Of a DNA stretch of 38,556 bases, positions 1 through 38,556 are shown one piece after another; position 1 is the stretch's first letter, and each line of letters opens with the position of its first letter. The translations under genes were made by a program, and so were the position numbers. The notes beneath the pieces were generated by a model. It searched no databases and was not told the origin of the DNA. It saw nothing but the letters and a program-made list of their open reading frames with translations. This DNA is from Clostridia bacterium (lineage in GTDB: Bacteria > Bacillota > Clostridia > HGM11514), in contig JAXEOR010000156.1 of the NCBI GenBank assembly GCA_034117945.1, forward strand, positions 1 through 38,556. Reading direction: 5' to 3'.

Positions 1-185
1 GCCGGCAGGCGGGGTTGGGAGAATTTTATATTACAACAGGCAGCTTATATCTTTGCTCCGCTGTTTTTGTGGCTCTTGGTCTGCCGGAGGAGGATCCCTT
101 CTGGAGCGGGGAGGATAAAAAATGGACTAATCTTGCGGTATTTGGCGGACAGGATCTGCCTTGGGATCATTTTATAGAGGATTAA
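1..185 (+). CDS. 3' end of a CDS that starts upstream of the window; possibly the C-terminus of a DUF2264-like protein
   Basis: The frame is open from position 3 to TAA at 183-185 and reads ...GEFYITTGSLYLCSAVFVALGLPEEDPFWSGEDKKWTNLAVFGGQDLPWDHFIED*. The family assignment is from memory of similar C-termini only. Confidence 0.4.
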   Translation, partial: RQAGLGEFYITTGSLYLCSAVFVALGLPEEDPFWSGEDKKWTNLAVFGGQDLPWDHFIED

Positions 186-203
186 GGGGAAGGAAACAAA
201 TCT

Positions 204-722
204 ATGCGGTTATTTTATGCAATCGGTTTGACAGAACAGATCAGAAGCAGCTTGGAGCATGTGGCATACCAGCTTGAAAAACAGGCTCATCAGGGGAATT
301 TTACCCAGCCGGAGCTGTATCATATCACACTGGCGTTTTTAGGGGAGGTTCCCAGTCCCAGAAAAGCAATTCAGGCACTGGAATCTGTAAGGGGAGAGCG
401 GTTTTTGGTATCAATAGGCGGTCTGGGAAAATTCCGGCGGCAGGGCGGAGATTTGTACTGGGCGGGAGTAAGGGTTTCTCCCGGACTGGAGCAGGTTTAC
501 TGCCAGCTATGCGGCCGGCTGAAGCAGCTGGGCTTTTCTTTAGAGGATCGACCCTTTCGGCCTCATATCACTTTGGGCAGAGAGGTTGTTCTTCCTCCCG
601 GCACAGCAAGGGTTGCACTGCCTGAGCAGAAAATGATGGTCAGCCGGATCAGCCTAATGAAGTCGGAACGGCTGAAAGGAAATTTGGTATATACGGAAAT
701 TGCGGGAAAGGAGCTTCGATGA
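204..722 (+). CDS. thpR: RNA 2',3'-cyclic phosphodiesterase (2H phosphoesterase, LigT/ThpR family)
   Basis: The 172-aa protein has two H-x-T-x motifs (YHITLAFLG and PHITLGRE) at the spacing typical of the 2H superfamily. Its stop overlaps the next start (ATGA). Confidence 0.8.
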   Translation: MRLFYAIGLTEQIRSSLEHVAYQLEKQAHQGNFTQPELYHITLAFLGEVPSPRKAIQALESVRGERFLVSIGGLGKFRRQGGDLYWAGVRVSPGLEQVYCQLCGRLKQLGFSLEDRPFRPHITLGREVVLPPGTARVALPEQKMMVSRISLMKSERLKGNLVYTEIAGKELR

Positions 723-1297
723 AAACAGTCATTCTCAACGGCTCTCCCAGAAAGCAGGGAGAAACCTCTGTCATTGTGTCCGCTCTTTGTGAGCGGCTGC
801 AGGGAGAAGTGATTCAAATTAATACCTATACCGCCCGGGTTTCTCCTTGTGTGGATTGCCGTTATTGCTGGAGCCATGCCGCCTGCGCCATTGAGGACGA
901 TATGCAGAACATATACCGGCAGCTTGACCGGGCGGATAATATTGTTCTTGCCTCTCCGGTCTATTTCGGAGAACTGACCGGCTCTTTATTAAATTTTGCA
1001 AGCCGGCTCCAGTTTTTCTGGACGGCAGAGAAATTCAGAAAGCAGCCCTTTTTACAGAATAAAATCAGAAAAGGCGCTGTTATTTTGGTGGGCGGAGGAG
1101 AGGACTGCCCGGAGCAGGCTCTTGCCATGGGAAGGCGCCTTCTGGGGATCATGGGGGCGGAGGTTTGGCAGGAAATTTGCTATTTTGGAACCGACCGAAA
1201 GGAAAGAGAAGATCCGCTGAAGGATCCGGCGCTTTTGGAAGCGGTACAGGAGCTTGCGGATCGGTTTGCAGTGAACGCACCTATAAAAAGGCCTTAG
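719..1297 (+). CDS. Flavodoxin-like fold NAD(P)H-dependent FMN reductase / iron-sulfur flavoprotein family
   Basis: The N-terminus MKTVILNGSPRKQGETS is typical of the family. There is also a Cys cluster, CVDCRYCW. The gene is translationally coupled to thpR. Confidence 0.7.
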   Translation: MKTVILNGSPRKQGETSVIVSALCERLQGEVIQINTYTARVSPCVDCRYCWSHAACAIEDDMQNIYRQLDRADNIVLASPVYFGELTGSLLNFASRLQFFWTAEKFRKQPFLQNKIRKGAVILVGGGEDCPEQALAMGRRLLGIMGAEVWQEICYFGTDRKEREDPLKDPALLEAVQELADRFAVNAPIKRP

Positions 1298-1310
1298 GAA
1301 GGGGGATTTT

Positions 1311-2693
1311 ATGTCATCTGTCAAACAAGCCCTGGAGCAGTACGCAAAGCAAAATAATATTCCGATGCACATGCCCGGTCACAAGAGGAATCCGACTGCG
1401 GCGCCCTATTTAAACAGCTTATCTGAGCAGATGGATGTGACGGAAATTGAGGGAATGGATGATTTGCACGCCCCCGCAGGCATCTTAAAGCAGGCCATGG
1501 ATCGGGCGGCAAGGGCATGGGGCAGTGACCGCTCCTTCTTTTTGGTCAATGGCAGCACCTGCGGCATTTTGGCGGGAATTCGCGCCTTAACTCACCGGGG
1601 AGACCGGGTTTTGGTGATGCGAAATTCTCACAAATCCGTATTTCATGCCATAGAGCTGTGTGGGCTGCAGCCCGTTTTTATGCTGCCGCCTGTGATGCAG
1701 GAAACAGGCATTTTCGGCTCTCTTTCTCCCGAAATGGCAGAAGAGGCACTGGAGCGGGAGCAGGGCATAAGTCTGGTGATCCTTACAAGCCCCACCTATG
1801 AAGGCGTGATTTCCGATGTGAAGGAAATTTGCAGGCTTGCCCACCGCAGGAACATTCCTGTTCTGGTGGATGAAGCCCACGGTGCTCATCTGGGATTTCA
1901 TCCGGCCTTTCCGGGAGGAGCGGTGCAGGCCGGGGCGGACATTATCGTTCAAAGCTTGCATAAAACGCTGCCCTCCCTGACCCAAACGGCCATTTTGCAT
2001 GTGAAAGGCAGCCGGGTGGATCAAAAACGGCTGGAGCACCAGCTGGCGGTGTTTGAAACCAGCAGCCCGTCCTATTTGCTACTGGCCTCTATGGATGGCT
2101 GCGTTCAGACCCTGTGTCGGGAAAACTTTCAAAAATGGGCGGATTGTCTCACCGCTTTTCAAAAGGAAACGTCTGCTCTGCGGTGTTTGAAAATCATGGG
2201 GCAAACAAAGGAAATGTTTTATCACGATCCCGGCAAAGTTGTGATTTCCACAGCGGATACCGATTTGACCGGGGAGGTTCTTGCCGGGGAGCTGCGGAAA
2301 AGAAGGATTGAGCCGGAACTGGCCGCCCCCGCCTATGTGCTGGCTATGACCGGAATGGGGGATACGCCGAAAACCATGCACCGTCTGGCCTCTGCTCTTT
2401 TGGACATTGACCGGAGCTGTTCTCCGGCCTTCCTGCCCCGACCTTCTCTTTGCCCCTCCTGTCCGGAACTGGCGCTGCTGCCTGAGAGGGCAATGGAGCA
2501 GGAATTTGAGTTGATCCCACTCGGGGCGGCGGCGGGCAGAATCAGCGCAGAGTATGTTTGGGCATATCCGCCGGGGGTTCCGCTGATCATTCCCGGAGAG
2601 CGGATTCCCAAGCACCTCTCCTTTGGGCAGGCCTCTCTTCATAGCACCAGAGGCTGTTTTCCCGATACGCTGGCGGTTGTTTCCGAAAAATAG
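1311..2693 (+). CDS. PLP-dependent Orn/Lys/Arg decarboxylase-family enzyme (fold type I)
   Basis: The N-terminal MPGHKRN motif and the SLHKT PLP-lysine motif are present. The size (460 aa) fits YaaO/SpeA-like decarboxylases. Confidence 0.75.
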   Translation: MSSVKQALEQYAKQNNIPMHMPGHKRNPTAAPYLNSLSEQMDVTEIEGMDDLHAPAGILKQAMDRAARAWGSDRSFFLVNGSTCGILAGIRALTHRGDRVLVMRNSHKSVFHAIELCGLQPVFMLPPVMQETGIFGSLSPEMAEEALEREQGISLVILTSPTYEGVISDVKEICRLAHRRNIPVLVDEAHGAHLGFHPAFPGGAVQAGADIIVQSLHKTLPSLTQTAILHVKGSRVDQKRLEHQLAVFETSSPSYLLLASMDGCVQTLCRENFQKWADCLTAFQKETSALRCLKIMGQTKEMFYHDPGKVVISTADTDLTGEVLAGELRKRRIEPELAAPAYVLAMTGMGDTPKTMHRLASALLDIDRSCSPAFLPRPSLCPSCPELALLPERAMEQEFELIPLGAAAGRISAEYVWAYPPGVPLIIPGERIPKHLSFGQASLHSTRGCFPDTLAVVSEK

Positions 2694-2723
2694 AGGAATC
2701 CCTGAAAATTTAGTCTGCCGCCC

Positions 2724-2752
2724 TTGACACCGAGGAAAAACTGTGATATACT
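2724..2752 (+). promoter_or_regulatory. Sigma-A-type promoter for the SCIFF peptide gene
   Basis: TTGACA (2724-2729), a 17-nt spacer, then an extended -10 TGATATACT (TATACT at 2747-2752). Confidence 0.6.
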
Positions 2753-2788
2753 ACTAATAACAAAATGAGCAAAAAAGGAGTTTATATT

Positions 2789-2932
2789 ATGAAAAGAATT
2801 ACCACTCTTCAGACCCGTGATCTGAACAAATCTTTAAAAACCGGCGGCTGCGGCGAGTGCCAGACCTCTTGTCAGTCTGCTTGCAAAACCTCCTGCGGTG
2901 TGGCAAACCAGCCCTGCGAAAACAATAAATAA
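2789..2932 (+). CDS. SCIFF (six-cysteine) ranthipeptide precursor peptide, 47 aa; not in the supplied ORF track
   Basis: Hand translation gives MKRITTLQTRDLNKSLKTGGCGECQTSCQSACKTSCGVANQPCENNK*, with exactly six Cys in the C-terminal half. An AAAGGAG RBS lies 8 nt upstream. The gene sits immediately upstream of a radical SAM/SPASM maturase. Confidence 0.9.
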   Translation: MKRITTLQTRDLNKSLKTGGCGECQTSCQSACKTSCGVANQPCENNK

Positions 2933-2950
2933 GAAAAAATAAAGAGAGCA

Positions 2951-2984
2951 CGGTCTCATAATGTTGATTATGAGACCGTTTTCC
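2951..2984 (+). terminator. Intrinsic terminator/attenuator hairpin between the SCIFF peptide and its maturase
   Basis: Perfect 10-bp stem CGGTCTCATA (2951-2960) / TATGAGACCG (2969-2978) followed by TTTT. Confidence 0.7.
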
Positions 2985-2996
2985 ATGTAAAGAGGG

Positions 2997-4379
2997 ATGA
3001 GGATGATTCATCAATATCAAATAGACGGTACCTATGTGGTTTTGGATGTGTTCAGCGGTTCGGTTCATGTGGTAGATGAACTGGCTTATGACCTGATCGG
3101 TATGTATGAAACCTCTTCTAAGGAGGAAATGGTGTCGGCGATGCTGCAAAAATATGGCTGCCGGCCGGATGTGACCCAACAGGAAATTTTAGAATGTATC
3201 GAGGATATTGAAGGCTTAAAGCAGGAAGGAAAGCTGTTTACCGAGGATGCCTATGAGAAGGTTGCAAAAAGCTACCGGATGGAGCAACGGGCGGTGAAGG
3301 CCCTTTGCCTTCATGTGGCTCATGTTTGCAATCTGAACTGCTCCTATTGCTTTGCGGGGCAGGGTGCCTATCGGGGAAAATGCGGCCTGATGAGCCTGGA
3401 GACCGGGAAAAAGGCTTTAGACTTTTTGATTGCTCATTCCGGCGGGCATGTGAATCTTGACGTTGATTTTTTCGGTGGGGAACCCCTGATGAACTGGGAG
3501 GTGGTTAAGGCGCTGGTGGCCTACGGCCGTGAGCTGGAAAAAGCGCATCACAAAAAGATTCGGTTTACCTTAACCACTAACGGTATGCTGCTGGATGATG
3601 AGGTAACGGAATTTTGCAATCGGGAAATGCACAATGTGGTGCTTAGTCTGGACGGGCGCAGGGAGGTTCATGACCGTTTCCGCAAGGATTATCAGGGCAA
3701 GGGCAGCTATGATACCGTGGTTCCAAAGTTTCAGCACTTTGTGTCCAAAAGGGGAGACAAAAGCTATTACATCCGGGGCACCTATACCCATTATAATACG
3801 GATTTTCTACAGGATATTCTGCATATGGCTGATTTGGGCTTTACAGAGCTGAGTATGGAGCCGGTGGTGTGCGATCCCTCCGATCCTTGTGCCCTAACCG
3901 AGCAGGATCTTCCTGTGCTGAAGGAGCAGTATGAGGAGCTGGCCAGGGAAATGATCCGCCGGAATCGGCAGGGAAGGGGTTTCACCTTTTATCACTATAT
4001 GCTGAGCCTGACCGGAGGCCCCTGCATTTATAAGCGGGTGGCCGGCTGCGGCTCCGGCACGGAGTATCTGGCGGTTACGCCGGAGGGAGATTTGTATCCC
4101 TGTCATCAGTTTGTGGGAATACCGGACTATTGTATGGGAAATCTGGAGCAGGGAATTACCAACATAGATCTTCGGAATCAGTTTGCTGCCTGCAATATCT
4201 ATACCCGGCCGGACTGTGCCGATTGCTGGGCGAAGCTGTACTGCGCAGGAGGTTGCGCCGCCAATGCTTATCATGCCTCCGGCTCCATTCGAGGAACCTA
4301 TCCCTATGGCTGTGAGCTGTTTCGCAAACGGATCGAATGTGCCCTGTGGGTGAAAATTGCGGAGCAATGTGGGAACTAA
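2997..4379 (+). CDS. Radical SAM/SPASM thioether-forming SCIFF peptide maturase
   Basis: It carries the CNLNCSYC (CxxxCxxC) radical SAM motif and a C-terminal Cys-rich SPASM region (CADCWAKLYCAGGCAANA). It is adjacent to the SCIFF precursor. The true start may be ATG 3003 (MIHQYQ...). Confidence 0.9.
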   Translation: MRMIHQYQIDGTYVVLDVFSGSVHVVDELAYDLIGMYETSSKEEMVSAMLQKYGCRPDVTQQEILECIEDIEGLKQEGKLFTEDAYEKVAKSYRMEQRAVKALCLHVAHVCNLNCSYCFAGQGAYRGKCGLMSLETGKKALDFLIAHSGGHVNLDVDFFGGEPLMNWEVVKALVAYGRELEKAHHKKIRFTLTTNGMLLDDEVTEFCNREMHNVVLSLDGRREVHDRFRKDYQGKGSYDTVVPKFQHFVSKRGDKSYYIRGTYTHYNTDFLQDILHMADLGFTELSMEPVVCDPSDPCALTEQDLPVLKEQYEELAREMIRRNRQGRGFTFYHYMLSLTGGPCIYKRVAGCGSGTEYLAVTPEGDLYPCHQFVGIPDYCMGNLEQGITNIDLRNQFAACNIYTRPDCADCWAKLYCAGGCAANAYHASGSIRGTYPYGCELFRKRIECALWVKIAEQCGN

Positions 4380-4419
4380 AATGAGTTTGTTTCTATGATC
4401 AAAAAATAAAAATCAAAAA

Positions 4420-4454
4420 CGGTGTGCCCCATACAAAGGGCTGCACCGTTTTTT
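4420..4454 (+). terminator. Imperfect intrinsic terminator after the maturase gene
   Basis: CGGTGTGCCCC...GGGCTGCACCG stem (with G-U pairs and one mismatch) followed by TTTTTT (4449-4454). Confidence 0.55.
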
Positions 4455-4502
4455 GTGTGGTTATGATGGCCTTATCCGGCTTTATCAAATGGCAATCTAT
4501 TT

Positions 4503-4691
4503 TTATTTTACCTCACAGTTATTGATTCCATAATCTAATAGAATATTGATCAGTTCGTTTCTGGAACGATTGGTTTGCTTCGCAAGAACATCAAGGCTAT
4601 TTACGGTTTCATCCTTGATTCGTATGGAAAAGGTTTTATAACCATCCTCACCCTTTAAAGGTTTTTTCTTTATGATGAGTTTGTCTTTCAT
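4503..4691 (-). CDS. Ribbon-helix-helix (CopG/Arc/MetJ-like) DNA-binding protein
   Basis: The 62-aa protein contains KTFSIRIKDETVNSLDVLAKQTNRSRNELINILLDYG, which fits a beta-strand/helix/helix RHH pattern. It is divergent from a promoter rich in repeats. Confidence 0.6.
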   Translation of the reverse strand: MKDKLIIKKKPLKGEDGYKTFSIRIKDETVNSLDVLAKQTNRSRNELINILLDYGINNCEVK

Positions 4692-4719
4692 GAAAAATCA
4701 CCTCTCCAAAAATTATACC

Positions 4720-4758
4720 TTGACAAATGTTATAAAAATATGTTATAATTTATAACAT
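4720..4758 (+). promoter_or_regulatory. Sigma-A promoter with embedded operator-like repeats for the 4781-5509 operon
   Basis: TTGACA (4720-4725), an 18-nt spacer, then an extended -10 TGTTATAAT (TATAAT at 4744-4749). ATGTTATAA occurs at 4727-4735 and 4740-4748, with an inverted copy TTATAACAT at 4750-4758. Confidence 0.6.
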
Positions 4759-4780
4759 AAGATCGAAAGGAGGAATTGCA

Positions 4781-5053
4781 TTGAAGAAAAATTCGCTTTT
4801 TGGCAAAATACTATTGCTTATGATCCTATCGTTTATTTGTATCGCCATAACAGGATTTGTTTCCTTGCTGGCAGGTGCTTCCGGTGCGGAACTGTTTGAT
4901 TTTCAAAATTTGAATTTATCGAACATGATACCGGTTTTTATCGTCGGCGGCATTATCAGCTGCTTTATTATCAGTATCGCTGTATTGTTTGTATGCAGAA
5001 CTGTATTCCTGAAGGTGAAGGATTACTTTTCTGAAACAGATAAAAATAATTAG
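4781..5053 (+). CDS. Small membrane protein (two predicted TM helices), unknown function
   Basis: TTG start preceded by AAAGGAGG (4767-4774). There are two long hydrophobic segments. Confidence 0.55.
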   Translation: MKKNSLFGKILLLMILSFICIAITGFVSLLAGASGAELFDFQNLNLSNMIPVFIVGGIISCFIISIAVLFVCRTVFLKVKDYFSETDKNN

Positions 5054-5068
5054 AGGGGGAAATAGAAA

Positions 5069-5509
5069 ATGAATTGTACAAATCATTCTGAAGTAGAAGC
5101 ACAAGGGATGTGTGCGTATTGCGGTAAGCCGTTTTGTAAGGATTGCCTTGTTGAGGTAAAGGGCAGAATGTACTGTAAGGAAGATCTGGGCAATGTGTTG
5201 GATGACGCAAAGCAGTCTTCAAACTCACAGCCTACCATTCAGATTACCAACACAAATGACAATGTAAACACGAATGCAAATATGAGCGGTTTGATGTTAG
5301 GACCGAGAAAGAGCAAAACCGTTGCTTTAATTTTATGTTTGCTGGGCTTTGTTGGCTTGGGCGGTATTCATAGAATGTATGTCGGCAAAGTCGGCAGCGG
5401 TGTGATCTACTTTTTAACCGGAGGCTTGTGCGGTATTGGAACTATCATAGATTTGATTTCCATATTAAGCGGTGGCTTCAGAGATAGTTATGGTCAACCG
5501 TTGTTATAA
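5069..5509 (+). CDS. Zinc-ribbon / TM2-domain membrane protein
   Basis: The N-terminus CTNH...[12 protein letters not shown]...YCKED is a Cys/His zinc-binding module. The C-terminus [50 protein letters not shown] matches the TM2 domain pattern. Confidence 0.65.
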
Positions 5510-5545
5510 TATTCGTTCAAAAGTAAATATGGTTAAAAAACACTA

Positions 5546-5589
5546 CCCCCCTCAAGAAAATTTGTGTTTTCTCGAGAGGGGGGATTTTT
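5546..5589 (+). terminator. Intrinsic terminator of the 4781-5509 operon
   Basis: CCCCCCTC (5546-5553) pairs with GAGGGGGG (5576-5583). An inner AGAAAA/TTTTCT pairing adds to the stem. A T-run follows at 5585-5589. Confidence 0.65.
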
Positions 5590-5642
5590 CTATACAAAGG
5601 GTCGCACCGTTTTTTAGGCTTTAAGAAATAAACAGGGAGCAT

Positions 5643-5906
5643 TTAAGAACTGCTCAGCATTTTTTTGATTCTATGGTAAAAGTAATCGCATGCAGAATCC
5701 TCGTTATCAAAAATGATTTCTTCATAAATATGACCCCGTTCGGTGTAATAAACATGCCACATCCCTTCCTGCTGATTGAGCACAAAGCAATCGTCCGGAT
5801 CTGATTTTTGAAGGCAATAGCAATTTTCCGGAATTTTTTCGTTTTTTAGTCGATGATACAGTTCATTTTTCTTCATGCTCCGGGTTTCTTTCTGATCCGG
5901 GATCAT
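5643..5906 (-). CDS. Small hypothetical cytoplasmic protein (87 aa), possibly immunity-protein-like
   Basis: Intact ORF with no recognisable catalytic motif. The sequence W-H-V-Y-Y-T-E-R-G and the small acidic character resemble orphan immunity proteins. This is a weak call. Confidence 0.4.
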   Translation of the reverse strand: MIPDQKETRSMKKNELYHRLKNEKIPENCYCLQKSDPDDCFVLNQQEGMWHVYYTERGHIYEEIIFDNEDSACDYFYHRIKKMLSSS

Positions 5907-5989
5907 AGGCTGGGTGCTCCCAAAAAGGGACGATTTATGTGTTTGCCTGACAACCCAAGCAGCCCTCTTTGGTCACGTCAAAAAACTGA

Positions 5990-6187
5990 TTAGAATGATT
6001 GATTTTTTGTTTTTGCAATGTTAAGCAGTGCTTTCCAGCGATTTTGGTAAAAGGGCAGGGCGAGATCGTCTGACAAGGCTTCTGTCAGATCATATTCCTT
6101 GTAAAGCTCCAAAAAGGAAAGTAATAATTGAAAGGCCTCGATATCGGTAAGTGTATCTTTTTTGGCATTTGTCCCGTGTGGTTGACC
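5990..6187 (-). other. Start-less 66-codon open frame continuing in frame after the TAG-TGA stop pair of the upstream gene
   Basis: It is in the same frame as 6191-6577. Translation is GQPHGTNAKKDTLTDIEAFQLLLSFLELYKEYDLTEALSDDLALPFYQNRWKALLNIAKTKNQSF*. There is no ATG or GTG start, only one internal TTG. Confidence 0.35.
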
Positions 6188-6190
6188 TCA

Positions 6191-6577
6191 CTACACACTG
6201 GACGTTACTTCGTTGGTTATTTCAAATTCAGATCCAAGCTCATTTTTTAATTGATCATAAACCAAATTTGCTCGATGAACAAAATCAATTTTGTGTTCCT
6301 CTGTCCAAGGGGATGGATTTTGGGGACAAGCCCAATCTAAATAAGTACCGTATTCCCTTTCTAAAGCATCAATTTTCTTTACTAAGCTTCTGGAAATCGG
6401 TAATTTTTTGCTTTCAATTGGGTATCCAAATTTCTCCTGCGCTTTATCATTCATTCCCCAAAGGCAGGGACCGCAATGCTCAAACCAAAAACGAAACTGA
6501 TAACAACTCATTCTTTTTTCCACCTTGATCAATTGTTTTTGTAATTTTTCCTCTTCCTCTCTTTTATCATACCACAT
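6191..6577 (-). CDS. Hypothetical protein (128 aa)
   Basis: Intact ORF ending in the tandem stops TAG (6191-6193) and TGA (6188-6190). No family recognised. Confidence 0.45.
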   Translation of the reverse strand: MWYDKREEEEKLQKQLIKVEKRMSCYQFRFWFEHCGPCLWGMNDKAQEKFGYPIESKKLPISRSLVKKIDALEREYGTYLDWACPQNPSPWTEEHKIDFVHRANLVYDQLKNELGSEFEITNEVTSSV

Positions 6578-6732
6578 AATGGAATATTTGTCTACAGAAA
6601 AATTTTGATGACAGCCGGGGGAGCCATGTTCTAATGCAGCTTTTTGGAATTCCGAAAAAGTTTCGTGGTGTTTTGGATTGCATTTTTGGTTTTCTCATGA
6701 TATGATAAAGATAATAACAATTAGGAAAGGAC

Positions 6733-8055
6733 GTGGACAGGGTAATGGAAATTTTAAATTTTGATTTATCAAAAAAAATCGGAGCATTTAAAATTCTGAA
6801 TGCCACAAACGGCGGTCCCTGGCACAAGCGATATGCCAACGACCAATGGAGAAGTAATTTTGAAGCATACAAGGCGGCCAGAATCCCCTATTCAAGAAAT
6901 CATGATTCCAATCTGTGCAGTACCTACGGCGGCCCCTATGCGTATGATATCACGGCCACCTTTCCCAATTTTGAGGCAGATGAAACAGATCCCACATCCT
7001 ACGATTTTGCCTGCACGGACGAATCTATTTTAACAACACTTGATGCCGGAACCGAAACCTTTTTCAGATTGGGTCAGTCTATTGAGCATCAAATCAAAAA
7101 GCACGGCACGCTGCCTCCCAAGAATTTTAAAAAGTGGGCGGTGATCTGCGAGCATGTGATCCGGCATTATAACGAGGGCTGGGCTGACGGCTTTCATTTG
7201 AACATGGAATATTGGGAAATTTGGAACGAGCCCGATTTAGACAGTGATGATAGCGAAAACAAGCGCACCTGGGGTGGGACAAAGGTACAGTTTTTTGACT
7301 TGTATGAGGTGACTGCAAAGCATTTAAAATCCTGTTTTCCCCATTTGAAGATAGGCGGGCCTGCCCTTGCCGGGAACGAGGAATGGGCGGCGGAATTTTT
7401 AAGCGAAATGAATGCAAGAGAGGTTCCGATTGATTTTTTCTCCTGGCATATTTACTGCGTTGAACCAAAGCAGCTGGTGGAAAAGGCAGAGAGAATCAAA
7501 GAAATGCTGATCGCAAACGGATACGAAAAAGCAGAAAGTATTTTGAACGAATGGAATTATGTGAGCGGGTGGAAGGAAACCTTTGTAGATTCCATCCAAA
7601 CCATCCATGGTATGAAGGGGGCCGCTTTTACAATGGCGTGTATGTCGGCGGCACAGCGCTCCTCCATTGATCTGCTGATGTATTACGACACGCGCCCTTC
7701 TGCCTTTTGTGGCGCCTTTGATTTCTATACCTATGAGCCTTTGAAGGGGTATTACCCGCTGATGTGGTACGGCATGTTTTATGATATGGAGGCCGAGATC
7801 GCTTGCGAGACGGAGGCAGAGGATATATACACCCTTTGCGGCTGCGATCAAAAGGGCAAAATCCTTTCGGTGATCACCTATTACACCGATCAGGCCGCCG
7901 CTCCGGCAAAGGAGATTGCAATCAACTTCGGCCGGCCGGGCAGCTATCAACTTTATCTGCTGGACGGGGAGCATAACGCAGACCTCATGGGAGAAACCAC
8001 AGATCTAACTCTGACGATGCATCCTAATACCTGCCTTATGATTAAAGAACTGTAA
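6733..8055 (+). CDS. Cytoplasmic clan GH-A glycoside hydrolase (GH39-like)
   Basis: WEIWNEPD is the acid/base NEP motif typical of (beta/alpha)8 clan GH-A enzymes. There is no signal peptide. The start may be ATG 6745. Confidence 0.6.
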   Translation: MDRVMEILNFDLSKKIGAFKILNATNGGPWHKRYANDQWRSNFEAYKAARIPYSRNHDSNLCSTYGGPYAYDITATFPNFEADETDPTSYDFACTDESILTTLDAGTETFFRLGQSIEHQIKKHGTLPPKNFKKWAVICEHVIRHYNEGWADGFHLNMEYWEIWNEPDLDSDDSENKRTWGGTKVQFFDLYEVTAKHLKSCFPHLKIGGPALAGNEEWAAEFLSEMNAREVPIDFFSWHIYCVEPKQLVEKAERIKEMLIANGYEKAESILNEWNYVSGWKETFVDSIQTIHGMKGAAFTMACMSAAQRSSIDLLMYYDTRPSAFCGAFDFYTYEPLKGYYPLMWYGMFYDMEAEIACETEAEDIYTLCGCDQKGKILSVITYYTDQAAAPAKEIAINFGRPGSYQLYLLDGEHNADLMGETTDLTLTMHPNTCLMIKEL

Positions 8056-8060
8056 TTAAA

Positions 8061-8096
8061 AGCCGAGCTTCTGACCAAAGTAAGCTCGGCTTTTTG
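8061..8096 (+). terminator. Intrinsic terminator after the glycoside hydrolase gene
   Basis: AGCCGAGCTT (8061-8070) / AAGCTCGGCT (8082-8091) stem followed by TTTTT. Confidence 0.75.
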
Positions 8097-8178
8097 ATAT
8101 CCGGCAGCGAAAAGTCAGAACTGCCGTCCTTTGACTGTGTTTGGATGAATTGTATCGCAAGGAGTCTTACAGGAATTT

Positions 8179-8976
8179 TCAGCAGGACATATATTGCCTT
8201 GGGGACAGGCCTGTTTTTTGCTTAAATACCTTTGAAAAGTAAAAAGGATCCTTGTATCCGGATAAAGAGGCAATATCGCTCACGCTTGTCAACCCCTGCT
8301 TCATAAGCGTGCAGGCATACTGGATTCTGACCGTGTTTAAGTATTCTGTAAATCCCATGGACATTTCCTTTTTAAAAACACTTGAGATATAGTGAGGATT
8401 GTATGAAACGGCGTCACTGATTGTTTTCAGAGATAACCGGCAATTGGTCAGATTTTCATCAATATATTTTTTGATACACAAAAAGGCATCGGAGCGTTTG
8501 TCTGCGGCTTGCTCCTCATGCAGTGTTTTGGTGCCGATCAGCGTAAAGGTGTATAGCAAAATGCTTTCGCTGATTATATCTGTGAGCTGTTCGTTCACAT
8601 GAATGCCGTATTCCCAAAATGCGGCGGCTTCGCTACAGCCGGGAAAATAAAAGTTGTTTTTGGAAATCCCCGTCTTTTCCATGATTTGATTGCTTCTTGC
8701 GCCAAGAAAGCTGATATATAAATAAGTAAAATTTTCTTTGGATTCAATTTCAAAGGGAATTCCCGGAAAGGTGAAAAAAATATCCCCCTCGCAGCAAGGC
8801 TGAACCTTCCCTAAGGTATGCAGAAAGCCGGTTCCGCTGTAAACATAATACATTTTGAACACAGCCTCCGTTTTCAGGGAACGGTATTTCTGCGGCTTGG
8901 TTTCAAATACAAAATGAATGGTATGAATGGAATGCAAATCCTGATGATACGGAATAAAATGGCAGATGTTATTCAT
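8179..8976 (-). CDS. AraC-family transcriptional regulator
   Basis: The C-terminal double HTH carries the signature GYKDPFYFSKVFKQKTGLSPRQY. The N-terminus is cupin-like. The gene is divergent from the oxidoreductase/transporter genes. Confidence 0.85.
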   Translation of the reverse strand: MNNICHFIPYHQDLHSIHTIHFVFETKPQKYRSLKTEAVFKMYYVYSGTGFLHTLGKVQPCCEGDIFFTFPGIPFEIESKENFTYLYISFLGARSNQIMEKTGISKNNFYFPGCSEAAAFWEYGIHVNEQLTDIISESILLYTFTLIGTKTLHEEQAADKRSDAFLCIKKYIDENLTNCRLSLKTISDAVSYNPHYISSVFKKEMSMGFTEYLNTVRIQYACTLMKQGLTSVSDIASLSGYKDPFYFSKVFKQKTGLSPRQYMSC

Positions 8977-9141
8977 TTCAAACTCTCCGGCGCTGTATTT
9001 TCTGTTCTTTTATTATACGATAAAAAAATAAAAAATGCAAGAAATATATGAAGATTTTCTTGGTATAAATGGATTTTAACCATTTTTATTATTCCATCTT
9101 TTTGTTATAATAAGCATATCAAATAGCCAAAGGAGGTTTTT

Positions 9142-10473
9142 GTGGTGAAAAAAATACAAATCGGAGTACTGGGTGCGTACCGGGGAACCAGTATGATCAA
9201 TTACTGTGAGCGTGCAGATAATGCAGAGGTGGTGGCGATCTGCGATAAAGATCCGGATGCTCTTCGTTTTCAGCAGGAACATCTGAAGGATGACCGCATT
9301 TCCTATTATGACCGTTTTGAGGATTTTATCAACCATGATATGGATGCAGTGGTACTTGCCAATTATGCCAACGAACATGCTCCCTTTGCCATTCGGGCCA
9401 TGAACAAGGGACTGCATGTTTTTTCGGAGGTGTTGCCCTGCCAGACGATGAAGGAAGCAGTTGCCCTGATTGAAACGGTGGAGCAAACGGGCATGATTTA
9501 TGCTTACGGTGAAAATTTTTGCTATATGTCTGCGCCGTACGAAATGAAAAAGCTATATCAGAAGGGGAAAATCGGTGAGCTGGAATATGCGGAATGTGAA
9601 TATGTTCATAACTGTCAGCCTATCTGGCACGCAATTACCTACGGGCAAAGGGAGCATTGGCGGAACAATATGTATTCCACCTTTTACTGCACCCATTCTC
9701 TGGGACCGATCATTCATGCAACAGGGTTGAGGCCGGTTTCTGTTACAGGCTTTGAGGGAACGCAGACAGGTCGAAAGCTGCAGGTGGGAAGCAAAAGTGG
9801 CTCCTTCGGGATTGAGATGGTAACGTTGGAAAACGGCGCTATCATAAAAAGCATACATGGGGGATTGTATAAAAACAATGTTTGGTATTGCATGTACGGC
9901 TCAAAGGGAGTTATGGAATCAGGCAGAGAAAATGTTGAAAACAGTGGCTGTGTTGATCAAATTCATCTCAACACAGATGACTATGAAGGGGGATATGATA
10001 CAGCCAAGAAGGAATGTTACCGGCCCACTCGCGGGATGGAGGATCAGATTGAGGGCTATGGTCACGGCGGCTCGGATTTTTACTCCATGTATCATTTTAT
10101 TGAAAAAATAAAGGGAAATCCGAAGGCGGATACCATTGATGTATATGAGGCTCTTGATATGTTTTTACCCGGCATGTTTGCCTACCGTTCCATTCTTGCC
10201 GGCGGGATTCCTATGAATATTCCGAATTTAAGAAATCAGGCCGAGCGGGATCGGTGGAGAAACGACACGGCATGTACTGATCCAAAGGTGGCAGGAGATA
10301 TGCTTTGGCCTACCTTTTCCAAGGGAACACCCGAAATTGAAGACGGGGTTTATGAGCATATGAAGGCTCTTTGGGAGCAGGAGGCGCAAAATGATACCGG
10401 CTATCGGCACGCTGCACTGCATCAAAGTTCAAAAAAACAAAAGGATTCTGATGAAGCCGGGGCAACTCAGTGA
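9142..10473 (+). CDS. Gfo/Idh/MocA-family NAD(P)-dependent oxidoreductase
   Basis: The N-terminal Rossmann segment is KIQIGVLGAYRGTS...VVAICD. The GTG start is preceded by AAAGGAGG. Confidence 0.8.
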   Translation: MVKKIQIGVLGAYRGTSMINYCERADNAEVVAICDKDPDALRFQQEHLKDDRISYYDRFEDFINHDMDAVVLANYANEHAPFAIRAMNKGLHVFSEVLPCQTMKEAVALIETVEQTGMIYAYGENFCYMSAPYEMKKLYQKGKIGELEYAECEYVHNCQPIWHAITYGQREHWRNNMYSTFYCTHSLGPIIHATGLRPVSVTGFEGTQTGRKLQVGSKSGSFGIEMVTLENGAIIKSIHGGLYKNNVWYCMYGSKGVMESGRENVENSGCVDQIHLNTDDYEGGYDTAKKECYRPTRGMEDQIEGYGHGGSDFYSMYHFIEKIKGNPKADTIDVYEALDMFLPGMFAYRSILAGGIPMNIPNLRNQAERDRWRNDTACTDPKVAGDMLWPTFSKGTPEIEDGVYEHMKALWEQEAQNDTGYRHAALHQSSKKQKDSDEAGATQ

Positions 10474-11318
10474 TGTATTATGTTTTGCTGGCCGGTTCAG
10501 CATTGCTGTTTTCTGTGCAATTTTTGCTTAATGAAAAATATCAAAAGCAGGCTGGGAGCGGATGGGATGCCTCTTTAAAATTTTCCTTGTATTCCTCGGT
10601 GACGGGGCTGGCAGTTCTGCTGATAATCAATCGGTTTCGACTTGAGGTATCGTTATTTTCTGTACTGGTTGCTGCTTTTTATTCTGCCATTCTGATCGGG
10701 CTGAATGCTTGCTCGGTTTGTGCCTTTCAATGGGCAAATCTGTCGGTATATTCTGTTTTTTCCATGGTCGGAGGCATGCTGTTGCCCTTTTTGTATGGGG
10801 TGATCTGCGGGGAAAAACTGACGGGAATGAGGATTGCCTGTTGCCTGCTGATTGCGGTCTCTGTGCTGATGAATCTGAATCGGGGTAGTCATGGCAAAAA
10901 GGCCTTTCGATATTACATGGCGGTATTTGTCTTGAATGGAATGGTGGGTGTTGTTTCAAAATTTCATCAGTCCAATCCATCCCTGTGCGTAGACAGCGCA
11001 AGTTTTTTGATTCATACCAAAATGATTACCGGGGCAGCATGCGCAATACTCCTTGCTGCGGGAAAGTCCAAGGGCTTTGCAATCGGTAAAAAAGCGTTTG
11101 CTTATTCTGCAGTTAGTGCCGTGCTAAACAGCGGAGCAAATCTGATCCTTTTAATTGCGCTGCTTCGTTTACCTGCCTCTGTGCAGTATCCGGTTGTTAC
11201 CGGGGGTGTAATTGTGTTTTCGTGCCTGATTGATTTGATCAGAGGGGAAACTGTCAGAAAAAAGGAGCTCATTGCGGCTCTTGTTGCCTTTTTATCAACT
11301 CTTATGATGGCTTTTTAA
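10470..11318 (+). CDS. Multi-pass membrane transporter, DMT/EamA-like (possibly a GRP-type sugar transporter)
   Basis: The roughly 280-aa protein has 9-10 hydrophobic helices arranged as two halves. It overlaps the stop of the oxidoreductase gene. The likely start is ATG 10473. Confidence 0.5.
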   Translation: MMYYVLLAGSALLFSVQFLLNEKYQKQAGSGWDASLKFSLYSSVTGLAVLLIINRFRLEVSLFSVLVAAFYSAILIGLNACSVCAFQWANLSVYSVFSMVGGMLLPFLYGVICGEKLTGMRIACCLLIAVSVLMNLNRGSHGKKAFRYYMAVFVLNGMVGVVSKFHQSNPSLCVDSASFLIHTKMITGAACAILLAAGKSKGFAIGKKAFAYSAVSAVLNSGANLILLIALLRLPASVQYPVVTGGVIVFSCLIDLIRGETVRKKELIAALVAFLSTLMMAF

Positions 11319-11364
11319 GTCGCTTTTGGAATGATAGCTACAGGCTTTGACAAGGGTTGTCTCA

Positions 11365-11402
11365 TAAAAAATGCCGCAGGAATTTTCATCTTCCTGCGGC
11401 AT
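11365..11402 (-). terminator. clpC intrinsic terminator (bidirectional hairpin)
   Basis: ATGCCGCAGGA...TCCTGCGGCAT stem at 11371-11402, with an A-run at 11366-11370 that is a T-run on the minus strand. Confidence 0.75.
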
Positions 11403-11411
11403 TTGCCCTTG

Positions 11412-13847
11412 TTATTGAATGCAAAAGGCATTGTCTTTATAATCTACTGTAATATGGTCGCCATCCTTAATTTTTTGTTCCAGCATTTGTTCTGCGATCA
11501 AATCCTCAATATTGGAGGTAATCGCCCGGCGCAGAGGTCTGGCACCGTATACCGGGTCAAAGCCTACGTCTGCCAGGTGAGATACGGCGGCGTCGCTGTA
11601 CTGAGCGGTGATGTTCCGCTGAGCAAGCCGGCTTGACAGCTGCTCCAGCATATTCCGGGCAATTTGTTCAATCGCCTCATGAGACAGGGGCTGGAATACA
11701 ATGATATCGTCAATCCGGTTTAAAAATTCCGGCCGGAAGGCTTTTTTGAGCTCACCCATAACGTTGCCGCGAATGGCCTGGTAATCCGCTTCCTTCTGAT
11801 TGGTGTCAGAGGAGAAGCCCAGCGCCTTTTTTTGATCGGTAATCTGACGGGCGCCGATGTTGGAGGTCATGATGATGATGGTGTTTTTGAAGTTCACTCG
11901 GCGACCCTGAGAATCGGTCAGCATGCCGTCCTCCATAATTTGCAGAAGAATGTTAAACACATCCGGATGGGCTTTTTCTATTTCATCAAACAGAATGACC
12001 GAATAGGGCTTGCGGCGCACCTTATCTGTCAGCTGACCGCCCTCGTCGTAGCCCACATATCCCGGAGGTGACCCGACCATACGAGAGACGGAGTGCTTTT
12101 CCATATATTCAGACATATCTACCCGAATCATTGCGTCTTCATCCCCGAACAGAGCCTCTGCCAAAGCCTTTGACAGCTCGGTTTTGCCTACGCCGGTGGG
12201 TCCTAAGAATAAGAAGGAGCCGGTGGGGCGCTTGGGATCTGCCAGGCCGACCCGACCCCGGCGAATGGCCTTTGCGATCGCAGTAACGGCTTCATCCTGG
12301 CCGATAACCCGCTTATGAAGGAGCTCTTCCATGTGCAGCAGCTTTTGAGATTCCTCTTCCTGTAGACTTTTGACGGGAATTCCTGTCCAGTCAGACAAAA
12401 TAGCCGCAATTTCCTCTTTGCCAATCTGCTTGTGATTGGCTGCCGAGGTTTTTTCCCAGGCTGTTTTCTTTTCTTCCAATTCTGCCTTTAAGGAGGTCTC
12501 CTGGTCACGGTATTTGGCCGCTTTTTCAAAATCCTGGTGATTGACAGCCTCTGCCTTTTCCTTATCCAGCATTTCCAGTCGATCCTCCAGCTCCTTTAAG
12601 GCGGGCGGAGCGGTCAGGGTTTGCAGACGCATTCTGCTGGCGGCTTCATCAATTAAATCAATTGCCTTATCGGGCAAAAAGCGGTCTGCAATATACCGGT
12701 GCGACAGCTCGGCGGCTGCTTGCAGTGCCTCGTCTGTAATGGCAACCCCGTGATGGGCTTCATATTTATCCCGCAGACCCTTTAAGATCTGAACGGTTTC
12801 CTCCACGGTGGGCTCCCCTATCGTTACAGGCTGAAAGCGGCGTTCCAGAGCGGCATCCTTTTCAATATATTTCTTATATTCATTCAGGGTGGTTGCTCCT
12901 ACCACCTGCATTTCTCCCCGAGCAAGAGCGGGCTTTAAAATGTTGGAGGCATCGATGGCGCCTTCCGCCGCCCCTGCACCGATGATGGTATGCATTTCAT
13001 CGATAAAAATGATCACGTTTTTGGCCGCAATAATTTCATCAATGGCTTTTTTCAGCCGTTCCTCAAATTCTCCCCGATATTTGGCTCCTGCTACCATAGA
13101 GGACAAATCCAGTGTAACAACCCGTTTGTCCCGCAGCAGCTCCGGCACGTTTCCCTGGGCAATTTTTTGTGCCAGCCCTTCGGCGATAGCGGTTTTTCCA
13201 ACTCCCGGTTCTCCGATCAGGCAGGGATTATTTTTGGTTCTGCGGCTTAAAATTTGAATGACCCGCTCAATTTCCTTATCCCGGCCGATGACCGGATCAA
13301 ATTTGCCTTCCTTGGCCATAGCGGTCAAATCCCGGCCAAATTCCTCCAGGGTGGGGGTTGCGGTGTTCTGGGAAGGGGAGGAGCCTGTTGCTCCGCCGCT
13401 TGCTCCCTGCTGAATTGCGCCTGCCAGCTGACTGAACAGCTTTTGCAGATCAACGCCCAGCTCGGATAGTATTTGCAGAGCCACGCTTTCACCTTCCCGT
13501 AAAATACCAAGCAAAATGTGCTCCGTTCCAATATAGCTGTGGCCCAATCGGCTTGCTTCCGCCGCGCTCAGCTCCAGAATCCGTTTGGTTCTGGGAGTTA
13601 AGCCCTCGGGAGCACCCCCGTCCGGTGCTGCTGAGCCGATCAGTCGGCTGATGCAATCCTCTACCTGTGCGGCTGTAACGCCTGTTTGTTCTATTAGCTT
13701 CGCTGCCAGGCAGTCTTTGGTTTTCATCAATCCCAGCAGCAAATGCTCTGAGCCGATATAATGATGACCCAGCTGAATGGCAGACTGCTCTGCCAGCTGT
13801 AAGGCCTGCTGTGCCTTTTGCGTAAAGCTGTGATAAAATCCTGCCAT
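11412..13847 (-). CDS. clpC: ATP-dependent Clp protease ATP-binding subunit ClpC
   Basis: The 811-aa protein has two N-terminal Clp repeats and two AAA+ modules (GEPGVGKT and GPTGVGKT). A UVR-like linker ([11 protein letters not shown]) is present. It lies downstream of mcsB. Confidence 0.95.
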
Positions 13848-13849
13848 GG

Positions 13850-14854
13850 TTACTCATCCTTTCCGTTTTCAATTTCTTTTCTCAAATAGCCGGCTCGTTC
13901 AAAGTCGCGCTCTGCCGGCGTCAGCTCCCGGCCGCAGCGCTTTTGCAGATTGGCTGGCTGCACATCAATCATCAGCTGGTTTAAGTGCCGGGAGGTGATG
14001 TGGGTAATGATGCCCATGGAAATTCCCAGACGAATCTGGGAAGCCAATGCCATAAATTCCTTTGCAGACATAATTTGCGCATATTTGACCGTGCCGAAGG
14101 CTCTCCATACCAGATCGCACATTTCCGACCTGTTCCGTTCCACCATCGCCCGCCGAAGCTCCATTTCCCGTTCCACAATCTGTTCTGTAACGGACTGTAA
14201 ATGATTTAAGGTTTCCTGCTCCGAGATTCCTAAGGTGATTTGATTGGAGATTTGATACAAATCCCCCTCTGCCTGGCTGCCTTCTCCGTAGATGCCCCGA
14301 ACGGCAAAGCCCATTTTTCCCACAGAAGCAATCAGGCCGTTGATCTGGTGATTGGCCGTGAGGGCAGGAAGGTGAAGCATCACCGAAGCCCGCATTCCTG
14401 TTCCTGCATTGGTAGGACAGGAGGTTAAATATCCGGTTTGTTCATCAAAGGCAAAGGTAAGGGTGCTTTCCAGCCTGTCATCTGCCTGATCGGCCTTTTC
14501 ATAGGCCTGCTGCAGCTGAAACCCGGGTACAATGCTTTGAATTCTGAAATGATCCTCCTCATTGATCATAATGCTGACCGATTGATCCTTGGACAGCAGC
14601 AGGGCGCTGTGCCGGTTGCTTTGCGCCAAGGCCGGGCTGATCAAATGCTGTTCGATCAGAGCCTGCTGATCCAAAGGGGTCATGGCGGTAAGATCCAGAC
14701 AGGTAAATTCCTTTCCTGCTGCCTCCCGTGCTTTTTGAATTACTTGATTTGCCTGCGCCGGCGTCATTTTGTTCGGGAATGGAAACTCGGATAAATTCCG
14801 AGCCAGACGAACTCTGCTGCTGAGGACGACATCCTGTTCCATTTGGCTGCTCAT
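13850..14854 (-). CDS. mcsB: Protein arginine kinase McsB
   Basis: It has the guanidino-kinase motif NEEDHFRIQ and the CPTNAGTGMRAS motif. It sits between mcsA and clpC. Confidence 0.9.
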   Translation of the reverse strand: MSSQMEQDVVLSSRVRLARNLSEFPFPNKMTPAQANQVIQKAREAAGKEFTCLDLTAMTPLDQQALIEQHLISPALAQSNRHSALLLSKDQSVSIMINEEDHFRIQSIVPGFQLQQAYEKADQADDRLESTLTFAFDEQTGYLTSCPTNAGTGMRASVMLHLPALTANHQINGLIASVGKMGFAVRGIYGEGSQAEGDLYQISNQITLGISEQETLNHLQSVTEQIVEREMELRRAMVERNRSEMCDLVWRAFGTVKYAQIMSAKEFMALASQIRLGISMGIITHITSRHLNQLMIDVQPANLQKRCGRELTPAERDFERAGYLRKEIENGKDE

Positions 14855-15324
14855 TGTTCTCCCCCCTCCAGACGTTTGATTTCATCTCTTAACTGTGCCG
14901 CCAGCTCAAAGTTTTGCTCCTGAACGGCTTGATCCATTTTGCTGTGCAATTCGTCCAGCTGACTTTTGATGCGCAAAGCTCCGCCGCCCCTTTTGGGAAT
15001 TTTCCCGGTATGGCGGGTGTGACCGTGAATCCTTTTCAATAAGGAAGGAACCTGATCGGAAAAGGCCTGATAGCAATCCTGACAGCCAAACTTGCCTTCC
15101 TCTGAAAATTCCTGCAGGGTCAGTCCGCAGCGGGGGCAGGACAATTTGTTTTCCCGGAACAGATTGGGCGTCAGCCACAAGGGGTCCAGGTCAAAGCTGT
15201 GAAAAGAGAACAGCTTCATTTTATTGGCGCATTCCTGACACAAATCGTATTCTGCTTTTTTGCCGTTGATGATTTCCTGATAGTGGACAGTTGCGGGATT
15301 TTTATTGCATTTTGAGCATAACAT
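14851..15324 (-). CDS. mcsA: McsA (UvrB/UvrC-motif, zinc-finger activator of McsB)
   Basis: The N-terminus has CxxC pairs (CSKC...CQEC, CPRC...CQDC). The C-terminus has the UVR motif FELAAQLRDEIKRLE. Confidence 0.85.
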   Translation of the reverse strand: MLCSKCNKNPATVHYQEIINGKKAEYDLCQECANKMKLFSFHSFDLDPLWLTPNLFRENKLSCPRCGLTLQEFSEEGKFGCQDCYQAFSDQVPSLLKRIHGHTRHTGKIPKRGGGALRIKSQLDELHSKMDQAVQEQNFELAAQLRDEIKRLEGGEQ

Positions 15325-15337
15325 AAAAAAGACCTCC

Positions 15338-15793
15338 TTATGATAATTTTGCTAACATATTTTTTAATAACACTGCTCTGACCTGATCCTTTTGGGGTTG
15401 AGGCAAAGGCAGAGACTGATCTGACAGGGCGGCGGACATCAATTCTGCTTCCCGGTAGGTAATATGGCCGCTTTCATAAAAGTTTTTGATAAATACCTGT
15501 ACCGAAAGCTGGTTGATTTGATTTCCCACCGAATTGATGACATGCATCATATAATTATCCGGACTCATAGCCACCCGGCGGATCTTGATGGAACCGCCGC
15601 CCCCTCTGCGGCTTTCTACAATGTAGCCGTTTTCTGTGTTAAATCTTGTAGAAATCACATAATTGATTTGAGAGGGAACGCAGTTGAACTGACCGGCCAG
15701 CTCGTTTCGTTTGATCTCCACCTCTCCCTGCTGCTCTTGAATCAGATCCAGCAGAAATTGCTCGATCACATCGCTGATTTTCATGGGTAACAC
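15338..15793 (-). CDS. ctsR: CtsR, class III stress gene repressor
   Basis: The gene is 151 aa and first in the ctsR-mcsA-mcsB-clpC order. It contains ESRRGGGGSIKI, the CtsR glycine-rich loop. A perfect CtsR box lies upstream. Confidence 0.9.
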   Translation of the reverse strand: MLPMKISDVIEQFLLDLIQEQQGEVEIKRNELAGQFNCVPSQINYVISTRFNTENGYIVESRRGGGGSIKIRRVAMSPDNYMMHVINSVGNQINQLSVQVFIKNFYESGHITYREAELMSAALSDQSLPLPQPQKDQVRAVLLKNMLAKLS

Positions 15794-15805
15794 CTCTTTT
15801 ATGAC

Positions 15806-15822
15806 TTTGACTATCTTTGACT
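15806..15822 (-). promoter_or_regulatory. CtsR operator (heptad direct repeat)
   Basis: The minus strand reads AGTCAAA-GAT-AGTCAAA. This matches the published consensus (A/G)GTCAAA-NAN-(A/G)GTCAAA. It lies just downstream of the -10 box. Confidence 0.85.
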
Positions 15823-15830
15823 TTAATTAT

Positions 15831-15858
15831 ATTATAGCACATTCTCCAAAAATGTCAA
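15831..15858 (-). promoter_or_regulatory. Sigma-A promoter of the ctsR operon
   Basis: On the minus strand: TTGACA (15853-15858), a 16-nt spacer, then an extended -10 TGCTATAAT (TATAAT at 15831-15836). Confidence 0.7.
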
Positions 15859-16051
15859 GTATTTTTTTAAAAAAAATGAAAATTATTTTTGATTAATTTT
15901 CAAATACATCTTTCCTTTTGAAAAAAATTTTGATATAATAAGTAGTGAATCGTTTATTGCCCGACTTTGGCGGGAGGGAAACAATAGAGGATCCTGACTA
16001 TTCGTTAGCATAGCCAAAAATGATGAAAAGATACGGGAGGAAACAGAAAAC

Positions 16052-17485
16052 ATGAAACAGACGTATTGGAAAACCATGCGGTTTCAATTGATGAAGCTGC
16101 TACCCGGACTGCTTTCTATGATCATCTCCGGGGTGTTGTTGGTACCGGTAAGGCTTTGGTGCGATCATGGGCTGGAGGGCTCCGGCAGAGGAGTAATCTT
16201 ATTGCTGTGGGCCGGCATTTCCGGGTTGGTATATTATTTTATTGTACATTATTACGGATATCTGTTTCAGACCGCCTTTTTGGCGGCGGTGGCAGAGGTA
16301 GCGGTGAATCAGGCTCCTCCTTCCAGCTACCGTGACTTTGTTCAGGAGTTTGTAAAGGGGCAGTTTGCAAAGCCCGCCAGTTATCGCTATCTGCACGGTC
16401 TGGTGAAGCATTCCCTGGAGGAGCTCCATCAAGCCTCTGTGTGGAAGGATAAAATATTATTAAGATATTTATCGGTATGCTGTGTGTGCATTAATTTTTA
16501 TAAGAAGAAAGCAGGCCGCTATAAGAGCATTGCAGATGCGGTGGTGCTGTATTCCAAAAATCAAAAAAAGCTGTTGGCCTCCGGCCTTCAAACCGGCCTG
16601 ATTGTGTGCGGCAGCGTGTTGGCGGCAACCCTTTTATTCTGGCTGATTTACAGTGCCATTCCCGCTTTGGGATGGTTTTCCGCTCTGGTATTGGGCGCTA
16701 TGACCGCCGGCGTATTCAAATATGCGTTTTTGGACAGCTGGTTTTTAACCAGAGAGCTGCTGGTGCTTGGGCAGCTGGAGCAAATGCCGGTGGGAGGCGT
16801 GTATGAGGAGCTGAGCGCATCCTCCCGTTCCTTCCGCAAGCTGTATCATAAAATGCGGCGGGAGCAGTCCAGCCTGGACGCCAAGGAGGGAGCGCCGAAA
16901 TATGATCTTCATTCTCTGAAATACTGCGGAGAATGCGGTTCGCTGGTGGCAGAGGAAATTGGTGATGAGGAGGATGGTTATGAAAATAAGGTGGAGCAGG
17001 AAGACCAAACGACGGATCAAGGGCAGCCTCAAGCAGCTGAAACGGTCAGGGAAGGAGATTTCCAAGCTGCCTCGGAAGGTGAAACGGACGAAGGAGTGGA
17101 AGAACTTCTGCAAAGCCTCCAAGGAACTGAAGCGGCTGCCGGAATGGAAGGAGCTTCAGAAAACAGTCAGTCAGACGCCGTCCAGGAAAACAGTGAAGAA
17201 AACAGCCGGCCTTTGCCGCAAAACCATTCCGGCCGTCAAGGCAACAGCCCAAACGGCGGTAAAGATCGGAAAGCCGCTGGGAAAGATGCTTCGCAGGATG
17301 AGCAAAAGGTAGTATTTTGCGGAGAATGCGGTGCGGCGATTTTCCCGGGGGAGGCCTTCTGCGGAGAATGCGGAACCCCTGCGGAACGAAAAGAAAAGAA
17401 GCAAGAAATGCTTTGTAAAAATTGCGGGTCTGTGATCGCTCCGGGAGAGAAGTTTTGCGGAGAGTGCGGGACAACGGTCAAATAA
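16052..17485 (+). CDS. Membrane protein with an acidic low-complexity linker and multiple C-terminal zinc-ribbon repeats
   Basis: The N-terminal half has several TM helices. The middle is rich in E/D/Q/G. The CxxC pairs are CGECGSLV, FCGECGAAIFPGEAFCGECGTP and LCKNCGSVIAPGEKFCGECGTT. Confidence 0.6.
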   Translation: MKQTYWKTMRFQLMKLLPGLLSMIISGVLLVPVRLWCDHGLEGSGRGVILLLWAGISGLVYYFIVHYYGYLFQTAFLAAVAEVAVNQAPPSSYRDFVQEFVKGQFAKPASYRYLHGLVKHSLEELHQASVWKDKILLRYLSVCCVCINFYKKKAGRYKSIADAVVLYSKNQKKLLASGLQTGLIVCGSVLAATLLFWLIYSAIPALGWFSALVLGAMTAGVFKYAFLDSWFLTRELLVLGQLEQMPVGGVYEELSASSRSFRKLYHKMRREQSSLDAKEGAPKYDLHSLKYCGECGSLVAEEIGDEEDGYENKVEQEDQTTDQGQPQAAETVREGDFQAASEGETDEGVEELLQSLQGTEAAAGMEGASENSQSDAVQENSEENSRPLPQNHSGRQGNSPNGGKDRKAAGKDASQDEQKVVFCGECGAAIFPGEAFCGECGTPAERKEKKQEMLCKNCGSVIAPGEKFCGECGTTVK

Positions 17486-17518
17486 TGTTACAATTTCGTT
17501 AATTATTCGACAAACTAC

Positions 17519-17547
17519 TTGCCTTTTGTCCGCCGGACTGTTACAAT
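17519..17547 (+). promoter_or_regulatory. Candidate sigma-A promoter of the decarboxylase operon
   Basis: TTGCCT (17519-17524), a 17-nt spacer, then an extended -10 TGTTACAAT (TACAAT at 17542-17547). Confidence 0.5.
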
Positions 17548-17632
17548 AGAAAAGATTTCGGTTTCTGATTGCGTGCCTCCAAAGGGCGCATGGAAATAAA
17601 TGGTATACTTCTTTGAAAGGAGGCGTCGTTTT

Positions 17633-17908
17633 ATGGAGATTTCAAACGGGTTTGTATGCGCTATGGGAATCGGCGTTGTATTTGTCGGCCTGATCTGCAT
17701 TGTCATTCTTTGTATGATCATGAGCTATTTCTGTAAAGACAAAAAGCAACCGCAGCCGGCTGCAGCCCCTGCTCCCGCAGTGCCCGCCCAGCCTGCACTC
17801 ATTGCCAATAAGCAAGAGCTGATTGCAGGGATTTGCGCGGTGATTGCGGAGGAACTCGGAACAGAGGTAAAAAACATTCGCGTACTGTCTTTTAAAAAAA
17901 TAGTATGA
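17633..17908 (+). CDS. oadG: OadG-like gamma subunit of a Na+-translocating decarboxylase
   Basis: It has one N-terminal TM helix (FVCAMGIGVVFVGLICIVILCMI) followed by an Ala/Pro-rich segment. I chose ATG 17633 because GAAAGGAGG lies 8 nt upstream; the ORF track starts at 17600. Confidence 0.65.
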   Translation: MEISNGFVCAMGIGVVFVGLICIVILCMIMSYFCKDKKQPQPAAAPAPAVPAQPALIANKQELIAGICAVIAEELGTEVKNIRVLSFKKIV

Positions 17909-17939
17909 GAAAAATTGGATGAGAAGAGAGGTAAATGTG

Positions 17940-18299
17940 ATGAAAGAGTACAAAGTAAATGTAAACGGAACGGAATATCAGATTCAGATTGAGCTGACAA
18001 ATGAAACAGCAGCTCCCGCAGCGGCTCCGAAGGCGGCTCCTGCTCCTGCTCCTGCTGCAGCCCCTGCTCCCGCAGCAACCGGCGCAGGTCAGGCGATCAA
18101 CGCTCCCATGCCCGGAACCATACTGGATGTGAAGGTAAGCGTTGGGGATCAGGTAAAGAGCGGGCAGGTTCTGATGATCCTGGAGGCCATGAAAATGGAG
18201 AACGAAATCATGGCACCTGCAGACGGCACGGTTACCTCCGTGGGAGTGACCAAGGGAGCAACCGTAGAATCCGGTACGGCGCTGTGCACCATTCAATAA
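17940..18299 (+). CDS. Biotin carboxyl carrier (biotinyl-domain) subunit
   Basis: An Ala/Pro linker precedes the biotinylation motif [10 protein letters not shown] chose ATG 17940 because an AGAGAGG RBS precedes it; the ORF track starts at 17919. Confidence 0.85.
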
Positions 18300-18318
18300 T
18301 GAAGGGAGGTACAGCCGT

Positions 18319-19575
18319 ATGGAAACGTTATTGAATTTTATTGGCCAGACAGGGTTTTCTCTGATTCCGGAGGATCCCAAGGTTTTGATTATGCTGCTCA
18401 TTTCCTTTGTGCTGGCATATCTTGCCATTGCAAAGGGCTTTGAACCCTTGCTGCTGCTGCCGATTTCCTTTGGTATGCTGCTGACCAACCTGCCGGGAGC
18501 AAATATGTTCCATGAAATTTTCTTCGCAGGCGGTCATGTGCATTGGGACTTGCTGGGCGGCGCTCCCGTTACCCTGGAATTTGTCAATGAAATGCGGGCG
18601 GCGGGTGTTTCGGAAGCAGTTCTTTCCACTTTGGAAATAGGAAAATCGATCAGCTTTGGTTTAATTGATATTTTGTACTTAGGGGTGAAGCTGGGGATTT
18701 ATCCCTGCTTGATTTTCTTGGGTGTGGGCGCAATGACCGATTTTGCACCTTTGATTGCAAACCCCAAAAGCCTGCTGCTGGGTGCAGCGGCTCAGGCGGG
18801 TATCTTCCTGGCCTTTATCGGTGCCAGATATTTGGGCTTTTCACCGGCAGAGGCAGGCTCTATCGGTATCATCGGCGGAGCAGACGGCCCGACTGCTATT
18901 TTTGTAACCAGTAAGCTGGCTCCGGCTTTGCTTGGTCCCATTGCGGTGGCGGCATATTCCTACATGGCGTTGGTGCCTGTAATTCAGCCTCCGATTATGA
19001 AGCTGCTGACCACCAAAAAGGAACGCATGATTACCATGAAAACCCTTCGGCCGGTTTCCAAGCGGGAAAAAATTGTGTTCCCCATCGTGGTAACAGTGTT
19101 TGTTGCCTTGCTGGTTCCCTCTGCGGCTCCCTTGGTGGGCTGCCTGATGCTGGGTAACCTGTTCAAGGAAACTGGAGTGGCAGACAGATTGTCCAAAACT
19201 GCACAGAATGAATTGATGAATATCGTAACGATCTTCTTAGGGGTTTCGGTTGGTGCTACCGCCACAGCCAATACCTTCTTAAGCGCAAAAACGCTGGGAA
19301 TTCTGGCTATGGGTATCGTGGCCTTTGCGGTAGGAACCGCAGGCGGCGTGTTGTTGGCAAAGTTTATGAACCTGTTCCTGAAGCAGAAAATCAATCCCTT
19401 GATCGGTTCTGCGGGCGTGTCCGCTGTTCCTATGGCGGCTCGTGTGTCTCAAACTGTGGGACAAAAGGAAAATCCGGGCAACTTCCTGCTGATGCATGCC
19501 ATGGGACCGAACGTGGCAGGGGTCATCGGATCTGCCATTGCAGCGGGAGTATTGCTGGCACTGTTTGGCGTGTAA
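18319..19575 (+). CDS. oadB: Na+-translocating decarboxylase beta subunit (OadB/GcdB/MmdB family)
   Basis: A polytopic 418-aa protein with family-typical segments ([23 protein letters not shown]). Confidence 0.85.
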
Positions 19576-19658
19576 CAACCATTTTTCCGGCTGGATCCTG
19601 CCTGCGGATCGGCCGGAATTTCACAAATGAGTTTGCGGGCAGAGAGGTGTGAAATGCT

Positions 19659-21062
19659 ATGAGCAAGGTAAAAATTACGGATACGATTTTGCGTGACGCT
19701 CATCAGTCTCAGGCGGCAACCCGTATGACCACCGAGCAAATGCTTCCCGGCTGCAAAATGCTGGACAGCATCGGCTATTGGTCTTTAGAGTGCTGGGGCG
19801 GCGCAACCTTTGATTCCTGTATGCGTTTTTTGAATGAGGATCCCTGGGAGCGGCTGAGAGCGCTGAAAAAGGCAATGCCCAATACAAAGCTGCAAATGCT
19901 GTTCCGGGGTCAGAATATTTTGGGTTATAAGCATTATGCGGACGATGTGGTGGAAGCCTTCTGTAAAAAATCCATCGAAAACGGGATTGATGTGGTGCGT
20001 GTGTTTGACGCACTGAACGATCCCAGAAATCTGGAGGCGGCCATTAAATTTGTGAAGCATTACGGCGGTATGTGCGAGCCGGCAATCAGCTATACCACCA
20101 GCCCCGTTCATAACGAGGATTATTTTGTAAAGCTGGCAATGACGCTGGAAAAAATGGGTGCAGATGTGATTTGTATTAAGGATATGGCCAATTTGCTACT
20201 GCCCTATGACGCATACAGCCTGGTGAAAAAGCTGAAGGAAAATGTGGGCGTGCCCATTCATCTGCATACCCATAATACCTCCGGTACCGGGGATATGACC
20301 AATTTGATGGCCATTCAGGCGGGTGTGGATATTGTAGACTGTGCGCTTTCTCCCATGGCCAACGGAACCAGCAACCCGGCTACCGAGTCTTTGGTTGCTG
20401 CTCTGAAGGGAACGGAATATGATACCGGTCTGGATCTGGAAAAGCTGAGCGACGCAGCCGCATATTACAGGACGGTGGCCAATCAGCTGAAGGAAAAGGG
20501 AAGCCTTGATCCTAAGGTGCTGAGTGTGGATCCCAATGCGCTGCTGTATCAGGTGCCGGGGGGCATGCTGTCCAACCTGATTTCTCAGCTGAAGCAGCAA
20601 AAGGCAGAGGATAAATATTATCAGGTGCTGGAGGAAGTGCCCAGAGTGAGAAAGGATTTCGGGTATCCTCCCCTTGTAACTCCCACCAGTCAGATTGTGG
20701 GAACTCAGGCGGTACTGAACGTGCTGGCCGGAGAGCGGTATAAAATGATTACCAAGGAATCCAAGGGCTTGCTCCGGGGTGAATACGGTCAGCTGCCCGG
20801 AGAGGTAAATCCAGAGGTTCGGAAAAAAGCAGGAATCAGCCCGGAGGATGTGATTACGGTTCGTCCGGCGGATTTGCTGCAGCCAGAATTGGAAAAATAC
20901 CGGGAGGAGTGCAAGGATGTTGCCAAATGCGAGGAGGACGTGCTCAGCTATGCGCTGTTCCCTCAGGTGGCTTCTAAGTTCTTTGAGACAAGGGATAAAA
21001 AGCCGGAGCCTGCTCAGGAGCAGGGCGGCGTTCGTACCTTGTATGTGGAGGATTTGTCCTGA
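19659..21062 (+). CDS. oadA: Oxaloacetate decarboxylase alpha / carboxyltransferase (5S) subunit without a fused biotinyl domain
   Basis: The N-terminus KITDTILRDAHQS begins an HMGL-like pyruvate carboxyltransferase domain. The protein is 467 aa and has no AMKM motif. Confidence 0.85.
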   Translation: MSKVKITDTILRDAHQSQAATRMTTEQMLPGCKMLDSIGYWSLECWGGATFDSCMRFLNEDPWERLRALKKAMPNTKLQMLFRGQNILGYKHYADDVVEAFCKKSIENGIDVVRVFDALNDPRNLEAAIKFVKHYGGMCEPAISYTTSPVHNEDYFVKLAMTLEKMGADVICIKDMANLLLPYDAYSLVKKLKENVGVPIHLHTHNTSGTGDMTNLMAIQAGVDIVDCALSPMANGTSNPATESLVAALKGTEYDTGLDLEKLSDAAAYYRTVANQLKEKGSLDPKVLSVDPNALLYQVPGGMLSNLISQLKQQKAEDKYYQVLEEVPRVRKDFGYPPLVTPTSQIVGTQAVLNVLAGERYKMITKESKGLLRGEYGQLPGEVNPEVRKKAGISPEDVITVRPADLLQPELEKYREECKDVAKCEEDVLSYALFPQVASKFFETRDKKPEPAQEQGGVRTLYVEDLS

Positions 21063-21076
21063 TTGCAAGTAAAGTT

Positions 21077-21110
21077 ACCGCGGTTTCAAAGGGAGCCGCG
21101 GTATTTTTTT
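21077..21110 (+). terminator. Intrinsic terminator of the decarboxylase operon
   Basis: ACCGCGG (21077-21083) / CCGCGGT (21096-21102) stem followed by ATTTTTTT. Confidence 0.8.
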
Positions 21111-21163
21111 ACCCTTTTTGGTCTTTGCACGTTCTTTGTTTGTATAATTTTTCAAATATTTCC

Positions 21164-21192
21164 TTGATTTATCATGTGATCTGTGCTATAAT
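21164..21192 (+). promoter_or_regulatory. Candidate sigma-A promoter for the SLOG-family gene
   Basis: TTGATT (21164-21169), a 17-nt spacer, then an extended -10 TGCTATAAT (TATAAT at 21187-21192). Confidence 0.5.
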
Positions 21193-21227
21193 AAGCATAT
21201 GACTGGAAAGGATAAGGGGGGATAAGG

Positions 21228-21722
21228 ATGGAAAACAGAGAGCAAAGCTGCTGCTTTACAGGCCACAGAATCATTCCCAAGGAGGAATATGCAGAGGTGA
21301 CCCGGCGGCTGCAATGGGAAATTGTGCGGTTGATCGGGGAAGGTGTCCGGTATTTTCAGGCCGGCGGGGCGCTTGGGTTTGATACGCTGGCGGCGCAAAC
21401 AGTGCTGCGCTTGAAAAAGTCCTTTCCCTCGATTCGGTTGATTTTGGTTTTGCCCTGCAAAACCCAGCATCAGTATTGGAAGGCGAAGGATTCCTTTTTG
21501 TATCAAAAAATCTTAAAAAGCTGCGACCGGGTAATTTACATTTCGGAGGAGTATACCAAGGATTGTATGTACCGGCGAAACCGTTATTTGGTGGATCACA
21601 GCCAATACTGCATTTGTTATCAAACCAAATCCAGCGGAGGTACCGCTTATACGGTCAATTATGCAAAAAAACAGTGCCTTTCGGTAACGAATTTGGCTCA
21701 GCAGCAGCTTTCATTTTTTTAA
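21228..21722 (+). CDS. SLOG-family protein (DUF1273, YpsA-like)
   Basis: The N-terminus CCFTGHR and a Rossmann-like GGALGFD motif are typical of DUF1273/YpsA proteins. Confidence 0.7.
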   Translation: MENREQSCCFTGHRIIPKEEYAEVTRRLQWEIVRLIGEGVRYFQAGGALGFDTLAAQTVLRLKKSFPSIRLILVLPCKTQHQYWKAKDSFLYQKILKSCDRVIYISEEYTKDCMYRRNRYLVDHSQYCICYQTKSSGGTAYTVNYAKKQCLSVTNLAQQQLSFF

Positions 21723-22036
21723 TGACCGTAGCAGCCTCCGGGTGAAAATTTCTTTTTACAGGCGTGTTTTCGGTTTTTCTCTTTGGTGTGGGCGCAAAGG
21801 CCTTTCTTTTTTCATATCCGAATCTTTCGTTTTGTTGTTCCTTTTTTGATAGGGTGGACAATACCGTTTGATCAAAAAACCTCAAAAGAAGAAACTTTTT
21901 AAAAAAGTAAAATTCACACCGTTTCATTATTATGAAAAACAAGGTATTATTATGAAAAGGACAAATTTTTATTGCAGATTCTTATTGAAGATTGATTTAT
22001 TTGACTGTATGTGAGAAAAATAAGGATGGAACTCGA

Positions 22037-22719
22037 ATGAAGAAAAAATACTTATCCATAGATGTGTATCAATCCCGCCGGAAGCGGTTTGAATATTCAT
22101 TTCAGGAATTTGATCATATTTATGTTTCCTTCAGCGGCTGGTAGGAATGTGCGCCAATGAATCTCTGCAGCGATACAGCGGATTTGTCAATAAAAAATAT
22201 GGCTATCAGGGTCGGTGCTGGATTTCCAAGCAATATAAAGATGTGTGGTGCGTGTGGCCTTTGTATGACTGGTCGGTCAATGATGTGTGGGTAGCCAATT
22301 ATACCTTTCATTATGATTACAACAAGCTGTATGATATGTATTACAAGGCCGGTCTGAAGCCGGATCAAATGCGGATTGCTTCTTTTTTCAATGATTACTC
22401 TAAGGATTGCTTGAATTTGTACCAGGTGATTGATCCGGCCGTCTGAGCAAAGCTGGTGGAGCGCGGTTGCAAGATTCGTCGCAACGGAATTTCTCAATAT
22501 ACCTTGGATAAAAAGTCCAGAATTGTTTTTCTGAAAAAATCCGATGATACAGACGATATCAAAAGTACCGAGGATATTCCCAGCTGGAAGCGAATGTGCT
22601 TCTGTGTTTTGAAACATGATCATACCTGCCGGTTTATGGGGTTTGGCCTGTCTAGGCAGGAACAAAAGAGATTTGATTTGATCAAACAAAAGTATGAAGA
22701 ATTTTTCAATGAGCAGTAA
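22037..22719 (+). pseudogene. Decayed IbrA-like gene (PAPS-reductase/PP-loop N-terminus plus DUF3440 C-terminus)
   Basis: There are three fragments. Fragment 22037-22144 ends ...DHIYVSFSGW*, cut inside the SFSGGKDS-type PP-loop. Fragment 22147-22446 (frame changed) ends at TGA, where ...DPAV*AKLVERG suggests a lost Trp. Fragment 22456-22719 carries the DUF3440-like IPSWKRMCFCVLKHDHTCRFMGF. Confidence 0.65.
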
Positions 22720-23281
22720 AAGTTATCAAAGTCCGGTGTATCAGGTAATTGCAGTACTCTTTCAAAAGATTGTGACGAATACATACAATCCGAATGTTAC
22801 TGCGTCGCCGGAAATGAAGCTGCTGTATGACAGTATCAAAGAGGATAACTATACCATGTCCATAGTGTGCTACTACAATAAGCAGCAGGATCAGTATGTG
22901 ATTATAGACGGCTTTCACCGTTACCGGGTGGATGAAGGAATCTCCTAATATTTATGAGAGGGAGCATGTATGCTGCCCGTGTCTGTGATTGACAAGCCCT
23001 TGTCCAACCAAATGGCCAGCACCATCCGGCACAATTGAGCCAGAGGATCATATGACGCAGATTTGATGAGTAATATTATCAAGGAGCTGCATGAAATCGG
23101 CCGTTCTGATGCATGAATTTCAAAGCATCTGGAAATGGGTAAGGATGAAATATTAAGGCTAAAGCAAATTACCGGAATGGCCGCCCTGTTCCGTGACGTT
23201 CAGTTCGGCCAGCCTTGGCAGCCGGAGGAGGAAGAAGAGGAGGAAGAAGAGGAGGAAGAGAATTTCAAAACAGCCGAATAA
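22694..23281 (+). pseudogene. Decayed IbrB-like ParB/sulfiredoxin-domain gene with four in-frame stops and no frameshift
   Basis: The ParB-like N-terminus reads NPNVTASPEMKLLYDSIKEDNYTMSIVCYYN...IIDGFHRYRV. The same frame stays interpretable to 23281 (ASTIRHN*ARGSYDADLMSNIIKELHEIGRSDA*ISKHL...poly-Glu tail). The stops are TAA 22946, TGA 22955, TGA 23036 and TGA 23114. Confidence 0.65.
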
Positions 23282-23415
23282 AGGGCTTGGATTCTCCGGG
23301 GGATTCTGCCTGCATGTCTTTGCAGCACCGAACTGTACGAAATGCATTTCCGAGGCCGGACGATAAACAAAATTCACTTTTCCGTCAAAATTTTTAAAAT
23401 AAAATCAAAAAACTG

Positions 23416-23444
23416 TTGACAAAACTCTCTCCGTCTGCTATAAT
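23416..23444 (+). promoter_or_regulatory. Sigma-A promoter of tRNA-Leu
   Basis: TTGACA (23416-23421), a 17-nt spacer, then an extended -10 TGCTATAAT (TATAAT at 23439-23444). It lies about 30 nt upstream of the tRNA. Confidence 0.75.
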
Positions 23445-23476
23445 ATATAAATGTGTTAGGAAGATTTCTTCCTCAT

Positions 23477-23563
23477 GCGGATATGGCGGAATTGGCAGAC
23501 GCGCATGGTTCAGGTCCATGTGAGAGCAATCTCATGGAGGTTCAAGTCCTCTTATCCGCACCA
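23477..23563 (+). tRNA. tRNA-Leu (anticodon CAG), class II with a long variable arm and encoded CCA
   Basis: Cloverleaf folded by hand. Acceptor GCGGATA/TATCCGC. Anticodon stem CATGG/CCATG with loop TTCAGGT. Variable arm TGAGA-GCAA-TCTCA. T-loop TTCAAGT. 3' ACCA. Confidence 0.9.
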
Positions 23564-23685
23564 CGTCGGAACGGACTTTGCTCCGTTCCGATTTTTCTTT
23601 GTAGAAAAATCAGTCACACGCTCCGTCGTTCCTCCTTTTTCGTGAAAAGTCACGCTCAGTTCGCCTGCTCGTTTGCAAACGCACT
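23564..23685 (+). repeat. Left copy of an imperfect inverted repeat directly 3' of tRNA-Leu
   Basis: It shares an ordered module with the reverse complement of 26170-26292. The module is CGTCGGA, a terminator hairpin, TTTTTCTTTnnAGAAAAA, a 22-nt perfect core TCCTCCTTTTTCGTGAAAAGTC (23630-23651), then TTTGCAAnCGCA. Confidence 0.7.
23566..23596 (+). terminator. Intrinsic terminator of tRNA-Leu
   Basis: Perfect 10-bp stem TCGGAACGGA / TCCGTTCCGA with a 6-nt loop, followed by TTTTT. Confidence 0.85.
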
Positions 23686-23960
23686 CGCGACGGCTCACAA
23701 TCGCTACCAACTTTTCACGATATTGCGCCTTCGGCGCAGCCAAAATCCCCTGTCGCTACTGTGTTTGCGGGCAAGTCCTGTAAGAACACGCGCACCATAC
23801 AGTAGAAATCCGAACCTTGTACCAATCGGTGAAGGGTTCGGATTTTTGTTTCTGTGGATTATTGTATTACGAAAAGACGATCCGGTCTGCATCTTGCGCC
23901 TTACCGGTACGTTTTTGCATTTGCGTTTCTTCTTCTCGTTTAAAGGAATTCAACAAGTCT

Positions 23961-25955
23961 TTAATTGATTCCAAAGGGAGCTTTTTTGAACTTGATACCG
24001 AAAAACGCTTTTGATTCCTCGAGATTCATAACGACCCATTCACGAGACTTTCTGGCCTCCAGGGTTTCAGGCAGCTCTTTGATCAGTCGATCCGCTTCAT
24101 ATGGTGCGCCGGCATTATAGCGAAGCTCGTTACTTCTTTTATCAATCACAAATGACTTTTTGCTTGTCTTCCAAGCGGAGCATACTGTCTTGATTGCATA
24201 TTTTCCGGTAACTTGTTCGTTAAAATAATTGTCCAGCGTCAGAGGGCGGATATATTCCGGTACGTCGGCATTTTCGCGGATCATTGACACAATAATATCC
24301 GAAGAATATTTTAAAATATCCGGAGCACTTTCCATATCATCCGATTTCATTGATTCGATCAGATCAGGAATAATGTCAAACATTCTGCGGAGGTACTCAC
24401 GGTAAAATCCTGTTCCGATTTCTTTTTGCACAAATCTGACCACATTGCTTTTCATTACTTCTGTATTTGTTAACCCTGCTTCCACCCGGCAAATCACCGT
24501 CCGCCTGATGACCTCCGGGGAAACAGCCTTAACGTCTTCGTTTGCACTGATCACAACCGCCGAGTAATTTGTAAGATGATCGGCAATTCCAAAATCATCG
24601 GTTTTGATGGTTTCAATGGCATGCTGATTAAAGCGCGTGTTGACCATATCGTCTACAATAATCGGCGCCCCCTGGACGGTGCGCTTTAAGCCCTCTATAC
24701 TGGAACGGGTAAATTCTTGGGCAGCAATTTTCGGCTTTTGTCCAATCATCATTTTCAGCAAGGTTTCAAGAAAGCTTGTTTTGCCGGCTTTGCTTTGGCC
24801 GTATACCAGCCCGAAAACAGGGTAGGGAAGGCGGTTTTGATTAAAACGCGCCGCCATATCACGCATGATAGCCATAAAGGGCGAACAGAAAAACCAGTTT
24901 GCAAATTCAAAATAGCGATACTGCATCCCGATATAATCACCGTGAAAACGGCTGTATCCGTCCATGTATTTGAGAAACAGCTCTACATCCCTTTTCACTT
25001 CCTCATTTGAGGGATTCAGATCCAGCTTTTCGTCGTTCAAGGTTGCAGTTCCGCTAAAAACGTCCAGTACCAACTGAGGATATTCATTTCGGAGCTCCTT
25101 TGTTTTGATGGCTTCCTCTTGGATATGTTTTTTAATCTTTACAAGCGTATCCGGCATCACTCTGATCTTCCCGGTTTTCTTATCGGGCTTTGGAAGCATC
25201 GGTTCCAGCTTTTCGGCGAGATTACGCGTTTCTAACGTAAACTCAATTTCAGCAGCATTCTCTTTGACAGGTTCAAGCACAATGGCTTTTGTTGATGCAA
25301 TGGTTTTGGAAATAGGCAACTGGTCAAGATTATCGGCCAGATCGGAAAAAAGCAGTGATTTGTGACTGATCTCATCTGTGCTGTTTTCCTTCAGACTATT
25401 GAAAACACTTAAGTACCAGTCATAGGCAGGATCCCCGTCAAGATAACAAATATTTTCTCTCTGGCGGCCTCCAAATGCGTTATAAGACAGATTGGCAGAA
25501 CCCATAATCACTCTTTTTCTGCCGTCTTCCGAGGATAACAGATATATTTTTTCATGGGAAAGCTGCGTTCTTGCAACGTATAAATGCACTTCACCCTGGT
25601 CGATTCTGCCAAGGATTTTGTCTTTTATTTTATTCGGTGCTTTTCTGATTCTTTCAATCAGCTGATTTTGAAATGCCATAATTTCCTGTAACTGATAAGA
25701 CATCACAGCTTCGCAGCCGAAAATGATTTCGCTTTCCTGAAAAAAATCAAGCAGCTTTCCAATAAAGTTTATCCCGGAAGAATAGGTAATTGCTTTTAAG
25801 GATGAAAAGCCCTGGAACAGTTCTTTCCACTCAACCGATTCGGCACCCAAATAGTCCATCTTGACCACGTCAATTTTGCCCGATACATCACCGAGCAGGG
25901 ATGTTTGATCAGTGAAATCATCAAATAATTGCTGCTGTATCATCTCCTGTTTCAT
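23961..25955 (-). CDS. Fusion protein: N-terminal single-HKD PLD-family nuclease domain plus C-terminal P-loop NTPase (664 aa); candidate defence or mobile-element protein
   Basis: I chose ATG 25955 because an AAGGAGA RBS precedes it; the ORF track starts at 26009. The HKD-type motif SHEKIYLLSSEDGRKRVIMGSANLS has H134 and K136 (nt 25548-25556) and GSAN at residues 152-155. Walker A is GQSKAGKT (nt 24777-24800). Walker B is PIIVDD. A VVISAN strand follows. Confidence 0.7.
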   Translation of the reverse strand: MKQEMIQQQLFDDFTDQTSLLGDVSGKIDVVKMDYLGAESVEWKELFQGFSSLKAITYSSGINFIGKLLDFFQESEIIFGCEAVMSYQLQEIMAFQNQLIERIRKAPNKIKDKILGRIDQGEVHLYVARTQLSHEKIYLLSSEDGRKRVIMGSANLSYNAFGGRQRENICYLDGDPAYDWYLSVFNSLKENSTDEISHKSLLFSDLADNLDQLPISKTIASTKAIVLEPVKENAAEIEFTLETRNLAEKLEPMLPKPDKKTGKIRVMPDTLVKIKKHIQEEAIKTKELRNEYPQLVLDVFSGTATLNDEKLDLNPSNEEVKRDVELFLKYMDGYSRFHGDYIGMQYRYFEFANWFFCSPFMAIMRDMAARFNQNRLPYPVFGLVYGQSKAGKTSFLETLLKMMIGQKPKIAAQEFTRSSIEGLKRTVQGAPIIVDDMVNTRFNQHAIETIKTDDFGIADHLTNYSAVVISANEDVKAVSPEVIRRTVICRVEAGLTNTEVMKSNVVRFVQKEIGTGFYREYLRRMFDIIPDLIESMKSDDMESAPDILKYSSDIIVSMIRENADVPEYIRPLTLDNYFNEQVTGKYAIKTVCSAWKTSKKSFVIDKRSNELRYNAGAPYEADRLIKELPETLEARKSREWVVMNLEESKAFFGIKFKKAPFGIN

Positions 25956-26026
25956 AGTGGTCTCCTTGAAAAAATAGTAAAAATATTTTTGGATCTTCCT
26001 TTGAATCAATATTCCAACCTAATTTT

Positions 26027-26055
26027 AGTATAGTATATTTTGGTATCAAAAGCAA
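26027..26055 (-). promoter_or_regulatory. Candidate promoter of the PLD/P-loop gene
   Basis: On the minus strand: TTGCTT (26050-26055), a 17-nt spacer, then TATACT (26027-26032). It lies about 70 nt upstream of the start. Confidence 0.4.
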
Positions 26056-26169
26056 GAACGATTACAGATTTGTTAAGGCGGCAGTGATCCGGCGGGATCA
26101 AAAAGCAGATTTTTTCAAGCTTTAAAAAACCTCTTACTCGCAAAAAGGTGGTAGTGCAGTGAAGGCGTG

Positions 26170-26292
26170 ATGCCTGCGCTTGCAAAGGCATAACCGCAGC
26201 AAACGAGACTTTTCACGAAAAAGGAGGAGCAAGGAAGCGAGCGGATGTTTTTCTGTAAAGAAAAACGGAGCAAAGCGAACTTTGCTCCGACG
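26170..26292 (-). repeat. Right copy of the inverted repeat directly 3' of tRNA-Glu
   Basis: The plus strand at 26207-26228, GACTTTTCACGAAAAAGGAGGA, is the exact reverse complement of 23630-23651. The flanking modules are collinear with the left copy. Confidence 0.7.
26261..26289 (-). terminator. Intrinsic terminator of tRNA-Glu
   Basis: CGGAGCAAAG (26266-26275) / CTTTGCTCCG (26280-26289) stem, with a T-run on the minus strand (26261-26265). Confidence 0.8.
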
Positions 26293-26367
26293 TGGTGACC
26301 CGTGGGGGAATCGAACCCCCGTTATCGCCGTGAAAGGGCGGTGTCTTAACCGCTTGACCAACGGGCC
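26293..26367 (-). tRNA. tRNA-Glu (anticodon UUC), encoded CCA
   Basis: The minus strand reads GGCCCGTTGGTCAAGCGGTTAAGACACCGCCCTTTCACGGCGATAACGGGGGTTCGATTCCCCCACGGGTCACCA. The anticodon loop is CTTTCAC. The anticodon arm is nearly identical to that of E. coli tRNA-Glu. Confidence 0.9.
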
Positions 26368-26540
26368 ATAGATCATAAAATAAAAAATGCTTGCCGCTGT
26401 CTTTGAGACAATGCTTTTTGCAAGTGTTTTCGCCAAAAAGCAACCCGGCTCAATTGATCCTTTACTATTATACTCTATATTATGTTGTTTGTCAAGAAAA
26501 ATATTTAAAAACTTGTTATTTTTTTATTTTTTCTGCGGTA

Positions 26541-26569
26541 TTGACAAAAAGAACAAAAAGACGTATAAT
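26541..26569 (+). promoter_or_regulatory. Sigma-A promoter of the HD-hydE-mnmA cluster
   Basis: TTGACA (26541-26546), a 17-nt spacer, then TATAAT (26564-26569). Confidence 0.65.
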
Positions 26570-26674
26570 ACTTATTATATAGATAGGTTTTATATTCTAT
26601 GTACAAACCGCTTTTTCCGCTGGTGGGATAAAATAAAGACGGTTAAATTATAGTCGAAGAAAGGAGCTGTCGCG

Positions 26675-27265
26675 ATGACGGATCAAAACAATAGCGAGAA
26701 AAAAATCACCCGGGAGGAAGCATGGGAGCTGCTCACGGAATTTAATAAAGACCATTTTCATTTAAAGCATGCCTTGACGGTAGAGGGCGTGATGAAATAT
26801 TTTGCAAACGAGCTTGGTTATGGAGAGGAAGCAGACTTTTGGGGCATCGTGGGGCTTTTGCATGATCTGGATTTTGAGCAGTTTCCCCAGCAACACTGCA
26901 TCAAGGAGCAGGAAATCATGCGCAGTCGCCATCGGGAAGAACGGCTGATTCATGCCGTTGCCAGCCATGGTTACGGGCTGACAGTTGACATCAAGCCGGA
27001 GCACGAAATGGAAAAGGTGCTGTATGCGGTAGACGAGCTGACAGGGCTGATCGACGCAGTTGCGGTGATACGGCCCTCCAAAAGCGTTTCCGATCTGGAG
27101 CTGAAATCGGTGAAGAAAAAATATAAAAGCGCCAATTTTGCCGCCGGCTGTTCCAGAGAAGTCATTGAACGGGGAGCCGCTATGCTGGGATGGGGACTGG
27201 ATGATCTGATTTCCAAAACAATTTTGGCAATGAGGAGCTGTGAAAGCGTTTATGAAGCAATTTGA
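26675..27265 (+). CDS. HD-domain (HDIG-like) metal-dependent phosphohydrolase
   Basis: H...HD signature (HLKHALTVEG...LLHDLDFEQ) with later His residues (ASHGYG). Confidence 0.75.
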   Translation: MTDQNNSEKKITREEAWELLTEFNKDHFHLKHALTVEGVMKYFANELGYGEEADFWGIVGLLHDLDFEQFPQQHCIKEQEIMRSRHREERLIHAVASHGYGLTVDIKPEHEMEKVLYAVDELTGLIDAVAVIRPSKSVSDLELKSVKKKYKSANFAAGCSREVIERGAAMLGWGLDDLISKTILAMRSCESVYEAI

Positions 27266-28307
27266 AGCGATGATCAATACCCTCGTCCAAACCCATGATT
27301 TACCGGAGGACGAGCTGAAGGAGCTCCTGGAAACCTCCGCCTCTGACACGCTGCTGTTCTCAGCCGCAGACAAGGTCAGGCGAAGTATATACGGCGACGA
27401 GGTATATCTCCGGGGACTTATCGAGTTTACCAATTACTGCAAAAACAACTGTTATTACTGCGGCATTCGAAGGGACAACAAAGAGGCAGTGCGGTACCGT
27501 CTTGACAAGGAAGAAATTCTCGCCTGCTGCAAGGAGGGCTATGCCCTGGGATTTCGCACCTTTGTGCTGCAGGGCGGAGAGGATCCCTTTTACAACGATC
27601 AGATGATCTGCGAAATTGTTTCTGCCATACGGGAGCAGTTTGCAGACTGCGCCATCACCCTTTCCATCGGAGAAAAAAGCAGAAAAAGCTATCTTGATTA
27701 CTACAACGCAGGCGCAAACCGGTATCTGTTAAGGCATGAAACCGCAGAGGAGGCTCACTACCGCAGACTTCATCCTGACAGTATGAGCCTGAAAAACCGA
27801 AAGCGGTGCTTGTTTGATTTAAAGGAAATTGGCTATCAGGTGGGAAGCGGCTTTATGGTAGGCTCTCCCGATCAGACAACCCAAAATTTAATTGCCGATC
27901 TGCGTTTTTTACAGGAATTAAAGCCGGACATGATCGGGATCGGCCCCTATCTCACCCACCATCAAACCCCCTTTGCAGGTTGCCCTGACGGCAGTCTGGC
28001 TTTGACGCTGCGGATGATTTCCCTAGTCAGACTTATGTTTCCTTATGGGCTGATTCCGGCTACAACAGCCCTGGGAACCATTCATCCCCAGGGGCGGGAG
28101 ATGGGACTGAAGGCCGGCGCCAATGTGGTAATGCCCAATCTTTCGCCCGTAAGAGTACGCAAGCTTTACCAGCTTTATGAAAATAAGATTTGTACCGGCG
28201 AGGAGGCGGCGCAATGCCGGGGGTGCCTGGAGCGCCGGGTGGAGTCGGCGGGCTACCGGGTTGTTACCGCAATCGGTGATGTGAAAAAAGGAGGCGGGAT
28301 CGGATGA
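27240..28307 (+). CDS. hydE: [FeFe]-hydrogenase maturase HydE (radical SAM)
   Basis: LRGLIEFTNYCKNNCYYCGIRRDN contains the CxxxCxxC motif in the HydE-typical context. The size is about 350 aa. The start is uncertain (GTG 27240, ATG 27252 or ATG 27270) because the ORF overlaps the upstream gene. Confidence 0.75.
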   Translation: MKAFMKQFEAMINTLVQTHDLPEDELKELLETSASDTLLFSAADKVRRSIYGDEVYLRGLIEFTNYCKNNCYYCGIRRDNKEAVRYRLDKEEILACCKEGYALGFRTFVLQGGEDPFYNDQMICEIVSAIREQFADCAITLSIGEKSRKSYLDYYNAGANRYLLRHETAEEAHYRRLHPDSMSLKNRKRCLFDLKEIGYQVGSGFMVGSPDQTTQNLIADLRFLQELKPDMIGIGPYLTHHQTPFAGCPDGSLALTLRMISLVRLMFPYGLIPATTALGTIHPQGREMGLKAGANVVMPNLSPVRVRKLYQLYENKICTGEEAAQCRGCLERRVESAGYRVVTAIGDVKKGGGIG

Positions 28308-29377
28308 ATCAAAAGGCTTTGATTGCCATGAGCGGCGGTGTGGATTCCAGCGTGGCCGCATACCTGATTAAGGAGCAGGGTTATGAATGTATGGGCGCAA
28401 CCATGAAGCTGTTTCAAAGCCGGGAGGGATGCGCTCCCCGAGAAAACTCCTGCTGCTCCTTAGCGGATGTGGCAGATGCCAGAAGCGTTGCTTATACTTT
28501 GAACATTCCCTATTATGTGTTCAACTTTACCGATCGGTTTCAAAGGGACGTGATTGACCGGTTTGTAGCCGCTTATGAAACAGGAGCAACCCCCAACCCC
28601 TGTATTGACTGTAACCGGTATCTGAAATTTGAAAAGCTGTTTCAGCGAGCCAAGGAATTGTATTACGACTATGTTGTTACCGGTCATTATGCTCGGATTG
28701 AATGGGACAGGGGCTCCGGCCGGTTTCTGCTGAAAAAGGCCGTTGACGAAACAAAGGATCAAAGCTATGTGCTTTATGCCATGACTCAGGAGCAGCTTGC
28801 CCATACCCTGTTTCCCCTGGGCAGCCTGCGCAAAGCGCAGGTGCGCCAAATTGCCCGGGAGCAGGGCTTTGTGAATGCCAAAAAGCGTGACAGTCAGGAT
28901 ATATGCTTTGTGCAGCAGGGAAGCTATGCCGATTTTATAGAAGACTATACCGGAAAAGTATATCCGCCCGGCAACTTTATTTCTCAGGACGGCACTGTTT
29001 TGGGAACGCACAAAGGCATCATTCACTATACCGTGGGACAGCGCAGGGGGCTGGGCATTTCCTATGAGGAGCCCCTGTATGTGACGGCGGTCAACCCTGC
29101 TGACAACACCGTTACCCTGGGAACAAGCAATGATTTGTATTCCAAAACCCTGACCGCAGGCAATGTGAATCTCATTGGGGCGGAAAGACTGGACAAGCCG
29201 GTTCGTGTCAAAGCGAAGGTGCGCTACCGCCAGCCGGAGCAGCCCGCAACCCTGATCCAAACAGGCGAGGATTCTGTTACGGTCGAGTTTGATCAGCCTC
29301 AAAGAGCGGTTACCAAGGGGCAGGCCGTTGTGTTTTATGAGGGCGATGTGGTTTTGGGGGGCGGAACCATCCAATGA
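28304..29377 (+). CDS. mnmA: tRNA 2-thiouridine(34) synthase MnmA
   Basis: The PP-loop AMSGGVDSSVAA and the conserved Cys (NPCIDCN) are present. The size is 357 aa. Confidence 0.9.
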   Translation: MNQKALIAMSGGVDSSVAAYLIKEQGYECMGATMKLFQSREGCAPRENSCCSLADVADARSVAYTLNIPYYVFNFTDRFQRDVIDRFVAAYETGATPNPCIDCNRYLKFEKLFQRAKELYYDYVVTGHYARIEWDRGSGRFLLKKAVDETKDQSYVLYAMTQEQLAHTLFPLGSLRKAQVRQIAREQGFVNAKKRDSQDICFVQQGSYADFIEDYTGKVYPPGNFISQDGTVLGTHKGIIHYTVGQRRGLGISYEEPLYVTAVNPADNTVTLGTSNDLYSKTLTAGNVNLIGAERLDKPVRVKAKVRYRQPEQPATLIQTGEDSVTVEFDQPQRAVTKGQAVVFYEGDVVLGGGTIQ

Positions 29378-29619
29378 ATGTGGGGAAAGGGCGGCTTTTC
29401 TAACATCGAGCCAGAATGAATTCTGTTTCACATTGGGGGGCTTTGCCCCTCTTTTTTTGTAGGCCAAGCAAAATCCTTTACGAGAACAAAGGAAAACCGT
29501 TGCAATTAACCGAAAACTATAGTATAATAAATACAAATCAATGTGCGGCATCTCTTAGGGAGAGCCCTCTACAAAGAACGGAACAATCAAATGAACCTGC
29601 GGAACAAAGGAGAAAAAAG

Positions 29620-30813
29620 ATGAGTTTATTTCAGCCTGCAAACATTCTGCTTCCCAAAAGCAGTATTTCTTTCAACAAATGGTGCGTGGTAGCCTGCGAC
29701 CAGTATACCTCCCGGCCGGATTACTGGGAAAGGGTGGAGCAGCTGGTGGGAGACAGCCCCAGCACCCTGCGTCTGGTTTATCCGGAGGCCTATCTGTCCC
29801 AGGGAGAGGGCAGAATTGCCGCCATCAACCAAGCCATGGAGCAATATCTGGCCGACGGGGTATTTTGCGAGTATCCCAACAGCCTGATTTATGTGGAACG
29901 CACCCTGTCCGGCGGAAGAATCCGCCGAGGCATTGTGGGGGCGGTTGATTTGGAGGAGTATGATTATCAAAAGGGCTCCAAAAGTAAAATCCGTGCCACC
30001 GAGGGAACCGTTCTGGAGCGCATTCCTCCCCGGGTCAAAATCCGTCAAAATGCTCCCCTGGAGCTGCCTCATGTGATTTTGCTGATCGACGATCCGGCGC
30101 AGGCAATCATAGAAGGAGTTCAACCTGGGAAACTATTATATGAAACGGAGCTGATGGCCGGAGGAGGTCGCCTGACCGGCCGGGAAATCGATCCGGAGGA
30201 AACTGCGGCCTTTTTAGATAGATTTCAGAAGCTGGAGCAGTCCGCCCCTGACGGGCTGGTGCTGGCGGTAGGAGACGGAAACCATTCCTTAGCCTCTGCA
30301 AAGGCCTGCTGGGAGGCTATTAAGCCGTCCCTTTCTCCTGAGGAGCGGGAAACCCATCCCGCCCGGTTCTGCCTGGCGGAGGTGGAAAATATTCACGATC
30401 CGGCACAGGAATTTGAACCCATTCATCGGGTTGTGTTCGGAACTCAGCCGGAGCAGCTGCTGGAAGGCTTTTTGTCGCTGCCTCAGGTGTCACAAGCACC
30501 GGGAGGACAACAAATCACCTGCCTGTATGCGGGCAAGGAGATCACAGTTTTTCTGAATAATGTTACCCTGGCGGTGGGTCTGCTGCAAAAATATCTGGAC
30601 GAGCAGGGGGCTCAGGTGGATTATATCCACGGAGAGGATGAGGTTCGGCGGCTTTCCTCCCAGCCCGGAAATCTGGGATTTTTACTGCCCAAGCCGGGAA
30701 AATCGGAGCTGTTTCGTACCGTTATTCAGGACGGGACTCTTCCCCGGAAAACCTTTTCCATGGGAGAAGCCAACGAAAAGCGGTATTACATGGAGGCAAA
30801 AAAAATCAGATAA
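29620..30813 (+). CDS. DUF1015-family protein
   Basis: I chose ATG 29620 because an AAAGGAG RBS precedes it; the ORF track starts at 29416, inside a terminator/promoter region. The N-terminus MSLFQPANILLPK...VVACDQYTS is typical of DUF1015. Confidence 0.7.
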   Translation: MSLFQPANILLPKSSISFNKWCVVACDQYTSRPDYWERVEQLVGDSPSTLRLVYPEAYLSQGEGRIAAINQAMEQYLADGVFCEYPNSLIYVERTLSGGRIRRGIVGAVDLEEYDYQKGSKSKIRATEGTVLERIPPRVKIRQNAPLELPHVILLIDDPAQAIIEGVQPGKLLYETELMAGGGRLTGREIDPEETAAFLDRFQKLEQSAPDGLVLAVGDGNHSLASAKACWEAIKPSLSPEERETHPARFCLAEVENIHDPAQEFEPIHRVVFGTQPEQLLEGFLSLPQVSQAPGGQQITCLYAGKEITVFLNNVTLAVGLLQKYLDEQGAQVDYIHGEDEVRRLSSQPGNLGFLLPKPGKSELFRTVIQDGTLPRKTFSMGEANEKRYYMEAKKIR

Positions 30814-30875
30814 GGCCAAGGCTGCTTGGCTGCAACATTTTATAAAGATACGAACAGAAAAGAGGAGGAAGTGAG

Positions 30876-33209
30876 TTGAAAAAGCGATTTGGGTTATTGG
30901 GCTTGGCTTTTTTGTTGGTGTTTAGCTGCTTTTGCAGTGCCGGTGCAGAGGAAGGAGAGAAATATGCTACCCGTGGCAGGGTGCTGGAAATGATTTTAAC
31001 CGCTGCGGACGCATATTATGAAAATCTGCAGCCCTCCGATATTATGAAGGGGGACGGAGACGGCCAGTTAAGAGAGAACGATCCGGTAATCCGGGTGGAG
31101 GCCATGGCTATGCTCAGCCGTGCCTTTCCGGATCTTCCTGCTGCGTCGGAGTATCAATATTCCCTGGGCAGCTTTGGCATTACCTTTACCGATCTCCCTC
31201 AATGGGCGGAGGCAGATCTTTCTAACCTGACCCGGGCGGGCATTGTGGCGGGCTATCCAGACGGCCGGCTGGGGGTTGAGGATTATGTGACCGAAGAGCA
31301 AATGACGCTGATGATCCGCCGGATCTGGGCATATTTGGGCAGTAATTTGAAGGACGATTTTTACAGCTTCTGCAACAAGCCCTGGCTGGACACTGCCACC
31401 CTTTCTGCCAGCCAGCTGGAGGCGGGAACCTTTCAGCAGGCAGACAGTCAGGTCAGTCAGCGGCTGCAGGAATATGTGGAAGAGGTGGCCTCCAAGCAGT
31501 GGCGCACGGATACACCGGAGCAAAGAATAAAAAATTTCTATCTTTCCGCCTTGGACACGGAGGACGGCAATCCGCAAGGACTGTTTGCCCTGCGGACCTT
31601 TCTGATTGGCTACGATCAGGCAGAGTCTCTTCAGGAGCTGATGGATCTCCATGCCAAGATCAGCAAATTGATGGGAGACGGGGGGATTTTAGGCCTGACG
31701 GTTGATGTGGATCTCCTGACAGGAGAACGGTATGTGCCCTATGTGACGGGGGCTGCGGGAATTTTGGAAAAGTCCTATTTTACCACTGAGGACGAGCAGG
31801 CAAAGGAGGCCTATCTGAATTACGTTTCCGATCTGCTGATTCTGGGGGGCGAGGAAAAGCTTACAGCCAAAAAGCATGCCATGCAGCTGTATGAAATGGA
31901 GAAGGAAATCGCCCTGGCATCTTTGGATCCCAAGGACTATTATACTTTTGAAAAAACCTATCACAGATACCAGCCCTTAGCCCTGCGGCAGCTGTTTCGG
32001 GATTTCTCGCCGGAGCCCCTGCTGGAGGATATGGACGGGGTGGGATTTTTCGTTATCACAGATTTGGGCAGAGTGCAAAAAACCATTGAATACTGCACAG
32101 AGGACAATCTGGAGCTTTTGAAAACCTATATGAAATTCTGGCTGCTGGAGGGCTGCTCCTCTCTGCTGGGAGAAGAATTTTATCAGCCGGGAGCGGAGTT
32201 GATGAATTCACTGTATGGGGTTGAGCTGACCTATGACAGCAAGCAGATGTCAGCCCAGCTGGTGCAGGGATATCTGGGAGAATATCTGGAGGAGTTTTAC
32301 GCAAAGGAATACTGCTCTCCTCAAATTAAAGAGGACGTGACCGATCTGGTTCTCCAGCTGAAGGAGGCCTTCCGAGTCAGGCTGGAGCAGGCGGACTGGC
32401 TTGGGGAAGAAACCAGAAAGCAGGCTATAGAAAAGCTGAACAGCATGATTCTGAACATTGCTTATTCAGAGGAGTTTTACGATTCCTACGAGGGAGAATA
32501 TTTTGAAAATGATTTGCTGACAAACGCACTGATTGTCCGCTCCTATTTGTATGACCTGAGCTGTTTTGCAATCGGGCAGGAGGCAAGCCGTGACCGTTGG
32601 ATCATGCCTTGCTACACCGTGAATGCGGCTTATGACCCTTCCGCAAATTCCATTACCATTCCTGCCGGCATTTTGCAGCAGCCCTTTTATGACCCCTATG
32701 GGGAGGAGGAAGAAAATCTGGGAGGAATCGGTACGATTATTGCCCACGAAATTACCCATGCTTTTGATGACAGCGGCGCCCAATATGACAAAACAGGCAG
32801 GTATGATAATTGGTGGACCAAGGAAGATCTTCAGGCGTTTCAACAAAAATGCACCCAGGTGGAGGAATTTTATGACGGATGGGAAATCAGCAATTACGCC
32901 AAGTGTGACGGAGCCTTAACCCTGGGAGAAAATGTGGCGGATCTGGGGGGCATGGCCTGCACCCTGGAGGTGATGAAAACCCTGGAGGATCCCGATTATG
33001 CCTTGTTTTTTGAAAGCTATGCAGGGCTTTGGAGGGATTATGTCAGAAGGGAAATGGTCAGCTATTATGCGGACAATGACGTGCATGCACCTGCCAGTCT
33101 TCGGGTGAACAGAGTGGTTGTGAATTTCCAGGAATTTTACGATACCTATGGGATAGAGCCGGGAGACGGCATGTATTTTCCTCCCAAGGAGCGAGTTAGG
33201 GTTTGGTAA
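30876..33209 (+). CDS. Secreted M13-family zinc metallopeptidase (PepO-like) with an N-terminal SLH-like module
   Basis: There is a signal peptide. The SLH-like segment is FTDLPQWAEADLSNLTRAGIVAGYPDGRLG. The zinc-site motifs are HEITHAF (HExxH) and GENVADLGG. The TTG start is preceded by GAGGAGGAAG. Confidence 0.85.
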   Translation: MKKRFGLLGLAFLLVFSCFCSAGAEEGEKYATRGRVLEMILTAADAYYENLQPSDIMKGDGDGQLRENDPVIRVEAMAMLSRAFPDLPAASEYQYSLGSFGITFTDLPQWAEADLSNLTRAGIVAGYPDGRLGVEDYVTEEQMTLMIRRIWAYLGSNLKDDFYSFCNKPWLDTATLSASQLEAGTFQQADSQVSQRLQEYVEEVASKQWRTDTPEQRIKNFYLSALDTEDGNPQGLFALRTFLIGYDQAESLQELMDLHAKISKLMGDGGILGLTVDVDLLTGERYVPYVTGAAGILEKSYFTTEDEQAKEAYLNYVSDLLILGGEEKLTAKKHAMQLYEMEKEIALASLDPKDYYTFEKTYHRYQPLALRQLFRDFSPEPLLEDMDGVGFFVITDLGRVQKTIEYCTEDNLELLKTYMKFWLLEGCSSLLGEEFYQPGAELMNSLYGVELTYDSKQMSAQLVQGYLGEYLEEFYAKEYCSPQIKEDVTDLVLQLKEAFRVRLEQADWLGEETRKQAIEKLNSMILNIAYSEEFYDSYEGEYFENDLLTNALIVRSYLYDLSCFAIGQEASRDRWIMPCYTVNAAYDPSANSITIPAGILQQPFYDPYGEEEENLGGIGTIIAHEITHAFDDSGAQYDKTGRYDNWWTKEDLQAFQQKCTQVEEFYDGWEISNYAKCDGALTLGENVADLGGMACTLEVMKTLEDPDYALFFESYAGLWRDYVRREMVSYYADNDVHAPASLRVNRVVVNFQEFYDTYGIEPGDGMYFPPKERVRVW

Positions 33210-33225
33210 CAAACAGAGCAGAACA

Positions 33226-33272
33226 GTCCCCGGCGCCAACGAAGATTGGCGCCGGGGACCCTCTCTTTTTTT
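33226..33272. terminator. Bidirectional intrinsic terminator between convergent genes
   Basis: Perfect 12-bp stem GTCCCCGGCGCC (33226-33237) / GGCGCCGGGGAC (33248-33259), then CCTCTCTTTTTTT. Confidence 0.85.
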
Positions 33273-33295
33273 CGGAGCAGCCGCTTCTGTCCTTG

Positions 33296-34027
33296 TTATT
33301 TGCAGTGACTGTGGTAGTCAAATGAGGCAGAATCGTCAAAATCCTCTCTTTGGGGCGGGAAAAATTCATCAAAGGGGAATTGGATTCTCTCAAACAGATC
33401 GCAGGGATTATCCTCTGTTGCGGAGATACATTCCTTCTGAGGAATACAGAAATCAAAGGACGGGATCAACAGCTGGGTCTTTCTTTCCAGCTTAACGATG
33501 GTGAACAGTCCTAAAGAAACCTGAACTCTCTTGTGCTCGCCGGAAGAAACCAGCTCGTCATTAAAGCATCCGCAAATAAACTGAGGAATGCTGCAGGGAT
33601 CTTCACAGCAGGAGCATTTTTCAACCAATCTTGCTCCCAGGCAGATGGGATCAACAGCCTCCACAACAGCCTTGGGAAGGTTGGTTTTGCCGGTCAGCTG
33701 GGTGTCAGATTCGTTGGGACGATACTTTGAGGTGAAGATCTTGGCGTTTCCTTCCGAGCCGAACAGAATCACCTTTTTGTCAAAGGTGGCCAGACCCTCC
33801 GCCTGAACGGGCGTTCCCACGCCGGTAAAGACATCCAGGGTAATCCGGAAGAAGTATTTGATATCAACCGTGAAAAAGCCCCGGTTGAAGGGCACAGCCT
33901 CCACATCGCTGTAAATCCAGATAATTTCAGCTTTGCGGCATTTTACATTGATTGCCCGGTTAATCAGCTCCTGATCCGGCCGGGTGAATAATACATTTAG
34001 ATTCTCGAGACAGTCTTTTTCATAGGA
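33296..34027 (-). pseudogene. 5'-truncated Cys-rich hypothetical CDS, apparently interrupted by the recombinase-bearing element
   Basis: The ORF track begins at GTG 33904. The same frame stays open and protein-like for 41 more codons (SYEKDCLENLNVLFTRPDQELINRAINVKCRKAEIIWIYSDVEAVPF...) up to 34027. No ATG, GTG or TTG start occurs there. It ends 17 nt from the recombinase stop, where composition drops to AT-rich. Confidence 0.55.
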
Positions 34028-34043
34028 TTACGCATGATAGAAA

Positions 34044-35537
34044 TTATTTATGTAGCTTGAAATGAATGTCTAAAAAGAAATCGTTGTTCCATTCTCCCTT
34101 TTTTCTTTCATAACTGGCATATGAAACAATTGATTTCAGCATGATGTTTTTTTCCTCTGGATTGCTGCCCCAATAATTTTTTAATAGTTTCTTTGCGTTT
34201 GGAATAAAATCCTCGTTTGTCAGCTTCTGATTTAATTCGTTTAAAATTTCTTTTTGTTCCTCGATTGATTTTTCGATGGCTTCTATTTCTCTTTCAATCG
34301 TTTCTTTTCTTTCCATGAATGTCGGAATATCATAAACCCCCTGCTCCAAAAGATCGTGCAGCTTATTCTTTTGGCCGATTGTGACAGTGAGTTTCTTTTC
34401 TAATTTTTCAATTGCATTTTCCGTTGATTCTGTTTGGCCTTTGTCTATTCCAAAGTCAACAAGTCCGCTTTCGCATTTTTTAACGAAATTGTCTATGTCT
34501 CGATAGAACTGTTTTTCCACCTGTTCAACGGTAGCGGATTTCGTGCACCCCTTTGTTGTGCAAATAACTCTCTGCCAATTGTGCTTCTTTGAATATTGCC
34601 TTGTCATCAAAGAGCCGCAAACGCCACAGTACAGCAATCCGCAAAACGGATTCTTGACTGTTCCGTTATTGCTTGGTGGATGAGAATGAGAACGTCTTAT
34701 TTTATCCGCTTTCCAAAAAATATCTTCATCTACAATCGCCGGATGCTTTCCCTTTACAACGATCCAATCTTTTTCCGGCATGATTTGCCTCCTGTTTTTT
34801 TCATCAGGAGATTTTTTTCGGATGTGTTTGTTCCTGTTCCATTGAATCAATCCGATGTATGTTTTATTTTGCAAAATAAACCGAACTGTATTTCTTGAAA
34901 AACCGGTTCCTTTTCTTCCCGACAGACCCATCTGGTTCAAGTGGTTTGCAATGGAGTAGGTACCCATGTTTTGGTTGACGTACATATCAAAAATCATCCG
35001 AACAACTTCCGCCTGCTCCGGGTGTGGTGACAGAGTGGGAATTTTTCCGTCCCACGCTCTAATGTATCCATATGGAGGCTCTGCGATATAGCCGCCCTGT
35101 TCAATTGTTCTTTTCCGGCCTTCTCCCATTCTTCTCTTAATTGCCTTTAATTCATTTCTGGCAATGATCCCTTTGAATTCAAAAAACATTTCGTCCTTTT
35201 CATTGCCCGGATTGTAAACTTCCCTTGGAGTAATAATTTTTGTATCAGTGTACCGGAATTTATTCATCATCAAACCTTGCTCCTGCATATCGCCACGGCC
35301 GAGACGGTCAATGTCCATGCACAAAACAGCGTCGTAATTCTCCAGCTCAGACAATAATTTCAGCATTTCCGGGCGGTTGAAAATACTCTCTCCGCTGACA
35401 ACCTCCTCATATATTTTCGTAACAGTAAGATTGTTTTTGGCCGCAAATTCAAGAAGTGTTTCCTTATGCTTTGCCAATGTGTCCTCTGCGTTTTGTTCAT
35501 CAGCCCTTGACTTTCTTAAATATATCGCCGTTTTCAA
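34044..35537 (-). CDS. Large serine recombinase (resolvase/invertase N-domain, recombinase domain, zinc ribbon, coiled coil)
   Basis: The N-terminus MKTAIYLRKSRADE carries the catalytic Ser context. The zinc ribbon is CGLLYCGVCGS...CTTKGC. The C-terminus is coiled-coil. The TTG start is preceded by GGTGA. Confidence 0.9.
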   Translation of the reverse strand: MKTAIYLRKSRADEQNAEDTLAKHKETLLEFAAKNNLTVTKIYEEVVSGESIFNRPEMLKLLSELENYDAVLCMDIDRLGRGDMQEQGLMMNKFRYTDTKIITPREVYNPGNEKDEMFFEFKGIIARNELKAIKRRMGEGRKRTIEQGGYIAEPPYGYIRAWDGKIPTLSPHPEQAEVVRMIFDMYVNQNMGTYSIANHLNQMGLSGRKGTGFSRNTVRFILQNKTYIGLIQWNRNKHIRKKSPDEKNRRQIMPEKDWIVVKGKHPAIVDEDIFWKADKIRRSHSHPPSNNGTVKNPFCGLLYCGVCGSLMTRQYSKKHNWQRVICTTKGCTKSATVEQVEKQFYRDIDNFVKKCESGLVDFGIDKGQTESTENAIEKLEKKLTVTIGQKNKLHDLLEQGVYDIPTFMERKETIEREIEAIEKSIEEQKEILNELNQKLTNEDFIPNAKKLLKNYWGSNPEEKNIMLKSIVSYASYERKKGEWNNDFFLDIHFKLHK

Positions 35538-35613
35538 TGGATCACCGCCAATTTTTTGAAGAATCGTGTCTATAATATCTGTTTACATTATTTTAAATAT
35601 TTTATAGATTTAT

Positions 35614-35811
35614 TTATCTGAATCTATAATCAATTCCACTTTGCTTTAAGATAGCGTTTGCAGTATGCCTTGATTTGATTTTTGTATCAACAGTTACATG
35701 ACGAAGAGTGATTGGGCTGTACCAAATATCATGATCACCTTTTCCGTGTCTTATAAAGGTACACTTATTTTGACTGAGAATTTCACGGACTTTCTTTTCA
35801 TATTCAGCCAT
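35614..35811 (-). CDS. hicA: HicA-family mRNA interferase toxin
   Basis: The 65-aa protein contains ...FIRHGKGDHDIWYSP...KSRHTANAILKQSGI, typical of HicA/YcfA. It overlaps the hicB stop by 1 nt. Confidence 0.8.
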   Translation of the reverse strand: MAEYEKKVREILSQNKCTFIRHGKGDHDIWYSPITLRHVTVDTKIKSRHTANAILKQSGIDYRFR

Positions 35812-36029
35812 TACAGAGCAATCCTTTCATGTCTTTCTGATACAAAAATTAAAGTAGAAGATGTTTTTTGTGATTGGTTCAGTTCTAGCAATTCCGGCAC
35901 GGCAAATCTGACACGCTCCAGAAGGGCATCAAATGAACCCGCTTCCAGTACAAGACCCGGAACATCATCACTTGTTGCAATCCAAACATTTGCTTCCGGA
36001 TCCCATGATATATGAATGATATAGTCCAT
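35811..36029 (-). CDS. hicB: HicB-like antitoxin (DUF1902-type)
   Basis: MDYIIHISWDPEANVWIATSDDVPGLVLEAGSFDALLERV matches the DUF1902/HicB N-terminal fold pattern. Confidence 0.7.
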   Translation of the reverse strand: MDYIIHISWDPEANVWIATSDDVPGLVLEAGSFDALLERVRFAVPELLELNQSQKTSSTLIFVSERHERIAL

Positions 36030-36050
36030 AACAATATACCTCCTGTGTTT

Positions 36051-36079
36051 ATTATATGGTAAATATATATTTTTATCAA
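36051..36079 (-). promoter_or_regulatory. Sigma-A promoter of hicBA
   Basis: On the minus strand: TTGATA (36074-36079), a 17-nt spacer, then TATAAT (36051-36056). Confidence 0.6.
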
Positions 36080-36118
36080 CTATTTATTCTACCTTCACGA
36101 TAACCTTTCCAATGCATT

Positions 36119-36550
36119 CTATTTATTTACAACCTTACAATTTGTTATTTGAATAGAATTATCATATGTATTATAATACAATGAAGCATTAACGTTTTGA
36201 TAATTTCCTTCAAATGAAAAATTTATGTATTCCCAATAGCCTGAGAATTGTCCGCTGCATATTGTTCCGTGCATTCCCATTTTTTCTAAATCGTTTCTTG
36301 TAATACCTCCATAAAAACCGTTTGATATCTTACAAAATCTAGATACGGTGATCGACCTTATCCTTTTTGTATTTAGATTTCTATCGATATAAGGATAAAA
36401 AAACACACAAGGCACTCTATCGTCCGTATATTTTATACCTTCTCCTCCTCGATCATATCCTGTATATTCATAATCTCCTCCGAAAAAATACTCAATCAGA
36501 TTTATTGGTTGACCTATAAAATCTATCATTGTGTAATCAGTAATAAGCAC
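36119..36550 (-). CDS. Hypothetical protein (143 aa), Tyr/Gly/Asn-rich
   Basis: Intact ORF downstream of the stalk-domain gene. No family recognised. Confidence 0.45.
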   Translation of the reverse strand: MLITDYTMIDFIGQPINLIEYFFGGDYEYTGYDRGGEGIKYTDDRVPCVFFYPYIDRNLNTKRIRSITVSRFCKISNGFYGGITRNDLEKMGMHGTICSGQFSGYWEYINFSFEGNYQNVNASLYYNTYDNSIQITNCKVVNK

Positions 36551-36555
36551 CCGGT

Positions 36556-36957
36556 TTAAATCAGAACTCCAAAAACATTATTATCGAAAGCCTCAGCAAT
36601 TGCACGAACCGGAACGAAAGTTCTATCATTGATTTTTATTATTTCTGAATCCAATTGAACTCTTGTATCGTTTGTATAAATGAAATCATCGCCTATTTTA
36701 AAAGAAACAACTGTTTTTTCGTCAATCGCTTTTACAGATTGGTTTTCTTCATCCCATTCTACTGTTGCTCCTATGGTTTCAAAAATGGTTCTCATTGGAA
36801 CCATAACTCGTTCATTAATCATTCTAGGAGGAACATCAAACCACAGCATTTCTCCATTGTACACAACAGAAATATCCTCTGCTTTTACAAGTATTGCACC
36901 AACAAAGCAAGATATAATAAGTAAAAAAATAAAAAATAATTTTTTCATAAAATCCAC
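36556..36957 (-). CDS. Secreted copper-amine-oxidase N-terminal (stalk) domain protein
   Basis: There is a signal peptide (KKLFFIFLLIISCFVGAILVKA). The repeat pattern ...ERVMVPMRTIFETIGATVEWDEENQSV...NDRTFVPVRAIAEAF is typical of the CuAO N-terminal-like domain. Confidence 0.7.
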   Translation of the reverse strand: MDFMKKLFFIFLLIISCFVGAILVKAEDISVVYNGEMLWFDVPPRMINERVMVPMRTIFETIGATVEWDEENQSVKAIDEKTVVSFKIGDDFIYTNDTRVQLDSEIIKINDRTFVPVRAIAEAFDNNVFGVLI

Positions 36958-36967
36958 CCCAAATACA

Positions 36968-37567
36968 TTAAAATTTCGCCCGTAATTCCACGACCTTTCC
37001 CAATATAATGACAGGGAGCTCTTCTATTTCGTTGTTTGTATATAACATTACTTCATAATTCTGATTGAGAGGAACAAGCATGACTCCATCAGGGCTCTTT
37101 TTAATTTTTTTAATAGTAGCTTCGTTTCCATCGATCAAAACAACGGCAATATCACCGCTATCAACATCAGATTGTTTTCTAACAATAACAACATCCCCTT
37201 CTGAAAATTTCGGCTCCATACTGTTGCCTTGTATTTACAATGCAAAATGCTCTCCTTGCGAATCCATCTTTTGTGATATTTCTTCATAGTCCAATATTTC
37301 TTCCACAGCTTCAATTGGAATTCCGGCGATAACTTTTCCCAGGACTGGAATTTTAACACCTTTTCCAGTTGACTTGGTATCTTCATTTCCTAATATGTAA
37401 TCTACAGATACATCAAAAAAATTTGCTAATTTTATTAGATTTTCTTTTCCTGGATCGCTGTCTCCTCTCTCGTACTTTACATATGTTGTTCTGTCTACAC
37501 CTAATACAGCTGCTACATCCTTTTGGTACAAACCTTTTGATTCCCTTAATTTTCTTAGACGTTCCAT
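36968..37567 (-). pseudogene. XRE-HTH / S24 (LexA-like) phage repressor interrupted by one in-frame TAA
   Basis: 37235-37567 encodes the HTH (LRESKGLYQKDVAAVLGVDRTTYVKYERG) plus a linker. The minus strand across the break reads GEHFAL-TAA-IQGNSMEPKFSEGDVV, so the stop (37235-37237) lies 5 codons before the Ser of the G-x-S-M-E-P nucleophile motif. 36968-37219 is the rest of the S24 domain in the same frame. Confidence 0.75.
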
Positions 37568-37581
37568 ATTATTACCTCTAT

Positions 37582-37596
37582 AGTGATTATATCACT
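37582..37596. promoter_or_regulatory. Candidate operator palindrome in the divergent repressor/early-gene region
   Basis: AGTGAT-TAT-ATCACT perfect inverted repeat, 15 nt upstream of the repressor start. Confidence 0.45.
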
Positions 37597-37706
37597 TTGT
37601 AAAAAATTAGTCAACATGAAAGGAGGTGCAGCGTAATGATTTCAATGCAGAATAGAGATAATGAAAAACACAGGAAAGAGGACAAGTAAAACAATCATAT
37701 CTTTAC

Positions 37707-37982
37707 ATGAAAGGGGTTGATCGCATGGAATACGTAAACGGCATACCGTCTTTTCAATCTGTGGAAGAAATGAATCCATATCTCGACGATATGAAGGAAG
37801 ATGATTTGTTTATCCTCAGGGGAGAAACGAGGGTGTTTCTGTTTTCAACCAGAACGGAGCACGGTGTTTCCGTAAGCAGCTGCTCTCCGGGGGCGCCTTC
37901 GTTCCGAGGAAGTCCGGAAGAAAAAGAATTTTTCGGAATCTTGTATGGCGTATACTTAAGAAACAAAAACAAACAGGGGTAA
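37707..37982 (+). CDS. Hypothetical small early-region protein
   Basis: ORF divergent from the repressor. The start may be ATG 37725 (MEYVNG...). Confidence 0.4.
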   Translation: MKGVDRMEYVNGIPSFQSVEEMNPYLDDMKEDDLFILRGETRVFLFSTRTEHGVSVSSCSPGAPSFRGSPEEKEFFGILYGVYLRNKNKQG

Positions 37983-38026
37983 ATCTCCCCTGTTGGAAGG
38001 ACAACCACAAGAAAGGAGCAACAATC

Positions 38027-38200
38027 ATGAAAATTAAAATGATCAAAACGGTGCGTGACACGTTTGCGCCGGTGGGGACGGTGCTGTACAGCGGAAGTCA
38101 ATACCGTGCCGAGAAGGACAACGGAATTGTTTACGGGATCTGCGAAAACGGTCAAAAGATTCCCTTGGAGGATGATGTGTGGGAGGAAGTAAAGACATGA
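38027..38200 (+). CDS. Hypothetical 57-aa protein; not in the ORF track
   Basis: Hand translation gives MKIKMIKTVRDTFAPVGTVLYSGSQYRAEKDNGIVYGICENGQKIPLEDDVWEEVKT*. GAAAGGAG lies 8 nt upstream. The stop overlaps the next start (ATGA). Confidence 0.5.
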   Translation: MKIKMIKTVRDTFAPVGTVLYSGSQYRAEKDNGIVYGICENGQKIPLEDDVWEEVKT

Positions 38201-38391
38201 GCGTTTTGGACTATTCAGAACGGAAGGAAGAAGAAATTCACAGCTTTGTGGCGGACAAGCGCAGGATGATCAACCGGGCAAGGGACATGAAACGGAAAGA
38301 AATTCTTGACAGCGTTTGTCTTGTGTTCTGGCTGTTTGCCGGAGCTGTGGCGATGTACTTTGTTGTTATGGCGGGAGGGATGTATCGATGA
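38197..38391 (+). CDS. Small membrane protein (one C-terminal TM helix)
   Basis: MSVLDYSERKEE...VCLVFWLFAGAVAMYFVVMAGG. ATGA overlaps are present at both ends. The ORF track starts at 38179. Confidence 0.5.
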   Translation: MSVLDYSERKEEEIHSFVADKRRMINRARDMKRKEILDSVCLVFWLFAGAVAMYFVVMAGGMYR

Positions 38392-38513
38392 GGAAACCGA
38401 TTGCGCCATGTATGCAGTGCGTGGAAAGAGGTGTTGGGTGTCATGGACAGTGCAGCAGATACCGAGCATATCAAGCACAATACAGAATAGAGACAATCCC
38501 GAATTTTGTGTAA
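38388..38513 (+). CDS. Small Cys-rich protein (41 aa)
   Basis: MRKPIAPCMQCVERGVGCHGQCSRYRAYQAQYRIETIPNFV*. The start overlaps the preceding stop. The ORF track extends it upstream to 38316, which I consider unlikely. Confidence 0.45.
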   Translation: MRKPIAPCMQCVERGVGCHGQCSRYRAYQAQYRIETIPNFV

Positions 38514-38556
38514 AGTAGTTGAATAAACCTCCAAGATGGTATATAATAAAAATATC

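Follow-up and report, generated by a model that had tools for sequence, protein, structure and literature searches.

Two classes of motor are known to drive NTP-dependent restriction nucleases, the SF2 helicases (type I and type III enzymes, SauUSI, and CglI) and the McrB-type GTPases. PLD nucleases of the BfiI type work via a covalent phospho-histidine intermediate, and DNA cleavage by NgoAVII and CglI requires ATP hydrolysis by a partner protein. The BfiI-like PLD domain also occurs at the N-terminus of single-gene anti-phage nucleases, joined to varied C-terminal modules that include the SauUSI helicase; a partner of the SF3/DUF927 type is not among the C-terminal modules given there (PMC12191111). 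Helicase activity of DUF927 has been demonstrated (Mir-Sanchis 2016, according to the account in PMC7693054). Here we describe a gene predicted to encode such a combination, located in a stretch of 38,556 nucleotides from a Clostridia bacterium (the window). We consider the odds to be somewhat in favour of a horizontally acquired gene whose product is a stand-alone, restriction-like nuclease for defence, driven by ATP through an SF3-type motor.

The gene and its tRNA boundaries

The gene lies on the minus strand between two convergent tRNA genes, with the following features.

23477..23563, plus strand: tRNA-Leu(CAG), left boundary of the islet (ARAGORN; Rfam tRNA, 52 bits)
23559..23735, plus strand: tRNA-Leu trailer, with an intrinsic terminator hairpin (23565-23592) and a conserved block
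23961..25955, minus strand: coding sequence of the predicted 664-residue PLD nuclease/SF3-like AAA+ ATPase fusion (ORF list, homologs, AF2 model)
25961..25967, minus strand: Shine-Dalgarno sequence AAGGAGA, 5 nt upstream of the ATG (read from the sequence)
26022..26055, minus strand: promoter-like region with two overlapping candidate sites (sequence and promoter scan)
26120..26297, minus strand: tRNA-Glu trailer, with a terminator hairpin (26266-26289) and a conserved block
26293..26367, minus strand: tRNA-Glu(UUC), right boundary of the islet (ARAGORN; Rfam tRNA, 62 bits)

The sole long ORF between the tRNA genes spans 23961-26009, in accordance with the first-pass annotation, which had counted exactly one credible gene here. 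It ends with a stop codon at 23961-23963, and the ATG at 25955, which yields 664 residues, is supported by homologs of 661-665 residues that align across 100% of the query. A database protein (P0001) is 100% identical to the query, and the AF2 model has a pLDDT of 90.5. The ribosome-binding site AAGGAGA is present as annotated. The proposed promoter TTGCTT-17-TATACT does occur as a sequence (26027-26055, minus strand), where the promoter scan picks the overlapping TTGATA-16-TAAAAT (26022-26049), but promoter-like sites in the region are not above chance (7 found versus 4.9 ± 2.3 expected). Upstream of tRNA-Leu(CAG), at 23416-23444, the same scan finds TTGACA-17-TATAAT, a perfect promoter of the sigma-70 type that also has an upstream TG.

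The gene has a GC content of 42.7% and a GC3 of 0.46, versus 50–51% and 0.55–0.59 for the flanking genes. The AT-richness claimed for the islet is thus borne out by its gene (42.7% versus ~51% GC), but the islet does not mark the extent of the low-GC tract, which is wider (from ~21.7 kb to 27.0 kb) and takes in decayed gene fragments upstream of tRNA-Leu. Mobile-type genes just upstream in the window are decayed, and the 664-residue gene itself is intact. The window flanks consist of housekeeping genes (OAD subunits, a YpsA protein, a radical SAM protein, MnmA and similar), among which no methyltransferase was found.

The trailers of the two tRNA genes are homologous to each other. The 22-mer TCCTCCTTTTTCGTGAAAAGTC lies within the tRNA-Leu trailer block at 23630-23651 and again in the tRNA-Glu trailer at 26207-26228, and the inverted repeats on either side of the gene are these homologous trailers, particular to this genome. 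They are the sole long repeats, and neither tRNA 3′ end recurs as a direct repeat; no integrase was found between the two tRNA genes, and housekeeping genes lie between the islet and the nearest recombinase (34044-35537). The tRNA-flanked islet, a type of site described earlier as classic for defence or mobile DNA, is not recognisable as an integration module, and a tRNA-integrated genomic island was rejected on the same two counts, integrase and tRNA 3′-end direct repeats.

Predicted domains of the 664-residue protein

The features of the coding sequence, all on the minus strand, are given in the order of the protein.

25356..25829: BfiI/NgoAVII-type PLD nuclease domain, residues ~43-200 (Pfam, Foldseek, conservation)
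25548-25556: codons for H134-x-K136 of the PLD domain
25491-25493: codon for N155 of the PLD domain
25455-25457: codon for E167 of the PLD domain
24846..25355: middle region, helical with small beta elements, residues 201-370, preceding the ATPase core (AF2 secondary structure, Cch alignment)
24471..24845: AAA+/SF3-like ATPase core, residues 371-495 (conservation, profile match, Foldseek)
24777-24800: Walker A, G386..G391-K392-T393
24648-24665: Walker B, P431-IIV-D435-D436
24540-24542: putative sensor-1 residue N472
24501-24503: putative arginine finger R485
23964..24470: C-terminal helical bundle and small alpha/beta winged-helix-like domain, residues 496-664 (AF2, pLDDT >90)

The N-terminus is predicted to be a single-HKD PLD nuclease domain of the BfiI/NgoAVII restriction-enzyme type. 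Residues 98-193 match Pfam RE_NgoFVII (PF09565; E 1.4e-9, 37.9 bits against a cutoff of 23.8) and PLDc_2 (PF13091; 29.3 bits against a cutoff of 27), and Foldseek agrees, with R.NgoAVII (4rct; E 5.7e-6, rmsd 4.5 over 172 columns), SauUSI (7clg; E 1.7e-4) and BfiI (2c1l; E 6e-4) as matches, so that the HKD-type motif noted near the N-terminus is borne out. Among 77 homologs, down to 25% identity, K136 and N155 are each conserved in all 77, and H134, S153 and E167 in 76. The serine reported in place of the canonical Asp, at position 141, is indeed there; however, this position varies across the family (K/S/E/T), and the missing Asp is a family-wide trait, the conserved set being H134, K136, N155 and E167.

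The annotated Walker A, Walker B and VVISAN strand are all present in the C-terminal part, and the last of these ends in N472. Like the HKD residues, they hold up among the 77 homologs compared: G391, K392, N472 and R485 are each found in 77/77, as is an acidic residue (D/E) at 436, and D435 in 65/77 (with Glu in 7 more). Also conserved is K451, at the position of a B′-like motif. By their position in the model, N472 may act as sensor 1 and R485 as an arginine finger.

A PDB search with the family profile recovers the SCCmec helicase Cch (5dgk) weakly (E 9e-4); the C-terminal part, residues 496-664, adds a second HMM match, also weak, to Cch residues 403-501. Foldseek aligns the model with Cch over 545 columns at E 1e-5 and probability 1.0, but with a TM of only 0.31–0.34; it also gives NS1, LTag, E5 and Rep40 at E 5e-4 to 8e-3 and TM 0.23–0.38, with classical AAA proteins (spastin, Vps4) scoring similarly to these SF3 matches. 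In Pfam, DUF927, D5 and VirE have no match at E≤1, and AAA_24 (E 0.01) is the only ATPase match. The profile and structural matches to Cch and SF3 helicases are in line with the earlier reading of an SF3/D5/DUF927-like P-loop ATPase. By contrast, the linker and C-terminal residues, said to match nothing, do have a counterpart: residues 201-370 align with the N-terminal part of Cch, and residues 201-664 as a unit align structurally with the full Cch chain. We therefore model residues 201-664 as a Cch/DUF927-like, SF3-type AAA+ helicase-like module, at low TM, within which residues 496-664 are a candidate DNA-recognition module.

Family distribution, gene neighbourhoods and possible functions

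The family is already known to the databases. Pfam PF27394 (Aq_aa27), the uncharacterised family under which residues 201-664 are catalogued and whose name comes from an ORF on the Aquifex plasmid ece1, has precomputed matches on P0001 and on 120/120 of the homologs listed; in NCBI, members go by 'restriction endonuclease PLD domain-containing protein'. Homologs of ~665 residues number over 1871; the family forms 982 clusters at 50% identity, of which 294 keep the full-length architecture at E<1e-30. It is common in gut Clostridia and patchy across bacterial phyla (Clostridia, Kiritimatiellia, Lentisphaerae, Alistipes, Chitinispirillia), with plasmid-borne homologs in Acetobacter, Komagataeibacter, Arcobacter, Athalassotoga, Thermus and haloarchaea, the carrier plasmids being large (43–540 kb). 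The insertion site is different in every genome examined and is never this tRNA site elsewhere. The cross-phylum and plasmid homologs, the changing insertion site and the GC content of 42.7% against ~51% argue for horizontal transfer. Relatives also lie on 51 IMG/VR contigs, which may place some copies in prophage-like elements; 50,697 phage genomes contain no match, and the flanking proteins at one IMG/VR locus have no phage homologs.

PADLOC, NCBIfam and PHROGs give no assignment for the protein, and we found no paper on the fusion. The best matches in PADLOC-DB v2.0.0 (ZacB, E 7e-4, PLD motif only; mad8, E 8e-3; DrmC, E 0.035) do not rise above noise, consistent with the earlier statement that no named defence family fits. 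Three outcomes had been set down beforehand as refuting the annotation, namely a named family or housekeeping enzyme, a universal core gene, and unconserved motifs; all three were checked and none was encountered.

The family is mobile and resides in defence and mobile-element islands. The 122 immediate neighbours of homologs include six SauUSI-like type IV enzymes (PADLOC mREase_IV, E down to 1e-186), BrxL (E=0), a type IIG enzyme (1e-184), PDC-S41, PDC-S04, PDC-S01, pAgo, SIR2-Aga and CARF-HEPN, whereas 122 control genes give only generic E1-E2, mad3 and mad8 matches. Type I enzymes, Abi genes, relaxases and recombinases are also met among immediate neighbours. The expected enrichment in defence and mobile-element genes is thus seen; for defence it is qualitative, resting on family counts. 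At one homolog locus, type I HsdR, AbiH and AbiEii are close by on a relaxase/serine-recombinase element; on plasmids, the gene adjoins a helicase/methyltransferase cluster or sits among toxin-antitoxin modules. No universal partner gene was found for the family. The proposal of a nuclease acting alone holds in this window, where there is no partner gene; in several genomes, however, the family gene forms a recurrent island with a SauUSI-like enzyme, the two being direct neighbours in at least six genomes.

Because its surroundings are anti-phage and mobile-element genes, the family probably represents a new kind of defence nuclease driven by ATP; with PADLOC giving no match above noise, it is from gene context only that we infer the defence function. 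We note that the close structural relatives of the ATPase, all replicative helicases of viruses or mobile elements, count against a defence role. By analogy with its structural relatives, the ATPase would assemble as a ring with ATP sites between subunits and R485 acting in trans, load on DNA, and then translocate along or remodel it. The ring would bring the N-terminal PLD domains together in pairs, as a single-HKD nuclease is expected to require two copies per active site, and the paired domains would cut invading phage or plasmid DNA with no need for a metal ion. Self would be told from non-self by the C-terminal domain or by a loading preference of the motor (for DNA ends, forks or modified DNA); there is no cognate methyltransferase.

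The same modular order of effector, NTPase and small C-terminal domain could instead serve as an NTP-gated switch, in which the AAA+ part senses an infection cue (a phage protein or DNA structure) and oligomerises, which would set the PLD nuclease to degrade DNA indiscriminately, an abortive-infection logic like that of Avs/STAND or Lamassu-type systems. The solitary gene without a methyltransferase and the Abi and toxin-antitoxin genes near homologs would suit such a switch, and representative P0206, which carries an SPFH/Band-7 N-terminus instead of PLD on the same C-terminal half, resembles effector swapping. That swap, however, is seen in one representative only, where a gene-call fusion could account for it. 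In its fold the ATPase resembles ring translocases (Cch, SF3) and not STAND NTPases, and the conserved Asn, the trans-acting Arg and K451 are typical of DNA-translocating SF3 helicases; we regard a switch as unlikely.

That the ATPase's nearest structural relatives are Cch, the SaPI5 primase-helicase, PriRep1, NS1/Rep40, LTag and E5 raises the question of a mobile-element replication or processing protein, rather than a defence enzyme: a Rep-like initiator/helicase with a PLD nickase replacing the HUH or primase domain to which SF3/DUF927 helicases are usually joined, the window copy being a relic of a degraded element. The plasmid origin of the family name, the members on plasmids, beside relaxases or recombinases and on IMG/VR contigs, and the decayed genes upstream in the window are compatible with this, and the phospho-histidine intermediate could in principle support nicking and rejoining. 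Yet the carrier plasmids are large, and the family gene on the Arcobacter plasmid lies immediately beside the plasmid's own Rep, DnaB-like helicase and ParAB. Across 70 loci there is neither an integrase nor origin-like repeats, nor any further conserved replication partner, the phage genomes lack the gene and the IMG/VR flanks lack phage homologs, the gene is often chromosomal among restriction-modification and type IV enzymes, and the window copy is intact though its neighbours decayed. We regard a replication role as quite unlikely. A more specific proposal, very unlikely in our estimate, is that the fusion is a non-HUH analogue of viral and plasmid Reps, which would combine phospho-histidine nick-and-rejoin chemistry with an SF3/Cch-type ring helicase to initiate or process the replication or transfer of an unrecognised class of mobile element; if so, the nuclease-plus-SF3 architecture of parvoviruses and CRESS viruses would have been reinvented with a different nuclease fold. 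Lastly, a housekeeping DNA-repair or recombination helicase-nuclease, as the flanking genes and the intact ORF with its ribosome-binding site might suggest, is hardly credible and largely refuted: the gene, far from universal at this locus, is absent from 80/80 related loci sharing a flanking gene, its position is different in each genome, its GC content is atypical for the window, and its distribution is patchy and crosses phyla.

Comparison with known systems

Should the defence-nuclease reading be correct, the NTP-driven restriction nucleases would gain an SF3/Cch-type AAA+ ring as their third class of motor, and immunity would have recruited a helicase lineage that is known elsewhere only from the replication of viruses and mobile elements. 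The family would also fill a gap in gut-microbiome defence annotation, as it is large, frequent in gut Clostridia and missed by PADLOC v2. The predicted catalytic residues are now defined (H134, K136, N155, E167, K392, D435/D436, N472 and R485), and a compact single-chain ATP-dependent nuclease, probably metal-independent, makes an easy experimental target.

The ATPase core resembles those of Cch (DUF927, 5dgk) and of the SF3 helicases B19V NS1, AAV Rep40, SV40/JCV LTag, MPXV E5, ASFV PrimPol, the SaPI5 primase-helicase and PriRep1, with the common motif order Walker A, Walker B, Asn and Arg; for Cch the resemblance extends to the layout of the whole chain, though TM-scores are low, at 0.3–0.38. 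The N-termini of these proteins, however, are origin-binding, HUH-nuclease or primase domains for replication, whereas that of the query is of the restriction PLD type. McrBC likewise couples an AAA+ ring NTPase motor to a nuclease and restricts without a methyltransferase, but McrB hydrolyses GTP and belongs to another AAA+ clade, the McrC nuclease is a separate PD-(D/E)xK protein, and no sequence or fold match between McrBC and the query was found.

CglI/NgoAVII and BfiI provide the best structural matches for the nuclease domain and share its RE_NgoFVII Pfam family. In CglI/NgoAVII the R protein carries PLD and B3-like domains and the ATPase is a separate SF2-type N protein, whereas the query's ATPase is fused and of a different class. 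A type II/IIS restriction-modification enzyme (BfiI or NgoFVII proper) was rejected, because these systems have a B3-like DNA-binding domain and an adjacent methyltransferase gene, and the query has neither, its C-terminal part being an ATPase. The END nucleases, single-gene anti-phage systems missed by DefenseFinder and PADLOC, have the same N-terminal PLD nuclease type with an HxK motif and the same modular logic, but their C-terminal module is an inactive EndoIII/OGG-like sensor without an NTPase (PMC12191111).

SauUSI, also a single-gene system without a methyltransferase, unites in one chain a BfiI-like N-terminal PLD nuclease, a DNA motor driven by NTP and a recognition region at the C-terminus. 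Its motor is an SF2 helicase and it works as a dimer, unlike the modelled SF3/Cch-like AAA+ motor, for which a ring is expected; a SauUSI-type type IV enzyme was rejected, as the query has no match to ResIII, DEAD, Helicase_C or DUF3427 and none to PADLOC mREase_IV. Functionally, the protein would be akin to SauUSI or CglI/NgoAVII, its SF3 ring motor taking the place of their SF2 helicase.

The gene between the tRNAs

The convergent tRNA-Leu(CAG) and tRNA-Glu(UUC) genes, which are the only tRNA genes that ARAGORN finds in the window (Rfam agrees), enclose a single long open reading frame at 23961–26009 on the minus strand. Within it, the ATG at 25955 is taken as the start, giving 664 residues, because homologs of 661–665 aa align over 100% of the query. 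The encoded protein consists of a restriction-type PLD nuclease domain and a Cch/SF3-like AAA+ ATPase, both intact and fused in one chain; we refer to its gene as the PLD-SF3 gene.

Features of the window
23416–23444, plus strand: perfect sigma-70 consensus promoter (TTGACA-17-TATAAT with upstream TG), 33 nt before tRNA-Leu
23477–23563, plus strand: tRNA-Leu(CAG) (ARAGORN, Rfam)
23559–23735, plus strand: tRNA-Leu trailer, homologous to the tRNA-Glu trailer
23961–25955, minus strand: PLD-SF3 gene
26120–26297, minus strand: tRNA-Glu trailer, homologous to the tRNA-Leu trailer
26293–26367, minus strand: tRNA-Glu(UUC) (ARAGORN, Rfam)
Left flank, housekeeping: oxaloacetate decarboxylase beta and alpha subunits, YpsA/SLOG protein
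Right flank, housekeeping: 85%-conserved 196-aa protein, radical-SAM enzyme, MnmA, DUF1015 protein, M13 peptidase

The first-pass annotation had credited the gene with its own ribosome-binding site, and AAGGAGA is indeed found 5 nt upstream of the ATG. The promoter proposed there (TTGCTT-17-TATACT) is present at 26027–26055, where a promoter scan calls an overlapping site, but promoter-like sites are no commoner here than in shuffled sequence. Likewise, the low GC of the supposed AT-rich islet is real (42.7% and GC3 0.46 for the gene, against 49–52% and 0.55–0.59 for the flanking genes), but the tract is wider than the islet, running from ~21.7 kb to 27.0 kb.

The two tRNA trailers, each ~175 nt long, are 79% identical to one another and, because the tRNAs converge, resemble inverted repeats around the gene. 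Each opens with its own terminator hairpin, the stems being wholly different in sequence and both paired (fully compensatory), and the 22-mer TCCTCCTTTTTCGTGAAAAGTC is identical in both, where chance predicts zero matches. A role as the ends of a mobile unit is ruled out: the repeats start at the tRNA 3' ends, hold the terminator of each tRNA and occur neither in IMG/VR nor in any of 168 other loci. Rfam has no matching family for them, and we interpret them as tRNA trailers specific to this genome and not as the ends of a transposon; they may be a repeat, particular to this genome, that is tied to tRNA genes.

The housekeeping flanks hold no methyltransferase, integrase or helicase partner. 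Upstream of tRNA-Leu, 22037–23281 contains a decayed PAPS-reductase/DUF3440 (IbrA-like) gene (E 1.6e-30 once its fragments are joined), in which the PP-loop is broken ('SFSGW*'). After this gene comes a fragment (E 0.058) that may be ParB-like (IbrB-like) and has a poly-Glu run at its end. The pair carries several stops and frameshifts and resembles what is left of foreign DNA acquired earlier; the region would thus have taken in foreign DNA before. We note that a large serine recombinase (Resolvase, Recombinase and Zn_ribbon_recom domains; 34044–35537, minus strand) lies in a patch of 30–43% GC at 34000–37500. This recombinase probably marks the border of another, separate integrated element, and housekeeping genes (26675–33209) lie between it and the islet.

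Two intact catalytic domains

Residues 98–193 match RE_NgoFVII (E 1.4e-9) and PLDc_2 in Pfam, each above the curated cutoff, and the P-loop region gives a weak match to AAA_24. NCBIfam returns nothing and PHROGs nothing usable for the query, and PADLOC gives noise-level matches (ZacB at 7e-4 on the PLD motif, mad8 and DrmC) that allow no usable assignment. The sole result of a single-sequence phmmer search of the PDB, a match to RecA, is spurious. A search of 5.8 billion proteins recovers more than 1871 relatives, nearly all of ~665 aa; among the matches listed, every one carries the precomputed Pfam domain PF27394 (Aq_aa27), named after an uncharacterised ORF. An exhaustive search of 50%-identity representatives yields 982 clusters at E<=1e-3, 294 of them at E<=1e-30, and relatives down to ~27% identity retain the full-length architecture. 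Database names for the relatives are limited to 'NgoFVII family restriction endonuclease' and 'phospholipase D family protein'. The family is thus catalogued in databases, yet uncharacterised, and PADLOC v2 is blind to it.

An alignment of 77 diverse members shows both catalytic sets to be under strong purifying conservation. K136, N155, G391, K392, N472 and R485 are invariant (77/77); H134, S153 and E167 are each kept in 76 members and K451 in 74, and position 436 is D/E in all 77 and position 435 in 72. Residues H, K, N (+21) and E (+33) appear to be spaced like the catalytic set of BfiI. The 'missing' HKD aspartate, at position 141, varies throughout the family and is therefore no defect of this copy.

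The AlphaFold2 model, built with the 77-member alignment, is confident, with a pLDDT of 90.5 and a pTM of 0.83, and a separate model of residues 201–664 reaches a pLDDT of 92.5. In Foldseek, the N-terminal domain matches R.NgoAVII (E 5.7e-6), SauUSI (1.7e-4) and BfiI (6e-4), and the rest of the protein matches the SCCmec Cch helicase over the whole Cch chain (E ~1e-5, probability 1.0). The next matches are SF3 replicative helicases (B19V NS1, JCV and SV40 LTag, MPXV E5, ASFV PrimPol, AAV2 Rep40, NrS-1, the SaPI5 primase-helicase and PriRep1), and a viral structure library yields DUF927 proteins and primase-helicases. The family profile matches Cch by sequence too (E 9e-4). TM-scores to these structural relatives are low (0.3–0.38) and the Pfam DUF927 model does not match the query, and the module is therefore termed Cch/SF3-like and not filed as a DUF927 member. 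According to PMC7693054, which cites Mir-Sanchis 2016, helicase activity has been shown for a DUF927 domain.

One homolog, P0206 (743 aa), lacks the PLD domain: an SPFH/Band-7 domain (E 1e-21) precedes its Aq_aa27 C-terminal half, which is 36% identical to query residues 279–658. This may reflect a true exchange of effectors or a fusion introduced by gene calling.

Distribution and genomic neighbours

Relatives at 57–81% identity occur at 69 loci among one-genome-per-species contigs, most of them in Clostridia (Oscillospiraceae, Ruminococcaceae, Lachnospiraceae and Christensenellales, with isolates such as Gemmiger formicilis, Lawsonibacter hominis and Agathobaculum butyriciproducens), the other hosts including Kiritimatiellia, Lentisphaerae, Alistipes, Chitinispirillia and Erysipelotrichaceae. 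The gene is tRNA-flanked in none of 43 long loci. None of 80 loci sharing the right-flank gene of the window (flank identity <=85%) has the tRNA pair or the gene, so no precise empty site is drawn from them, and the exact flank protein has no database record.

Clustering of neighbour ORFs from 70 loci reveals no universal partner gene. Directly downstream, a subset of loci has a 105-aa protein that is MazG-like by eye. Other neighbours shared by subsets are an SF2 helicase or PLD-helicase protein, an AraC-type regulator, a DUF2075/Schlafen-type helicase, and proteins with AlbA_2, vWA and macro domains. A larger island recurs at L026, L027, L033 and L051 (loci from Gemmiger formicilis, Lawsonibacter hominis and Ruminococcaceae AM07-15) and also at L002, L020 and L023. 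It starts with a SauUSI-like PLD-SF2 helicase (~1050 aa), followed in some cases by a NUDIX-like protein (by eye); then come the PLD-SF3 gene, the 105-aa protein 5–14 bp downstream, an SF2 helicase of ~750 aa and, in some cases, the DUF2075/Schlafen-type helicase.

The widespread allele P0074 belongs to an element with AbiH, AbiEii, a relaxase, NikA, ParB_N and a serine recombinase, where a type I HsdR is ~4.5 kb away. Another homolog, P0012, has Fic, AAA_14/DUF4143 and DDE transposase genes as neighbours. Across its eight contigs L070–L077, which represent one species-level context, the AAA_14/DUF4143 gene stands between the Fic-like and PLD-SF3 genes in four and is missing in four, and many P0012 contigs end 130–180 bp past the gene, beside the transposase. 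This seems to be a hotspot of variation.

When all 122 immediate neighbours were scanned with PADLOC, they included six type IV methyl-directed enzymes (E to 1e-186), BrxL (E=0), a type IIG enzyme (1e-184), PDC-S41, PDC-S04, PDC-S01, pAgo, SIR2-Aga, CARF-HEPN, a type I REase and PbeA. In Pfam, six neighbours have PLDc_2 and RE_NgoFVII and five have ResIII/DEAD/Helicase_C, domains that match a SauUSI-like architecture. By contrast, 122 control genes from housekeeping loci gave generic E1-E2, mad3 and mad8 matches only, so that the difference in defence content is clear, yet qualitative.

Proposed action, alternatives and known systems

The family is horizontally mobile and resides in islands of defence and mobile-element genes. 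We regard an ATP-driven defence nuclease as a somewhat probable reading of the protein. The ATPase would assemble as a ring, with ATP sites between subunits and R485 acting in trans, and the ring would travel along DNA. Since a single HKD motif makes up half of an active site, the N-terminal PLD domains would come together in pairs and cleave DNA. Foreign DNA may be picked out either by the C-terminal domain or by the motor's loading preference. An abortive nuclease gated by NTP seems unlikely.

A protein that replicates or processes a mobile element, the other role the first-pass annotation had entertained, ranks just below the abortive nuclease in our estimate, and a housekeeping repair function is highly improbable. 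A small part of the probability goes to none of these four readings.

Fourteen large plasmids (hosts Acetobacter, Komagataeibacter, Arcobacter, Athalassotoga, Thermus, Haloferax and Natrarchaeobaculum) carry relatives at 21–28% identity, in the company of toxin-antitoxin modules and a recombinase, of a helicase/methyltransferase cluster, or of the plasmid's own Rep, DnaB-like helicase and ParAB. By tblastn, the 50,697 INPHARED phage genomes contain no relative. Single-sequence patterns detect no close relative in IMG/VR, where a profile scan finds 51 contigs with relatives, mostly one allele at 35% identity. At one such locus (L173) the homolog has SPFH/flotillin and vWA genes to one side and, to the other, a Mor-type regulator and an SF2 helicase. 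The helicase shows weak DNA similarity to phage helicases, and the remaining flanking genes have no phage homologs; the region may be prophage, other mobile element or host flank. The allele recurs on ~45 gut-derived contigs of 35–346 kb (L169–L219; for example L173, 7791–9956), and the SPFH/flotillin gene of L173 is a separate one, ~4.7 kb upstream of the homolog.

NTP-driven PLD restriction enzymes are a known kind, but we know of none driven by an SF3/Cch-type motor, and we found no description of a PLD fusion to an SF3/DUF927-type module in the literature. Candidate defence systems of this sort are often found nowadays. This protein, whose function is predicted, is a sound and testable candidate: it would be a new defence system of one gene, driven by an unusual motor. 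The proposed logic is shared with SauUSI and CglI/NgoAVII, whereas the class of motor differs. The protein also fits the modular class of END nucleases, in which a PLD N-terminus is combined with a variable C-terminal module (PMC12191111).

Follow-up and report, generated by a model that had tools for sequence, protein, structure and literature searches.

An apparently undescribed and widespread folded element of about 180 bases at the ends of tRNA genes in gut Clostridia

In the window considered here (the whole stretch of DNA analysed, 38,556 nucleotides from the genome of a Clostridia bacterium), the genes for tRNA-Leu and tRNA-Glu face each other across a small islet that holds a single PLD gene, and the sequences immediately behind the two tRNAs resemble each other in inverted orientation. 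Such an arrangement raises the question of whether the arms are the ends of a mobile unit, the remains of a rearrangement, or something that belongs to the tRNA genes themselves. The layout of the islet is given in Table 1.

The likeness of the two arms is real. By ARAGORN, alignment, blastn and family HMM, similar trailers begin at the first base after tRNA-Leu and after tRNA-Glu (gap 0 in both); read in the tRNA sense, they align over 206 columns with a mean column identity of 80%, and blastn of left against right gives 77% identity over 91 nt (E = 5e-11). The modules that the preliminary description had listed as shared are all present and in the same order, namely CGTCGGA after CCA, a GC-rich hairpin with its T-run, a palindrome, a 22-mer and TTTGCAA(A/G)CGCA. 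The 22-mer is exact in both trailers (23630–23651 and 26207–26228), and these are its only sites in the window at up to three mismatches, where 100 shuffles give an expectation of 0. The family HMM covers roughly 183 nt of each trailer, a length that shows the first estimate of 100–120 nt to have been too short. The arms look inverted because the two tRNA genes are convergent and each is followed by a copy of its own.

Table 1. Features of the islet between the convergent tRNA-Leu and tRNA-Glu genes, in window coordinates.
Feature	Positions	Strand	Basis or remark
tRNA-Leu promoter	23416..23444	+	TTGACA-17-TATAAT, 12/12, TG extended
tRNA-Leu(CAG)	23477..23563	+	ARAGORN; CCA encoded
Left element copy	23564..23746	+	Family model positions 1–183; family HMM and alignment
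Left T1, intrinsic terminator hairpin and U-tract	23565..23602	+	
Left T1 strand A	23568–23576	+	
Left T1 strand B	23582–23589	+	
Left terminator call	23565–23592	+	GC-rich hairpin, then T-run
Left U-run/A-run palindrome (hairpin 2)	23592..23609	+	
Left B′ region	23620..23636	+	B′ proper 23625–23632, alternative partner of T1 strand A
Left invariant single-stranded TCCTCCT	23630–23636	+	B′ runs into it
Left long covarying hairpin	23639..23721	+	
Left 12-bp basal helix	23639–23650 with 23710–23721	+	
Apical TTTGCAAACGCA	23672–23683	+	Inside left long hairpin
Invariant CTACCA	23704–23709	+	Inside left long hairpin
Left 3′ hairpin, T2	23725..23737	+	GCGCC-UUCG-GGCGC
Hairpin ending the PLD gene	23806..23845	.	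Outside the element
PLD (NgoFVII-type) / PF27394 gene	23961..25955	-	Between both copies; unlinked to the element family
Right element copy	26109..26292	-	Model positions about 1–183; subtype other than that of the left copy
Right T1 terminator hairpin	26266..26289	-	U-tract next, at 26256–26265
Right A/T palindrome	26248–26265	-	
Right TCCTCCT and long hairpin	26137..26228	-	TCCTCCT at 26228–26222
Right basal helix	26219–26208 with 26148–26137	-	Two G-U pairs
tRNA-Glu(UUC)	26293..26367	-	ARAGORN; CCA encoded
tRNA-Glu promoter	26467..26495	-	12/12 consensus

The element starts as a terminator. Two to four bases after the CCA comes T1, an intrinsic terminator composed of CGUC, a GGA...UCC hairpin and then a U-tract; both window T1 are called as terminators behind 12/12 promoters, and 79 of 94 copies combine a T1 hairpin of -8 kcal/mol or lower with a T-run. 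With a GC-rich hairpin and a U-tract placed behind a transcription unit, the first 40 nt are thus predicted to form an intrinsic (Rho-independent) terminator. T1 is followed by the U-run/A-run hairpin, by B′ and by an invariant single-stranded UCCUCCU, after which a covarying 12-bp helix closes a conserved arm of about 70 nt that carries invariant CUACCA and UUGCAAGCGC. The 3′ end is a UUCG hairpin (T2), which in many copies amounts to a second terminator; the T-run after T2 occurs in many copies and is absent in the left one. Inspection by eye revealed no promoter within the element.

The structure and covariation check suggested earlier came out in favour of a fold. Both window copies are more stably folded than shuffled sequence would be (z = -4.4 and -3.5), and the stems covary: over 111 copies helix 1 is 95% paired, with compensatory changes in 8 of its 12 pairs, and the pairing of CGTGAAAAGT with ACTTTTCACG that had been pointed out in the left copy is this basal helix. 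All five whole-structure measures lie above all 500 shuffles, and slid controls fall to 43–54% paired. At paired cells G-U stands to A-C as 264:52, which indicates a fold that acts in the tRNA sense. Strand A, the 5′ strand of T1, covaries with two partners, strand B and the downstream B′; the long-range A:B′ helix is 93.4% paired, as against 79.5 ± 0.7% with shuffled partners, and some of its pairs show three Watson–Crick types. For helix 1 and A:B′ alike, the covariation controls leave relatedness among subfamilies in place. T1 is thermodynamically far stronger than A:B′, and the occasion for A:B′ to form is accordingly doubtful. A peptide encoded on the opposite strand, where a Shine-Dalgarno-like GGAGGA was seen by eye, was considered and dropped because the stems covary and the frames are not the same from copy to copy. 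Frames in the module sense are open as well, for example in the 171-aa ORF at 23453–23968.

The islet holds two copies out of many. By blastn and family HMM this genome has at least 12 copies at nine loci, some of them in tandem and some distant from tRNAs. The genome-wide search that had been proposed as a way to recognise a generic trailer gave a divided answer: the module is present irrespective of the PLD gene, but it begins the trailer of 7 of the 25 cluster-terminal tRNAs and not of most. Among relatives, 11 of 41 genomes are carriers, and of 399 genomes sampled evenly across the class 64 carry it (16%; 45 of 218 genera), the carriers belonging to over 15 families and holding as many as 13 or more copies each, while a 97%-complete congener of this genome has zero. 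Scanning species genomes with a pattern recovered about 98 true loci, of which nearly all belong to Oscillospiraceae, Ruminococcaceae, Christensenellaceae and other Clostridia MAGs; a cultured carrier among them is Clostridium methylpentosum DSM 5476, which has a copy behind tRNA-Ser(GGA) (locus L102).

The address of these copies is unusually precise. Across species, 42 of the 81 copies with a complete 5′ end begin immediately behind an intact tRNA of the same orientation (38 of them at gap 0), and 24 different anticodons stand in front of such copies. Among the remaining 39, 21 follow a CCA; nine lie 13–400 nt behind a tRNA, seven behind another copy and six behind a tRNA 3′ fragment. Rfam searches with both window copies and seven other loci, at the gathering score and at permissive E-values, returned tRNAs only, and searches of the literature by topic and by sequence strings, beyond which lie the unnamed entries of large motif catalogues (e.g., PMC8040213), yielded no description. 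A folded element of this kind at the tRNA gene ends of gut Clostridia is widespread and apparently undescribed.

The best explanation of the arms is that they are two independent members of a large, strand-specific family of structured elements of about 180 nt that caps tRNA genes in gut and rumen Clostridia. Of the origins put forward initially, a conserved tRNA-trailer or small-RNA module is supported by the multicopy occurrence at the first base after CCA behind many tRNAs, here and in other Clostridia, and by the covariation of stems on the tRNA-sense strand; for a remnant of inversion or recombination the analysis gave no evidence. The remaining proposal, in which the PLD/P-loop gene is the cargo of a transposon-like unit and the arms are its terminal inverted repeats, takes its appeal from two inverted copies that flank a single accessory-looking gene and from the many PLD homologs on contigs of 2–3 kb, which suggest flanking repeats. 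However, homologs at 83%, 76% and 69% identity occur in three contexts unrelated to one another, none of which has a module or tRNA within 4 kb, and at least ten other copies in this genome have no neighbouring PLD gene. The arms, moreover, are 77% identical, belong to different subtypes and are each closer to copies elsewhere than to their partner; each adjoins its own tRNA with gap 0, and direct repeats flanking the unit are absent. With PLD homologs occurring without the module and modules without the PLD gene, and with neither a recurrence of arms and PLD cargo as a unit nor a target-site duplication seen in this analysis, the proposal is unsupported and already largely refuted, and we regard it as hardly credible.

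What, then, is the family? The reading that we prefer, and hold to be reasonably probable, is that of a tRNA-end terminator joined to a structured-RNA module that has been relocated among tRNA 3′ ends. T1, as the tRNA's own intrinsic terminator, would end most tRNA transcripts, and read-through from the very strong tRNA promoters would carry the folded domain as a selected RNA, which may serve as a fail-safe termination module, as a processing module or as a trailer-derived small RNA; that the core is transcribed past a canonical terminator is something we only infer. DNA-level recombination at the tRNA tail would have carried the element from one tRNA 3′ end to another and from lineage to lineage. 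For such relocation speak the position of the nearest relatives, the congener that lacks the module and the occasional tRNA-tail copies, all set out below.

Movement could be dispensed with altogether if the module were a purely vertical, immobile 3′ trailer of tRNA operons, functioning as a fail-safe terminator or as the source of a trailer-derived small RNA, with selection and gene conversion keeping the copies alike. In favour of such a trailer stand the strong purifying selection on the single-stranded motifs and covarying stems and the constant co-orientation of element and tRNA. The copies within this genome are also old, with an average identity of 67% and a range of 55–83%, and thus show no sign of recent movement, and linkage to a transposase or reverse transcriptase is absent. 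Among ten module carriers, nine lack the Y1 transposase (PF01797) or have just a fragment of it, and eight, including this genome (98% complete) and one that is 100% complete, lack the reverse transcriptase RVT_1 (PF00078); across 41 genomes neither enzyme co-occurs with the module. What a vertical history does not readily explain is the patchy spread, with the module in 16% of class genomes and missing from the 97%-complete congener, or the 24 different tRNA partners, or that the nearest relatives of this genome's copies (up to 87% identity) lie in other species behind different tRNAs. Tandem arrays, copies far from any tRNA and occasional tRNA-tail duplicates downstream likewise speak against it, and we judge strict immobility to be unlikely.

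If copies did move, site-specific recombination at the tRNA 3′ end is one conceivable route: the modules would then be scars or tRNA-proximal arms left by integrative elements, or would form the front of small gene cassettes, with the PLD gene as cargo on the Glu side, where the copy lies directly upstream of that gene in the same orientation. tRNA 3′ fragments stand in front of some copies, a copy of the cognate tRNA tail lies downstream in 3 of 46 (as against 1 of 360 non-cognate controls), and four loci (L070, L098, L174 and L042) have a tRNA, a full module, 1–2.3 kb with GNAT, GrpB or Toprim genes, and then a 3′ part of the module. The att repeats, CIMEs and tandem accretions produced by integrative elements resemble the module in their tRNA 3′ junctions, occasional duplicated tails and tandems, but the module differs from them in having no linked integrase, mostly no tail repeat and RNA-type covariation. 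No integrase or other recurring protein family is found within about 4–8 kb of the copies, and ORF clustering at 98 loci recovered only spurious frames through the module and ABC transporters. Nor is a significant tRNA-tail direct repeat found within the window, and genes downstream of copies are co-oriented in just 50 of 82 cases and convergent in 32, which is not distinctive. The G-U-type covariation, finally, points to a single-strand fold and not to duplex binding sites, and PLD homologs occur elsewhere without the module; we regard an integrative origin as rather improbable. No empty site was found among congeners, synteny being lost: the region downstream of oadA is not syntenic with congeners, the mnmA of the window is a divergent paralog, the regions downstream of rpsI differ in every relative, and exact-protein look-ups of flanking genes gave nothing useful.

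Another route would be SINE-like, with trailer RNA copied by a reverse transcriptase and attached to tRNA 3′ ends through template switching. This would yield junctions exactly after CCA behind any tRNA together with 5′-truncated copies, and it would accommodate the variable-length tRNA 3′ fragments that precede some copies; 5′ truncation is seen in 19 of 114 copies, an asymmetry that is partly an artefact of the locus-finding method. The absence of RVT_1 from most carriers, this genome included, stands against it, as does a tRNA gene without CCA (L142) whose duplicated tail is likewise without CCA, as DNA-level copying would have it. We consider retroposition very unlikely.

The covariation of strand A with both B and B′ permits a further reading, distinctly improbable on present evidence, in which the element is a portable "terminate-or-cleave" cassette that forms tRNA 3′ ends. 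When transcription reads through T1, the 5′ strand of T1 would pair with B′ in the transcript, and the resulting helix, with G-C as its first pair (GGA...UCC) and the invariant U-CC-U behind it, would mimic a tRNA acceptor stem with its NCCA tail. Such a mimic might attract RNase P, or some other enzyme that recognises the ends of tRNAs, with a hypothetical cut four bases after the CCA of the upstream tRNA, and the structured RNA thereby freed could act in trans through its exposed anti-Shine-Dalgarno UCCUCCU.

Should the preferred reading, a relocated terminator and structured-RNA module, hold true, a sizeable share of gut and rumen Clostridia would carry an uncatalogued structured element with an unusually exact genomic address, the base after the tRNA CCA, and with an architecture undescribed for bacterial repeats, in which the 5′ strand of a terminator has a second covarying partner and a conserved arm of about 95 nt follows. 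It would make testable what sets the sequence downstream of bacterial tRNA genes, and it would account for assembly breaks at tRNA loci, for spurious ORFs and for seeming inverted repeats around islets, which are open to misreading as transposon ends.

Several known systems invite comparison. The small structured repeats interspersed in the genomes of Firmicutes and enterobacteria (BOX, SPRITE and RUP of Streptococcus pneumoniae; REP/BIME; ERIC) are multicopy, non-coding, intergenic and modular, with stable hairpins, and are often situated at the 3′ end of a transcription unit; no mobilisation route is known for BOX and SPRITE. The likeness is one of design and not of compared sequence, and unlike these repeats the module has an exact address after the tRNA CCA, a fixed orientation to the tRNA and a built-in terminator, and it is conserved across many families of the class, yet only 55–83% identical within this genome. 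REP/BIME with RAYT and the IS200/IS605-derived PATE go with a Y1 (HUH) transposase, which module genomes as a rule lack, and the similar subterminal hairpins of REP/PATE-type elements have no counterpart in the module, where the 3′ hairpin GCGCC/GGCGC is unlike the variable, covarying T1 stem GGAGCAAAG/CTTTGCTCC. A MITE was rejected: the 5′ end (CGTCGGA...) is no inverted copy of the 3′ end (...GCGCCTTCGGCGC), and the flanks, CCA before the element and variable sequence after it, form no target-site duplication of fixed length. An integron attC site, with R″/R′ boxes (RYYYAAC ... GTTRRRY) at the hairpin base, was also rejected, the helix 1 strands UUCGCAAAAGGU/ACCUUUUGCGAG being without GTTRRRY.

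Closer parallels come from RNAs made behind tRNAs. The 3′ external transcribed spacers of tRNAs (e.g., 3′ETS-leuZ of E. coli) yield functional small RNAs, and by analogy a functional RNA could arise from the trailer of the tRNA transcript here too, in which case UCCUCCU, being invariant and single-stranded, could serve as the seed that targets Shine-Dalgarno sequences. The known 3′ETS RNAs, however, are short, come from a single locus and lie upstream of the terminator, whereas the folded domain of the module is multicopy and lies downstream of a canonical one.

RtT (rtT) RNA of the E. coli tyrT–tyrV operon (RF00391) is a non-coding structured unit of about 170–180 nt right behind a tRNA gene; its units may be repeated in tandem, are freed from the tRNA primary transcript in E. 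coli and each repeat the 3′ end of their tRNA. The module shares the position directly behind a co-oriented tRNA (gap 0 in the window, 42 of 81 in the family), but carries a tRNA-tail copy in just 3 of 46 cases, with none detectable in the window, and the RF00391 covariance model gave no match up to E = 10 in the window or E = 1 at the other copies of this genome. The family, if rightly read, bears on whether RtT-type trailers form a general class. A second element, "X", present in related loci, fits the RtT layout better than the module does.

The two tRNA genes bounding the 2.7-kb islet, tRNA-Leu(CAG) and tRNA-Glu(UUC), converge on it; each is preceded by a 12/12 consensus promoter and followed, about 1–3 bases 3′ of its CCA, by a hairpin and T-run predicted by a scan to be a terminator. 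Aligned in tRNA sense, the two trailers have a mean column identity of 80% over 206 columns and contain all of the ordered modules listed in the preliminary description. They also share an exact 22-mer; even when up to three mismatches are allowed, it matches the window only at these two sites, and no match is expected by chance. Both copies fold better than shuffled sequences (z = −4.4 and −3.5), and the alignment, 22-mer, ordered modules and fold scores together establish that the inverted similarity around the islet is real, although it extends over about 183 nt rather than the 100–120 nt first proposed.

The arms had been read as possible terminal inverted repeats of a transposon-like unit carrying the gene between them, which encodes an NgoFVII-type PLD domain and PF27394. 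This reading was rejected because the arms represent different subtypes, each more similar to copies elsewhere than to its counterpart. Further copies also lie elsewhere in the genome, and homologues of the PLD protein with 83%, 76% and 69% identity occupy three unrelated neighbourhoods, in which inspection revealed neither module nor tRNA. The arms are inverted because the two tRNA genes converge, and it is well supported that the window copies are two independent family members, not the ends of a mobile unit. With more than 1800 relatives, the PLD/PF27394 protein is part of a large family. Many of its members are encoded on contigs of only 2–3 kb and in varied surroundings, where neighbours include SLFN/AlbA_2-Fic genes, an IS110 fragment and an ECF transporter; this pattern fits a mobile, single-gene, defence-like islet.

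Elsewhere in this genome (218 contigs, 2.12 Mb), module copies lie directly behind tRNA-Arg(ACG), tRNA-Val(UAC) and tRNA-Cys(GCA), the last with two copies, one interrupted by a contig end, and the module begins the trailer of 7 of the 25 cluster-terminal tRNAs found. Two tandem copies are intergenic without a tRNA (contig C29), one lies 3′ of rpsI (C70), and at least three stand in tandem at the end of a contig (C15). Only the front of the module is present behind tRNA-Ala(GGC) and tRNA-Leu(GAG); the latter copy is a 58-nt 5′ part whose similarity ends exactly at the expected start of B′, which is the second partner of strand A, the 5′ strand of terminator T1. These front-only copies could be empty-site-like states or deletions.

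Across species, 42 of 81 5′-complete copies start directly behind an intact, co-oriented tRNA, with a gap of 0 in 38 and 24 different anticodons represented; the count rose from 37 with padding and the -l option, which recovered tRNAs that ARAGORN had overlooked in the first ~600 nt of sequences in multi-FASTA input. Among the other 39, nine are set 13–400 nt back from a tRNA and separated from it by another small element, seven follow another module copy, six follow a tRNA 3′ fragment (T-arm, acceptor strand and CCA) and 17 lie elsewhere; CCA still precedes 21 of the 39, and CA precedes 30.

The pairing of CGTGAAAAGT with ACTTTTCACG suggested from the window turns out to be the basal helix of the element: over 111 aligned cores its 12 bp are 95% paired, and eight pairs carry compensatory changes. 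Each of the five whole-structure measures is higher than in any of 500 shuffles, and slid controls are only 43–54% paired, both controls leaving subfamily relatedness in place. G-U outnumbers A-C at paired cells (264 vs 52), and therefore the fold is under selection on the tRNA-sense strand, whether in RNA or in single-stranded DNA of that strand. Conservation is highest at two single-stranded stretches, UCCUCCU immediately 5′ of the basal helix and CUACCA immediately before its 3′ strand. Unexpectedly, A covaries not only with its hairpin partner B but also with B′, which lies ~45 nt downstream and continues into UCCUCCU. RNAalifold chose this long-range helix for 94 full-length copies. Its paired fraction is 93.4%, compared with 79.5 ± 0.7% when the partners are shuffled, and single pairs take up to three Watson-Crick types. 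Of the two alternatives, T1 is by far the stronger fold in both window copies.

We infer both an RNA function and a mode of spread. Each copy would serve as terminator and 3′-flank module of its tRNA gene; T1 would halt the majority of transcripts, those reading through it from the very strong promoters would yield a folded RNA under selection, and the family would have been relocated among tRNA tails by a process at the DNA level.

Searches with a covariance model built on the 134-nt core detected the element in 11 of the 41 relatives and, in an even sample of the class, in 64 of 399 genomes (45 of 218 genera, more than 15 families; copies counted up to eight per genome), with zero copies in a 97%-complete congener. 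A pattern scan of species-representative genomes gave at least about 98 loci with confirmed copies, nearly all of those listed in gut or rumen Clostridia MAGs, together with Clostridium methylpentosum DSM 5476. No Rfam 15 family, RtT included, matches the element, and no description was found in the literature searched.

Movement over evolutionary time is indicated by this patchy spread, the many tRNA partners, tandem arrays, cross-species kinship and tail copies. The nearest relatives of this genome's copies are in other species behind different tRNAs (the window Leu copy is 87% identical to one behind a tRNA-Pro fragment and 84% to copies behind tRNA-Asn), and mean identity within the genome is 67%. 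The cognate tRNA tail is copied downstream of the element in 3 of 46 cases vs 1 of 360 controls; within the window no such repeat was detectable. Against recent or autonomous movement, the within-genome copies are old, comparison of neighbouring ORFs revealed no recurring protein, and most carriers, this genome included, lack Y1 transposase and RVT_1 reverse transcriptase. Empty sites were sought in available congeners and none was obtained, because synteny with them is lost.

Features in the window, on other contigs of its genome (C) and at cross-species loci (L)
Feature	Location	Strand
tRNA-Leu(CAG)	window 23477-23563	+
tRNA-Glu(UUC)	window 26293-26367	-
PLD/PF27394 gene	window 23961-25955	-
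mnmA	window 28304-29377	
Spurious 171-aa ORF through tRNA and module	window 23453-23968	+
T1 hairpin alone, behind tRNA-Ala(ggc)	C97:5801-5839	-
T1, A/T palindrome and spacer, behind tRNA-Leu(gag)	C91:11913-11970	-
Inverted-arm repeat of other family, behind rpsI	C70:10590-10700 (= L187:~480-590)	
Inverted-arm repeat of other family	C200, just 3′ of tRNA-Leu(taa) at 8537	
tRNA, module, genes, truncated module	L070:1177-3812; L098:4892-6267; L174:1342-3009; L042:1005-2298	
Second small element	L080:5354-5560; L133:4392-4605; L136:4438-4577; L142:4612-4814; L138:7580-7767; L064:3999-4128; L096:3887-4232 (two in tandem); L086:~650-1150	

At four loci a tRNA and full module are followed by a 1–2.3-kb stretch of small accessory genes, which encode GNAT acetyltransferases, GrpB and a Toprim/DUF3991 fragment, and then by a 5′-truncated module; these genes look like insertions between module copies. 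At other related loci a second small element of ~130–210 nt separates tRNA and module. It opens with a bidirectional terminator, followed by the local T-arm in inverted copy, a body of ~100 nt that is structured and, last, a direct copy of the final 11–25 nt of the local tRNA; at L142 the tRNA gene has no encoded CCA, and the copied tail has none either. The layout of this second element resembles that of the E. coli RtT repeats. This genome also contains another repeat family with inverted arms, ACTTATTCAC..TATTACCTATTCAC...GTCGATTTT(T)GGAAAGTAATA..GTGAAGAGTGAA.

Because the module's sense frames lack stop codons, long spurious ORFs run through tRNA and module in the window and at many loci, and across genomes they cluster like a protein family. 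The window mnmA is only 42–46% identical to that of congeners and a second copy lies on contig C25, so the right flank of tRNA-Glu may be accessory DNA as well.

Follow-up and report, generated by a model that had tools for sequence, protein, structure and literature searches.

The papers searched on programmed gene rearrangement in spore formers name only sigK, spsM, spoVFB, spoVR, gerE and yabG as targets, and almost all of these are found in Bacilli or in pathogenic clostridia. For the sigK and spoVFB systems, developmental excision of the intervening element has been demonstrated in model strains. The skin elements described in sigK range from 2.6 to 48 kb in size and vary in orientation, and spoIVCA is always located at their edge. 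Here, we examine a prophage that splits an uncharacterised but conserved Cys-rich gene in a gut Clostridia bacterium, and compare this locus with the previously described systems. We consider it rather probable that the prophage and the gene form a skin-like system with developmentally timed excision; excision itself was not observed, and its timing is inferred.

The window analysed is the whole of a 38,556-nt contig (JAXEOR010000156.1 of assembly GCA_034117945.1). Its GC content falls from about 0.50 at positions 33600-33999 to 0.34 at 34000-34399, and remains between 0.28 and 0.45 up to about position 37800. On the GC-rich side of this switch, a minus-strand frame runs without internal stops from 34027 down to a TAA at 33296-33298 (243 codons). 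The only start codon listed within this frame is a GTG at 33904, and the stop codon of a large serine recombinase gene (34044-34046) lies some 16 nt from its upper end. It was from these features (a coding sequence that lacks a start, a frame that stays open almost to the recombinase gene and a coincident change in composition) that the initial annotation had suspected an interrupted host gene, and all of them stand. The frame has 2831 homologues, typically of 270-285 aa, which align with it from its residue 3 on and reach about 35 residues beyond it at the N-terminus. The annotation would have been refuted if the homologues had started at the GTG at 33904; since they extend past it, this is not the case, and the GTG is ruled out as the start of the gene. 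The full protein is 276 aa long, and the open frame covers residues 37-276. The 3' fragment of the split gene (33296-34019, minus strand), composed of residues 37-276, the stop codon and the third base of codon 36, encodes a Cys-rich sequence with an acidic tail and has neither a promoter nor a start codon of its own. It is identical to the intact allele P0001 at 240 of 241 residues (99.6%) and has no lesions. A bidirectional terminator hairpin (33226-33259, plus strand) lies between the split gene and a convergent M13 peptidase gene (30876-33209).

The missing 36 codons are present in the same genome on another contig (C86:7942-8049), with 36/36 residues identical to P0001, and directly after them come a TAA and the opposite end of the element, with its holin and endolysin/amidase genes. 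The other outcome that would have refuted the annotation, the absence of a matching 5' fragment elsewhere in the genome, is thereby excluded as well. When attB is rebuilt and the two halves are fused in silico, as had been proposed from the window alone, a single 276-aa ORF is restored that differs from the intact allele by one substitution, I95T. The uninterrupted gene exists as an empty-site allele in a related strain, and the joined flanks of the split gene align collinearly with L013, a contig that has the empty site (96.3% over 3075 nt). The empty site is also present in the metagenome sample ERR976802. No second copy of the gene was found in the source genome, which is 98% complete. The gene is thus split by the element, as the initial annotation had supposed. 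It might be objected that contigs from different strains, or chimeric contigs, have been brought together and that the gene is really intact: the source is a metagenome-assembled genome (MAG) in 218 contigs, the end of the window falls within the element and the two halves lie on different contigs. However, both junctions are well inside their contigs (34020 of 38556; 8049 of 9336), the switch from gene to phage sequence occurs at exactly the same GA in both, and the MAG has no intact copy. Moreover, both halves lie on single contigs elsewhere (G270:C37, L054, L061 and L120), with the same junction architecture, a related recombinase and a conserved attP arm, and this architecture is also present in isolate genomes. 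These points rule out an artefact of assembly or binning, to which we attach hardly any credence.

The recombinase gene (34044-35537, minus strand; 497 aa, TTG start) reads toward attR from the extreme edge of the element, an arrangement noted in the initial annotation that the att alignment and the domain matches bear out. Judged by its Pfam domains (Resolvase, Recombinase and Zn_ribbon_recom), the protein is a large serine recombinase of the phage-integrase type: PF00239 spans residues 4-149 (E = 1.9e-20), PF07508 residues 173-282 and PF13408 residues 297-348, and the match to the phrog_95 integrase has an E value of 1.2e-105. R8, K9, S10 and R11 of its catalytic-serine motif YLRKSR are invariant across eight aligned orthologues. 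Its nearest relative is the recombinase at the same site in genome G009, with 55% identity, and the best-scoring named NCBIfam model is XisF, whose 97.5 bits are far under the cut-off of 375. The stop codon of the gene is 22 nt from the crossover, and in all the related loci the recombinase gene is likewise at the edge. The attR site (34000-34045, minus strand) is composed of the phage-derived arm CTATCATGCGTAATCCTAT at 34040-34022, the crossover GA at 34021-34020 and, below 34020, host sequence; the GA was deduced to be the crossover centre from six attL junctions. The reconstructed attP, CTATCATGCGTAATCCTAT-GA-ATAAGATTATCAATGATAG, has 19 nt on either side of the GA and an imperfect dyad symmetry. 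In the alignment of attL, attR and attB, only the GA and scattered flanking bases are common to attB and attP. The phage-derived arm of attR is conserved in G009 and G117, and searches of viral contigs and metagenome contigs with exact and degenerate patterns of the attP form gave no match.

From its gene content (recombinase, HicAB, CI-like repressor and lysis genes), the insert appears to be a prophage. The minus strand carries, by domain match, a HicA toxin (35614-35811) and a HicB-like DUF1902 antitoxin (35811-36029), with a sigma70-like promoter at 36079-36051. The same strand has a 143-aa cargo ORF with no assigned function (36119-36550), a 133-aa cargo ORF with a copper amine oxidase N-terminal-like domain (36556-36957) and a CI/LexA-like repressor gene with HTH_3 and Peptidase_S24 domains (36968-37567), whose promoter is recognised by the motif TTGACT-17-TATAAT (37614-37586, minus strand). 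The small ORFs of the prophage early region (37707-38556, plus strand) are divergently transcribed and have no family matches; the promoters at the repressor are divergent. Integrase and repressor lie at one end of the element, holin and amidase at the other. The contig ends within the element at 38556, without overlap to other contigs; 5.8 kb of the element are assembled, and most of the prophage is not. The related element of G270 is a complete prophage of 40.5 kb, and of its proteins only the recombinase has a match in the source genome. No close relative was found in IMG/VR or among GenBank phages. Phage structural genes are absent from the assembly of the source genome, and the repressor gene has an in-frame TAA (37235-37237) five codons ahead of the catalytic Ser. 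Both observations would be compatible with a degenerating and immobile remnant, its recombinase inactive and the host gene permanently lost in this lineage. But the lack of structural genes is to be expected from MAG binning, the recombinase ORF is of full length with all its domains and its catalytic motif, the att arms are intact and the 3' fragment is still an almost exact, lesion-free match to the intact allele. Such a remnant therefore appears very improbable.

The interrupted protein had not been recognised in the initial annotation, and our searches of Pfam, NCBIfam, the PDB and predicted folds gave it no name either. Precomputed annotations assign its family to Pfam PF27077; the Pfam release searched did not contain this model, and in it and in NCBIfam not even full-length homologues had a match at E <= 1. 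A profile search of the PDB returned only noise. The AlphaFold2 model (mean pLDDT 64.7) predicts a confident beta-rich core, for which Foldseek found no match at E <= 0.001. About half of the sampled Clostridia (206/400) have a member of the family. Upstream of its genes, a motif TCAC[AC]-N16/17-CATAnnnTA is conserved across genera with a variable spacer, and this sigmaK-type motif occurs in 36 of 39 upstream regions of the family, versus 2.3% of random windows. SpoIVA is encoded by 163 of the 169 family-bearing genomes, and the family occurs in 6 of 93 SpoIVA-negative genomes (odds ratio 16.5, without phylogenetic correction); the source genome itself is SpoIVA-positive. The conserved sigmaK-type motif and the scarcity of the family outside SpoIVA-positive genomes give the target the look of a sporulation gene. 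From these features and the high Cys content of the protein, we infer a late mother-cell gene, probably for a component of the spore coat or exosporium; the motif is short, and there are no expression or localisation data. The initial annotation had only raised a sporulation function as a possibility, and the support that it has gained, from the motif, the co-occurrence with SpoIVA and the repeated splitting of the gene, is indirect.

The splitting of this gene is not confined to one genome. It is split in at least 11 of the 169 family-bearing Clostridia genomes, at two or three sites, and in G009 and G404 it is in three pieces. A genome search at the order level returned the same 12 genomes as one at the family level. 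Elements occupy up to three different codons of the family, with up to two elements at once in a genome. In a search of 185,579 species genomes, the 80 closest recombinases include at least 55 that directly adjoin fragments of the target gene, in either orientation. The elements at the target gene range from mini-elements of 2.7-4 kb, which lack phage genes, to the complete 40.5-kb prophage; elements of 2.7-3.9 kb consist of a recombinase and one or two ORFs. The recombinases located beside fragments of sigK (skin), spoVFB and cotJC form one clade, which is nested among the target-gene recombinases, and the likeness to the SpoIVCA/skin type that the initial annotation had drawn from gene arrangement thus has a counterpart in the recombinase tree. 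That this one gene has been interrupted by related recombinases in dozens of other species points to a skin-like rearrangement. On the basis of these comparisons, we propose that a large and old group of SpoIVCA-like recombinase elements has become specialised on this gene in gut and rumen Clostridia.

The split copies are under strong purifying selection. Six genomes of the Caproiciproducens lineage all have a mini-element inserted at one and the same codon, and dN/dS between their promoter-less 3' fragments is 0.00-0.10 at dS values of up to 1.0. Split 3' fragments have no stops in any of the cases seen. The recombinases of these six mini-elements have dN/dS values of 0.06-0.17, and their dS is 2-3 times that of the host fragments; vertical inheritance of the mini-elements is inferred, from congruent distances only. 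Such constraint bears on a simpler explanation of the locus, that of an ordinary prophage insertion in which the conserved coding sequence is a mere attB, the gene is dispensable and excision occurs only on prophage induction, not in development. The element of the source genome does have a normal lysogeny module and lysis genes, and occupied and empty sites are polymorphic both within species and within genera. Single coat proteins are frequently dispensable, as the coat genetics of B. subtilis has established. Furthermore, neither a sporulation promoter nor a recombination directionality factor (RDF) was found: simple patterns detected no sigmaE/sigmaK-type motif anywhere in the 5.8 kb of assembled element, nor upstream of its recombinase gene or of 55 related recombinase genes, and no RDF candidate was recognised in the same 5.8 kb. 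The one conserved ORF that the RDF search detected, of 60 aa, is restricted to a single Caproiciproducens subclade (three or four mini-elements) and is absent from the source genome. An ordinary insertion does not, however, readily account for mini-elements that lack phage genes and keep an intact recombinase under purifying selection, nor for stop-free 3' fragments so constrained across species that share an insertion. Moreover, the relatives beside sigK and spoVFB belong to systems with established developmental excision, and the nonsense codon has deprived the CI-like repressor of its cleavage domain, so that simple SOS induction is less likely. We regard an ordinary insertion as possible, but on the whole doubtful.

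Under the reading that we prefer, a skin-like system, a temperate phage has used its large serine recombinase to integrate at codon 36 of the 276-aa Cys-rich gene, with the crossover at the GA dinucleotide within ...TGT AAA GAA AAA GAC TGT.... The 5' piece, with its 36 codons, retains the gene's sigmaK-type promoter and ribosome-binding site and then runs into the phage-derived TAA, and the 240-codon 3' piece (window 33296-34018) has neither promoter nor start, so that no protein can be produced in the lysogen. If the recombinase, presumably assisted by a directionality factor that is not identified, recombined attL with attR precisely, the exact ORF would be restored. By analogy with skin, SPbeta, vfbin, gin and yin, the most likely trigger of excision would be mother-cell sporulation, and prophage induction may offer a second route; there is no direct evidence of excision, and its developmental timing remains an inference. 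More tentatively still, and with slightly less than even confidence, we suggest that in Clostridia the Cys-rich family encodes a late protein of the spore surface that is made in the mother cell, and that its reconstitution by SpoIVCA-like recombinase elements is a widespread developmental rearrangement in gut bacteria of the Oscillospirales type. Because the sigK recombinases nest within the target-gene group, this rearrangement would, on the sampled tree, be older than the sigK skin systems.

If the developmental reading is true, the few cases of programmed rearrangement known in spore formers are extended by a major new target and by dozens of species, and a function is gained for an unannotated family that occurs in about half of the sampled Clostridia, has no detectable structural relative and is now marked as a probable late sporulation gene. 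Nor is the case isolated, as a whole group of SpoIVCA-like recombinases appears to be devoted to this gene, which can bear two or three insertions. In MAG catalogues, such split genes will be called pseudogenes or fragments, and the sporulation gene sets of gut Firmicutes will be understated. The carriers include cultured strains, in which the rearrangement is directly testable: Anaeromassilibacillus senegalensis mt9 has a prophage (NZ_LN868536.1, recombinase near 709-710.5 kb), Clostridium sp. D33t1_170424_F3 a 40.5-kb prophage (NZ_JADPEG010000004.1, 68.6-109.2 kb), and Caproiciproducens galactitolivorans BS-1 and YR-4 and Caproiciproducens sp. R1 have mini-elements of about 3.5 kb. Massiliimalia timonensis Marseille-P3753 is a further carrier.

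Among the known systems, the skin elements with SpoIVCA in sigK of B. subtilis, C. difficile and other Firmicutes share two features with this locus: the element has a large serine recombinase (about 500 aa) at its edge, and the host gene is left in two non-expressed pieces. The target-gene elements also vary, as skin does, from less than 3 kb to tens of kb and in orientation, and the recombinases that adjoin sigK fragments share 39-43% identity with that of the source genome and nest in the same tree. In contrast, the gene interrupted here is not sigK but a different, uncharacterised Cys-rich gene, and skin is defective, whereas the element of the source genome looks like a complete temperate phage. 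Skin is also known to be excised specifically during sporulation and to rely on an RDF (Skr in B. subtilis, CD1234 in C. difficile), neither of which was found for this element. The fdxN element of cyanobacterial heterocysts is similar in that its serine recombinase, XisF, removes it from a gene while the cell differentiates terminally, but it belongs to another phylum and another developmental programme, and the recombinase described here is not an XisF equivalog. SPbeta, with SprA and SprB, resembles our element: both look like active prophages, carry a large serine integrase and interrupt a spore-surface gene under sigmaK control (spsM in B. subtilis; for our target, both properties are inferred). 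In both, excision would serve the lytic cycle as well as gene reconstitution. SprA was not among the close relatives retrieved, and nothing in the assembled part of our element was recognised as equivalent to SprB, the RDF that SPbeta expresses from a separate mother-cell promoter. The gin (gerE), vfbin (spoVFB), vrin (spoVR) and yin (yabG) elements are likewise borne by recombinases in mother-cell sporulation genes. The recombinases adjoining spoVFB in Bacillus are placed in the same tree as ours, and gin, a mini-element that is not a prophage, is comparable to the 2.7-4 kb target-gene elements of Caproiciproducens and others. These elements interrupt other target genes, whereas here a single family has been cut at up to three codons.

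Every element of the initial annotation's observation at the recombinase junction is confirmed. The minus-strand frame, described as start-less, stays open from 34027 to its stop codon at 33296-33298 (243 residues), and the GTG at 33904 is the one start codon listed for it. A 497-residue large serine recombinase (34044-35537, minus strand) lies beside it, its stop codon 16 nt upstream of the frame, and the reported change in composition, from a GC content of about 0.50 to about 0.34, falls exactly there. Had the homologues of this protein begun at the GTG, nothing would have been missing from it; however, the 2831 homologues, nearly all 270-285 residues long and annotated merely as "hypothetical protein", have about 35 further N-terminal residues. 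One of them, P0001 (276 residues, 99.6% identical), is encoded by an uninterrupted gene on a 3.6-kb metagenome contig, L013. The window is an entire contig of an assembly (2.1 Mb, 218 contigs, 98% complete), and the 5' part of the gene, proposed to lie elsewhere in the genome, was located by tblastn on another of its contigs, C86, where positions 7942-8049 encode residues 1-36 of P0001 (36/36 identical) with a TAA directly after. Fusion of the halves, the test proposed with the observation, restores a single 276-residue reading frame whose sole difference from P0001 is I95T. In an alignment of C86 (attL), the window (attR) and L013 (attB), the switch from host to foreign sequence occurs at the identical point on C86 and the window, and the joined flanks align collinearly with L013 as a single block (96.3% over 3075 nt). 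The genome contains no second copy of the split gene. On the host side, the split gene is convergent with a gene for an M13-family metallopeptidase with an SLH domain (30876-33209, plus strand), with which it has a bidirectional terminator in common (33226-33259); a DUF1015 protein is encoded at 29416-30813 (plus strand).

The intervening element is a prophage. Its recombinase has Resolvase, Recombinase and Zn_ribbon_recom domains and matches the phrog_95 integrase (E = 1e-105); directly beside it is a HicA/HicB-type toxin-antitoxin pair (35614-36029, minus strand) with its own sigma70-like promoter (36079-36051). The window side also contains two cargo ORFs, small early ORFs and a CI/LexA-like repressor (36968-37567, minus strand) with a strong divergent promoter region, and the C86 end encodes a holin-like ORF and an amidase endolysin (phrog_3088, E = 6e-73); the middle of the element is absent from the assembly. 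The repressor gene is interrupted by an in-frame TAA (37235-37237, between GEHFAL and IQGNSMEPKF), five codons ahead of the S24 domain's catalytic serine. In its assembled form the repressor would be HTH-only, without self-cleavage; the TAA could reflect domestication, a genuine nonsense mutation or an error in sequencing. The reconstructed attP, CTATCATGCGTAATCCTAT-GA-ATAAGATTATCAATGATAG, has an imperfect dyad symmetry (19 + 2 + 19). The crossover, placed from six independent attL and five attR junctions of related elements, is the GA that opens codon 36 (Glu or Asp; window 34021-34020). The phage-side sequence directly past it is usually TAA or TGA, and therefore the 5' gene fragment terminates there.

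The best-supported reading of this arrangement is a skin-like system, although excision has not been observed. The recombinase would insert the element into the Cys-rich gene, the lysogen would be unable to express the split gene, and excision would rebuild it. By analogy with sigK/skin, spsM/SPbeta, spoVFB/vfbin, gerE/gin and yabG/yin, excision might be timed to the terminally differentiating mother cell; if it is restricted to that cell, the spores would therefore retain the element. The main rival explanation is a plain prophage that merely uses a dispensable gene as its attB. We found no attP form of the excised element in public contigs, no directionality factor for the element of this genome, and no sporulation-type promoter, either for the recombinase or within the assembled portion of the element.

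The nature of the target bears on the skin-like reading. The protein, which has 16 Cys, an acidic tail and no signal peptide, could not be matched to a named family, a solved structure or a known fold. In an AlphaFold2 model of P0001 (m576688a6958f), residues 33-122 and 152-214 form a confidently predicted beta-rich core (pLDDT ~80-96); the model has no PDB match (Foldseek, E <= 0.001) and may represent an undescribed fold. The family is present in 206 of 400 sampled Clostridia genomes, with strong matches in 169, and is almost confined to those with SpoIVA (both, 163; family alone, 6; SpoIVA alone, 143; neither, 87; odds ratio 16.5, Fisher p = 6e-18, without phylogenetic correction); SpoIVA is also present in the genome studied here. 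Upstream of the start codon, TCAC[AC]-N16/17-CATAnnnTA (or CATACAAT) is kept across genera with a variable spacer, and the relaxed motif AC-N16-18-CATA is present in 36 of 39 upstream regions, drawn from many genera, versus 2.3% of random 130-nt windows. This corresponds to the known consensus of sigmaK, the late mother-cell sigma factor. We infer, but have not demonstrated, that the target is a protein of the spore coat or exosporium made late in the mother cell.

The same gene is interrupted repeatedly. Within the bacterial family of the genome studied here, just one other genus has a related element. In this genus, represented by G009, the gene lies in three pieces (C162:84-200, C227:676-4278 and C30:9420-10049; loci L037, L016 and L015). 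The codon used in the present genome is occupied by an orthologous recombinase (55% identity), and another, different one sits about 40 codons downstream; the middle piece of 42 codons has a different large serine recombinase on either side. Among suspect genomes, a profile search detected both halves in ten more. In G270 they are on one contig, 40.5 kb apart, around a complete prophage (terminase, portal, capsid, 1310-residue tape measure, lysin). G162 and G261 have, at codon ~72, a 7.3-kb non-phage element (L024, G162:C46:72500-82000; L025, G261:C129) with capsule-type genes (a CapD-like membrane protein, a CpsD-like tyrosine kinase, a CpsB-like phosphatase and a Wzz-like protein), a PqqD-like ORF and a short serine recombinase (351-386 residues), and ACACRGATGTG is common to their junctions. 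The gene is in three pieces in both G242 and G404, with an extra break near residue 238 in G242. When an alignment of eight such recombinases was scanned against one genome per species (185,579 species), 55 of the best 80 loci had a fragment of the Cys-rich gene directly past the recombinase stop, the fragment being the 3' part if it shares the recombinase's strand and the 5' part if it lies on the other strand; this set is biased toward the query alignment and reveals a large group, not the commonest target. These loci include at least nine mini-elements (2.7-3.9 kb) in which both halves lie within 6.5 kb, carried among others by Caproiciproducens galactitolivorans BS-1, YR-4 and Caproiciproducens sp. 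R1 (complete genome). In Caproiciproducens-type mini-elements a conserved 60-residue acidic ORF lies upstream of the recombinase (L054 1601-1783, L057 1621-1806, L062 1607-1789); it is a candidate directionality factor and is absent from the genome studied here. At L097 (uncultured Oscillospiraceae, CAKRVU010000019.1), the recombinase lies between a nearly complete copy of the gene (residues 15-268) and a detached N-terminal fragment, only about 2.1 kb apart. This arrangement represents either a tiny inverted element or a paralogue that adjoins a fragment.

In six Caproiciproducens-lineage genomes a mini-element interrupts the gene at one shared codon. The 3' fragments there, which lack a promoter, have dN/dS values of 0.00-0.10 with dS up to 1.0, the pattern expected of a split gene that remains in use by being rebuilt. 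Repeated recent insertions, each independent, are the alternative; the distances among the recombinases (dN/dS 0.06-0.17), which follow the same relative order as those of the fragments, render it less likely without ruling it out.

In the rest of the best 80 loci the recombinase adjoins other genes or unresolved sequence: sigK fragments in C. difficile, Petroclostridium, Halalkalibacter and others, spoVFB in Bacillus, and cotJC in Thermoactinomycetaceae. In a maximum-likelihood tree a single clade (SH-aLRT 100) unites the sigK, spoVFB and cotJC recombinases, and it is nested among those of the Cys-rich gene. At L072, L104 and L112 (Thermoflavimicrobium, Shimazuella and Lihuaxuella), SpoIVCA-like recombinases directly adjoin fragments of CotJC-like genes (manganese-catalase-type spore coat), which suggests cotJC-intervening elements in this family; cotJC was not met in the rearrangement literature searched for that term. 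The rearrangement targets named in the literature searched are sigK, spsM, spoVFB, spoVR, gerE and yabG, and the Cys-rich family is not mentioned there. The mechanism is of a known kind; the target and the size of its dedicated recombinase group appear to be new.
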